IMG/VR virus record: IMGVR_UViG_3300011422_000010
Span: 1-38,529 of that record
Reading direction: 5' to 3' (one strand)
Length of the DNA: 38,529 nucleotides
Source: a virus
Taxonomy: Duplodnaviria; Caudoviricetes
Part shown: one piece after another, positions 1 through 38,529 of the stretch
Layout of the letters: each line of letters begins with the position of its first letter
Position numbering within the stretch: position 1 is the first letter of the stretch
The notes under the pieces: model-generated
Databases searched by the model: none
What the model was told of the DNA's origin: nothing
What the model saw: only the letters and a program-made list of their open reading frames with translations
Position numbers and translations under genes: made by a program

Positions 1-72
1 ACCTACGACGAGGCCGGCCAGCACTGGGTCGTCCTCCAGGACCCCGAGGGCAACGAGTTCTGCCTGCACTGA
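1..72 (+). CDS. VOC/glyoxalase-like protein, C-terminal fragment (non-phage, host-like)
   Basis: Frame 1 reads TYDEAGQHWVVLQDPEGNEFCLH-stop; DPEGNEF is the typical VOC-family C-terminal motif. 5' end lies outside the window. Confidence 0.8.
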   Translation, partial: TYDEAGQHWVVLQDPEGNEFCLH

Positions 73-86
73 GGGCCCAATGAGCC

Positions 87-231
87 TCAGGACCGGGGCG
101 GGACCCGTCCCGTGACCGTGGGTTCCAGCGGGTCAGGGGCTCGGCGACCGACCGTCCCGTTGCGCAGCTGAGCCAGCATCATGATGTTGAGCTGGTAGGC
201 GAGCTGGTCGAGGCCGGCCAGCCGCTCCCCC
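87..231 (-). pseudogene. Orphan coding segment without its own start (3' end of a host gene, or frameshifted tail of 133..618)
   Basis: Reads GERLAGLDQLAYQLNIMMLAQLRNGTVG...RS-stop with GC-rich third positions. Upstream of about 231 this frame looks non-coding. Confidence 0.4.
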
Positions 232-618
232 GAGCTCGGCCGGCGTCGCCGGCGGCGCCTCTCCGGGCGCGGGCAACGGCGGCGGCGGATGCGGCTCACG
301 GGCCCGGCAGCCGCGGCAGCGGGCCACGCCCTCGAGCTGCTTGCCCAGCGTGCACTCCCCGTGGACGGCGCAGGCGAACACGCTGAGCCCGACGCTACCC
401 ACGCAGCTCGGGCATTCCTGCTTCCGCACCTCGGCCCCGCGATGAATGCAGGGGAGCTGGTCGGCGACCTGGTCGCCGCCGATGCCGGCCCACCTGTCCC
501 ACAGCCGGCGGTAGCGGCGGCCGAGGCGGTTGTCCATCTGGGACAGCGCCTTCTCGCGCAGCAGATGCGGCCGCTGGTGGCGGGCGCAGAAGTCGTGCTC
601 GTCAAGCGGGCAGATCAT
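133..618 (-). CDS. Cys-rich phage protein at the distal end of the tail module
   Basis: ATGA overlap with 615..2369; PCIHRG...CPSC...FACAVHGECT...CRGC pattern. The C-terminal ~30 aa look off-frame. Confidence 0.65.
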   Translation of the reverse strand: MICPLDEHDFCARHQRPHLLREKALSQMDNRLGRRYRRLWDRWAGIGGDQVADQLPCIHRGAEVRKQECPSCVGSVGLSVFACAVHGECTLGKQLEGVARCRGCRAREPHPPPPLPAPGEAPPATPAELGGAAGRPRPARLPAQHHDAGSAAQRDGRSPSP

Positions 619-2369
619 TCGGTCACCAGCACGCTGATGGATGAGCCGGGCGGACAGGAACCCAGGCCGCTGAAGGTCGTCATGTTCGTGCAGAAAGAGA
701 GTGGGTCACAACTGCAGCCTCCGCACAGGCCGGTGTTGGCGAAACCCGCGATGGAAATAATGAACCCGTTGCAGCTTGCCCCGGTGCAGCAGAACTGGAC
801 GCTGACTTCCTGCCCGCACAAGGTCAGCGTGCCCAGCCAGCAGTTGCTGCCGTTCCAGGTGATCGTGCCCGAAGCGGTCGCGTCTCCGGTGATCGAGACG
901 TGCAGCGTCGCCGGTATCTCGTTCGGGCAGCAGCTCGTGACTCCGCCGCCGATGCCCCCGCCGCCGCCGCCTCCGCCGCCACCCGAGATGCAGTCGCAGG
1001 TCCCGAGCGGGAATGGGCCATCCCTGCAGATCAGTTCGCCACAGACGTACGTGTCGTAGTACTCGCTGATGGTCGAGCCCGAGGCGGTCAGCGAGGTGAA
1101 GCTGCCGTGCAGGCCGCGGCACTCGACGATGTAAAGTGCTTGGCACTCGCGACCGTGGATGCCGCCCGAGCCCTCGAGGATCGGCGGGCCATCGTCATCC
1201 TCGTCGTCGCGTTCACCCTTGATCGGCGGGATGATGCTGTGGTAGACCGCATTAAACCGCATGCCGACCCAGAGCTTCTTGCCGCACGTGGCTGCGACGT
1301 AGACGCGCTCCTTCATGGTGTTCTTCCAGGTGCAAGTATCGACGTCGAATTCCTGGATGTTGCCCTCGAAGATGTGCAGGGTGTCCGAATTGCAGATCAC
1401 GCACTCGTCGTCAGCGCCTTCGCCTGACCCGGAGCCCGACGGGCAGTAGACCCCGAGCTCGGCCTCGATGAAGATCTGCCGGACGGGGTTGCCGGCGTTG
1501 ACCCCGTAGACCGGCGACGTCTGCACATAGGAGTTGCACGGCCCATCGATCGGATAGGTGAAGGCGGTCGGGCCTTCCGGCCAGTCGTCCGAGAGGCGCT
1601 GGGCGAAGTAGCGCCTGCCCTCCACCAGCGGCTGGCCTTCGAGGTCGATGACCCGGACGCAGGCGCCGTCGACCCACCGGTCGCAGTCGGGGTCCCACGT
1701 CTGCAAGAGCCCGACGTGCATCCAGGAGAGGCAGGGCTGCGCTGCCCCGGACCCGGTCTCTCCGGAGCCCGTGCAGGAGGTGAGCGGGCCCATGGCGCTG
1801 GCCTTCTGCCAGATCTTCACGATCGCCATCTGGGCGTCGCCGGCCCCGCTCATGCGGACGATCGCCCACTGCGGCCCCAGGCCTCCCTCGCGCCAGAGGA
1901 TCTTGGCGGCGCCGCTGTCGCCACTTTCAAGCGAGGACACGATGCCCGTGCCCACGTCGGCGAATCCGTTCTCCTCGTGCAGCACGTTGATCAGCGCGGC
2001 AAAGACGCCAGAGACCCAGGCCCGGCCGATGCGGCCGTCGCGCAGGGGGGCGAGCAGCACGCCGAACTTGCCGCGATGTTCGGCCGTCGGCACGACACCC
2101 GCCACGGTCGTGCGCGACAGGAACTCGGACGTGCGATCAAAAGGCGAGACCAAGGGCGCCCCCAGGCCCACGACGGCGTACTCGTGGAGGTCCTGGCCGG
2201 TGTCGTTGCGGACGTCGATGATGTCGCCGTTGCGGAACCCGCCCTCGCGTTCGAAGGTGAGCTTGTGGCGCTTGGCGAACTGGGCCGCGTCGATGAACTG
2301 GTTGTGCGCTTCGGCCTGGGGGACGAAGGGTTCGCCGGACGTCACTTTGCGCAGGGCGTCGCCATCCAT
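615..2369 (-). CDS. Putative tail tip/fibre protein with Cys/Gly-rich C-terminus
   Basis: 584 aa at the end of the tail module. N-terminus (DALRKVTSGEPF...ILWREGGLGPQWAIVR) resembles conserved Planctomycete prophage tail proteins; poly-Gly linker. Confidence 0.65.
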   Translation of the reverse strand: MDGDALRKVTSGEPFVPQAEAHNQFIDAAQFAKRHKLTFEREGGFRNGDIIDVRNDTGQDLHEYAVVGLGAPLVSPFDRTSEFLSRTTVAGVVPTAEHRGKFGVLLAPLRDGRIGRAWVSGVFAALINVLHEENGFADVGTGIVSSLESGDSGAAKILWREGGLGPQWAIVRMSGAGDAQMAIVKIWQKASAMGPLTSCTGSGETGSGAAQPCLSWMHVGLLQTWDPDCDRWVDGACVRVIDLEGQPLVEGRRYFAQRLSDDWPEGPTAFTYPIDGPCNSYVQTSPVYGVNAGNPVRQIFIEAELGVYCPSGSGSGEGADDECVICNSDTLHIFEGNIQEFDVDTCTWKNTMKERVYVAATCGKKLWVGMRFNAVYHSIIPPIKGERDDEDDDGPPILEGSGGIHGRECQALYIVECRGLHGSFTSLTASGSTISEYYDTYVCGELICRDGPFPLGTCDCISGGGGGGGGGGIGGGVTSCCPNEIPATLHVSITGDATASGTITWNGSNCWLGTLTLCGQEVSVQFCCTGASCNGFIISIAGFANTGLCGGCSCDPLSFCTNMTTFSGLGSCPPGSSISVLVTE

Positions 2370-2391
2370 GGCTGGGCACCGTGGCTATTGA

Positions 2392-3144
2392 TTACGAGGC
2401 TTCGCTGTCCACGACCTTGACCTGGGAGCGCACCAGCGTGACCTTGTGGCCGCTGGCCAGCGTGGCCCGCACGTCGTAGTCGGAGATCCGCACCTTGAGC
2501 ACCGCGGTCTGGGCCGCGGTCAGCTCCACGCGGACTTTCTTGCCGGGGCCGCTGGGGGTCACCACGGACCCCGGCGCCACGAGCTCCCCGTCGGCGACCT
2601 GGAAAGCGACGGCCGCGCCCGTGAGATCGGGCCAGGTGTTGCCGGCGTCGGTCCACTCCAGGGCCCGGCCGTCCGCGGCCAGGTAGTCGTCGCCGGCCAC
2701 GAGGCTGACCACGCCCTTCTGGGTGACCGGCGCCACGGTCGTGATCTGGGCGCCCGTGATCCTGCCGAGGGCCTGCCCGGCCGTGCCGCTCTCATAGGTG
2801 CCCGGCACCTGGTCGCTGAGGATGCCGACGTCGATCGTGTCGCACAGCAGATGCTTGCCGCCGGCTTCGCCGCGGAGGCGGACGTGGCCCGGGGCCGCAC
2901 AGATCGCATCCGGGAGATCGAGCCGGTAGACCCCCTGGCCGCGCTCCTTGAGCCCGCCGGCGGCCCAGGGAGAAGTGATCAGGCTGAGGTTGGAGAGCGC
3001 GATCGACTGGTCGGCGTTGCTGCCGGCGCGGCTGTAGTTCACCGCGGGAAAGCTGGCGGCGACGAGCCCCGTCACGGGCAGACCGCTGTCGTCCACGATC
3101 TGCACATCGACCGATTGGGCCAAGGCGCCAAGGGGATAGATCAT
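2392..3144 (-). CDS. Virion structural protein (beta-rich, tail-associated)
   Basis: True start MIYPLG at 3144 (ATGA overlap with the stop of 3141..4568, GGAGG upstream); 250 aa. The longer track ORF is a shadow of the upstream gene. Confidence 0.65.
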   Translation of the reverse strand: MIYPLGALAQSVDVQIVDDSGLPVTGLVAASFPAVNYSRAGSNADQSIALSNLSLITSPWAAGGLKERGQGVYRLDLPDAICAAPGHVRLRGEAGGKHLLCDTIDVGILSDQVPGTYESGTAGQALGRITGAQITTVAPVTQKGVVSLVAGDDYLAADGRALEWTDAGNTWPDLTGAAVAFQVADGELVAPGSVVTPSGPGKKVRVELTAAQTAVLKVRISDYDVRATLASGHKVTLVRSQVKVVDSEAS

Positions 3145-4568
3145 AACCACCTCCGCCTGGCAAAGAGGAGACTCCCGCCGCCCGGAAAGGTCGGCGCGAA
3201 GGTGCTCAACTCCAGAACCGCCGTCGCTGGCGTTACCAGGCGCGGCGTCCGGACAGTCGGAGCGAAGGTCGGCATGGTCAGCACCAGCGTGCCGGGCGTC
3301 GCCAGCCGCGGAGTTGTGACCGCGGGCGCAAAGGCCGAGATGGCTAGCACCAGCGTGCCGGGCGTTACCAGCCGTGGCGCTGAAACCGCGGGCGCGAAAG
3401 CCGAGAGAGTCAGTGCCAGGGTGCCGGGTGTCGCCAGCCGCGGAGCTGAGACGGCGGGCGCAAAGGTCGAGATCGTCAGCGCGAGCGTGCCGGGCGTTAC
3501 TGTGACTCCACCGCCTTCCCCCACCGTCGGCGCGAAGGTGCTCAGAGCCAGCGCTGCGGTACCTGGCGTGGCCAGGCGCGGCGTCTGCACGGTCGGAGCA
3601 AAGGTCGCAACTGTCAAGGTTAGGGCGGCGGGCATCACCAGCCGCGGAGTCGAGACGGTCGGAGCGAGTCCCGTAGTGATCAGCGCCAGAGTTGGCGGCG
3701 TGACCCGCACGCCGACCGTGACGCTCGGAGCGAACGTCGCAATGACCAGTGCCGTCGTGGGTGGCGTGACCACGCGCGGGGCCAAGACGGTCGGGGCGAA
3801 CGTGGCCAGCGTTAGCGCCTGGGTGGTTGGCGTGACCCGCACGTTGTTGGTCGCGGTGACCGTCGGCGCGAACGTGGAGATCGTCAGCGCCAGAGTTGTA
3901 GGCGTGACCGTCGTATCGACGATCGGATGGACCATGATCGTCTGCGCGCGCCACGCAGCGGATGTGTCCACGCCGAACGTGCCGGGGTTCTCGGCAGATC
4001 CGGTGTTGAGTTGTCTATGTGCCGCAACAATCAAGCCACCGAGATTGGTCCCGGCTGTACCGCAGGACTTCTGCAGCGGCGGGCTGGGCGTGTAGTTCGT
4101 CGGCGGGGTATTGCCCCAGGTGTCGTCGTCCGCCTCCTCACCAGCCATGCCTGCGAACGCGATAAAGAGATAGTCTTTCGTGGAACCAGGCGCTGCCGAC
4201 GCTGGTGGGTCCGGCGTTGCCGATGTCCCGGTTCCTGTAGAGCCAATCTCAGGCGCGATCGCCTTGTTGGCTCCCGAAATACGAAACGAGATCGAGGCGT
4301 CACGGGTGTTTGCCGACGACGTGAAAGTTGGATTTGACGGGACTCCCGCGCCGGTGTATCGCAGGATTTTCAGTCCGTTGGCAGACGCTTCGTCAAGGAT
4401 TTCACCCCAATCCGTCAGCGCGTTCAGAGTCGCTGACGTTGATCCAATGTCCATGACGATCAGAACAAGATCACTGGCGACAATGCCGGAGGGCAGCGTC
4501 ACGGTGTGCGACGTGCCCGCCGTATTGGTCGACGATTCGGCAGTGCTTTCTACAACGGGGAATGACAC
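3141..4568 (-). CDS. Thr/Ala/Pro-rich fibre or adhesin-like protein with 11 x ~22-aa repeats
   Basis: GTG start after GAGGA. Globular N-terminal domain, then repeats of the type VTPGTLALTISTFAPAVSAPRL. Confidence 0.75.
   Translation of the reverse strand: MSFPVVESTAESSTNTAGTSHTVTLPSGIVASDLVLIVMDIGSTSATLNALTDWGEILDEASANGLKILRYTGAGVPSNPTFTSSANTRDASISFRISGANKAIAPEIGSTGTGTSATPDPPASAAPGSTKDYLFIAFAGMAGEEADDDTWGNTPPTNYTPSPPLQKSCGTAGTNLGGLIVAAHRQLNTGSAENPGTFGVDTSAAWRAQTIMVHPIVDTTVTPTTLALTISTFAPTVTATNNVRVTPTTQALTLATFAPTVLAPRVVTPPTTALVIATFAPSVTVGVRVTPPTLALITTGLAPTVSTPRLVMPAALTLTVATFAPTVQTPRLATPGTAALALSTFAPTVGEGGGVTVTPGTLALTISTFAPAVSAPRLATPGTLALTLSAFAPAVSAPRLVTPGTLVLAISAFAPAVTTPRLATPGTLVLTMPTFAPTVRTPRLVTPATAVLELSTFAPTFPGGGSLLFARRRWL
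3180..3910 (-). repeat. Degenerate ~66-bp coding tandem repeat (11 units)
   Basis: Recurring TFAPTV/AFAPAV and TPGTL motifs at 22-24 aa spacing. Confidence 0.85.
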
Positions 4569-4569
4569 G

Positions 4570-4803
4570 CTACTTCCTCAATTCGAGGCCAGCAATGGCC
4601 CTCTCCAGCTCTCGCAGCCGTTGCGTCAAGCTGGCATTGCTCTTGCAGGCGGCGAGAAGCTGGAGCGTGCGAATCTCCTCGTCCGTCCAACCGATGGTCC
4701 GGCACGAGCCTTCGATGCGCCCCAAGAGCGGGTTCTGAGCCAGCGCCTCCGCGTAGAGCCTGGGCAGCTCCTCGCGGGAGGCGGTGACTTTGTTGTCGGC
4801 CAT
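4570..4803 (-). CDS. Small hypothetical protein with coiled-coil C-terminus
   Basis: MADNKVTASREEL..., 77 aa, fills the gap between neighbouring genes. Confidence 0.65.
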   Translation of the reverse strand: MADNKVTASREELPRLYAEALAQNPLLGRIEGSCRTIGWTDEEIRTLQLLAACKSNASLTQRLRELERAIAGLELRK

Positions 4804-4817
4804 CCTCGGGCCCCCTT

Positions 4818-5243
4818 TTAGGCGAGGGTGAAAACTCCGGAAGCGTGCGCCGCCACGGTGAGCGTATTGCCGTCCGTGGCCGTCACGTCGGCCGGCGTCG
4901 AATCGAGCAAGCAGTAGCAGAGCACGTTGCCGCTCACCTCGTAGATGACGGCGAACCGCGCCGTGATCGAGCCTCCGCTGGCGGTCCAGACGGGATCGGC
5001 TTGAATGTCCACAGTGACCGTGGTGGTGCCGCTGAGCGTCAACGTGATCGCAATGCCGCCCGTCGTGTAGCCGTTGGCGTTGGCGTGCTCGTTGGTCAGG
5101 CCGGCATAGGTCGTGGACGAGGCGCCGATGTTGGACGTGGACAGGAACAGCGCCATCTTCCACGAGTCGCTGTTGATGTCGAACGTGCCGTCGATCAGAC
5201 TCGTGCGTCCGCTGTTCGTGAAGGTCCAGGCTCCTGCTGCCAT
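4818..5243 (-). CDS. Conserved small phage virion protein
   Basis: AAGGAG RBS; 141 aa with D-x-x-K-MAL...NGYTTGG...WTASGGSITARFAVIY...GVFTLA pattern common in tail regions. Confidence 0.75.
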   Translation of the reverse strand: MAAGAWTFTNSGRTSLIDGTFDINSDSWKMALFLSTSNIGASSTTYAGLTNEHANANGYTTGGIAITLTLSGTTTVTVDIQADPVWTASGGSITARFAVIYEVSGNVLCYCLLDSTPADVTATDGNTLTVAAHASGVFTLA

Positions 5244-5287
5244 GGGTAGCTCCTTGCTTTAATTGCTTTTCCCGCTGTCGTGCTGCG

Positions 5288-6220
5288 CTAGCCGAACGCA
5301 GCCCCGGGGTCCAGATCCAGTTCCCCGAAGTCGCTGTAGCGGTAGACGCGCTCGACGTAGACGCCCTTGGGTTTCTTGTTGTGCGAGGCGGCCGTCGGAT
5401 CGACGCCGTCCTCGTACAGAAACCAGATGTACTGCCACCCCTCCTTGTCCACGAACGCCGGTTTTGGCTCCGTGAACTGGGGATTGCCGAAGGAGAGCTG
5501 GCGGTCGAAGTTGCCGACGAACAGGTCCTTGACGTTCGGCGACGCCGCAAACTTGTAGGTGATCTCCCAGAGGCCGTTGCCGCGATTCGATCCCTGGCTG
5601 CCCAGGAAGAGCACCTCGCCACGCTGGAAGAGCTGCCCCTTGGGCTCCCACCACAGGTAGTCATTCACGCTGCCGGTCATGCGAAACAGCGTTTGCCGGT
5701 AGGCCGGCGTCACGCGGCTGTCGTTGCGGTAGGCCACCAGGCCAAAGTGATAGACCGGCACCAGGATCTCGGTGCCCTCGACCCGGCCGTGTTCGCCTTC
5801 CGTCACGCCAATGGACCCGTGCATGTCGGGCGCGGACCAGCGGAACGGCGGCAGCGGATTCTCGGGGTCCTCCCCGGGCAACGTGCCCGGCGGCGCCCGC
5901 ATCACGGTTTCCAGGCTCTGGGTGATCTTCTGCGTGCCGCCGCCGGTGTCGAAGGTATACTCGACGTGGCCTTCGCTCTTGTCCTTCTCCGGGCCGCCGT
6001 AGCGGACGTCGGCGTCCCAGACGCCGCCACCCAGGTGGGCGAGCTGGTAGCCCTTGAAGGCCTTGCCCCGGAGCGTCGTGGCCATGTTGCTTTCCAGGAA
6101 CGCGGCCGCCACTTCCTCCTCTTCCGTGCCCCAGACGGTGTAAAGCAGATGATCGTCGTCGTCGCCGTCAAGGCTCCGCGAGAGCTGGATCTTCACAGGC
6201 TTCTGGTTGATGAACGGCAT
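5288..6220 (-). CDS. Tail protein following tape measure (distal tail/hub candidate)
   Basis: Position directly after TMP; FDTGGGTQKITQSL, GEVLFLG, WEITYKFAASPN and VYVERVY motifs. Confidence 0.7.
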   Translation of the reverse strand: MPFINQKPVKIQLSRSLDGDDDDHLLYTVWGTEEEEVAAAFLESNMATTLRGKAFKGYQLAHLGGGVWDADVRYGGPEKDKSEGHVEYTFDTGGGTQKITQSLETVMRAPPGTLPGEDPENPLPPFRWSAPDMHGSIGVTEGEHGRVEGTEILVPVYHFGLVAYRNDSRVTPAYRQTLFRMTGSVNDYLWWEPKGQLFQRGEVLFLGSQGSNRGNGLWEITYKFAASPNVKDLFVGNFDRQLSFGNPQFTEPKPAFVDKEGWQYIWFLYEDGVDPTAASHNKKPKGVYVERVYRYSDFGELDLDPGAAFG

Positions 6221-6229
6221 CCGCTGCTC

Positions 6230-8083
6230 CTACACGAAAGCCAACGCCGCCTGCCGGCGACGCTCCATGCGCTTGAGGATGTCCCGCGTCTGCTCCGAGG
6301 CTAAGGCCACGCGGTTGATGCCGTCGTCGCTGATGCCGGCGATCGCGAACGGGTTGAAGGTGCCGGCCACGGAGAACTGCTTCTCGATCGCTTTCTTGGC
6401 CTCGGCGTCCGTGGGCGGCTTCTTGTCTGCCGCGGCCGGCGGCTGGCCCAGCAAGCGATGGGGCTTGTCCCGCAGCGCCTCCAGCTCCTCGCGCAGGGCG
6501 GCGGTCTCGGGGCTGTCCTCCACCCGAAAGCCGGCCCCCAGGTTGCTCATGGTGGCGAGGAAGTTCCGGCGCAGATTGTCTTTGCGTTGCTCCGGCCCTT
6601 CCTCCGGCCCACCGATGACTTTGAACCAGCCCCCCGTCTGCGCCTCGATCGCCTTGAGCGCCTGAAAGAGACTGACCTTCAGCATCCCGGCGACATAGGT
6701 CCAGACGGCGCTGAAGCCCTCCTTGAGGAAGTTCCAGAACGGCGGCCACAGGTCCTTGATCTGGCTGAGCGCCAGCTTGGCTCCGGTCTTCAGCAGCTCC
6801 CAGGCCAGCGGCATATCCACCTGCATGGCCTGGATCACCTCGCGCAAGATGCCGCCCCATTCCTTGAAGAGCCCGCCGATGTGCGCGAGCGGCCCGGCGA
6901 CCGCGGCCTGACCAAGCTGGCGCAAGGCCGCGAACAAGAGCCGGAGGGTGGCCAGGCCGAGCCCCACGGCCGCCCACGCCACAGCCAGCGCGGCGGCAAA
7001 GGCCGCGAGCGCGACCAGAGCGATCGTAATGGCGAGCACCAGGCCGACGCCGCCGATCAGGGCGTTCATCACCGTGAGGGCCACATTGAGGAGCCACACT
7101 GCCGCCTTGGCGACGAGCACGGCGGCGCTCCAGGCCAGCCACAGGCCGGCCGAGATCACTTTCCAGGCGACCCCGATGCCGAGCAGCGTGGTGAGCACGC
7201 CCAGGGCGAAGGCCGCCGCCTTCATGACCAGTCCGGCCGCGATCAGCGCCCCGCCCAGCAGGCCGACCGCCACGGCCGCGGCCGCGGCGGCGATGACCAG
7301 CTCCTTGTGCTCGCGAATCCACTCGATGACCAGCTTGACGCCGTCCTTGAGGGCGACGACGAGCTGGGTGACGACCGGCTCGAGCTCGGCGCCGATCACC
7401 ATCATCACGCCCGTGGCCGCCGCCTTGAGATCGTGCAGTCGGTCGCCCAGCCGGTCGGCCCGCTCGGCGTCCTCCCTGGTGATGCCGACGCCCAAGGCCT
7501 GCCAGTCCTTGGCCAGGGCCGGGAGCTCGCGCATCATCTGCAGGAGGCCGCGCGAACTCCTGCCGAAGACCTCTTGGGCAACAGCGCTTGCGTGGGACGG
7601 GTTCTCGATGGCGGCGATGCCGGCGGCCAATTTCCGGAATTGCTCCTCGGGCGACAGGCCGGCGAGCTGGTCCACCTCGAAGCCCAGTGCGGCGAGCGCT
7701 ATCTTGGCTTTCTTCGATTCTGGGTCGATCCCGGCGACGAGCTTCTGCATCTTGCCGATGGCGACGTCAACGTCCTCAATGCTGGAGCCCGTCTGCTCGG
7801 CCGCGTAGCCAAACTCCTGCAGGGCCTCGACGGAAACGCCGGTCTTGTGGCTGAGGTCGAGCAGGCGGCTCCCGGTGGTCGTGAAGAGGCGCACGGCGGC
7901 GGCGAAAGGCGCCGTGAGCAGCGCGCCGACACCCAGGAGCCTGGTCCCCAGCCCGACCAGCGAATCGGCGAAGGCGCGCAGCCTGGCCTGCGCCCGGCGC
8001 AGTCCCGCCACCAGCGCACTGTCCTTGGTGCCTAGCTCGACGTAGGCTCGACCTGCCCGGATTCCGCTGGCTGAGGCCGCCAT
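6230..8083 (-). CDS. Tail tape measure protein
   Basis: 617 aa, Ala/Leu-rich helical with hydrophobic central region; IRAGRAYVEL N-terminus and KTGVSVEALQEFGYAAEQTG motif; follows the chaperones. Confidence 0.9.
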   Translation of the reverse strand: MAASASGIRAGRAYVELGTKDSALVAGLRRAQARLRAFADSLVGLGTRLLGVGALLTAPFAAAVRLFTTTGSRLLDLSHKTGVSVEALQEFGYAAEQTGSSIEDVDVAIGKMQKLVAGIDPESKKAKIALAALGFEVDQLAGLSPEEQFRKLAAGIAAIENPSHASAVAQEVFGRSSRGLLQMMRELPALAKDWQALGVGITREDAERADRLGDRLHDLKAAATGVMMVIGAELEPVVTQLVVALKDGVKLVIEWIREHKELVIAAAAAAVAVGLLGGALIAAGLVMKAAAFALGVLTTLLGIGVAWKVISAGLWLAWSAAVLVAKAAVWLLNVALTVMNALIGGVGLVLAITIALVALAAFAAALAVAWAAVGLGLATLRLLFAALRQLGQAAVAGPLAHIGGLFKEWGGILREVIQAMQVDMPLAWELLKTGAKLALSQIKDLWPPFWNFLKEGFSAVWTYVAGMLKVSLFQALKAIEAQTGGWFKVIGGPEEGPEQRKDNLRRNFLATMSNLGAGFRVEDSPETAALREELEALRDKPHRLLGQPPAAADKKPPTDAEAKKAIEKQFSVAGTFNPFAIAGISDDGINRVALASEQTRDILKRMERRRQAALAFV

Positions 8084-8517
8084 GTCTGGTCCTTGGGAAT
8101 GGCCCCGCGCAGGCGCGCGAGGGCGATGTCCCGGTCAACCTTGTCCGCCACGTCCCGCGCCGCGGCTGTCTGCGAGTACGGGTTGCACTCCTCGGGCGAC
8201 AGCGCCCGCTGGGCCCCGAAGCCGCTGTTGTGGATGAAGGCCAGGAGATAGGAGTGCCGGCACCAGGCCTCCCGGGTCCGACCGTCTGCCATCCAGCTCA
8301 ACTGCCGGAGCGTCAGGGGGAGGGGATCGACGCCGACGAGGCCGGCGAGCCGCCAGATAGCTGCTTCAAGAGTTTCTCCGCCTCCGCTTCCACGTCCACG
8401 GTCGCCAGGGTCTGCCCCGCGCGCTCCGCGGCCAGCTCCACCGTCCGGGTCGCCGTCCGCCGGGCCAGGTCCATCGCCTTGTGCAGCGTCGTCCGGGCCT
8501 GCGCGCGCGGGAAAAAA
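8032..8517 (-). CDS. Tail assembly chaperone T segment (lambda GT-like, reached by -1 frameshift)
   Basis: Open in the -1 frame of 8313..8804 from the T TTT TTC heptamer; encodes IWRLAGLVGVDPLPLTLRQLSWMADGR...NPY. Confidence 0.7.
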   Translation of the reverse strand, partial: FFPARAGPDDAAQGDGPGPADGDPDGGAGRGARGADPGDRGRGSGGGETLEAAIWRLAGLVGVDPLPLTLRQLSWMADGRTREAWCRHSYLLAFIHNSGFGAQRALSPEECNPYSQTAAARDVADKVDRDIALARLRGAIPKDQTWRPQPAESGQVEPTSS

Positions 8518-8804
8518 TCCACGAACTCGGCCAGGAAGGCGTCCCGCGCCGCCTCGATGACGTCGCCGGCCATGGCCTCGCCGAAGCCCTCGTCGCTGAC
8601 GCCGGCCGCCTTGGCCTGGGCCTCGCACAAGACGTAGATCACGTCGATCAGAGCCACGGGTTCGGCGAGCAGGCGGCCCAGCGGCTTCAAGTCGTCGTCG
8701 AGCAACTTGTAGAGGTCGATCCCCAGCCGTTCGCGGACGCGCTTGATGGCGGCCACGTGGATGGCGATCTCCCAGGTGTGCGAACCGGCCTTGAACGAGT
8801 GCAT
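8313..8804 (-). CDS. Tail assembly chaperone (lambda G-like)
   Basis: 163 aa between tail tube and tape measure; contains DFF encoded by GAT TTT TTC. Confidence 0.8.
   Translation of the reverse strand: MHSFKAGSHTWEIAIHVAAIKRVRERLGIDLYKLLDDDLKPLGRLLAEPVALIDVIYVLCEAQAKAAGVSDEGFGEAMAGDVIEAARDAFLAEFVDFFPRAQARTTLHKAMDLARRTATRTVELAAERAGQTLATVDVEAEAEKLLKQLSGGSPASSASIPSP
8511..8517 (-). promoter_or_regulatory. -1 ribosomal frameshift slippery heptamer T TTT TTC
   Basis: X XXY YYZ pattern in phase with the chaperone frame; the -1 frame is open to 8032. Confidence 0.7.
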
Positions 8805-8826
8805 CCGTGCCTCTCCGGGTGGCTCC

Positions 8827-8850
8827 GCCGCGGCCTTCCTTGGCCGCGGC
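8827..8850 (-). promoter_or_regulatory. Hairpin with AAGGAA loop (CsrA/RsmA-type site)
   Basis: GCCGCGGCC-AAGGAA-GGCCGCGGC, 9-bp perfect stem in the chaperone leader. Confidence 0.5.
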
Positions 8851-8880
8851 CAGTACGTGCGCCTGTACTAGCGCTCGCGC

Positions 8881-9333
8881 CTAGGGGATCTGGACCCAGC
8901 CCGGCTGGTGCGTCGGATCGGAGTCGTATGTGGGCTTCAACAGCACGTCCATCATGACGGTCTCGGTGAGCCCTTCGGAACGGGCGAACTTGGCGACGCG
9001 GCACAGGGCCCGCGGCCCCTCGCTGCCCGAATCGAGAATGTCGCCGGACAGGCCCAGCACGTTGAGGTCGGTCCGGTTGACGAAGGCGTCGCGGATCTCC
9101 TGATAGCGGGTGTCGTTCGGGTCGTGAGTGATCTTGAGGGAGTACTCGAGCTTGCGCAAGGTCGAGAGGGTCGCCTCGTAATTGCCGGTGCCGCGGTCCG
9201 AGGCGTCCGCCTCGCCGTCTTCCATGGAGACTTCGGCGTCCTTGACACGATTGACCGGGTTCCAGGCCGGGTCGGAAATCCAGGGTGCCGGGGCGATGTA
9301 GAGCTTGCACTTGAATCCCACGCGTGCGCCCAT
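8881..9333 (-). CDS. Major tail tube protein
   Basis: 150 aa, GGAGG RBS, positioned before the chaperones; G-x-x-CKLY...VKD...GEAD...FARSEGL pattern. Confidence 0.8.
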   Translation of the reverse strand: MGARVGFKCKLYIAPAPWISDPAWNPVNRVKDAEVSMEDGEADASDRGTGNYEATLSTLRKLEYSLKITHDPNDTRYQEIRDAFVNRTDLNVLGLSGDILDSGSEGPRALCRVAKFARSEGLTETVMMDVLLKPTYDSDPTHQPGWVQIP

Positions 9334-9358
9334 GAGGACCTCCTTGCCCTGCAGGGTT

Positions 9359-9973
9359 TCATTTCACTTGATCGCGCCAGGCCTCGGCCATGTTCGGCGC
9401 CTCCGCGTCCAGGGCCGGCTGCATGAACGCGTGTGGGCCGCGGTTGCCCCCGAGATACAGCGGGCCGTAGAGCCGGGCGTTCAGTTCGTTGGCCCGCACG
9501 ACCTGGGCCGAGGTGCGGAGCTTGGCGTACACCACTTTCCCGCCCTCGATGCGGACCTCGCCGCCTTCGCCCAGGGCGCGTTCCCGCCGGCGGGGATTCT
9601 TGTAGCGCCCCACCGTGCCGCCCTTCTCCAGGATCTCCGGAGCGTCGCTGCCGTCATTGAGCTTGGCGGCGCCTGCCACGCACGTCTTGGTCGTGGCGTC
9701 ATAGGCGAAGAGCACAAACTCCCGCAGCGGGCTGACCCGCTGCGTCTTGGTCGCGCCTGTCTTCTTGTTGGTCTTCTTCCGCGTCATCGAGCGGTGCACG
9801 TGCGGCGGCTTACCCGGCGCCGCTGGATTCTTCGAATACCGCAACAGCGACCGGGCCCGCCGGCGGACGAAGGCGCCCTGGCGCGACAGCACCCCCTGCC
9901 GGGCCCGCTCGACGGGATCGGTCACGGCCTCGGGCCGAAAGAAGTTCGCCTTGGCGGCCGCGATCGTCAGCAT
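9359..9973 (-). CDS. Neck/tail-completion protein (HK97 gp10-like)
   Basis: Basic protein with PGKPPH, LEKGG and FMQPAL motifs; located in the neck module. Confidence 0.65.
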   Translation of the reverse strand: MLTIAAAKANFFRPEAVTDPVERARQGVLSRQGAFVRRRARSLLRYSKNPAAPGKPPHVHRSMTRKKTNKKTGATKTQRVSPLREFVLFAYDATTKTCVAGAAKLNDGSDAPEILEKGGTVGRYKNPRRRERALGEGGEVRIEGGKVVYAKLRTSAQVVRANELNARLYGPLYLGGNRGPHAFMQPALDAEAPNMAEAWRDQVK

Positions 9974-9980
9974 CCACGTC

Positions 9981-10424
9981 TCACCTCAGCAACCGGTACT
10001 TGACCTTGATCACCGTTGAGAACCGCCCCAGCTCCTGGATGGCGTCCTCGTCGCAGATCGGGTCGCAGGCGATGCCGACGAGGACGACGTCGAGGCCTTC
10101 CAGTTCCGCCTCCTCGAGGTAGTCCATCAGCTCCTGGGCCAGCAGCACCAGGCCGTCGATCTCCTCCTTGCGGGCGGCCTCGCTTTCCGGGTCGCTCTCC
10201 AGCCGCTTCGTCGCCCACAGCTCGCATTCGTAATCCTGCCGGCGGTCATCCCGGCTGATCAGCTCCCAGTCGAGATCGTCCGGCTTTACGGCAATCCGCA
10301 GATGCTCGTCCTCGAGCTTGAACTGCGGGACCCACTTCCGTTCGGCGTTCAGCGCCTGGCTCAGCCCCGCCGCGTTCAGCGCATCCACCAGGGCTTCAGC
10401 GATCGCGATGGCCCGTGCGCTCAT
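9981..10424 (-). CDS. Tail terminator-like protein
   Basis: 147 aa, acidic, IAEALVDALN N-terminal helix, neck position, ATGA overlap. Confidence 0.6.
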   Translation of the reverse strand: MSARAIAIAEALVDALNAAGLSQALNAERKWVPQFKLEDEHLRIAVKPDDLDWELISRDDRRQDYECELWATKRLESDPESEAARKEEIDGLVLLAQELMDYLEEAELEGLDVVLVGIACDPICDEDAIQELGRFSTVIKVKYRLLR

Positions 10425-10810
10425 GTCTCCACCGTCTTGACCAGCTTGGTGTGGATCCGCAGGATCATCCCGTAACCGCTGGCGTTGTAGACCGGCTCGC
10501 CGGGCGGCGCCAGGACCTCGTAGATCCGCTTCTGCCCAGCCTCGTCGTTGACATCCTCGATGCGGTGCCCGGCCTTGGGCACATTCTCCAGGCCGTCAAA
10601 CCAGGGCAGCTCGTCCCGGGCGATCAGATAGTCCCGGTCCGTGTGCACGATGCCGCCGCCCTGGTCCTCGCTCAGCCGCAGCAGACTCTTGCCCACGGTC
10701 GCTGTGACGGGCGTCTGGTCGGTGCCGCGGACGTAGGTCACAGAACGCGAGGCATACTCTTTGAGCCGCCTCGCCAGGTGGGCGTGGCCGGCCGCGATGC
10801 GGTCGTCCAT
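10421..10810 (-). CDS. Head-tail adaptor/head closure protein
   Basis: 129 aa; VTYVRG...ATVG...DRDYLI...PKAGHRI...LRIHTK pattern. Confidence 0.65.
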   Translation of the reverse strand: MDDRIAAGHAHLARRLKEYASRSVTYVRGTDQTPVTATVGKSLLRLSEDQGGGIVHTDRDYLIARDELPWFDGLENVPKAGHRIEDVNDEAGQKRIYEVLAPPGEPVYNASGYGMILRIHTKLVKTVET

Positions 10811-10814
10811 GGCT

Positions 10815-11300
10815 TCAACCCATCACGATCTCGCCTTCGAGGACCTGGGAGCCGGTCCCCACGAGATCGATGTTCTTGGTTGTGGAGCTGATGACCGGCG
10901 CGGCGCCGTTCAAAAAGAGCGTGACCTCCTGGCCGGCCTTCACGTCGAGCGTGAAGAGGTTGCCGAGGAGCTCGTAACCGTTCGCCGCTCCCTCTTTCAC
11001 GGTGATCGGATTGGCGTTGTCCGACTTGCCGCGAAACTTGAGCACCTGCACCTTGAGCCCGTTGCCGTCCACCACGCCGCCATTGAGCCCCGACAGGGCC
11101 CGCAGGTCGATGGTGGCGACGCCGGCCGTGAGGGTGGTCTTGAACGAGGCCCGCTTGGTCGCCGGCGGCGTGCTGCCGGCGTTCAGGACCTTGTCCGTGG
11201 TCAATGCGAACGTGACCCCGTTGTCGGCGCTCGACAGATTCTCGTCGCCGAGGGTCTCGGTCGTCGTGATCTCAGAACGGTGCCGCACGGAAACTGGCAT
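10815..11300 (-). CDS. Hypothetical beta-rich virion protein
   Basis: 161 aa, GGGAGG RBS, located in the head/neck module. Confidence 0.65.
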   Translation of the reverse strand: MPVSVRHRSEITTTETLGDENLSSADNGVTFALTTDKVLNAGSTPPATKRASFKTTLTAGVATIDLRALSGLNGGVVDGNGLKVQVLKFRGKSDNANPITVKEGAANGYELLGNLFTLDVKAGQEVTLFLNGAAPVISSTTKNIDLVGTGSQVLEGEIVMG

Positions 11301-11352
11301 CGCAGGAACCCTCCCTTGAAGCGGTATTCCGCCAATCCCTCGTCAGGAACGG

Positions 11353-11601
11353 CTAGACGACGGGCGGCGGCACCAGGGTGTTGATGAAGGACTGGAGATT
11401 CCCCAGATCGACGTTGACCTGGCCGTCCGCCATGGCCTCGACCGCGTCCTTCTCTGCGACGTCGGCCTGTGCCTTCTGCAGCACCGTGTGCGCCTCGCTG
11501 CTGGCGGCGGTGGCCAGATCGGCGATCTTCTTGTCCTCCACCAGCTTGTCCACCAGCCCCAGGAGCTGGGTAAGCTGCTCGCTCGTGACCGGCACCTGCA
11601 T
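11353..11601 (-). CDS. Hypothetical protein
   Basis: 82 aa helical, GGAGGAG RBS. Confidence 0.65.
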   Translation of the reverse strand: MQVPVTSEQLTQLLGLVDKLVEDKKIADLATAASSEAHTVLQKAQADVAEKDAVEAMADGQVNVDLGNLQSFINTLVPPPVV

Positions 11602-11624
11602 GTTTGGCTCCTCCCTGGATGCCG

Positions 11625-11652
11625 GCCGCGGATCCGCGTGCGGATCCGCGGC
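11625..11652. repeat. Intergenic perfect inverted repeat (13-bp arms)
   Basis: GCCGCGGATCCGC-GT-GCGGATCCGCGGC; no U-tract. Confidence 0.75.
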
Positions 11653-11679
11653 GGGCCCCTTCGGCTAAGGGCGTTTCGG

Positions 11680-11916
11680 CTAGCCGCCGATCTTCGTGAT
11701 CGTCAGCCGGCGGTTGGGCGCGACCGCCTGCTGGATGGCGTTGGCGGCCGCGTTCAGGGCGGCCTCGACCTGCTTGAGCGTCAGTTGCTGGGCCGAGTCG
11801 ATCTGCCGGGCCTCGCGCTCCAGGGCCTTCCGCTTCTGGTCCTGCTCCCAGTAGGTGCGGAGCAGGTCCTCCGTGACGGAGCGGAGGCTCGGGGCTTTGG
11901 CTTCGGCGACGGACAT
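11680..11916 (-). CDS. Hypothetical coiled-coil protein
   Basis: 78 aa, GAGGA RBS. Confidence 0.6.
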   Translation of the reverse strand: MSVAEAKAPSLRSVTEDLLRTYWEQDQKRKALEREARQIDSAQQLTLKQVEAALNAAANAIQQAVAPNRRLTITKIGG

Positions 11917-11961
11917 CGGTCAGTTCCTCGGGACGGAGGTAGTCAGTACAGGCGCGCGCAC

Positions 11962-12189
11962 TTACTTGTCCCCGGCCGGCGGCCGGCCGGAGGGCGGCTT
12001 GGGCGGAGCCGGCGGGGTCTGGTCCTCCTCGGCCGGCGTCACGAAAGCCACTTTCCGTTTCTTGTCGATGCGCTCGGCCAGGCCGGCGCCGAGCAACTGT
12101 TCGGCCGTGGCTTCGTCGGCGTCCACGACCTGCCCCTCCTTGAAGGCAGGCAGCCCCTGGCCCAGGTTGCGCAGCACGCGAATGTGCAT
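11962..12189 (-). CDS. Small phage head-module protein
   Basis: 75 aa; IRVLR...GQVVDAD...AEQLLGAGLAE pattern commonly seen downstream of capsid genes. Confidence 0.65.
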   Translation of the reverse strand: MHIRVLRNLGQGLPAFKEGQVVDADEATAEQLLGAGLAERIDKKRKVAFVTPAEEDQTPPAPPKPPSGRPPAGDK

Positions 12190-12253
12190 GAGTGGTAGTC
12201 CTTTACTGCTGGAAGCCCCACGCCGCGCTTGCGTTGCCGGTCGCCAGGGAGCA

Positions 12254-12616
12254 CTACACGCGCGGCGCCATCGGGTCGTGGTAGCACTGCACGGTGGCGT
12301 TCGCGCCGCCGCCGCCGCCGCCGACCACCACGCCGAAGACGGCGTTGTTGGTCGAGGTCGACGTCAACTTGTTGTTGGCGTCGTCCCAGTAGGCCAGGGC
12401 GTAGTTCGCCAGGTTCGAGAGCATGACGGCGTCGTAGACGCCGCCGCCGATCTCGAGCGTGCCCTCGACGTTGTTGGCGATGTCCTGGGTGGCGATGCCG
12501 CAGGAGACGCCCGCCAGGTTGCCCAGGAGGACCACCTGGCCGGCCGCGATGTTGCCGCCGGTCGGGGTGTGCTTGATCCGCCGGGGCTCGCCCCAGCGCT
12601 TGGTTGCTTCAGGCAT
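12254..12616 (-). CDS. Capsid cement/decoration protein (DUF2190-like)
   Basis: IAAGQVV...GIATQDIA...G...AYWDDANNKLT motif; GGAGG RBS favours the ATG at 12616. Confidence 0.8.
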   Translation of the reverse strand: MPEATKRWGEPRRIKHTPTGGNIAAGQVVLLGNLAGVSCGIATQDIANNVEGTLEIGGGVYDAVMLSNLANYALAYWDDANNKLTSTSTNNAVFGVVVGGGGGGANATVQCYHDPMAPRV

Positions 12617-12654
12617 GGGCCATCCCTCCAAAAGGACGCCGGCCGTGGGCCGGG

Positions 12655-13965
12655 TTAAACATCCACCAGCACGCCGGCCTGGGCGACCGTCGGCCGGACG
12701 ACGGCCAGACTGCCGCAGCGGCCGATGATCGCGGCGCCGGCGGCGACCAGCTCATCGACCGCCGCGACCACGCCGGGGTCGATCTCGTGATAATCGTGAA
12801 ACACCAACAGGCCGCCGGGACGCAGGAGCGGGATCGCCCCCGCCGCGTCGGCGCGGACCGATGCCTGATCATGGCTGCCGTCGATGAACACCAGGTCGTA
12901 GACGGGCGGCAGCCGATCGAGCACCGCGGCGGATTCGCCCTGGTAGATCTGCACCTTGTCCGCCACCCCGTGGCGGCGGAGATTGCGGCGAAAGCGCGGG
13001 AGCGTGTTGCCTTGCGCGTCCGTGCCGCGGCCGTCGAAGGTGTCGATGACGCCGACCGACTTGGCCTGCTGGGCCAGGCAGATCGTGGAGCGGCCGCAAT
13101 AGGCGCCGATCTCCAGCACCACCTTGCCGGCCGCCAGCTCCGCCAGCTCGCGCCCCTCATCCTCGCTCAGCCAGCCGGCGACGTTGTGCGGGAACCAGTC
13201 CGCCGGCGGACGGCTATCGAGGACGCTCTTGTCGACGTGGTACTTGTCGAATTCGAGCGCGCCCCAGGGCTGATGGTTGCCGAAGACCATCGGGCCGCGA
13301 TGGCCCAGCTCGATCTTGCGCGTGCAGCCGACCTTGAGGCCCAGGGCGTGGAAGGCCCGCGAGATGAACCAGTCCTCCGACTCGACCTGCGGCTCGTAGC
13401 ACTGCTTCGTCTCGTTGAAGACGATCTCGTCGTTGACCGTGAAGTGCACCTGCTGGCACCAGGCCTGGTTCCACTTCACGACCCAGAGGCCGGTGTTGAT
13501 GAGCAGGGGATGGCCGACGTCCTCACTCGTGAAGGTCTCCGGCAGCCGGTAGATCTCGCGCATGGTGAGCCGGCACTGGATGCGGAACGGGTCGCCGGAT
13601 TCGTGGGCCAGGGCGATCGAGGTCTTGCCTTCCTGGTCCTTGATCGGCGCGACCACGCCGAGTACGTCGAGCTTCTTGTCCTCCAGCTCCTCGACCAGCT
13701 CGTCGAGCCAGCCGGGCAGCGGCTCGATGTCCGAGTGCTGCATGGCCCAGTAGTCGACGCGTTCGCCCCGGTGCACGGCGTTCAAGGCCCGGCACCACAG
13801 GTGATTCATGTTCAGGGCGAGCAGGCTGGAGCCCTGCGACACCCGGTAGATGTCCAGCTTGCCGCTCGGCGAGGCGGTGTAGAACGCGCGCGCGGCCCCG
13901 TCGGTCAGCTCCCCGTAGGAGGGCATCCCGAGGTAGACCACCTTCTTGGCGTCGCCGTTGTGCAT
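12655..13965 (-). CDS. Glycosyltransferase-like (GT-A) plus class I SAM methyltransferase (Methyltransf_24-like) fusion
   Basis: N-half: YLGMPSYG, MQHSDIEP, SEDWFISR, LGHRG. C-half: VLEIGAYCGRST, IDTF, YDLVFIDGSH, LRPGGLLVFHDY. GGAGG RBS before the ATG at 13965. Confidence 0.85.
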   Translation of the reverse strand: MHNGDAKKVVYLGMPSYGELTDGAARAFYTASPSGKLDIYRVSQGSSLLALNMNHLWCRALNAVHRGERVDYWAMQHSDIEPLPGWLDELVEELEDKKLDVLGVVAPIKDQEGKTSIALAHESGDPFRIQCRLTMREIYRLPETFTSEDVGHPLLINTGLWVVKWNQAWCQQVHFTVNDEIVFNETKQCYEPQVESEDWFISRAFHALGLKVGCTRKIELGHRGPMVFGNHQPWGALEFDKYHVDKSVLDSRPPADWFPHNVAGWLSEDEGRELAELAAGKVVLEIGAYCGRSTICLAQQAKSVGVIDTFDGRGTDAQGNTLPRFRRNLRRHGVADKVQIYQGESAAVLDRLPPVYDLVFIDGSHDQASVRADAAGAIPLLRPGGLLVFHDYHEIDPGVVAAVDELVAAGAAIIGRCGSLAVVRPTVAQAGVLVDV

Positions 13966-13997
13966 GGAGCGGGGCCTCCGTGCCCCTGAAAGCCCCC

Positions 13998-14023
13998 GCC
14001 CCCTCCCCGCAGGGGGAAGGGGC
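13998..14023 (-). terminator. Hairpin just downstream of the capsid gene (stabiliser or attenuator)
   Basis: GCCCCTTCCCC-CTGC-GGGGAGGGGGC, 11-bp stem; no adjacent U-tract. Confidence 0.45.
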
Positions 14024-14038
14024 AAGGGGAAGAGATCA

Positions 14039-15604
14039 CTATGCGCCGGCCGCGCGGACGCCGGCCCGGAACTCCTGGAGCGCCACGCCCACGTCGATGA
14101 AGCCGCGGAGCGCGATGCCCAGAGTGTTGAAATCAGCCTCGGTCGTCTCGACCGTCGGCATGTAATTGCCGTTCAAGGCCACCACCTCGATGGTGGGCAG
14201 GTCGGCCGGGTTGGCGAGCAGGTACCAGGCGGTCGCGCTGTTGCCCGTGAAGGCGCCGTTGCTCATGTACGGCGAGCTGACCACCTCGTAGGCGCCGGCC
14301 AGTACGTTGCCCGACGGCGACAGCACGTTGGGAGCGGCCTGGGCCGTGTTGGTCGCCACCACGATCGTCGAGTTCATCAGGTTGAGCGCGGTGACGCGCA
14401 GGGCGGATGGGACCAGCAGGATCGCCGGGAAGATGCCCAGCGGCTGGCCGTCCGGGTCGGTCTGGAGCCGGAACACTTTGTCGGCTTCCGCCAGGGCGGT
14501 GAGCGACAGGGCCGACGTGCCGCCGGTCGTGACGTTGTTGTTGCCGGCGGTGAAGAAGGCGGAGTTGTTCAGGAACACAGTCCAGAACATCTCGTTGAGC
14601 CGGAGGGCGGCGCCGCGGCCGAGGCGCTGGCCGGCGGTCGTCAGGGCGCCCAGGTCGTCGTTGATCAGGTCCCGGCGGTCGATACCCAGCATGCGCGCCT
14701 GGGTGTCCGCCTGGTTGTTGTAAACGCGCTCGCCGATATCCCCGTGCTCGATCTCGCCGCCCGGCGGCAGCTTCTTGTAGATCAGCGAGCCGGTCAGGGA
14801 TGGCGTCGTGATCTGCTTGAAGTCGTTGACCGGGCGGGTGGCCGAGATCCGCTGCCAGGCGCTGTCGATCGCCATGAAGCCGACGCGCAGGAACTTGTTG
14901 GCGACGTTGGAGAGGATGTTGGGCAGCGAGTACGTCGACGGGCCGGACACGCCGGCGCGAATGTCGGTCATGAATGCGGAGCGGAGGGCGGCGTCCAGGT
15001 TGCCGCTCAGGCTCAGGCCGCGATAGCCGTTGCGATGGGCCGAGGTCAGGATCAGCTCGCCCAGGCCGAGGCCGTTTCGCCATTTCTTGCGGGCGGCTTC
15101 CAGCGTGCGGGCGTCAAAGTGCTTGTCGAGGTCGCGCAGGCCACCGGCCATGCACACGGCCGCTTCGACCACGTCGTTGGTGAGCTGGGTCGAGCGATCG
15201 ACGATGACGCCTGGGGCCCGGGGGCGCTCGCGGCGGATGAACTCCAGCTCGAGGCGATTGTCGTCCCAGCGGTCCGGGTCGGCGATGGCCTCGGCGCGGA
15301 TCTCTTCCACGGCGACCGCGCTGATGCGGCCGTCGTCCATGGCCCTGATCAGGGCGGCCTCGATGCGCTCCTCGTGCTCTTCCCGGATGCGCAGGGCCTG
15401 CAGCGTCTCCGTCATGCTCCGGGAGCCGGCCGGCCTGCGTTCAGCCGGCGGCGCCGGGGGAGCGGGCGGTGTCGCGGGAGGGCTCGCCGGGGGCGAGGCG
15501 GGCGTCTGCTCCGCCTTCCAGGCTGCCTGCAGGGCCGCCTTCTGGGTGTCGTTCAAGGCCGCGAGCTCGAAACCCTTGGCCACGAGCCATTGTTCGAAGG
15601 TCAT
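14039..15604 (-). CDS. Internally initiated scaffold-capsid product (521 aa)
   Basis: AAGGAG-TCTCGCCC-ATG in frame at 15604 (MTFEQWL), immediately after the protease domain. Confidence 0.65.
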   Translation of the reverse strand: MTFEQWLVAKGFELAALNDTQKAALQAAWKAEQTPASPPASPPATPPAPPAPPAERRPAGSRSMTETLQALRIREEHEERIEAALIRAMDDGRISAVAVEEIRAEAIADPDRWDDNRLELEFIRRERPRAPGVIVDRSTQLTNDVVEAAVCMAGGLRDLDKHFDARTLEAARKKWRNGLGLGELILTSAHRNGYRGLSLSGNLDAALRSAFMTDIRAGVSGPSTYSLPNILSNVANKFLRVGFMAIDSAWQRISATRPVNDFKQITTPSLTGSLIYKKLPPGGEIEHGDIGERVYNNQADTQARMLGIDRRDLINDDLGALTTAGQRLGRGAALRLNEMFWTVFLNNSAFFTAGNNNVTTGGTSALSLTALAEADKVFRLQTDPDGQPLGIFPAILLVPSALRVTALNLMNSTIVVATNTAQAAPNVLSPSGNVLAGAYEVVSSPYMSNGAFTGNSATAWYLLANPADLPTIEVVALNGNYMPTVETTEADFNTLGIALRGFIDVGVALQEFRAGVRAAGA

Positions 15605-17794
15605 GGGCGAGACTCCTTGTGCCAGGGGGCCCGTGGCGCCCAGCCCCGCCGCGACCGCGGCCGAGGTGTTGGGGTCGGCTCCCATCGGGACGAAACTGAC
15701 TTCACCCAGCGTGGTGGCGCGGGCGACGTAGATCGGGCCGCTGTAGGAGCGGCCGTTGACTTTCACGCTCTGATCGCGATCGACGAACTCCAGGCGTTCC
15801 ACGCTGGCCCCCACCGAGGCCTGCCAGGGGAAGCCGTTGTCGGCCAGGGCCCGCACTTCCTCGGCGGCATCCCCGACGCCGCTCATCACGCCGGCCACCT
15901 TCAGCCGCTGCTGGCTGATCTCGATGCTCTCGGTGTGGCCGACGATCAGACTCGCATCGTGATCGCGGAGAATGGGCCGCTGCTGCCCCGGGATGTTCAT
16001 GCCCTCGAGGTCCACCACGACGGGCCAGGCGAAGAAGGGGAGGCGCATGGCCACGCCGGTGTAGGCGGTCATGCGGAACTTGCGGAGGCGCTTGCTCTCG
16101 CCGTCGCCGGCCGCGGCCGCGAGAATCTCGAAGCCCTCACTGGCGCCGGTGATGGTGAAGCTGCTCGGCTCGCCGGCGGCGCGGAGGAATGCCGGGAGAT
16201 CGATCTCGGCGGGCCCGTGGCCATTGCGGTGGCCGTTGAGCCTATTCCGCGGCCGTGCCGCCTCGGCCTTCTCCTTGTCCCCTTGTCCGCTTGACTCTTC
16301 GTCGTCGTCCTCGGACGACGCCGGCTCGGTGGTCGCCGTACCTGTCATCGGCGGCACGCCCTCTTTTTCCATGAGTCGCAGCTCCCGCCCGCGCTGACGA
16401 ATGACTGCTTTCCAGTCCTGGCCGTACTCCGCGAGCAGCTCGGCCAGCGTGGTCGTGCAGTTGTTCAGGCGCTCGGTGTCCTGGCCGGCGGTGTCCTTGT
16501 CCATGCTCGGCCAGCCGGGCCAGTACCAGGCCTTCGGCAGGCGGGCGATGTCGATCTGCACGCCGGCCGGCAACCTGAGATAGCCCGGGAGCCGCTGCGC
16601 TTCCTTGGCCCAGGCGGCGTAGATGCGGTTCAAGACATTGCGATTGGCGAAGGCGCGATCGACCTTCAGGCCGCCGCGGTAGCCGAAATGATCGAGCTTG
16701 GCGCTCGAGAAGTTGTGCTGCGAGCTGTCGCCGGAGACGACGTTGGTCGGCATGCGCACCGGCCGGCCGCACTCGTTGAGGAGCTCGCGCTTGAAGGGGG
16801 TGAATTCCTTGGTCGGGTGCTCGGCCTTGAGCTGCGTGGCCTCGTAGCCGGCCGGCAGCATCGTCATCATGTTCCGCTCGATCTCGAGGGCATCGAACGG
16901 CTCGGGGGGCTCGACCTCGTCGGGGCTCGCCTCGCTCTTGATCAGGGCGGCGAAGCTGGCCGCCGTCTCCGCCGCACTCAGCGTCGCCAGCGTCCAGCGC
17001 CGCAGGTACGGGAAGAGCGCCAGGATCGCCGTCAGTTCGGGCACGCCGCGGAGCTGGCCGGGCCGATCGGCCCGGAACCAGTGGAGCACAAACGCCGCCG
17101 GCCAGACGTCCGCCTCGGCCTGGCCGAGGGCCTCGCTGGGGTGCTGCCGGAGGATCGTGTAGCTGACCGGGTTGCCGTAGGCGTCGTAGGTCGCGCCGTC
17201 GAGTTGCGTGTCGCTGCCAAAGCCGCCTTGCGGATCGGCGACCAGGTCCGCCTCGATCAGGCGGAGGTCGAGCTTCACGGCGTCATCGATCTTGGGGTTG
17301 GTGACCAGGAGCGCGAAGGCCTCGCCGTCGCGGTTCCGGGCCTGGTCCATGCAGTGGAGCTTCTCGGCCAGGCCGATCGCGTCCGCCCAGCGGGCAAACG
17401 CCTGCTCGACCGCCTCGTTGACGGCGTCATCGTCGGTGAGGACCTGCAAGGTCGGCCCGGTGCCGACCAGGTCGTCGGCCCGGCCGCGGACGATGCCGGC
17501 GCAATAGCCGCCGTTGTCGTACTCGTAGCGGCTCCGGTTGCGGAGCGTCTGCCGCACCGCGGCCGAGTTGGCGCTGGCGGCGGAGAGGCCGTCGGCGTTC
17601 GACCAGTGGCGGCGATTGTCTTCGTTGGTCTGGGCCGCGTCGTACTTGGCCTTCAGCGTCGCCATGCGCAGGCGCAGCACGCCATTGAGCCGTTCGAGCC
17701 GGCTCAGCGTTTGCGCCGGCGCGGACCGGGTTCGACCCCGCGCTGTGGATTTCCGGGAAGGCGCTGATCGGGTGCGTGGGCGGCGCTTGGCCAC
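14039..17794 (-). CDS. Fused lambda-family portal, prohead protease, scaffold and major capsid protein (Mu gpT-like)
   Basis: One 1251-aa ORF. Portal: RNRSRYE, RPGQLRGVP, NFSSAKLD. Acidic linker. Protease: AYTG, ILRDHD, VGH, GFPWQASVG, EVSFV. Capsid: ILSNVANKFL, VNDFK, LINDDLGAL, PAILLVP, WYLLANP. Confidence 0.9.
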   Translation of the reverse strand: MAKRRPRTRSAPSRKSTARGRTRSAPAQTLSRLERLNGVLRLRMATLKAKYDAAQTNEDNRRHWSNADGLSAASANSAAVRQTLRNRSRYEYDNGGYCAGIVRGRADDLVGTGPTLQVLTDDDAVNEAVEQAFARWADAIGLAEKLHCMDQARNRDGEAFALLVTNPKIDDAVKLDLRLIEADLVADPQGGFGSDTQLDGATYDAYGNPVSYTILRQHPSEALGQAEADVWPAAFVLHWFRADRPGQLRGVPELTAILALFPYLRRWTLATLSAAETAASFAALIKSEASPDEVEPPEPFDALEIERNMMTMLPAGYEATQLKAEHPTKEFTPFKRELLNECGRPVRMPTNVVSGDSSQHNFSSAKLDHFGYRGGLKVDRAFANRNVLNRIYAAWAKEAQRLPGYLRLPAGVQIDIARLPKAWYWPGWPSMDKDTAGQDTERLNNCTTTLAELLAEYGQDWKAVIRQRGRELRLMEKEGVPPMTGTATTEPASSEDDDEESSGQGDKEKAEAARPRNRLNGHRNGHGPAEIDLPAFLRAAGEPSSFTITGASEGFEILAAAAGDGESKRLRKFRMTAYTGVAMRLPFFAWPVVVDLEGMNIPGQQRPILRDHDASLIVGHTESIEISQQRLKVAGVMSGVGDAAEEVRALADNGFPWQASVGASVERLEFVDRDQSVKVNGRSYSGPIYVARATTLGEVSFVPMGADPNTSAAVAAGLGATGPLAQGVSPMTFEQWLVAKGFELAALNDTQKAALQAAWKAEQTPASPPASPPATPPAPPAPPAERRPAGSRSMTETLQALRIREEHEERIEAALIRAMDDGRISAVAVEEIRAEAIADPDRWDDNRLELEFIRRERPRAPGVIVDRSTQLTNDVVEAAVCMAGGLRDLDKHFDARTLEAARKKWRNGLGLGELILTSAHRNGYRGLSLSGNLDAALRSAFMTDIRAGVSGPSTYSLPNILSNVANKFLRVGFMAIDSAWQRISATRPVNDFKQITTPSLTGSLIYKKLPPGGEIEHGDIGERVYNNQADTQARMLGIDRRDLINDDLGALTTAGQRLGRGAALRLNEMFWTVFLNNSAFFTAGNNNVTTGGTSALSLTALAEADKVFRLQTDPDGQPLGIFPAILLVPSALRVTALNLMNSTIVVATNTAQAAPNVLSPSGNVLAGAYEVVSSPYMSNGAFTGNSATAWYLLANPADLPTIEVVALNGNYMPTVETTEADFNTLGIALRGFIDVGVALQEFRAGVRAAGA

Positions 17795-17989
17795 TTAGAC
17801 GGTCCCCGGCGGAACGAGCTTGGTGAAGCGCAGGCCGCGGTGCTTCTTGGTAGCCGCGCTTTTGCCCTGGAGGTACTGGTCCGCCTGGATGAGCTCGTCA
17901 AGCGGTCGTTCCTTGACGTTCCCTTCGTCGGTCGTCACCTCGGCTGGCGTCGCGGCGGCGGTCTCAATCGTCTCGGAGAGATCGGGCAT
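17795..17989 (-). CDS. gpW-like head completion protein
   Basis: 64 aa abutting the portal start; LDELIQADQYL...KLVPPG. Confidence 0.7.
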   Translation of the reverse strand: MPDLSETIETAAATPAEVTTDEGNVKERPLDELIQADQYLQGKSAATKKHRGLRFTKLVPPGTV

Positions 17990-18142
17990 TGCATCGGTAT
18001 CGGCGAGAGCGCCAGCTGCGCTGGAGGGGCCGGATTGCTACCGGTAGCAGGATTTCCCAAAAAACTTCGCCGCCCAAGTCCAAGGCGGGCGTCGGGTTCG
18101 CCCGAACCCCTTGGAAAACGCCACTTTCTGGCCGTTTCGCGC

Positions 18143-18170
18143 TTGACGCCCCGGCCGGGCGTGCTAAGAT
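18143..18170 (+). promoter_or_regulatory. Sigma70-type promoter of the moron
   Basis: TTGACG-16 nt-TAAGAT with an extended -10 TG. Confidence 0.7.
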
Positions 18171-18172
18171 GT

Positions 18173-18207
18173 TTAACGTAACGATTAACGTAACGTCTAA
18201 CGCAAAG
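18173..18207 (+). repeat. Three 12-bp-period direct repeats (TAACG operator array)
   Basis: TTAACGTAACG-A-TTAACGTAACG-T-CTAACGCAAAG, lying between the -10 box and the RBS. Confidence 0.75.
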
Positions 18208-18216
18208 GAGTCTCCG

Positions 18217-18318
18217 ATGTCCGAAGTCCTCTACTTCATTGGCTGCATGATCGTGGCCAGCGTCCTGGTGTCGCTGTCCTACCGCGTGGAGCGCTGGGTG
18301 CGGCGGAACCTGTCGTAA
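18217..18318 (+). CDS. 33-aa single-pass membrane peptide
   Basis: AAGGAG RBS; MSEVLYFIGCMIVASVLVSLSYRVERWVRRNLS. Confidence 0.65.
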   Translation: MSEVLYFIGCMIVASVLVSLSYRVERWVRRNLS

Positions 18319-18357
18319 GGGTGAGCAACCATCTTCCAAGGCAAATGGGGTGCAACG

Positions 18358-19206
18358 ATGGCCGTCAACGTGAACGAACTGACCTACGGGGTGGAGATTG
18401 AGTGCTACGTGCCCGACGAACTGGTGCGGTCGGGGCGCATCCGCATCGGGGCCTATCACCACGGCAACCAGGTGACGGAACTGCCGGCCGGCTGGAACGC
18501 GCAGCACGATGGGTCGCTCGGCGGCCGTCGCGGCCGGCAGGGGGTCGAGATTGTCAGCCCGGTCCTTGCCGGCGCGGAGGGGCTGCGGCAGATTCAGCAG
18601 GTCACCAAGTGGCTGCGGGAGATGGGAGCCACGGTCTCCGTCCGCTGCGGGTTCCACGTCCACGTCGGCTTCGCCGAGAAGCGCGATCGGCTCGACACCC
18701 TGGTGGCGCTGGCGAGCAATTTCGAGGGCTGTCTGTACGCGAGCACGGGCACGAAGCGCCGGGAGCGGGGCGGGTTCTGTCACTCCATCCAGCGCTCCCC
18801 GTCGCACCAGCAGCGCCGCTACGAAGGGGTCGGCCGCTATCACGTGCTCAACGTCCGGCCGCTCCTGGACGGCACGAAGCCCACGGTCGAGTTCCGGGCC
18901 TTCGCGGGCACGCTCGACAGTGGCAAGATCATTGCCCACGTGCGGCAGTGCCTGGCGCTGGTCGAGAAAGCCTGCGAGACCAAGCGCCGGCCGAAGTGGA
19001 TCGCCAAGGCCACCGTCCCCACCAGTCCACTGGCCCGCAAGGGCAAGGGCCTGTCGGCCCTCACCCGGTTCCTGTACCGCATGGGTTGGACGCGCGGCCA
19101 GGCGAAACACGTCTACGGCGCGGTCGAAGGGGAAGGGCTCCCCAGCATTGAACAGTCCAAGAAAGTCCTGCGGCGGCTGGCCCGCAAGTATGACCAGCAA
19201 ATCTAA
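18358..19206 (+). CDS. Putative amidoligase (COOH-NH2 ligase, Amidoligase_2-like)
   Basis: TYGVEIEC, HDGSL, EIVSPVL, CGFHVHVG, RYHVLN and TVEFRAFAGT motifs. Confidence 0.88.
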   Translation: MAVNVNELTYGVEIECYVPDELVRSGRIRIGAYHHGNQVTELPAGWNAQHDGSLGGRRGRQGVEIVSPVLAGAEGLRQIQQVTKWLREMGATVSVRCGFHVHVGFAEKRDRLDTLVALASNFEGCLYASTGTKRRERGGFCHSIQRSPSHQQRRYEGVGRYHVLNVRPLLDGTKPTVEFRAFAGTLDSGKIIAHVRQCLALVEKACETKRRPKWIAKATVPTSPLARKGKGLSALTRFLYRMGWTRGQAKHVYGAVEGEGLPSIEQSKKVLRRLARKYDQQI

Positions 19207-19212
19207 GCGACA

Positions 19213-19253
19213 GGTGATGCAGAGTGGTGCACGGTGCACCACTCTGCATCACC
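19213..19253. repeat. 41-bp palindrome (perfect 20-bp arms, 1-nt centre)
   Basis: GGTGATGCAGAGTGGTGCAC-G-GTGCACCACTCTGCATCACC. Confidence 0.9.
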
Positions 19254-19275
19254 CGCACCACGAGAGGAGATGTCC

Positions 19276-19707
19276 ATGCCATACCAGAGAAACTACCCCG
19301 CGACCGTCGTCGAGGTCCTCGCCGATCGGAAGTACAAGCCCGAAGTCCTGCGGGCGCTCAGGGCGTTCCGGCGAGCGAAGGCATGGCGGGGCACGGTCGG
19401 CCAGCGCACGCAGCGCTTCGCCGAGTTGCACCGGGAGCTGTGCCGCATTTACCGGCGGTCCACGGCGCTCTACTTCGAGCCAGGCCCCGGCGACAGCGGT
19501 TCGAGCTGCTACGTGCCGGTGCGGGACCAGATCATCCTCCGCGGCCGACTCTCCGTGGTGACCTATCTCCACGAATTCGCGCACGCACTCGGCAAGGACG
19601 AACGCGGGGCCTGCGCCTGGTCGATCAATCTGTTCCGGCGCATCTTCCCGCGCTCCTATGCACGCTGCGAACACGTGCGGCACACGCTTGTTAAACGAAA
19701 CGTCTAA
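19276..19707 (+). CDS. Small zincin-like metallopeptidase
   Basis: TYLHEFAHAL (HExxH) with a downstream Glu; GAGGAG RBS 6 nt before the ATG at 19276. Confidence 0.75.
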   Translation: MPYQRNYPATVVEVLADRKYKPEVLRALRAFRRAKAWRGTVGQRTQRFAELHRELCRIYRRSTALYFEPGPGDSGSSCYVPVRDQIILRGRLSVVTYLHEFAHALGKDERGACAWSINLFRRIFPRSYARCEHVRHTLVKRNV

Positions 19708-19725
19708 CCTACACTGGAGACCATC

Positions 19726-20457
19726 ATGTGCGGAGTGTTTGGATTCGTGGCCCGCGACGGCAAGGGGCCGGAGCTGGGCCGGCTCAAGCGGATTGCCGCG
19801 GCGACCATGGCGCGCGGCCCGCACGCCTGGGGCATGGCCTGGATTGACAGCCGCGGCCGGCTCAAGTGCTTCAAGCAAACGGGCCGGATCGTCGATGCCC
19901 TGGGGCTGCTCGCCATGGCCGCGGACGCGCGCATGCTCATCGGCCACTGCCGCTACGCGACCCAAGGCGCGCCGGAGAACAACCTGAACAACCACCCGCA
20001 CCCGGCCGACGGCGGCTGGATCGTCCACAACGGCACGATCCCCGACTACCGCGGGATCATCGAGGCGGAGGAGCTGTTCCCGGTGAGCGATTGCGACAGC
20101 GAGGTCCTGGGGCTCCTGATCGAGAAGGGCTCTGGCTCGCTGCTCGGGCGCTCGATCTGGGCCGCCCGTCACGTGCGCGGGCCGCTGGCGCTCCTGGGCC
20201 TGTGGAGCCGGCCGGCGCGGCTGGTGGCGCTCAAGGCCGGCAATCCGCTCTGCCTGGGCGTCGAGGCGAAGCGCTACTATCTGGGCAGCCTGCCCGACGG
20301 GCTGCCGGGCGAAGTGCGGGCCTTCAAGGACGGCCAGGCCCTGGAGTTCACGGCGTCGAAGACCCACGTGCAGGAGTTCGCCGGCTCGCGCGCGAGCCGG
20401 CCTCAACGCGAGGGAGAGACATGGCCTTCAAGCGCGAGGCGCGGATTGTGGGCATGA
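19726..20457 (+). CDS. Class II glutamine amidotransferase (Ntn hydrolase)
   Basis: MCGVFG (Cys2 nucleophile), RGPHAWG, GHCRYATQG, NNHPH, HNGTI, CDSE. Confidence 0.9.
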   Translation: MCGVFGFVARDGKGPELGRLKRIAAATMARGPHAWGMAWIDSRGRLKCFKQTGRIVDALGLLAMAADARMLIGHCRYATQGAPENNLNNHPHPADGGWIVHNGTIPDYRGIIEAEELFPVSDCDSEVLGLLIEKGSGSLLGRSIWAARHVRGPLALLGLWSRPARLVALKAGNPLCLGVEAKRYYLGSLPDGLPGEVRAFKDGQALEFTASKTHVQEFAGSRASRPQREGETWPSSARRGLWA

Positions 20458-20639
20458 TCGGCGTGCGCGTGAGCGCCGCCGAGGACGAGCTCCTGGAGGG
20501 CCTGGCCCGGGCGCTTGAGCTCCGCGGCAAGGCGGACGTCTTCCGCGCCGCGTTCGACTTCTGGCTGGCCGAAAGCCGCGAGGCCAAGCAGGCGGTCGGG
20601 GTCCTGGAGAAAGGATCGAAGAGGAAGCGCGGGAAGTGA
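20421..20639 (+). CDS. Ribbon-helix-helix (CopG-like) regulator
   Basis: GGGAGAG RBS; IGVRVS strand, EDELLEGLARAL helix, KADVFRAAF helix; 72 aa. Confidence 0.7.
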   Translation: MAFKREARIVGMIGVRVSAAEDELLEGLARALELRGKADVFRAAFDFWLAESREAKQAVGVLEKGSKRKRGK

Positions 20640-20700
20640 TCCACAGATTTCGCAGATGACGCAGATTCTGAATCGGCGGAATCTGTGTAATCTGCGGATC
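20638..20700. repeat. REP-like inverted repeat built from 9-bp units between convergent genes
   Basis: CCACAGATT-TCGCAGATG-ACGCAGATT facing AATCGGCGG-AATCTGTGT-AATCTGCGG; outer 20-mers match 17/20. Confidence 0.7.
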
Positions 20701-20923
20701 AGATGGGCAGCTTGCCGTCGGGCGTGGCGGGGTCGAAGGGCCGGCCCTGCGCGTCCACACAGAACGTGAGCGCGACTTCCTGCCGGGTGCCGAACATCTC
20801 GACCTGCATCAGGCACTCGTCGCACTGGTACGAAGGAAAGATGCGGTCGCCGACCGTGAGCTCGCCGGCGGGGGCGAGCGGGCGGCCGCACTTGGGACAG
20901 GGAACCGTGTTGGCCGTTGCCAT
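20699..20923 (-). CDS. Small zinc-ribbon protein
   Basis: MATANTVPCPKCGR...YQCDEC; 74 aa; no clear RBS. Confidence 0.55.
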   Translation of the reverse strand: MATANTVPCPKCGRPLAPAGELTVGDRIFPSYQCDECLMQVEMFGTRQEVALTFCVDAQGRPFDPATPDGKLPI

Positions 20924-20935
20924 TAGGAGAGTTGT

Positions 20936-21481
20936 ATGAAGGCCATCAGCTTGTGGCAGCCGTGGGCGTCGCTGGTCGCATGCGGGGCCAAGCGCTTCGA
21001 GACGCGCTCCTGGCCGACGCGCTATCGCGGGCCGCTGCTCATTCACGCGGCGAAGAAGGTGGTGCCATCTGACGTGATAGCTGCAATCCTGGACAGGAAG
21101 TTTTTAACGGGAGCTGTCAGCGACGAGCGCGCGTGCATAGACCGCGCGATGCATGACCTGGGGGCACCGCAGGGAAGCGAACGCGAATGCACACTTTCGT
21201 CCGAGTTCTGCCGGGCGCTCCGCGACGTCGAGCAGCCGCTACCACACGGCGTGCTCCTGGCGGTGGTGGAGCTAGTCGACTGCCGGCCGGCGGCGGAGGT
21301 GGCGCTTCACGTCTGCGACCAGGAACGGGCTTGCGGCGACTTCGGCCCGGGGCGGTTCGCCTGGGAGCTGGCGGGAGTACAGGCGCTCGCACTCCCCATC
21401 CCCTTCCGCGGGGCGCAGAGGTTATTCGAGGTCCCCGACGATGTACTGCAGCGCGCATTACAACTGAGGGCGTCAGCCTGA
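20936..21481 (+). CDS. ASCH domain protein
   Basis: MKAISLWQPWASL...GAKRFETRSW...YRGPLLIHA...IPFRGAQRLF; AGGAG RBS. Confidence 0.9.
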   Translation: MKAISLWQPWASLVACGAKRFETRSWPTRYRGPLLIHAAKKVVPSDVIAAILDRKFLTGAVSDERACIDRAMHDLGAPQGSERECTLSSEFCRALRDVEQPLPHGVLLAVVELVDCRPAAEVALHVCDQERACGDFGPGRFAWELAGVQALALPIPFRGAQRLFEVPDDVLQRALQLRASA

Positions 21482-21694
21482 TTTGTACTGCACACCCCGC
21501 AGATCGGCTCCCGGCTTCTGTTCGTAGGTTACGATCTTCCGGCCACAGTGCCGGCACTGCCGCCGGCGGCGGATGCGGCCTCGCGGCAGCGGCTCGGTGT
21601 GGGTCACATAGAAATGCCGGCAGCCGCAGCGGGCGCAGCGCAGCCCCAGCGGTTCTTCTTCTTGCTCCGTTGGGTTGGTGGCCTCTTCGCTCAT
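21473..21694 (-). CDS. NrdR-N/Ogr-like zinc-ribbon protein
   Basis: CARCG...IRRRRQCRHCG...TYE; TGATG overlap with the terminase stop. Confidence 0.75.
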   Translation of the reverse strand: MSEEATNPTEQEEEPLGLRCARCGCRHFYVTHTEPLPRGRIRRRRQCRHCGRKIVTYEQKPGADLRGVQYKSG

Positions 21695-23910
21695 CACAAG
21701 TCCCCACGGGCCCGGGCCGCGCGGACCTGATCGCTCCAGCGCACCCGTTTCTTCTTCTGGCCCTTGGCCGGCGTGGCTTCGCCGGCGATCAGCGTACAGC
21801 CCTGCATCGACGCGCCGACGGCGGCGCCCACCAGGCAGTCGAAAAAGTGATTCTCGCGCCGGCCGGGGCGGAGCTGCCACTCGTGCACCGTGCGGCCGCG
21901 GCCCTTGGTCTCCTCCCAGTATTCCGCCGTGAGATGGTCGAGCAGGACCTGGTGGGCGCGTTCCTCGGCCCGGCCGAAGAGGGTCAGGGCGCCGCGATCG
22001 CCGGCGGCCTGCTGCAGCCGGGATGCGACAAAGGTCTTCCAGTGATTGGTGTCGATCTGCAGTTGCCGGCTGGCGCGCTTCGAGCCCGCGGCCGGTTTGA
22101 GTAACCAGTGCGTGCCGAGCTTCTCCCCCTCGCGCGGCTTGTAGTCGGCGAAGGACATCGACCGGGCCCCGACGCCGAAGCCCTTGGACGGCAGCACCAG
22201 CGCCTTCTGCGCCTGCTCGAGCTGCCGGCAGAAGGCGAAGATCGTGTCGGTCCACTTGCCGCTATCGACTAGCAGCCGCTCGATCCCCAGGGTGACCCCG
22301 TCCTCCCGGCGAAACTCGCGAGCGAGCAGGGCGGGGACGAGGTGCTGCAAGCCCTTCAGGATCGCCCCTTCGACGCCGGCCCCCGGGGCGTTGCGCGCCA
22401 GCGTCCGCTGCGCGTCGGCTGCGGTGAAGAAGCGCACCCCTTGCTCGGGATAGGTTCCGTAGTCGATGACCGCCCCGGTAAAGTCGTCGGCCCAGCCGGC
22501 GACCAGCCAGTAGAGCAGCCGCTGCTGCACGTCCACGAACGCGGTCAGGTGCGTGCACTTGAGCGGGATGACGCCGCGGGCCAGGCCGCTCGTCTGGCCG
22601 GCGAGCTTCTCGGGGTCGAGCTGCCCTTCGGCGCCCAGCCGCTTCTCCTCGGGTTCGTTCTGGTATTCGGCCGCGAACGCCGCCCGGCCGAGCGAGAAGA
22701 AGAGGTTCATGGCCGACTGCAGGGCGGACAGCTCGCCCGGCTTCATGCGCTCCGGCCAGGAGACCTGGGCGCCTTCGTCCATCAGCCCCCGGCGATCGCG
22801 GTAGAAGGCGGTGGCCTGGCCGCCGTCGCCGCCGTTCCTGATCTCGTCGCAGCGGATCGACCAGTATTGCTCCCAGAGCTGCATGTTCTTGGGGAACGCC
22901 GGCAGCATCTTGAAGCGCCGCTGTCTCCAGCCCGTGTGCCGGGCGGAATCGAGGTAGCGGTGCATCAGGTCGCCGACGGCGATCACCGTGCCGGCCATGA
23001 GCACGGCGATCTCCCGGTCCGGGCCGGCCAGGCCGAGCACCGCCTGGTCGATCGTCTCCTCGCGCTTGCTGGTCTGCGTCTGCGACGTGGCCGAGGCCTC
23101 GGTCTGCGGGTCATCGAGGAGGACGAGCGTCGGCCGCACCAGCCGCTTCTTGCGGCCGCGGATGCGGCCGGTGATGCCGGTCACGCGGATGATGGCCCCG
23201 CTGGCCGGCGAGCCCTCGATCGAAGGCAGCGTGATCTCTTCCTTGGTGATGGCGATCCGGGTGCGCTTGCCCCGGTAGAGCTGGCCGGCCGCGCGGTTGG
23301 CGATCCCTTCGAGGCATTGGATCGGATAGCACACCTCGGGGAAGTCCGCGGCCAGGAGCTCGTTTTCCTCGAGCTCCCCCTTGATGCTGTCCAGCATCTC
23401 GACGGCGTGCCCCTTCGAGCTGCCGATGAGCTGCACGAACGGGTGCAGCCCCTGCATGGTCGCCTTGAGCACGCCGGTTTCGAGCAGCGACGTCTTGCCG
23501 AAGCCGCGCTCGCCGGCGAAGGCCTCCTTGCCGCCGCGCTGGATGACCTCGTCGAGGTCCTGCATCAGCTCGATGTGGGTCCGCGACCAGCCCAGCCGGA
23601 AGCGGCGGGGGAAGTACGTCTCGTTCCAGAGGCGCATGCTGGACAGCGCCCGGGCCCGGCGTTCGGGGTTGGCCACGGGGGGCAGCTCGCCGATGTCGCG
23701 GCCGGCGCGCGAGGCCGAACGCCGGCGGGCCGCGGCCTCGGACTTGATCTTCTCGTACCGGGCGGCGCCATCGCCGGCGGCGGGCTCGGGATCCTTGTTC
23801 CCCTTGAGTCGCCAGAGCTCGCCGCGGACGAACTTCAGCTCCGCCGGCGTGAGGGCGCCGGGGTCCTTGCGGAGCAGCTCGAACAGTTCCTTGAGGGTGC
23901 GTTTCGCCAT
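21694..23910 (-). CDS. Terminase large subunit (GpA-type)
   Basis: ERGFGKT Walker A, VLLDDPQ Walker B, FVDVQ and NHFFDC nuclease motifs; 738 aa. Confidence 0.92.
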   Translation of the reverse strand: MAKRTLKELFELLRKDPGALTPAELKFVRGELWRLKGNKDPEPAAGDGAARYEKIKSEAAARRRSASRAGRDIGELPPVANPERRARALSSMRLWNETYFPRRFRLGWSRTHIELMQDLDEVIQRGGKEAFAGERGFGKTSLLETGVLKATMQGLHPFVQLIGSSKGHAVEMLDSIKGELEENELLAADFPEVCYPIQCLEGIANRAAGQLYRGKRTRIAITKEEITLPSIEGSPASGAIIRVTGITGRIRGRKKRLVRPTLVLLDDPQTEASATSQTQTSKREETIDQAVLGLAGPDREIAVLMAGTVIAVGDLMHRYLDSARHTGWRQRRFKMLPAFPKNMQLWEQYWSIRCDEIRNGGDGGQATAFYRDRRGLMDEGAQVSWPERMKPGELSALQSAMNLFFSLGRAAFAAEYQNEPEEKRLGAEGQLDPEKLAGQTSGLARGVIPLKCTHLTAFVDVQQRLLYWLVAGWADDFTGAVIDYGTYPEQGVRFFTAADAQRTLARNAPGAGVEGAILKGLQHLVPALLAREFRREDGVTLGIERLLVDSGKWTDTIFAFCRQLEQAQKALVLPSKGFGVGARSMSFADYKPREGEKLGTHWLLKPAAGSKRASRQLQIDTNHWKTFVASRLQQAAGDRGALTLFGRAEERAHQVLLDHLTAEYWEETKGRGRTVHEWQLRPGRRENHFFDCLVGAAVGASMQGCTLIAGEATPAKGQKKKRVRWSDQVRAARARGDL

Positions 23911-23955
23911 GGGACTTCCTTGCCCGTCTGGAAACCTGAGCGCCCGCGCTCAGGC

Positions 23956-25164
23956 TTATTTGGAAAGCAAAGTTTCCGCGGCCGCGGCGTCGGCCGGGCC
24001 CGTATAGCGATAGGTCGAGATCGGCCGGCCGCCGAAGGTGGTCATGCCGCTGGCCGTGCGGGCCTGGGTGCCGACGTTGCGCCGGTGGCACACGCCGCGG
24101 CCGACCTCCTGCCAGTGCGCCGATCGGCGCAGCGTCCGGGCGAAATGGGCGGCCCCGGTCCCCAGGCGCAGTTCGAGGCCGGCGGCGCGATGAGCGGCGC
24201 CGAGGCGCTGTAGCAACATCATGCCCACGCCCAGGCCCTGCCAGTCGGGCAGCACCACGACGCGGTGCACGCGGCGGAGATCGTTTCGCCGCGCGTGCGG
24301 GAAGTTGAGGATCGCCGCGAACGCGACCGGCTGGCCGTCGATCGTCAGCACGAAGGCCCGGCACCCGGGCGACAGGTCCGCGCTCATGTAGTGGTGCAGC
24401 CGGAACAGGCGCCACACGGCACGGTCCGCCGCGTGGATCTCGCCGGCGAGCCGCGGCCGCGGGCCCGGAAGCCGCCACTCAAATCTCCACGGGCAGCCGG
24501 CGGCCGAGGGCGACGGCTCCCCGGCCTGGTCGAAAGGGCGCTGGCCGGCCGACCTCCGGATGAAGAGGAGCTCGCCGCCGCCGGGCTCCAGGATCCAGTC
24601 GGGCTGCAGCCAGTCGATGACGTCGTAATGACAGGTGACAGCGACAAAGCGTCGGCCGTTCTTGCGGACCCACTTCTGCACGGCGTGCGAACCGATCTTG
24701 GCGACCTGGCGATCGACGACCGAGGTGAACTCGTCGAGCACGATGGGTCGGTCCGCCGGCGTCTCCAGCAGCCGGCGGGCGATCTCGACGCGGAAGCGCT
24801 CGCCGTTCGACAGCACGCGGTAGGGCCGCATCCAGGCCGGCACCGTGTTGAAGCCGACCGCCTGGCACACCGCCGAGATCTCCTCCATCGACAGCCGCTG
24901 GTCAAAGTCGTCAACGACGCTCTTGCCGGTCCATTCGAGAGGCGGAGGCTCGCCCCAGACGTGCCGCATGACGCTCGACTTGCCCGAGCCCGACGGGCCC
25001 ACGATGAGGCCCACGCTCCAGGGCCTGGTCGGGTCATCGATGGGCAGCTCGCCGGCGAAGCGCAGTTTCGCCTTCTCCGCCGGCGGCACGTCGAACATGG
25101 CCGCGAGCTGCTTGACCCGCGCGGAGCGCGAGAGATCGGTTTCGAGGGCGAAGTCGATGTGCAT
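23956..25164 (-). CDS. ABC ATPase-GNAT acyltransferase fusion
   Basis: GPSGSGKS, LSNGE signature, VLDEF, TCH; then HHYMS and RVVVLPDWQGLGVG (acetyl-CoA-binding loop). No transmembrane partner. Confidence 0.88.
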   Translation of the reverse strand: MHIDFALETDLSRSARVKQLAAMFDVPPAEKAKLRFAGELPIDDPTRPWSVGLIVGPSGSGKSSVMRHVWGEPPPLEWTGKSVVDDFDQRLSMEEISAVCQAVGFNTVPAWMRPYRVLSNGERFRVEIARRLLETPADRPIVLDEFTSVVDRQVAKIGSHAVQKWVRKNGRRFVAVTCHYDVIDWLQPDWILEPGGGELLFIRRSAGQRPFDQAGEPSPSAAGCPWRFEWRLPGPRPRLAGEIHAADRAVWRLFRLHHYMSADLSPGCRAFVLTIDGQPVAFAAILNFPHARRNDLRRVHRVVVLPDWQGLGVGMMLLQRLGAAHRAAGLELRLGTGAAHFARTLRRSAHWQEVGRGVCHRRNVGTQARTASGMTTFGGRPISTYRYTGPADAAAAETLLSK

Positions 25165-25186
25165 GGGCTTCCGGATCTGAAGAATG

Positions 25187-25310
25187 TGGCTGGCAGGCGG
25201 GATTCGAACCCGCGTTACGCCGGTCCTCCGCTAGCACCATGCGTCCGGCTTTGCCGCTCGCGCGACTTTCAGGCTCTTCCGTTTAGGTGCTTCCTCGCCC
25301 ACTGCCAGCC
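25187..25310 (-). ncRNA. tRNA-like structured RNA (124 nt)
   Basis: 9-bp terminal stem GGCTGGCAG/CTGCCAGCC plus A; canonical T-arm GCGGG-TTCGAAT-CCCGC; GNRA hairpin GTCGC-GCGA-GCGGC; no recognisable D or anticodon arm. Confidence 0.65.
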
Positions 25311-25315
25311 GGCAG

Positions 25316-25936
25316 TCACACGATCAGCGCCTTGCAATCCAGCCCCTCGGCCTCGAAGCGCTCAAGCAGCTCGCGCTGGTGCGTCTCGTCCTTGCAGTTC
25401 ACGATGATCTTGTGTTCGAGCTGCTGGTCGGGGGTATTGTCGGGAGGGGCGTCGTCCGGCTTGTCCGACCCGTCGGGCGGAACGACTCCGGCGTCCTGGG
25501 CGAGCCGGCTCATGAGCTGCTGCAGCTCCTCGTCGCCGAACTGCACGTCGCGGAGAAGGGCGTCGAGGGCGCCAGCATCGGCCTCAGCCAGGGCGGTGAG
25601 CGGGTCCAGGGTGGCGAGGATCTTCTTTTCGGTCGCCTCGTCCCAGTTTCCGATCAGCACCGGGACCTTGCCCTTGCCGGCGAACAGTTCGCGGCGGGCG
25701 TGCCCGTCGATGAGTCGGCCAGTGCGCTCGTTGTAGAGGAGGGCGCCGGCCCACCCGACCTCGGCCATGGCGGCCTGGAGCGAGGCGACCTGGGACTTGG
25801 GGTGCTTGCGCCAGTTGCTCGGGTTCTCGTCGAGCTCAGCCGGATCGCGCCATTCCAGGCGCAGGGGCTTGGGCGGCTCGGCGTGCGGCCCCTCGGCTTG
25901 TTGCGCCTTGTCCTTGCGGGTCCGATTCTTGGCCAT
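25316..25936 (-). CDS. ParB/Srx-like N-terminal domain protein
   Basis: ENPSNWRKHP...VGWAGALLYNERTGRLIDGHAR; GGAGGAG RBS before the ATG at 25936. Confidence 0.85.
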   Translation of the reverse strand: MAKNRTRKDKAQQAEGPHAEPPKPLRLEWRDPAELDENPSNWRKHPKSQVASLQAAMAEVGWAGALLYNERTGRLIDGHARRELFAGKGKVPVLIGNWDEATEKKILATLDPLTALAEADAGALDALLRDVQFGDEELQQLMSRLAQDAGVVPPDGSDKPDDAPPDNTPDQQLEHKIIVNCKDETHQRELLERFEAEGLDCKALIV

Positions 25937-25980
25937 CCGTGACTCCTCCCGGGGGATAGTGCGGGCGCCTGTACGCGGGA

Positions 25981-26259
25981 CTACAGCCACTCGTAGCCGC
26001 GCGCCTTGGTGGACGACACCGGCTCAGCCCGCAGTGGGATGCGCGGGAACGGCGCGCCATCGGGGATGGGCGTCAACGCCGGCGAGCTGACCTCAAACAG
26101 CAACATGGCCGTCATCATGCCGTCCGGTCGTTGCTCGTGTTCGGCATCTGCGGTGACGAGCCGCAGGTCGCGAGGCAATTCAACGTCAGCACGGAGCACA
26201 TGGCCGCCCTGGAGTACTCGCATGAAGTCGGCCATCGACAGCTCGAGAATGACGGCCAT
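25981..26259 (-). CDS. Hypothetical protein
   Basis: 92 aa, GGAGG RBS. Confidence 0.6.
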   Translation of the reverse strand: MAVILELSMADFMRVLQGGHVLRADVELPRDLRLVTADAEHEQRPDGMMTAMLLFEVSSPALTPIPDGAPFPRIPLRAEPVSSTKARGYEWL

Positions 26260-26274
26260 GAGACGCCTCCCCGC

Positions 26275-26350
26275 GCAAACAAACTCTCTCTATCGCCCTG
26301 TCTGTTCCCTGAACCCCGCCGGCCGGGCGACCTTCGGCGAAGGACCCGCC
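26275..26350 (-). other. Putative cos (packaging) region
   Basis: GGGTCCT (identical to lambda cosQ) at 26341-26347 in a non-coding gap just upstream of the packaging operon. Confidence 0.4.
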
Positions 26351-26422
26351 GCTACCAGGGCGGGCCAGCATATAGAACACGAATCGTATTAGCACGCAGA
26401 ATGAGAGCGGAACGGCACACAA

Positions 26423-26683
26423 TTACGGCAATGCGCTTTGCATCTGCTGCCGCCTGTCCTGCTCGAGCTCCGCGAAGGTGATCAGCGGCTCGCGCCCATG
26501 GCGCCGCGCGAAGTCGAACAACTCCGCGATCGTCAGGCTGAAGCGCTCGTGCGTTCCCTTCAGCCACAGCACAGCCCGGTCATGCACCAGCTCGATCATC
26601 ACCGGCCGCGCCATCTCGCGCGGGTGGCGTTGCACGAGCACTTGCGTCTCGCGCACCACTGGTCGCGTTAGTAGTCTTGCCAT
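26423..26683 (-). CDS. Hypothetical protein
   Basis: AGGAGGT RBS; MARLLTRPVVRET...; 86 aa. Confidence 0.65.
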   Translation of the reverse strand: MARLLTRPVVRETQVLVQRHPREMARPVMIELVHDRAVLWLKGTHERFSLTIAELFDFARRHGREPLITFAELEQDRRQQMQSALP

Positions 26684-26728
26684 CAATCACCTCCTGCCCG
26701 CGCGCGGCACTACCTGATCATACCGGGC

Positions 26729-27604
26729 TCATTCCCGTGAGGGGAACGCGCCGCTGATGGGTTGGCTGCTGCCGGCGGCTGAGGCGCCGGCCCCAGTCGG
26801 ACTGCCCTGCGGCGTCCACACGCCGCCCGGCGAGAACTGCAGGGCGGTGGCGGGCCAGGGCTGACAGAACGGGATCACCTCGTTCGCCGGCAAACCGCGG
26901 ATCGGCTCGAGATCCTCGTCCGTCGGCGACCAGCCGATCGGCGGACGCGTGGACGTGCCTTCCACGCTGACCGCGTATTGCATCGGCGCGTACGTCCTGA
27001 ATTTCTCCGGCGGGATCGTGAAGCTCGGGTCGCTCGCCTCCTCGCGCGTGTAGCCGAAGTAGCGCGTCGCCATGGTCACGAGGATGCGCTGAAGGTACGG
27101 GGCCACCGCTTCGTAGAACTGCCCCGAGATGTCGTGGGCGAGCTCGTTGTCGGAGTGCTGCATGGCCTCGGTGATCATGAGCATGGCCAGCTCGGCGGTG
27201 TCGCGCATGAACGTCTGACGGCAGCCGCGGTCGCCGTAGAAGGGGATCGGGTAGAGTACGAACATCTGTGGCGACGGCTTGGCGTGCGTGGCCATCAGTC
27301 GCTTGTCCTTGAAGTCGATGGCCAGGTCGGAGAGCCGCTTGCGCGACACGATCACGAGCTGGTGGATCTCCTCCATCACGTCCCGGCCGGGCGGCCGGTC
27401 CATCTTCCTGTCCTCGTAGTGCCAGTAGACGTGGAAGAGCTGGCGGCCGGCGAGGGTCACGATCTCGTGGATCTTGCCGTTGTAGGTGTGCAGGTAGCGG
27501 CCGGTCTGCGGCACCGCGCAGCCGAGCTCCCCCCACACGCCGTTCTTGTACCAGCAGGGCGCGTCGCTGCGGAACGGCGGGAGCTGCGTTTGCAGTTCGG
27601 GCAT
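26729..27604 (-). CDS. Hypothetical protein
   Basis: 291 aa, GC3-rich coding frame, AAGGA RBS. Confidence 0.7.
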   Translation of the reverse strand: MPELQTQLPPFRSDAPCWYKNGVWGELGCAVPQTGRYLHTYNGKIHEIVTLAGRQLFHVYWHYEDRKMDRPPGRDVMEEIHQLVIVSRKRLSDLAIDFKDKRLMATHAKPSPQMFVLYPIPFYGDRGCRQTFMRDTAELAMLMITEAMQHSDNELAHDISGQFYEAVAPYLQRILVTMATRYFGYTREEASDPSFTIPPEKFRTYAPMQYAVSVEGTSTRPPIGWSPTDEDLEPIRGLPANEVIPFCQPWPATALQFSPGGVWTPQGSPTGAGASAAGSSQPISGAFPSRE

Positions 27605-27634
27605 GGTCGGGTCCTTCCTGGGGTTTGTGACGCG

Positions 27635-29263
27635 CTAAGAAGCGCGCTGTTTCACGTTCTGACCTGAATGGATCTGCTCGGCCAGCGACTCGATCACCGT
27701 GATGAACGGCAGGTTGCCCGGGTATTCGTCCGCCGCCCGCTTGAGCGCCTCGCCATAGGCGAAGCCCCAGCCGTCGGGCTCCTTCACGGTCACATACTCG
27801 CGCTGCCTCTCCACCACCTGCGGCGGCGGCGGGCCCTCTCGATAGATGACGCGCGGCGGCGGCTCCGGGATCGGTTCCGGAAGGCGATAGGAAGCTGGTT
27901 GCGCCGGCGCTCCCGCAGATGGCGGCGCGCTCGACCCTGTCGCGCGCCGCTGACGCCGGCGCAACCATGCCCGCAAGGCGAACCCGCCCAGGGTGATCCC
28001 CAAGCCGACGGGCCCGCTGATCGATAGCCCCAGGATCGCCGGCAGCCGGCTGAGCCAGGGGCCTACGGCCTCGATGACCGGCAGCGCCTTGTCGATGCCC
28101 TGCCGGGCCTCCTGGGCGTCCCTCTTCGCGGCGGTCGCTTTCTCCGCCGCTTGATCCGCCTGCAGGCTGATGTTTGAAAGGTCGGGCGCGCGGCCCGGTT
28201 CCCCCGGCACGCCGGGCGGGCCGGGCGGTCCGACTGGGCCCGCAGGACCAGGTGGCCCCGCAATCAACTGCACGCCCTCTCTTGGCGCGGGCGAGCTCGG
28301 CGGCGTCGTCAGCGGCGGGATGCGCGTGCCGCCGGCGGCGGGCGGATTGCCTCGCCGCGGCCAGCACCAGGCGATCCACGTCTGCTGCAGCTCGGCCAGG
28401 CTCTGGTAACCGTAATAGCGCTGGGCAGCGGCCTCCCACTGGTCGCCCATGCCTTCGCCGACGAACTTCAGGAACGTCGCCCGATCGCGCTGCTCCACCA
28501 GGAAGCGCGTGAGGCTGTAGCCCTGCGCGTAGAGCACCGAGAGGTCGTTCGCGCCCTTCGGATAATCCCGCAGGCACATCACCGTGTGTACGCTGAACGA
28601 ATGGCCGGCCCGGAGCTGATCGAGGCACAGCTCGTCGTGGCGCCGGCGTTCCTGGTCATCCTCCGAGAGGACCGCGGCCCCCTCGTCGGCCCAGCGCGGC
28701 ACCGGCCGGCGGAACTTGTACGCCAGCACCGTATGCGTGATCTCGTGAGGCAGCACGCTCTGGAGAATGCGGTCGAGCGAACCCTGCACGCTCATGTCCT
28801 GCGACTGGATCGTCCCCGGCCCGAACGCAAACACCGTGGCGCCGCCGGCGCCGCCGGCGGTGATGGTCACTTTGAGCGGGCAGCGCACGCCCCAGGCCGG
28901 CATCTCCCGGCCCAGCCATTCCACGGCTTTCTCACGCCGCCATTTCTCCGCCCATTCCCCGACGGTCTTGGCCGCGGCCGCCGGGTCATTGGTCCCGCCG
29001 GCGACGTGGATGCTGAAGTTCTCGGTCTGTGCGTGGGCGCCGCCCCGGGTCGCCTGGCGGGGCTGCGACCAGCCGGCCGGCGTCCCCGGCGTCTGGCCGG
29101 CCATGCGCGGGAGGCCGCGAACTGCGGCCATGGTGGGACCTCACGTGCCCCCCGGGGGACAAGCGGGCCCGATCGGCGCGCTGGGAAGCACGCGACCGGG
29201 CCCAGGGTTGGGCATGGCGCAGCCACTCGCGAAGATCAGTAGCAGCGCGGCCACCAGCTTCAT
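27635..29263 (-). CDS. Putative lipoprotein selenoprotein: peptidase MA-like HExxH domain, collagen stretch, coiled coil and TM (in-frame UGA at codon 41)
   Basis: GGAGGT RBS, MKLVAALLLIFASGC signal, CPPGGT-UGA-GPT in frame with 27635..29131; PHEITH...WADEG; GPP repeats; TM followed by RRRQRR. Confidence 0.65.
29113..29129 (-). promoter_or_regulatory. Candidate bacterial SECIS element
   Basis: GGCCGC-AGTTC-GCGGCC, 17 nt, beginning 11 nt after the UGA. Confidence 0.55.
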
Positions 29264-29458
29264 CAACCGGGTGACCTCCGGGGCATGGCGGACGTGCTCC
29301 TCAAGGAACCGCCGGAACTCCTCCACAGCGACCCGCCGGCAATGGGAGCCCGGCAGGCGAAAGCCGTTGAGCCAGCCCCGATCGATCCAGTTGGCCACAG
29401 TCTTCGGCGCCACGCTCATGGCCCTGGCGATCTTGCCGGTCGTGAGCTGCTTGGTCAT
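29141..29458 (-). CDS. Excisionase/MerR-like HTH protein, running in frame into the lipoprotein signal
   Basis: LTTGKIARAMSVAPKTVANWIDRGWLNGFRLPGSHCRRV; ATGA overlap with the upstream gene and GGAGG RBS. Confidence 0.8.
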   Translation of the reverse strand: MTKQLTTGKIARAMSVAPKTVANWIDRGWLNGFRLPGSHCRRVAVEEFRRFLEEHVRHAPEVTRLMKLVAALLLIFASGCAMPNPGPGRVLPSAPIGPACPPGGT

Positions 29459-30072
29459 GGCCGCCTCCGGGACAGTCCGCACTTGCAGGCCACGTGCAGC
29501 GAGTTGTAGACCTCGATCCAGTCCTCGCCGTAACGGCATCGGTCATCGATGACGTCGGGAGTCACCGCCCGCGACGGCAAGCCGAAGGTGTAGGGGTTGT
29601 GCTGAAGGCGACGCGGCCAGCCCCAGTCATAGGCCCAGGCGACCAGGTTGCCGCAGGTCTTGTAGGGTAAGACGCCCAGGGTGCGGCTGAACCAGGTGGT
29701 CGAGCAGAGACCGTCGAGAGCGTAGAGGGGGAGCTTGAGCGGCGCGTACCAGTCGCCGGTCAGCTCGAGGGCCTTGGCGGCGACTTGGCGGCGCTCCACG
29801 TCGCTCAGGCGCACGTTCCGCCAGATCACAATCTCCTGGCCCTGGTAGCGCTCCAGCGGCGTGCGTGTGACGCGCCAGAGCGATTCGACGACCTCGGGCG
29901 TGCTGTTGAGGTCGCCCAGGGCCAGGGCGACGTGTGAGACGCGCGCCTCGTTGTCGAGGCCCTTGCCCTGCAGGAGCTGGAAGGCGCGGATGAGCCGGCT
30001 CGTGCGGCTCCACGAGCGGGAGAGCACGATGTCGGCCGGGAGCAGCTCGGGAATCGGAGCGCAGACCCTCAC
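29455..30072 (-). CDS. Permuted papain-like NlpC/P60 amidase (YiiX/YebB-like)
   Basis: PADIVLS, SHVAL (His before Cys), VVES, TCGNLVAWAY, VTPD. Confidence 0.78.
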   Translation of the reverse strand: MRVCAPIPELLPADIVLSRSWSRTSRLIRAFQLLQGKGLDNEARVSHVALALGDLNSTPEVVESLWRVTRTPLERYQGQEIVIWRNVRLSDVERRQVAAKALELTGDWYAPLKLPLYALDGLCSTTWFSRTLGVLPYKTCGNLVAWAYDWGWPRRLQHNPYTFGLPSRAVTPDVIDDRCRYGEDWIEVYNSLHVACKCGLSRRRP

Positions 30073-30365
30073 GCGACATCCCTTTCGCTGGGGGTGCAGG
30101 GGCTGACGCCCCCGACTCCGTTGTGCGAGGGCGGCTCAGGGCGGTGGTGGCCGCCTTCAATGCGATCGAGCCGGGTGCAGACGTCATGCTGCAGTGACTT
30201 GAGGGCTCTGAAGAAACCCCGACGCGCTCGGCGCTGGTCTGTGCGCTGATCCGCGATCAGCTTGGGGATCGCGCGGCGCACCAGGTACCAGTGCTCGTAC
30301 AGCAACGCGGCGAGCAGGATGCCGCCGAGCCCCCATTTGACGAGTTCCTGGAGGATGGTGTCCAT
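30069..30365 (-). CDS. Small membrane protein, holin-like
   Basis: N-terminal TM (WGLGGILLAALLY) followed by a basic helical tail; first gene after the late promoter. Confidence 0.55.
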   Translation of the reverse strand: MDTILQELVKWGLGGILLAALLYEHWYLVRRAIPKLIADQRTDQRRARRGFFRALKSLQHDVCTRLDRIEGGHHRPEPPSHNGVGGVSPCTPSERDVA

Positions 30366-30444
30366 TGGGGCGCGTCGAGACCGGTCCACCAGTTGTCTGT
30401 TCCGGTGCGGCGGACCGATGAGCACTCGCGGGGTCGACCTGGTT

Positions 30445-30487
30445 GGCGTCCCTGCCGGCCGGGTCCCCGACGCCGTCCCTGGCGTCG
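30445..30487 (-). promoter_or_regulatory. Two AGGGAC-loop hairpins (CsrA/RsmA-type sites) in the late leader
   Basis: CGACGCC-AGGGAC-GGCGTCG and GGC-AGGGAC-GCC. Confidence 0.55.
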
Positions 30488-30500
30488 AGCGCTCGTCCGC

Positions 30501-30529
30501 ACCCTAATAGGCTGTCGGCATGAGGGCAA
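30501..30529 (-). promoter_or_regulatory. Putative late-operon promoter
   Basis: TTGCCC-17 nt-TAGGGT in the gap upstream of the lysis/packaging genes. Confidence 0.45.
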
Positions 30530-30606
30530 GCGCGAATGTCCGATTACAGCGGCCTTTGCGGGGGCACCAAAGGGCCAGAAGCGCTACGCCGGCCCGCACG
30601 GTTTGC

Positions 30607-31011
30607 CTAGTCGGCGTGGTCCGGGCGGCGGATGAGACGGGCGAAGGTCCAGTCGGCCAGCTCCGCGCGCGTCCCCTGGGCGGCGCATTTGCACGCGGCC
30701 TCGAGGGCCCGCACCGCCGGCGTGTCGTCCGCCGGCACGATGCCGACGATCGGCCCCTCGACGGCCTCGATGACGTCGAGCAGCGTGATCCGCTCCGGCG
30801 CCCGCCGCAGTCGATAGCCGCCGTTGGGCCCGCTGGTGCTGCGCAGGATGCCGGCCGCCACCAGCCGCTTCAGGCCCTTCATCATGGTGCGGGGGGGGAT
30901 GCCGCCGGCGGCCTTGCCCAGAGTGGCGGACGAGCAGGCCCGGCTGGGCGAGGTGCTCGCCAGGTGGAACACGGCGAGGGCGCAGTTGGTGGCCATCGAG
31001 CCGGGCTTCAT
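30607..31011 (-). CDS. Rrf2-family transcriptional regulator
   Basis: LKRLVAAGILRSTSGPNGGYRL...ITLLDVIEAVEG. Confidence 0.88.
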   Translation of the reverse strand: MKPGSMATNCALAVFHLASTSPSRACSSATLGKAAGGIPPRTMMKGLKRLVAAGILRSTSGPNGGYRLRRAPERITLLDVIEAVEGPIVGIVPADDTPAVRALEAACKCAAQGTRAELADWTFARLIRRPDHAD

Positions 31012-31022
31012 GCAGGGGGGCC

Positions 31023-32579
31023 TCAGTCCTCCAGGATCCGGACCTTGGCCGCCGGGGCCTTCTGGTACTTCTGCCCCTTGCCCGAGCCCTCGATGAGCAG
31101 GTAGCCGTCGGTCGCAAACGACCGGCAGAAGTTGGAGACGGAGGGCATGGCGATGCTGGCCCCGCGCCGGCGCAGCTCCATGAAAGCGGCATTGGCCGGC
31201 ATCGGCTGATCGAAGAAGCCCTCGGCGATCAGTTGGGCGAAACGCCCCTGCGGGGTGTCGCCCTTGATCTCCAGCACCTTGCGCTCGACGCGCACCTGCA
31301 GCTCCGGCTGGGACAGGACGATGCGGATCACCTCGGGGTCCTTGGGCAGCTCCTGGATGAGCCGCCTCTTGATGGCCTGGTAGAGCTTCTCCAGGTCGCC
31401 GGTGTCGCTCGCCGGGTGGCCGTTCGGGTAGGGAGGGTCCCGCGGATCCGCGGGCGGAACCGCGGCGGGCTTGCTGTTGCTGCTGCGGAGCCCGTCCAGG
31501 GTTTCTTCAAGAGCCCGGATGCGTTGCTTGAGTTGTTGATTCTCGGCCCGCAGGGCCTCGGCCTGTTCGCTCGTCACTGCATTGCTCCTCTCCGCGGCCG
31601 TGGGCCGCTTGACTCGATCGACACTGAGTTCCCCCAGCGCGATCCGTCGTGCCTCATCAGCCGGCATCCAGGCCGGCTGCACGTAGACCTTGACCGTGCG
31701 GTCCTTCCAGCACGCGTAGAACTGGCCGCGCTCCAGCTCGGCGATCTGGCCGGGCTTGGGCCGCTTGATGTTGGCGGGGATGTTGGCCAGGTTCCGCCGG
31801 ATCTCATTAGCCTCGCGCTGCACGCCGATCAGCCACACCGTGCAGCCGCGGAGGATCACCTTGTCGACGCCGGCCATGTCCTGGGAATCGACCCAGATGA
31901 AGTTGCCGATACCGGCGCCCTTGCGGACCAGCTCGACGGCGCCGGCCTTCACTGGCGAGTTCTTGCCCTCGGGCACGAACTCCCAGGCCTCCGGGACGAC
32001 GGTCACCACGCCGTGCTCGCGCTCGTTGACCCAGTCGATCGCCGAGCGCACGAAGAGCATCTGCATGGCCGCCTGGTAGCCGCTGACGTCCATGACGTTC
32101 AGCCCCGGCCGCAGGCTTACCCCTGCGGCGAGCGGCGTCCGGCCGATCTCGGGCACGATCAGCTCGAGGTAGGCGTCGAGCTGGGTATAGACCCCTTCGT
32201 TGATGCCCTTCGCTTTCACGAGCGCCTTGCGGACCTCCTGGTGGACCTCGGCCAGCGTGCGCGTCGTCCGGCAGATCTTCATAATCCACGGCCGCAGGAA
32301 CTTATTCTTCTCCTGCAGGGTGGCGTCGATGATCGAGGTCACAAACTGCCAGTCGGCGCGATCGCGGAAGTAGGGCGCCAGGCGGTTGCCGCCGGCGAAG
32401 CTGGCCTCGCCCCGCTTGGTGACGAACGCGATCGCCGGCACTCCCGCGCGATAAACGAGGGCCTCCAGCGTCGTGGTCTTGCCACTCTCCTGGGTCTGGC
32501 CCGTGACGGCTAGGTGCTTGAGCGGGATCTCGACGGGCTCGCCGGTGTCGACTTCGAAGCCGAGGTGGAGCGTGGTCAT
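31023..32579 (-). CDS. HerA/FtsK-like P-loop ATPase with coiled coil and C-terminal wHTH-like region
   Basis: HLAVTGQTQESGKTT, VVPEAWEF, RKG, DSQ...VDK. Confidence 0.75.
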   Translation of the reverse strand: MTTLHLGFEVDTGEPVEIPLKHLAVTGQTQESGKTTTLEALVYRAGVPAIAFVTKRGEASFAGGNRLAPYFRDRADWQFVTSIIDATLQEKNKFLRPWIMKICRTTRTLAEVHQEVRKALVKAKGINEGVYTQLDAYLELIVPEIGRTPLAAGVSLRPGLNVMDVSGYQAAMQMLFVRSAIDWVNEREHGVVTVVPEAWEFVPEGKNSPVKAGAVELVRKGAGIGNFIWVDSQDMAGVDKVILRGCTVWLIGVQREANEIRRNLANIPANIKRPKPGQIAELERGQFYACWKDRTVKVYVQPAWMPADEARRIALGELSVDRVKRPTAAERSNAVTSEQAEALRAENQQLKQRIRALEETLDGLRSSNSKPAAVPPADPRDPPYPNGHPASDTGDLEKLYQAIKRRLIQELPKDPEVIRIVLSQPELQVRVERKVLEIKGDTPQGRFAQLIAEGFFDQPMPANAAFMELRRRGASIAMPSVSNFCRSFATDGYLLIEGSGKGQKYQKAPAAKVRILED

Positions 32580-32779
32580 GGGCGCGCGCCCTCCTCGGTC
32601 TGGGGTCGAAAGCCCTTCGCAGCACCTGCCTTCAACAGTTCCTCGCAGCGCTCGACGTCAACGTCCGGCCCGCCGGTCACCAGGCCGTACTTGCGGGCCG
32701 AATCCACCTGCAGCCAGATCTCGGCCAGGTTCACGGCCTCCTGCCATTCGGCATCGGTCTGTGGCATGCGGCGCTTCAC
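32576..32779 (-). CDS. Hypothetical protein
   Basis: 67 aa; 4-bp overlaps with both neighbours. Confidence 0.65.
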   Translation of the reverse strand: MKRRMPQTDAEWQEAVNLAEIWLQVDSARKYGLVTGGPDVDVERCEELLKAGAAKGFRPQTEEGARP

Positions 32780-33519
32780 GCGCGGGCCTCCGGTGGAAAG
32801 GTCTGCACGTAGCGGCGCTCCAGCTCGCGCCAGACGCCGTCGCTGCCTTCGCGGAGCAGCAGCTCGTAGACCTGGTCGGCGTCCGACGAGCTATCCGGGT
32901 AGCAGGGCTGGCCCTCGGTGTATTCACAGACAACCAGATCCCCGTACTGGGCCGGCTCGATGATGGGCCCCGTGACGGGATCGACGCCGAGCCAGCGGGG
33001 CCCGCAGACCCTCTGCCGGCTGGGCTCGTGGCCCTCCCACAAGGGGCGTGTGCTGTGGATCTGCACACAGTGCAGCGGCAAGAACGTGCTCCTGATCTCG
33101 GACTCGTCGAAGAGCAGCTCGGCCGAGAGCACTGCGTCGGTCACGGCGGGCAGCATCCAGTTGGTGAAGAGGATGAACACCACAGCGCCCTCGGGGCCCT
33201 TGAGGGCCATGTGCAGATCGACGCCGTGGATGCCGAAGTTCTTGCTCGGGTCCGCATCCCGGCGATCGAACGCGGGCGTCAGCTCGATGGACCGTACCAA
33301 CGTCATGGGCCTCGCCGCGGCGTGCACCTGGTCGATCCACCGACGCAAGTTCCGCAGCTCGATCCGGGCCTGCCGGATCTGCTCCTCGTATTGCCGTTGC
33401 AACGGCTTCCAGCCCCGGCCGTCTTCGACCAGGACGTCGAGCAAGAGGTCCAGCTCGCGCACGTGCCGATAGCCGCGCTGGACCAGGTCCCGGAGGCGTA
33501 AGCTGGCCAGTCCGGTCAT
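32776..33519 (-). CDS. Phage hypothetical protein
   Basis: Start at MTGLAS via ATGA overlap; KNFGIHGVD...KGPEGAV segment. A second possible start at MTLVRS. Confidence 0.65.
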   Translation of the reverse strand: MTGLASLRLRDLVQRGYRHVRELDLLLDVLVEDGRGWKPLQRQYEEQIRQARIELRNLRRWIDQVHAAARPMTLVRSIELTPAFDRRDADPSKNFGIHGVDLHMALKGPEGAVVFILFTNWMLPAVTDAVLSAELLFDESEIRSTFLPLHCVQIHSTRPLWEGHEPSRQRVCGPRWLGVDPVTGPIIEPAQYGDLVVCEYTEGQPCYPDSSSDADQVYELLLREGSDGVWRELERRYVQTFPPEARA

Positions 33520-33794
33520 GGCGCCACATACTCCTTCGCCGCGTCCCCGGCGGGCCGGCGGCGTCCGGTATCTGGATGCCGCGACCAGCCGGGCGGTTCG
33601 GGCTCGGTCTCTGGGTCCCAGGCCAGCATGGCGGCGACCGCCACCTCGGGCGAATCGTATCACCACACCGCGTTGTAGCCCCACGCGTCGCCGGCGGGGC
33701 CGATGCCCAGTCGGGCCCGGTCGCCGAATAACGGCAGGATCTCGATCGCGCGGCCGTCGTCGAGATGGCGGCGGGCTATCACTCCGTTGGGCAT
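33516..33794 (-). CDS. Putative 92-aa selenoprotein, absent from the ORF track (W-UGA-Y)
   Basis: MPNGVIARRHLDDGRAIEILPLFGDRARLGIGPAGDAWGYNAVW-UGA-YDSPEVAVAAMLAWDPETEPEPPGWSRHPDTGRRRPAGDAAKEYVAP; GGAGAG RBS; stop overlaps the next ATG. Confidence 0.7.
33630..33645 (-). promoter_or_regulatory. Candidate bacterial SECIS element
   Basis: GGTGGC-GGTC-GCCGCC beginning 14 nt after the UGA. Confidence 0.6.
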
Positions 33795-33976
33795 GGCAGC
33801 TCTCCCATCTCCCGCAAGGCCCACGTCGTCAGCTCGATCGTGTTTTGCAGGAACTCCGCTTCGCTCGTCGCGCCAATCATGGGCACACCGGCCCTTCTGC
33901 AGATCGCATTGGCCCGGATGCCGGATAGGACGATCGCGGCCACGCTGAGCTTGTGTTCTTCCTTGGCATCAGGCAC
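33779..33976 (-). CDS. Hypothetical protein
   Basis: 65 aa; overlaps both neighbours. Confidence 0.55.
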   Translation of the reverse strand: MPDAKEEHKLSVAAIVLSGIRANAICRRAGVPMIGATSEAEFLQNTIELTTWALREMGELPCPTE

Positions 33977-34421
33977 TGCACAACTCCTCGAGCTGGCCCA
34001 AGAGTTGGCGGGCCTCGTTGAAGCCGCCCAGGCCGTCGACGGTCCGCTTGAGCTCGACGAGCTTTGTCACCGCATCGCCGAGCGGCGCCGCGGTCGGTCG
34101 AGCCGGCGAGCGCCGGCCCCGCGCCGGGTCGGAGGGCGGCTTCTGGGCCCGCGGCTTCCGCCCGGGCTTCCCCTTGGCGAAGCCGAGCAGCGTCCGCACC
34201 CGGTAGTAAGTCGCCGGGCCCAGCTCGCCAATTCCCTCCTTGCGCGATTGGGCCTGGGCCTCGGCAAGCGTGGCCAGCGGCCCCATCTCCTTCAGCATCG
34301 CCTGCCAGCGCCGGCTGCGCTCCAGGCGATTCGGCGCCTCCGACTCCGGCTCAGGCGCCGCCCGGGCCGTGCCGTTGCGGAGGGCCTCGTGGCGCTCCTT
34401 GATTAACTGCGTCCGGTCCAT
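33969..34421 (-). CDS. Hypothetical basic protein
   Basis: 150 aa, GGAGGA RBS. Confidence 0.65.
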   Translation of the reverse strand: MDRTQLIKERHEALRNGTARAAPEPESEAPNRLERSRRWQAMLKEMGPLATLAEAQAQSRKEGIGELGPATYYRVRTLLGFAKGKPGRKPRAQKPPSDPARGRRSPARPTAAPLGDAVTKLVELKRTVDGLGGFNEARQLLGQLEELCSA

Positions 34422-34614
34422 GTGCTGATCCTCCTGGATGTCTGCCCCCCCCCAATGGAGGGGTGGCTTTTCCTGAGTCCTGGATCTCCTGCCAGGTCGT
34501 GTCGCCGGCCTCGACGAGGAGCCGGTGCTCCTCGAAACAGCCGCGGCAGTTGCCCCACTTCACTGCGGGCTGTTGGTGACACGACAGGCAGGCTCGGGTT
34601 TGGGTGATCACCAT
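34351..34614 (-). CDS. Small Cys4 zinc-finger protein
   Basis: CLSC...GNCRGC; GGAGG RBS; 3' end uncertain beyond a G9 run. Confidence 0.55.
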   Translation of the reverse strand: MVITQTRACLSCHQQPAVKWGNCRGCFEEHRLLVEAGDTTWQEIQDSGKATPPLGGGRHPGGSAHGPDAVNQGAPRGPPQRHGPGGA

Positions 34615-34892
34615 CGTTCCTCCGCTGCTTTGGCGATGGCGTAATCGACGACATCCGCCAGGCCCATCGGGTTCTTGTCCAGTGGCCGACTGCGGAGCCA
34701 TGCCTGGACCTGCTTGCACGCGTCCAGCAGATCATCGTGACAGTCGACCGCCTTGACGATGAGGGCGGCGTTGGCAAGCGCGATCATAGTGTTTCGCGGC
34801 CGCGCCTGTCGGCAGACCGCGACCGGCTGATTATCGGAGCCCATGACGTGGGTCCCATCCCGTCGCCACGGCCGCGCGGTCGCTTTGCTCAT
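34608..34892 (-). CDS. Phage hypothetical protein (T-x-x-PW...ANAALI family)
   Basis: MSKATARPW...ANAALIVKAVDCHDDLLDAC...AIAKA; ATGA overlap. Confidence 0.7.
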   Translation of the reverse strand: MSKATARPWRRDGTHVMGSDNQPVAVCRQARPRNTMIALANAALIVKAVDCHDDLLDACKQVQAWLRSRPLDKNPMGLADVVDYAIAKAAEERW

Positions 34893-37285
34893 GCGTCGTC
34901 CTCCGCGTCGCTGTGATCCCAATCGATCTCCGGGTGCGCCTTCCGCAGCTTGGCCCGGGCCGACTTGCCGCGCGAGGAGGCGGTTGCCGGGTTCTTGTCC
35001 TTGGCCTCCTTCTTCGCGGCCTGCTTCGCCGCCTTGCGCTCGGCGACCAGGTCGGTCTTGGCCCGCTTCTCGAACGCCTTCCACTCGACGCCGGCGAACG
35101 CGAGGATCTTGTCCTCGACGCCCTTCACGTGGCTCCAGTGGCCGTGGGTGATGAAGTCGGTCGCGTGCAGGTCGAAGATCAGCGCCAGGAGCTGCGGCAT
35201 CGTCGCTGTGGCGATCCACTCCTGCCACGGCTTGAACTCCGCGCGGTGGCCTTCGCGCGCGCTGCCCTGAATGCCCCAGCGCTTCGCGAGCGCTTCCGCG
35301 TCCCCGCCCATGTCCAACTCGCGGGCCGTGGCGACCTCGGCCAGGAGCTGCAGGAACTGCTGGGACTTCTTGTCGAGCACGATGGCCAGGCACTTCGTGG
35401 CCGCCAGCCCCGCCTGCACGAGCGCCAGCGCGGCGTTATGTTCCGCCCGCTTCCGGATCTCGAAACGATCGGGCGCCGCCTTGGCCGGCTTCGGTTGCGC
35501 GCGCGTGGCCGCGCCCTTCTTGCTCCGCAGCTTACGCATAGCGCTCTTGGCCTGGGCTGTCGGCGCCAAGAGCCGCACCTGGCCGCTCGGGTCGAAGGCC
35601 CGCACGGTCAGCTCCGCGGCCGCCTCGCCGAGGGCCTCCCGGTAGGTCACGGAGCGGCCGCCGTGCCACTCCGTGTCGCTCAGCTCGACGTAGCCGCTGT
35701 CATACTTCAGGCGGCCGTGCTCGAAGAGCTTCTTGGCCTGGTTGGGGGCGAGCACCTTCTTGCCCTCTTCCTGCAGCCGGGCGCGGGCCCGCTCCTCATG
35801 GGCCTCGACCTTCTGGCGGAAACAACCAGGGTCGGTGCAGATGTCGGCCCGTGAGCCGGGGTAGAGGTCTTTGGCGTTGCCGGTCCGCTTGGGGCAAGAG
35901 GTACAGGCGCCCGCAACAGGCAAGAGCTCGGCGTCGTCGCGGCTGAAAGGCGCCTGCTTGAGCTCGACCATGTAGTCGGATTCGATGAACGCCTTGGCCG
36001 TGCGTAGCGCCATCGGCCCCTTGTCGAAGTGGTAATAGCGGCCCACCCGACCCTGGAAATTGCCCCCCTTGATGATGCGCGACGCGGCCTCGGCGCGCAG
36101 CTTGTCGGCGGGGATCCGGGCGATCAGCTCCGCGGTGCTGGCGGGGATCGTGCCGTCGGCGAGCGCCTTCCGGGCCGGCTCGGGCAGCCCGGTGAGCTTG
36201 AGCCGCGCGTACACGTAGGTCTTGGCCTTACCGATCTTCTTCGCGAGGTCCTCGATGGTCAGGCCGTGCTCGTCGAGCAGCTTGCGGTAGTGGGCCGCCT
36301 CCTCCAGCGGGGAGATGCCGGAGCGCTGCAGGAAGGTGACGAGCTGGATCTCCAGGACCTGGAGGTCGGCCAGCTCGCGCACCACCACCGGCAGCCGGCC
36401 GAGCTCGGCGAGCTTGGCGGCCCGGTAGCGCTTCTCGCCATCCACGATCTCGTAGGCCTCGCTGCCCGGCTTGAGCTTCTCCGCCGCCAGGAGGGCTGCG
36501 GGGGCGGGCCGCACCACCAGGGGCACGATCACCCCTTTGGCCCGGATGCTCTCGGAGAGCTCGGCGACCTCGGTCTCGTCGAAGTGCTTCCGCGGATTGG
36601 TGGGCGACGGGATGAGCTTTTCCAGCGGCACGAGCGGGCGATACGCTTCCTCGGCTGCCTGCTGGGCTTGCTGGAACGCGGCCCCCCCCGGCGTCGATGT
36701 GGAGGTGAGGCAGGGTGGCGTCGCGCCATTCGCGACCGGTGCCGAGGCCGGTTGCTTTGCTTGGGCCCGCGAAGTGGGGAGCTCGGGCAGTCGGGCGGCG
36801 AGCCGGCCGTCGTGGTCGGCGAGCGGGTCCCCTTCGTCCGTGCGCTGAAGCTGCTCAAGCACGAAGTGACCGACCCGCCAGATAGCGTCCTCGAGCTGCG
36901 AGTCAGTGATGACGTCGAGCTTCTTGACCGCGCGGACGCGGCCCCAGGCGGCGTAGGCGTCGCGGGCATCGCCCAGGAGGGCGCCCACGCAGCGGAAGCC
37001 GCACTCCTCGAAGGCTTCGAGCACCTTGGCCGCCAGGCCCACCCGCTTGAGCGGCGCCTCGATCAAGGGCAGGCAGGCGCTGCAGAGGTCCGACTTCACC
37101 CAGTGGCACGGCTCGCCCGTACGCTCGACGCAGAGCATGCAGTCGCCGTTCGTGCACCGGCACACCCGACAGCGATCGCCGCGGACCGCCTTGGCGCCAT
37201 GGGACTGGTTGCGCCGCCCGGCCATCTCGGCCGCGGCCGCCTCGACGCCGGCCCGCCGGCTGCGTTTCATGGTTCCGCTGGACAT
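34889..37285 (-). CDS. Multidomain ParB/RepB/Spo0J-family protein
   Basis: NPRKHFD...LSESIRAKGVIVPLVVRP...YEIVDGEKRYRAA, HTH, CTSCPKRTG...CTDPGCF; Cys-rich N-terminal extension. Confidence 0.85.
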   Translation of the reverse strand: MSSGTMKRSRRAGVEAAAAEMAGRRNQSHGAKAVRGDRCRVCRCTNGDCMLCVERTGEPCHWVKSDLCSACLPLIEAPLKRVGLAAKVLEAFEECGFRCVGALLGDARDAYAAWGRVRAVKKLDVITDSQLEDAIWRVGHFVLEQLQRTDEGDPLADHDGRLAARLPELPTSRAQAKQPASAPVANGATPPCLTSTSTPGGAAFQQAQQAAEEAYRPLVPLEKLIPSPTNPRKHFDETEVAELSESIRAKGVIVPLVVRPAPAALLAAEKLKPGSEAYEIVDGEKRYRAAKLAELGRLPVVVRELADLQVLEIQLVTFLQRSGISPLEEAAHYRKLLDEHGLTIEDLAKKIGKAKTYVYARLKLTGLPEPARKALADGTIPASTAELIARIPADKLRAEAASRIIKGGNFQGRVGRYYHFDKGPMALRTAKAFIESDYMVELKQAPFSRDDAELLPVAGACTSCPKRTGNAKDLYPGSRADICTDPGCFRQKVEAHEERARARLQEEGKKVLAPNQAKKLFEHGRLKYDSGYVELSDTEWHGGRSVTYREALGEAAAELTVRAFDPSGQVRLLAPTAQAKSAMRKLRSKKGAATRAQPKPAKAAPDRFEIRKRAEHNAALALVQAGLAATKCLAIVLDKKSQQFLQLLAEVATARELDMGGDAEALAKRWGIQGSAREGHRAEFKPWQEWIATATMPQLLALIFDLHATDFITHGHWSHVKGVEDKILAFAGVEWKAFEKRAKTDLVAERKAAKQAAKKEAKDKNPATASSRGKSARAKLRKAHPEIDWDHSDAEDDA

Positions 37286-37704
37286 GGTGGGTCCTCGTGA
37301 AAGCGTTTGTAGTGGCCGCAGTAGCGGTTGGCCACGTCGTTCGGATTCCAGCTCGTGAGGCCGCAGACGAGGCACTCTATGCCCGGGCCGTGGCTGGCCT
37401 CACGTAACACGTAGGTCGGCTCCGGAGGGAGCTCGTCGAGTTCGCCGACGGGGTGATAGTGCACCTGCTGGTCGGTGATCTCGATCGCTTCCCGGATCCC
37501 CCGACGGCTGTCGATACAGGCGTCGCACAGGACCGCGACAGCTCGGCCTTCGTCGCCGCTGATCACGTTGCCGCTGACGGGGTACTTCCACGTCGCCCGA
37601 CGGTTGAGGGCGCACAGGTTCACGCGGCCGATCTTGCCGCCACAGGCCCCACAACGAACGTGGGCCTGGATGAACTCGACGTAGTTGTCCCTGGTCGCGC
37701 TCAT
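37267..37704 (-). CDS. Zinc-finger hypothetical protein
   Basis: MSATRD start; CGAC, CDAC, CLVC...YCGH. Confidence 0.7.
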   Translation of the reverse strand: MSATRDNYVEFIQAHVRCGACGGKIGRVNLCALNRRATWKYPVSGNVISGDEGRAVAVLCDACIDSRRGIREAIEITDQQVHYHPVGELDELPPEPTYVLREASHGPGIECLVCGLTSWNPNDVANRYCGHYKRFHEDPPCPAEP

Positions 37705-37950
37705 GACGCTTCCCCGTTTCGCGGCCACTCGATCACAGCCAGGGCCTTGAGCAGGCAGACCTCGTCGACCCGGCCGCGGCTGGCGACGAGCCGGGCGGCG
37801 GTCATCACGCGGTCCGGATCGACGCCCAGGCGGACACCGAGGGCCAAGACCTGCCCGCAGTGGGGCCCGAGGCCGTAGCGCCGGCAGAGGCAGTCGACGT
37901 CGATCCATCGGTCTACTCTCTCTCTCTCTCTCTCTCGCCGTGGTCGTCAT
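37701..37950 (-). pseudogene. Small gene frameshifted within an (AG)10 tract
   Basis: RBS and ATG at 37950, but the coding-like frame (VDRWIDVDCLCRRY...GEAS-stop) is offset by one base after the tract. Confidence 0.6.
37916..37935 (-). repeat. (AG)10 microsatellite
   Basis: Direct reading of the sequence. Confidence 0.95.
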
Positions 37951-38528
37951 CTTTCGGCCTCCGGCCAATGCAGGCCCTTCTTCCGAAACCGCCACTTGGC
38001 ACTGCCCACGAAAAACATCCAGCGTTTGGTCCGGAGCTCGCCGGCCTTTTGCAGCCGGTCCATGTCGGCCACGATGGCGTCGGGGAAACTCATCGAGACC
38101 TGGCCGGCCAGCATGGCCTCGGCGATACGCACGCACGGCTGCTTGCGGAGCCCGCGATCGCCGACCAGGTCGAGCATCTGGTGGACCAGCTTCTCGATCC
38201 TCACCAGGTGCTCGAACTCGGGCGGCAGCGGCGACCCTCCTGCCGGCGGCGGCTTCGGGATGGCGTCCCGCAGCACGTCCGCCAGCGGCACGGGGCCCCC
38301 TTCGAAGACCTTCGGTGGGCGCGCGCTTTTTTCCTCCTTCGGCACCTTCGACCCTTCGCGCGAAGGTGGCGAAGGAGAGATTAATTCTTCTCTTTGCGAA
38401 GGTTTGCGAAGGTAATTACCTTCGCGCGCGCGCGCGCTGGGCGCTTCAGACGACGGCCGCGGTTCCGCGGCACGCGGTTCCGCGGCACGCGGTTCCGCGG
38501 CACGCGGTTCCGCGGCACGCGGTTCCGC
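37947..38528 (-). CDS. Replication initiator-like protein, C-terminal part (5' truncated)
   Basis: Frame is open from the window edge: (AEPRA)n...ARAREG...helical C-terminal domain. Internal repeats resemble those of lambda O-type initiators. Confidence 0.55.
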   Translation of the reverse strand, partial: AEPRAAEPRAAEPRAAEPRAAEPRPSSEAPSARAREGNYLRKPSQREELISPSPPSREGSKVPKEEKSARPPKVFEGGPVPLADVLRDAIPKPPPAGGSPLPPEFEHLVRIEKLVHQMLDLVGDRGLRKQPCVRIAEAMLAGQVSMSFPDAIVADMDRLQKAGELRTKRWMFFVGSAKWRFRKKGLHWPEAER

Positions 38529-38529
38529 G
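38458..38529. repeat. 15-bp perfect tandem repeat, at least 4.8 copies (iteron-like)
   Basis: Unit CGCGGTTCCGCGGCA, cut by the window edge. Confidence 0.9.

What the first reader, a model, noticed from the sequence alone, without database searches (positions are those of the whole stretch)
27635..33794. Possible system: a phage that borrows host selenocysteine machinery in both early and lysis modules
Seen: two independent UGA-plus-hairpin sites about 4.5 kb apart. UGA is otherwise an ordinary stop here (615, 3141, 10421 and 21694, with ATGA/TGATG coupling), so this is not code reassignment. No selA/B/C/D or UCA-anticodon tRNA is in the window. Inference: site-specific recoding would make an early protein and an envelope-spanning late protein conditional on host Sec capacity or selenium status, acting as a host-range filter or lysis-timing control. 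An Rrf2 regulator lies between the two genes. To my knowledge, phage selenoproteins are poorly documented.
Basis: inference. Interest (0 to 1): 0.85.

Follow-up and report, generated by a model that had tools for sequence, protein, structure and literature searches.

The report
Two selenocysteine genes in one phage
A sediment phage that likely infects planctomycete bacteria has two unrelated genes, each interrupted by a UGA stop that relatives keep along with an insertion-type RNA hairpin, so both likely make selenium-containing proteins with the host's machinery; I found no such phage protein in the papers searched, and no evidence that the two genes form a lysis-timing system.

Summary
Both UGA-plus-hairpin sites are real. 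Site 1 (33660) lies in a 92-aa phage protein. Of 72 viral relatives, 34 have UGA and 27 Cys at this W-x-Y column. A fixed hairpin follows 31 of 35 UGAs and 0 of 27 Cys codons, with covariation and purifying selection past the UGA. Site 2 (29141) separates a signal peptide from an HExxH peptidase. Four of 8 intact genes in this phage gene slot have one UGA behind the signal peptide with a SECIS-type hairpin, although their catalytic domains differ; three others carry Cys or thioredoxin motifs there. UGA ends other genes normally. The host is unknown, probably Gemmatales: selA in 138 of 151 genomes, but not found in the closest single-gene matches. Selenocysteine insertion is likely (site 1 ~0.93, site 2 ~0.8) but untested. 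The proposed system is unsupported: no other phage record held both genes, Rrf2 was in 0 of 102 related loci, and Sec and Cys interchange.

The parts
33516..33794 (-). Gene 1: 92-aa small phage protein (W-U-Y ... GWxRHPxTGRRRPxGD family), predicted selenoprotein
   Evidence: model pLDDT 84.8; no Pfam, PHROG or NCBIfam hit
33660..33662 (-). In-frame UGA, codon 45, at a column that is UGA in 34 and Cys in 27 of 72 viral relatives
33630..33645 (-). SECIS-type hairpin, 6 bp, loop GGUC starting 21 nt after the UGA
27635..29263 (-). Gene 2: 542-codon exported, membrane-anchored peptidase (signal peptide with lipobox-like Cys15, CPPGGT-U motif, HExxH MA-type domain, Pro/collagen-like linker, hydrophobic segment, conserved C-terminal domain), predicted selenoprotein
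29141..29143 (-). In-frame UGA, codon 41, between signal peptide and catalytic domain
29113..29129 (-). SECIS-type hairpin, 6 bp, loop AGUUC starting 18 nt after the UGA
29219..29263 (-). Hydrophobic signal peptide ending in a lipobox-like ASGC, with GGAGG upstream
   Evidence: sequence; hydropathy; lipobox rule recalled
28367..28750 (-). Peptidase_MA_2-like stretch with HEITH motif
   Evidence: PF13485, E 8e-6, below the curated cut-off; homologues up to 58% identical, labelled Gemmatales/Gemmataceae where named
29264..29458 (-). HTH_17 (excisionase-like) ORF in the same frame as gene 2, with no stop between
   Evidence: PF12728, E 3e-5, below cut-off
29455..30072 (-). Permuted papain-like amidase homologue (His47, Cys140 conserved); conserved upstream neighbour of the slot
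   Evidence: syntenic homologues in L075 and L077 hit PF05708 below cut-off; the window protein itself has no Pfam hit
30069..30365 (-). Small ORF with one hydrophobic segment, holin-like by position and shape only
   Evidence: no Pfam hit
26729..27604 (-). 291-aa protein of no known family, conserved downstream neighbour of the slot gene (used as bait)
30607..31011 (-). Rrf2-family regulator; lies between the two genes but is not linked to either in related loci

Best explanation
This likely temperate phage, probably of a planctomycete, carries two unrelated genes whose internal UGA is likely read as selenocysteine by the host's SelB and tRNA-Sec through a hairpin just downstream, and the two genes likely arose and act independently rather than as one switch. 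Shown: both UGAs, their conservation, their Cys counterparts, the hairpins, and ordinary UGA termination elsewhere. Inferred: Sec insertion itself. Gene 1 would give a 92-aa accessory protein in which Sec, Cys, Asp, Glu or His fill one position. With no second conserved Cys, my best guess is a metal ligand or nucleophile working with conserved His73/Glu66/Glu88 beside an Arg-rich nucleic-acid- or phosphate-binding tail (about 0.3). Gene 2 would give an exported, membrane-anchored protease with an N-terminal selenol. That selenol stands where sister genes have a CxxGxC motif or a thioredoxin domain, so it would likely make or break disulfide-type links in the envelope where the protease acts (about 0.4). 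In a host without Sec both products would be cut short; this is likely a cost tolerated in a Sec-rich host group, not a selected control.
For: Site 1: codon at the column in 72 viral loci plus the window is TGA 35, Cys 27, TAG 1, other 10. Stem of 4 bp or more with GU at +22/23: 31 of 35 TGA, 0 of 27 Cys; after thinning 19 of 23 vs 0 of 22, p = 4e-9. In GTDB genomes 7 of 7 TGA loci and 0 of 8 Cys loci pass. Covariation: 35 double changes, 0 of 500 shuffles as high, all slid controls lower. In a close group of 8, pS is 0.00 in hairpin codons against 0.32 upstream and 0.41 downstream; downstream pN is 0.07. All 133 Trp codons counted in the 35 TGA genes are TGG. The tree needs 6 U-versus-other changes, at least 3 forced by well-supported branches. 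Site 2: every cellular homologue shown starts with a signal peptide, while the called window ORF lacks one. One internal TGA at codon 41, 32, 20 and 66 in window, L075, L076 and L083, all behind a hydrophobic N-terminus, with the rest of each frame open; L077 and L084 have Cys there, L077 and L079 a thioredoxin domain, L086 nothing. The loop letters CAGTT recur in two reading frames. Host group: portal homologues in 39 of 267 genomes of the Gemmatales-like order; selA in 138 of 151 of that order; selA, selB, selD and tRNA-Sec in G436 and G487; SelD of G594 and G008 itself has UGA followed by a hairpin with a GU-containing loop.
Against: No expression or proteomic evidence. The host is not identified. 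The genomes with the closest peptidase (G472, G502) gave no selA, selB or clear tRNA-Sec, and the genome with the closest portal (G732) gave no selA or selB, though it also lacked the EF-Tu-level match the others gave, so it is probably incomplete. Portal homologues at 46-51% also occur in a second order in which selA is rare (2 of 14 peptidase-positive genomes in the phylum sample, 13 of them of that order). The selA link is weak: TGA 5 of 7 genomes, Cys 2 of 8, p = 0.13. Hairpin energies are ordinary. At site 2 the N-termini cannot be aligned, loop distance varies (+18, +20, +21, +26), L076 fails my perfect-stem rule and L083 has a GGC rather than GU loop. The window has an ATG with GAGGT 6 nt upstream four codons after the site-2 UGA. 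The site-1 column is Asp, Glu or Gln in 53 of 155 called homologues, so a chalcogen is not essential.
Confidence: 0.78

Rival explanations
1. One reading: the UGAs are a selected checkpoint that makes an early protein and an envelope protease conditional on host Sec capacity or selenium supply, timing lysis or filtering hosts, possibly with Rrf2. The strongest form concerns site 2 alone.
For: At site 2 the position of the UGA (behind the signal peptide, before any catalytic domain) is kept across different catalytic domains and unalignable N-termini in 4 of 8 genes; failure would leave only a 19-65-residue stub. The gene sits beside a holin-like ORF and an amidase homologue. Stop-codon control of late and lysis genes has been proposed for other phages (10.1101/2021.08.26.457843, passages).
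Against: Sister genes have Cys or thioredoxin motifs at the same place, which points to chemistry. The two genes were not seen together elsewhere. Rrf2 matched 0 of 102 loci, with flanks of 3-10 kb. Site-1 neighbours vary widely. A lysis role for gene 2 rests on position only.
Confidence: 0.12
2. Site 1 is Sec, but at site 2 in this window the UGA is a true stop: it ends the HTH_17/signal-peptide ORF and the peptidase restarts at the ATG at 29131 as a protein without a signal peptide.
For: ATG four codons after the UGA with GAGGT 6 nt upstream; the upstream frame carries an HTH_17 domain; gene callers start the protein at or after this ATG.
Against: The first in-frame start codon after the UGA comes 22 codons later in L076 and 25 in L083, and none has a clear SD. 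A signal-less form would strand a protease that is exported in all cellular homologues shown. The signal ORF has its own GGAGG, and the hairpin begins at that ATG's last base.
Confidence: 0.12
3. The UGAs are read through with Trp or Cys by leaky or hairpin-stimulated read-through, not with Sec.
For: Hairpin-stimulated UGA read-through is known in other viruses (PMC8310308, passages). Site 1 tolerates several residues.
Against: The column is never Trp in 73 rows and is most often Cys among sense codons; the hairpin matches the bacterial SECIS model in loop letters and spacing (PMC13188914) and is absent from Cys alleles.
Confidence: 0.05
4. Both UGAs are nonsense mutations in a decaying prophage or assembly errors.
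For: One nearby zinc-ribbon ORF has Tyr where relatives have a ligand Cys, and the HTH_17 fusion may be a frameshift.
Against: The same UGA occurs in 34 viral and 7 genome loci on long branches, with purifying selection downstream; four independent UGAs lie at the slot with no other internal stop; the letters agree in contigs of four runs.
Confidence: 0.02

Closest known systems
Bacterial selenoprotein genes with an in-ORF SECIS read by SelB (consensus model and 119-family catalogue in PMC13188914; E. coli fdhF as prototype, recalled)
   Same: In-frame UGA, Cys homologues, and a hairpin with a 4-16 bp stem and G in the first two loop positions 16-37 nt downstream.
   Different: The genes are on a phage without sel genes. 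Neither protein matches an entry of Table 1 by name, domain or motif. Gene 1 has no partner Cys and no thioredoxin fold; gene 2 has Sec outside its catalytic domain.
Poxvirus glutathione peroxidase selenoproteins (molluscum contagiosum, fowlpox; PMC8310308, passages)
   Same: A virus relies on host Sec machinery for a selenoprotein.
   Different: Those are captured host GPx genes of eukaryotic viruses with eukaryotic SECIS. Here gene 1 belongs to a mostly viral family (ESM Atlas neighbours 71-86% viral) and the signal is bacterial.
Phages with genome-scale stop-codon reassignment in late and lysis genes (10.1101/2021.08.26.457843, passages)
   Same: An in-frame stop in a gene next to lysis-type genes could gate expression.
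   Different: Here there is one UGA per gene, Trp is always TGG, UGA ends many genes, there is no suppressor tRNA, and the site aligns with Cys and carries a SECIS-type hairpin.
Planctomycete exported Peptidase_MA_2 (PF13485) proteins of Gemmatales/Gemmataceae
   Same: HExxH domain up to 58% identical, preceded by a signal peptide.
   Different: The phage form adds a Pro-rich N-terminal linker with the UGA, a collagen-like linker, a hydrophobic anchor and a C-terminal domain shared with trypsin- and thioredoxin-bearing genes at the same slot.

Membership tests
Bacterial selenoprotein gene (site 1) | In-frame UGA with homology continuing downstream | tested here: met
Bacterial selenoprotein gene (site 1) | UGA aligns with Cys in homologues | tested here: met
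   27 of 72 viral loci; 85 of 155 called proteins with a residue at the column
Bacterial selenoprotein gene (site 1) | Conserved bSECIS (G/GU loop, 16-37 nt from UGA, stem of 4 bp or more) | tested here: met
Bacterial selenoprotein gene (site 2) | In-frame UGA kept in independent homologues | tested here: met
   4 of 8 slot genes with intact N-termini
Bacterial selenoprotein gene (site 2) | UGA aligns with Cys in homologues | tested here: inconclusive
   N-termini are not alignable; Cys motifs stand at the like place in L077 and L084
Bacterial selenoprotein gene (site 2) | bSECIS-type hairpin | tested here: met
   window +18 (6 bp), L075 +26 (5 bp), L083 +21 (7 bp, GGC loop); L076 +20 only with a bulge; no covariation test possible
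Bacterial selenoprotein gene (both) | Host encodes SelA, SelB, SelD and tRNA-Sec | tested here: inconclusive
   Host unknown. Likely order 138 of 151 selA-positive; closest single-gene matches negative
Bacterial selenoprotein gene (both) | Sec shown in the protein | not testable with these tools
   needs 75Se labelling or mass spectrometry
Stop-codon-reassigned phage (UGA as sense genome-wide) | Many in-frame UGA at Trp columns and UGA avoided as stop | tested here: not met
   133 of 133 Trp codons TGG; UGA is the terminal stop in many family genes and in 24 other likely window genes
Thioredoxin-like redox selenoprotein (gene 1) | CxxU/UxxC motif and thioredoxin fold | tested here: not met
   no second conserved Cys; model is a four-strand meander plus helix
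Unimolecular spanin (gene 2; definition recalled) | N-terminal lipoprotein signal plus C-terminal transmembrane segment, without an enzyme domain | tested here: inconclusive
   lipobox-like Cys and a hydrophobic segment are present in the window gene, but L075, L076 and L083 lack a lipobox Cys and all slot genes carry an enzyme domain
Peptidase_MA_2 (PF13485) | HExxH domain above the family cut-off | tested here: inconclusive
   HEITH present; 26.2 bits against a cut-off of 32.4

The most novel reading that the evidence does not exclude
Temperate planctomycete phages keep a selenocysteine codon as a portable gate behind the signal peptide of an envelope protease in their lysis-side cassette, retained while the catalytic domain is swapped, so that export of the enzyme, and with it lysis or envelope remodelling, depends on the host's selenium supply. 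A second, widespread phage selenoprotein in the same genome would make this a phage with its own small selenoproteome.
Probability: 0.15. Interest if true: 0.9.

Novelty: new variant of a known kind. Interest (0 to 1): 0.72.

Why it matters
A 2026 catalogue of 119 prokaryotic selenoprotein families (PMC13188914) has no occurrence of phage, virus or viral in its main text, and my searches found no paper naming a phage selenoprotein. Here one small phage has two candidates. One belongs to a family in which about half of the viral members examined carry UGA and are therefore cut in two by gene callers. It extends host dependence of phages to the Sec decoding machinery, implies that phage gene catalogues miss such proteins, and offers two concrete genes plus a well-defined 16-17-nt hairpin for a direct test. 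Gene 2 would be an unusual selenoprotein, with Sec outside the catalytic domain of an exported protease.

Tried and rejected
Folding of the two hairpins alone: not significant. Single-protein scans of viral contigs with P0001, P0002 and P0288: no usable relatives; the two weak loci were left out of all counts. Family libraries: nothing for gene 1 in Pfam, PHROGs or NCBIfam. Fold searches: no match at E 0.001 in PDB or BFVD, best Z 4.8 in the wide search; this shows neither a known nor a new fold. ESM Atlas: only unnamed, mostly viral clusters at 0.88-0.90; a second Atlas query on the 291-aa neighbour did not complete. No RNA holder listed. A second read-laying on four more runs gave no result, so sample support rests. 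Alignments A4 and A5 matched none of 267 genomes of the likely host order, so no prophage copy tied either gene to a host there. Formate dehydrogenases of five genomes of that order have no internal stop, so they gave no host SECIS to compare. Neighbourhood clustering around gene 1 gave no conserved partner beyond close relatives. GTDB rows dropped before counting: L105 (no Cys or UGA, frameshifted) and L106 (spurious); L094 and L095 are identical and were counted both as genomes and as one locus. Slot rows dropped: L081, L082, L085, L088, L089 (cut by contig ends), L078 and L087 (duplicates), L080 (the window's own contig). A paper search for UAG-reading tRNA-Sec in Geodermatophilus/Blastococcus found nothing, so that link is recalled only. 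Genome-wide code change and decay were considered and rejected (see rivals).
Full report
Setting. The window is a stand-alone 38,529-base virus record, 68% G+C, with its likely genes on the minus strand: lambda-type terminase, fused portal-capsid protein, tail genes and a ParB-like protein. It has no tRNA or Rfam match. Near-identical DNA is in 13 listed runs, 12 from freshwater sediment and one from groundwater, 10 holding half of the words or more.

Observation. Both UGAs are there: 33660-33662, codon 45 of a 92-codon frame, and 29141-29143, codon 41 of a 542-codon frame. Contigs of four runs show no other letter at the sites they cover. The hairpins are not unusually stable against shuffles. 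Among 26 likely gene frames that end in TGA, only these two have a hairpin of 5 bp or more with a GU-containing loop 16-38 nt downstream; the background is 27 of 836 TGA trinucleotides (rule set after seeing the sites, based on the consensus in PMC13188914).

Site 1. Protein searches gave 7 homologues and 949 representatives at E 0.001. In 156 aligned called proteins the column is Cys 85, Asp 35, Glu 12, Gln 6 of 155 filled; such sets exclude UGA alleles, which gene callers cut. A DNA-level scan gave 72 viral loci: TGA in 34, Cys in 27, TAG in 1, other residues in 10. With the window, 31 of 35 TGA alleles have a stem of 4 bp or more closing a loop at +21 with GU at +22/23, against 0 of 27 Cys alleles; after thinning near-copies 19 of 23 against 0 of 22, p = 4e-9. 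On 28 of the 35 TGA sequences (seven near-copies left out) the 8-pair stem shows 35 double changes, above all 500 shuffles and all slid controls, though the count of pairs with a double change is not above shuffles (103 of 500); the tool notes that related sequences can beat shuffles without structure. In a close group of 8, synonymous change is zero in the hairpin codons but 0.32 upstream and 0.41 downstream, and downstream pN is 0.07. All 133 Trp codons counted in TGA alleles are TGG and many of these genes end in TGA, so this is not code reassignment. A tree of 84 rows with the site and 12 following residues masked needs 6 changes between stop-codon and other alleles, at least 3 forced by well-supported branches; it has few columns and rough support. 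In GTDB, 17 loci gave 7 TGA and 8 Cys alleles; all 7 and none of the 8 pass the hairpin rule. TGA alleles lie in records titled Thermomicrobiales, Gemmatimonadetes, a proteobacterium (same locus as the Gemmatimonadetes one), Planctomycetota, Caldilineaceae, Chloroflexota and Solirubrobacterales. selA was found in 5 of 7 TGA genomes and 2 of 8 Cys genomes; the same 8 of 17 genomes that have selA have a tRNA-Sec match of 66 bits or more, and the six of these that were fetched have a UCA anticodon. The difference is not significant (p = 0.13, or 0.10 by distinct loci).

What gene 1 does. The model (pLDDT 84.8) is a four-strand meander, a helix and a Trp/Arg-rich tail, with the site on strand 42-46. 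No family or fold matched; Atlas neighbours are unnamed, mostly viral clusters. There is no second conserved Cys, while His73, Glu66, Glu88 and Arg72/78/80 are highly conserved. The exchange among Sec, Cys, Asp, Glu and His fits a metal ligand or general nucleophile better than a disulfide redox pair. This is inference, about 0.3.

Site 2. The frame after the UGA holds an HEITH peptidase domain whose best homologues (up to 58%) are labelled Gemmatales or Gemmataceae where named. The cellular homologues shown begin with a signal peptide right before the domain; the called window ORF does not, and the signal peptide lies upstream of the UGA. The one full-length phage orthologue also lacks a signal as called, and its DNA shows an in-frame TGA behind one. 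Using the conserved downstream neighbour as bait gave 4 viral and 10 metagenome loci. Eight distinct slot genes have intact N-termini. Four have a single internal TGA (window codon 41, L075 32, L076 20, L083 66). L077 and L084 have Cys right after the signal (AQC, and AQCVGGTC, which resembles the window's CPPGGT-U), L077 and L079 have a thioredoxin domain, and L086 has none of these. The catalytic domain varies (MA peptidase, trypsin-like, thioredoxin) while a hydrophobic segment and C-terminal domain persist. Hairpins follow all four UGAs, at +18, +26, +20 (bulged) and +21 (GGC loop); CAGTT recurs in two reading frames. Four TGA stops within the first 66 of about 500 codons, with no other internal stop, are unlikely from random decay (inference). 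Against: the N-termini cannot be aligned, and in the window an ATG with GAGGT lies four codons after the UGA, while an HTH_17 ORF runs in frame into the signal peptide. Seven of 8 slot genes carry a thiol or predicted selenol unit at the N-terminus, which suggests redox or cross-linking chemistry in the envelope; cysteine-rich planctomycete envelope proteins are recalled, not tested.

Host. selA is in 188 of 251 sampled Planctomycetota, in 138 of 151 genomes of the order with the closest peptidases, which by protein identity is Gemmatales, but in only 2 of 14 peptidase-positive genomes of the phylum sample, 13 of which belong to another order. Portal homologues occur in 39 of 267 genomes of the first order (best 54%) and, at a stricter cut-off, in 15 of 151 of the second (46-47% over near-full length). 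The closest single-gene matches G472, G502 and G732 lack detectable sel genes; G732 looks incomplete, and G590, negative for selA, has selB. SelD in G594 and G008 has an in-frame UGA followed by a hairpin with a GU-containing loop. A Sec-competent host is likely but not shown.

Is it a system? The site-1 family was found in 0 of 4 viral records that carry the slot (46, 31, 89 and 20% complete; positive control matched), and the contig lists do not overlap. Rrf2 and the ATPase between the genes matched none of 102 loci by tblastn (flanks 3-10 kb). A lysis role for gene 2 rests on a holin-like ORF and a papain-like amidase homologue upstream. Two independent acquisitions in a Sec-rich host group explain the data without coupling.

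Literature. Nine searches listed no paper naming a phage selenoprotein; the phrase 'phage-encoded selenoprotein' gave 0 papers. The library lacks most subscription papers, and no supplements were read; supplements of large selenoprotein surveys could hold these sequences. Seen: PMC13188914 (abstract, passages, section 7 parts 1-2 of 3 with all of Table 1); passages only of PMC5029168, PMC9402790, 10.1101/2022.07.06.499078, PMC8310308 and 10.1101/2021.08.26.457843. Earlier notes of this scan describe many phage selenoprotein candidates on other DNA (94 findings), one sharing 3 of 144 words with a site-1 family member; they are not independent evidence.

Verdict. Observation confirmed; Sec recoding likely at both sites (about 0.93 and 0.8); coupled regulatory system unlikely (about 0.12). 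New variant of a known kind, interest 0.72.

Noticed in passing
L019:3124-3180: A site-1 family member has UAG, not UGA, at the Sec column, followed by the same 7-bp GGUC hairpin. It may be UAG-encoded Sec (UAG-reading tRNA-Sec in some actinobacteria is recalled; one search found no paper) or a mutated UGA.
   Followed up: partly
window 29141-29458 (-): An HTH_17 excisionase-like ORF runs without a stop into the signal peptide of gene 2; either a frameshift fusion or a dual-start arrangement.
   Followed up: partly
window 26729-30365 (-); L075-L077, L079, L081, L083-L087: Conserved planctomycete-phage cassette: papain-like amidase, a slot gene that swaps MA peptidase, trypsin-like and thioredoxin domains on a shared membrane anchor and C-terminal domain, then a 290-aa protein of no known family.
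   Followed up: partly
window about 37267-37400 (-): A small zinc-ribbon domain reads YCGHY where relatives in L026, L027 and P0249 have CxxC; one ligand is lost. P0249 fuses this ribbon to the site-1 domain.
   Followed up: partly
window 8032-8804 (-): A tail-assembly-chaperone-like ORF (8313-8804) overlaps a second open frame that continues to 8032, the layout expected of a programmed frameshift (recalled); no slippery site was identified.
   Followed up: no
window 14039-17794 (-): Portal and major capsid domains, with a probable protease between them, are fused in one 1,251-codon frame.
   Followed up: no
window 1-72 (+) and about 38460-38529: The left end encodes the last 23 residues of what looks like a glyoxalase/VOC-type protein on the opposite strand (motif recalled), possibly host flank; the right end has short tandem repeats.
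   Followed up: no
P0288: The closest relative of gene 2's C-terminal part (59%) has a trypsin domain and, as called, no signal peptide; it may hide a fifth UGA, but its DNA was not seen.
   Followed up: no
L137 (G594) and L138 (G008): SelD of these Planctomycetota genomes carries an in-frame UGA with a downstream hairpin, whereas G436, G487 and G598 have Cys.
   Followed up: partly
window 12655-14025 and 23956-25164 (-): Accessory enzymes: a glycosyltransferase-like/methyltransferase fusion after the capsid gene and an ABC-type ATPase/GNAT acetyltransferase fusion before the terminase.
   Followed up: no

Follow-up and report, generated by a model that had tools for sequence, protein, structure and literature searches.

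A bacteriophage gene family with an in-frame UGA and a co-varying bacterial-type SECIS hairpin very probably encodes selenoproteins

The window (the whole stretch of DNA analysed here) is a 38.5-kb virus record of 68% GC that carries tailed-phage genes, with profile matches to a portal-protease-capsid fusion, a terminase and a tape measure protein. The locus under study lies on its minus strand and comprises the following features:

33779..33976, minus strand: 65-aa ORF on the upstream side, with its stop codon 16 nt into the 92-codon gene
33802..33806, minus strand: Shine-Dalgarno-like GGGAG, 7 nt before the ATG of the 92-codon gene
33516..33794, minus strand: candidate selenoprotein gene of 92 codons (ATG...TGA), from a family without a Pfam, PHROG or NCBIfam model
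33660..33662, minus strand: in-frame UGA at codon 45, the predicted selenocysteine (Sec) codon; Cys in aligned homologues
33630..33645, minus strand: predicted bacterial-type SECIS hairpin, +18..+33 with the U of the UGA as 1
33531..33620, minus strand: C-terminal conserved motif, W59..P67-x-G-W-x-R-H-P-x-T-G-R-R-R-x-x-G-D..E88, 3' of the UGA
32776..33519, minus strand: downstream 247-aa ORF, whose ATG overlaps the stop of the 92-codon gene (ATGA, 33519-33516)

A first-pass annotation had described a 92-codon frame that fills a gap in the operon and is interrupted solely by the UGA at 33662-33660. The frame does contain only one internal TGA (local sequence GYNAVW-U-YDSPE), has its own ribosome-binding site and ATG, and overlaps the next ATG with its stop as proposed. 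The gap, however, is not empty; it also holds the end of the 65-aa ORF and a second open frame, a 302-aa ORF from GTG 33684 that overlaps the 3' half of the gene. We discount this ORF as a rival gene because its overlapping part has a non-coding score of -0.45, where the 5' and 3' halves of the Sec frame reach 0.24 and 0.04, and 55/55 of its homologues align from residue 119-131 only, past the overlap. Coding-type codon usage, claimed for both halves, is weaker in the 3' half (score 0.04, GC3 0.81) than in five clear genes (0.30-0.43). The C-terminal ~175 aa of the downstream 247-aa ORF belong to a common uncharacterised family.

Other minus-strand genes of the window include a 1251-aa ORF (14039-17794) matching portal, head maturation protease and major head families, a triple fusion, and a 402-aa gene by the terminase (23956-25164) with ABC-ATPase-like and acetyltransferase-like matches (phrog_11143, 293, 7693). 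An Rrf2/IscR-family regulator (30607-31011; Pfam 1.3e-19) lies ~2.5 kb downstream of the candidate gene, and its best named match is a Thermodesulfovibrionales MAG (41%). Homologues of an 828-aa ParB-domain protein (34889-37375) and a 518-aa ATPase-like protein (31023-32579) flank the family gene in locus L085, which has the Cys form.

The TGA of the window gene is not an assembly slip, since contigs of six of the eight runs (X1, X2, X3, X4, X7, X8) bridge the codon with zero letter differences; the comparison used contigs only, at a depth of 2-8, the runs possibly come from one sampling campaign, and X1 and X2 may be the source runs. Run X5 lacks cover at the TGA, and the contig of X6 stops at the codon.

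The gene belongs to a family (1,508 clusters at 50% identity) of which standard gene calling truncates or misses about half. Members occur in 17 GenBank phage records and in ESM Atlas clusters that are unnamed and mostly viral, and a GTDB scan returned just four loci; judged by these sequences, the family is found mostly in phages. Searches of PHROGs, NCBIfam (E<=1) and Pfam (E<=0.1) gave no family match, the latter two run on five proteins (0/5 matched). The W-C-Y and EPxGWxRHPxTGRRR motif that the first-pass annotation ascribed to related phage proteins is real. Among 156 database proteins W70, R78 and R80 are invariant (156/156), followed by P67 (155) and W59, G83 and E88 (154 each). Position 45 is C in 77 of these proteins, D in 27, E in 18, Q in 9, Y in 8 and another residue in 17.

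Because TGA forms are invisible in protein databases, we compared the DNA of the loci. The 182 scored loci (viral, metagenome and genome loci, the window included and some duplicates among them) have TGA at the column in 94 cases, a Cys codon in 74, TAG in 1, another codon in 13 and Trp in none; L001 and L002 (24-aa weak matches), L006 (own copy) and L182, L189 and L191 (gap at the column) had been dropped. The alignment used for the later scans was rich in TGA-type genes and may have inflated the TGA share, so the share in the first viral scan, which relied on a pattern downstream of the codon, is less biased (72 loci: TGA 34, Cys 27, TAG 1, other 10). The proposal of a Cys-to-Sec variant is borne out to the extent that the aligned codon is usually Cys or TGA, with Cys the commonest sense residue; the column is not strictly Cys/Sec, as D, E, Q and Y also occur. 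Like a bacterial selenoprotein gene, the gene has a UGA aligned to Cys with homology on both sides, the UGA is kept in independent sequences, and UGA still serves as a stop elsewhere in the genome.

These data bear on two explanations that dispense with Sec. The first, a pseudogene, nonsense mutation or assembly error, draws on the one-letter step from TGC to TGA and on the low codon score of the 3' half. Yet the same codon recurs in 68 divergent groups (82 TGA genes grouped at 70% identity), of 15,469 matched codons 95 are internal stops, every one of them in the Sec column, the contigs of the runs agree across the codon, and the downstream half, in which decay had been named as a warning sign, carries the invariant residues and shows no decay. 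This explanation is refuted for the family, and we regard it as very improbable. The second, a reassigned UGA (table 4 or 25) in the phages or their hosts, would account for in-frame TGA in 94/182 loci, but the window gene has four TGG codons and itself ends on TGA, and TGA is found at no other column. The terminal stop is TGA in 49/85 distinct TGA genes and in 14/23 of the window's long high-GC3 frames, which argues that UGA is not reassigned genome-wide; this stop usage refutes the reassigned code and leaves it next to no probability.

At a few loci codon and downstream sequence part company. In L059 (1495-1728) the column holds TTA, GCGGTC is retained and the stem is broken; its sister on the tree is the TGA gene L064, and Sec was probably lost here recently. 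The loci L085 and L162 retain GCGGTC although the codon is Cys or Asp.

The hairpin of the window begins 14 nt past the UGA and has a stem GGUGGC/GCCGCC (18-23/28-33) and a GGUC loop at +24..27 (33639-33636), which places the loop 20 nt from the UGA. Nucleotides +17..34 alone fold into this GGUC hairpin at -11.3 kcal/mol, and short folds taken alone give stems of 6-7 bp at -9.8 to -11.3 kcal/mol. Against shuffled sequences there is no stability excess (z -0.71 to +0.21 in 5/5 folds), and in longer context the minimum-energy register slides to a UCG loop, with a pairing probability of ~0.1 for the GGUC register (45 nt). The stem-loop reported by the first-pass annotation is thus present where it was placed, but is not exceptional by itself, and a slid register is favoured. 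Since the window fold is unremarkable, it is the family that supplies the support for the hairpin. The apex of the E. coli fdhF SECIS element is likewise GGUC.

Across the family the loop goes with the codon. GGUC occupies +24..27 in 56/85 TGA genes vs 1/67 Cys genes, and GU occupies +25-26 in 80/85 vs 7/67. A strict test (five of six pairs plus GU) is passed by 63/82 TGA genes and 0/66 Cys genes; several of the 19/82 TGA genes that fail have variant 5-nt loops. A loose version of the bSECIS consensus is passed by 44/52 TGA vs 17/53 Cys genes. Over the 52 aligned TGA genes, pairing in the stem 16-23/28-35 reaches 77.2% of cells, vs 63.0+/-1.5 in shuffled alignments (0/500), and double changes number 67 vs 25.4, where the shuffles ignore the relatedness of the sequences. 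Its covariation score is 0.407 vs <=0.209 for slid stems, and RNAalifold recovers the same helix. Of the 52 TGA genes, 37 have a Watson-Crick pair at 21:30 and 39 at 18:33, both of which link third codon positions (shuffled 14.5 and 21.7); the 53 Cys genes show no enrichment (22 vs 16.8 and 14 vs 15.8). Compensatory changes thus support the structure, and the covariation among UGA-bearing homologues that the first-pass annotation called for is seen in TGA genes only. The geometry of the hairpin conforms to the bSECIS consensus as set out in the parts of PMC13188914 available to us.

On trees (a quick tree and FastTree) for which the columns of the codon and the hairpin had been masked, TGA and Cys forms cluster and 10-11 TGA/Cys changes are needed. 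An independent-pairs test found one independent TGA/Cys pair on strongly supported branches, so the trees give no demonstration that the link between TGA and hairpin arose repeatedly and independently. A covariance model found no second UGA-SECIS gene besides the family gene in the window or in G005, the genome of a 63-kb phage described below.

Hairpin-stimulated read-through exists in viruses, and a third explanation is that a near-cognate Trp, Cys or Arg tRNA reads the UGA in this manner and no Sec is inserted. The tolerance of the column for substitutions would suit it. It is poorly reconciled with the absence of Trp from the column (0/182 loci, 0/156 proteins) and with a loop that bears the G-U read by SelB at the bSECIS distance. 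The base right after the UGA is, moreover, U in 52/52 aligned genes, and UGA-U is a strong termination context in E. coli. We consider such read-through improbable.

Given the observed codon, its conservation, the hairpin and the co-variation of the hairpin, we conclude that this is very probably a phage selenoprotein family whose UGA is read by host SelB. By analogy with E. coli fdhF, host SelB would bind the GU within the GGUC loop, 20 nt past the UGA, and bring Sec-tRNA to that codon; the product would then most likely be a 92-residue selenoprotein made with host SelB and tRNA-Sec. UGA at a Cys column, combined with a co-varying hairpin, implies that production of a selenium-containing protein with host machinery is likely in many phages.

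One actinobacteriophage carries a different stop. In L023, on the 63-kb phage G005, the Sec column holds TAG (1624-1626; gene G005:C1, about 28190-28447, minus strand), and the hairpin is intact, with 7 bp, GGUC, -12.0 kcal/mol and 37.9 bits with the family model. The phage encodes WhiB and an actinophage-like terminase, has 70-74% GC, and ends most of its genes on TGA. Geodermatophilaceae decode Sec at UAG, according to the text available for PMC5330540. L023 is a candidate UAG-Sec gene matching that code in its TAG and intact hairpin; it differs in that its host is not tied to Geodermatophilaceae, and as a single contig it could still reflect a nonsense change. Pattern scans for further TAG or TAA members led back to the L023 contig only (1/7 and 1/1), with family members in 0/8 cases for TAA.

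The window contains no tRNA and no Rfam match, so the Sec machinery would be that of the host. Comparisons of the terminase and Rrf2 genes gave no informative match to a host of the window phage. We searched for SelA, SelB and tRNA-Sec in four genomes that carry family loci, which are other than that of the window phage. Two of the three MAGs with the TGA form have all three components: G001 (Thermomicrobiales), with a UCA tRNA-Sec, and G003 (Gemmatimonadetes). The hairpin of the Sec-FdhA gene of G001 also has a GGUC apex, at +22..25. In G002, a proteobacterial MAG with the G003 locus again (same sequence around the codon), none of the three rose above the cut-off, where binning is uncertain and the genomes are incomplete. 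SelA, SelB and tRNA-Sec are all absent from G004 (Agromyces humi, Cys form), and no other carrier of the family gene was found among 201 genomes of its family. Cultured phages of Caulobacter, Brevundimonas and Sinorhizobium (3/17 records examined) all have the Cys form, and a C. vibrioides control gave no SelA match. The pattern of host Sec machinery is thus consistent with the TGA/Cys split on these genome sequences, but thin. L080 and L081 are one locus, found on contigs of ~83 kb that were assigned to two MAGs from different phyla, which suggests a mis-binned viral contig.

With Cys put at position 45, AlphaFold2 gives a confident model (pLDDT 92.9, pTM 0.83), with strands at 7-10, 15-21, 27-33 and 42-46, a helix at 49-58 and a loop-rich tail in which the invariant residues sit. 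The predicted protein consists of a four-stranded sheet and a helix; Sec45 lies on strand four, immediately ahead of the helix, and the basic motif follows. No structural relative emerged: a PDB sequence search gave one chance match (E 0.73), Foldseek against PDB and BFVD had no match at E<=0.001, and in the comparison with AcrIF1- and MmoD-like small proteins Foldseek gave E 0.57 and the best Z of VIA-align (5.7; 6d7k_H, rmsd 3.5, 60 aligned) lies within background, as does that of AcrF1 (Z 4.4, rmsd 3.3, 69 aligned); a missing structural match is no proof of a new fold. ESM Atlas matches (0.91-0.92) were to unnamed phage clusters only. Eleven longer family members contain no informative fused domain, and no conserved gene neighbourhood was found. 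The commonest neighbour family, with a VSTxFLGLDH...LWETxIFGG...RY motif, occurs in 17/182 loci (near L096 and 16 others); by eye, the C-terminal part of P0102 resembles this family, fused to the domain.

Cys is absent from 61/93 TGA-gene domains and from the window protein, which argues against a CxxU redox enzyme. Neither the β4-α1 arrangement of the model nor the lack of a family match places the protein among the thioredoxin-fold or CxxU/UxxC selenoproteins. Because the column takes D, E, Q and Y besides C, an essential catalytic role for Sec is improbable. The best reading of its function, still tentative and rather doubtful, is a small accessory protein encoded among the non-structural genes of the phage. 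Its basic, invariant W/R/H/E motif may recognise a host ligand that is acidic or carries phosphate, and the residue at position 45 (Sec, Cys, Asp, Glu, Gln, His) would be an exchangeable nucleophile or metal ligand, and not the partner of a redox motif.

It is also conceivable that the Sec-decoded UGA and SECIS are kept mainly as a switch, such that the protein and ATGA-coupled translation of the next gene arise only when Sec-tRNA is available and selenium chemistry is secondary. The tolerance of residue 45 for D, E, Q, Y and H and the frequent lack of a Cys partner agree with such a role, but stop-start overlaps are not enriched in TGA genes (44/91) relative to Cys genes (39/73), no neighbour is conserved, and Cys remains the commonest sense residue. 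A switch is compatible with Sec decoding, but we think it unlikely to be the main reason for the UGA. A broader reading, plausible though a little short of an even chance, holds that these selenoproteins are native to phages, descend from no cellular ancestor, lack a redox motif, and extend through dozens of phage lineages and across several host phyla. The codon would then follow the host: UGA with SECIS in Sec hosts, Cys, Asp or Glu elsewhere, and UAG with SECIS where tRNA-Sec reads UAG.

The phage family offers a small, easily expressed candidate with cultured Cys-form counterparts and makes phage selenoproteins testable. It may also serve as a host marker, the TGA form implying a Sec host and the TAG form pointing to Geodermatophilaceae-like hosts. 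A Sec site exchangeable with Asp, Glu or Gln would be unusual among selenoproteins.

The molluscum contagiosum virus protein MC066L and fowlpox GPx4 are the only proven viral selenoproteins in a 2019 review, as far as its available text goes (PMC6769590). In those cases, as proposed here, the selenoprotein gene is viral and the Sec machinery comes from the host; the poxvirus proteins, however, are host-derived glutathione peroxidases with eukaryote-type SECIS elements, whereas the element here is of bacterial type. Phage tRNA-Sec has been reported, according to the accessible portion of PMC6145125. The words phage, virus and viral are absent from the main texts, as available, of a 2026 prokaryotic review (PMC13188914), BSepDB and deep-Sep, and our literature search, which included UAG-Sec and covered main texts and, for the most part, freely accessible papers, found no phage selenoprotein. 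In the available part of Table 1 of PMC13188914, which catalogues 119 families, no entry can be recognised as this family, as scanned with NCBIfam and Pfam models; a few rows there are defined by CDD or PANTHER models instead.

Cys-form hypothetical proteins of cultured phages are Caulobacter phage CcrBL9 gp257c (AXQ69281.1), Brevundimonas phage Kabachok_01010 (USN13937.1) and Sinorhizobium phage Phosso gp736 (XYS97833.1), family members at 35-40% identity with W/Y-C-Y/F at the column; they differ in having a TGC codon and no GGUC loop at +24-27, and their function is unannotated. With bacterial genes that carry a bSECIS within the ORF, such as E. coli fdhF, the family shares the in-frame UGA aligned to Cys, a 4-nt loop starting with GG 20 nt from the UGA, a 6-7 bp stem and, with the FdhA gene of a MAG carrying the family, the GGUC apex. 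It departs from them in being phage-encoded, in lacking CxxU/UxxC, in a model that is not thioredoxin-like, and in the replacement of Sec/Cys by D, E, Q, Y or H. The UGA/bSECIS signal is that of a known bacterial system; the phage carrier and the protein are new.
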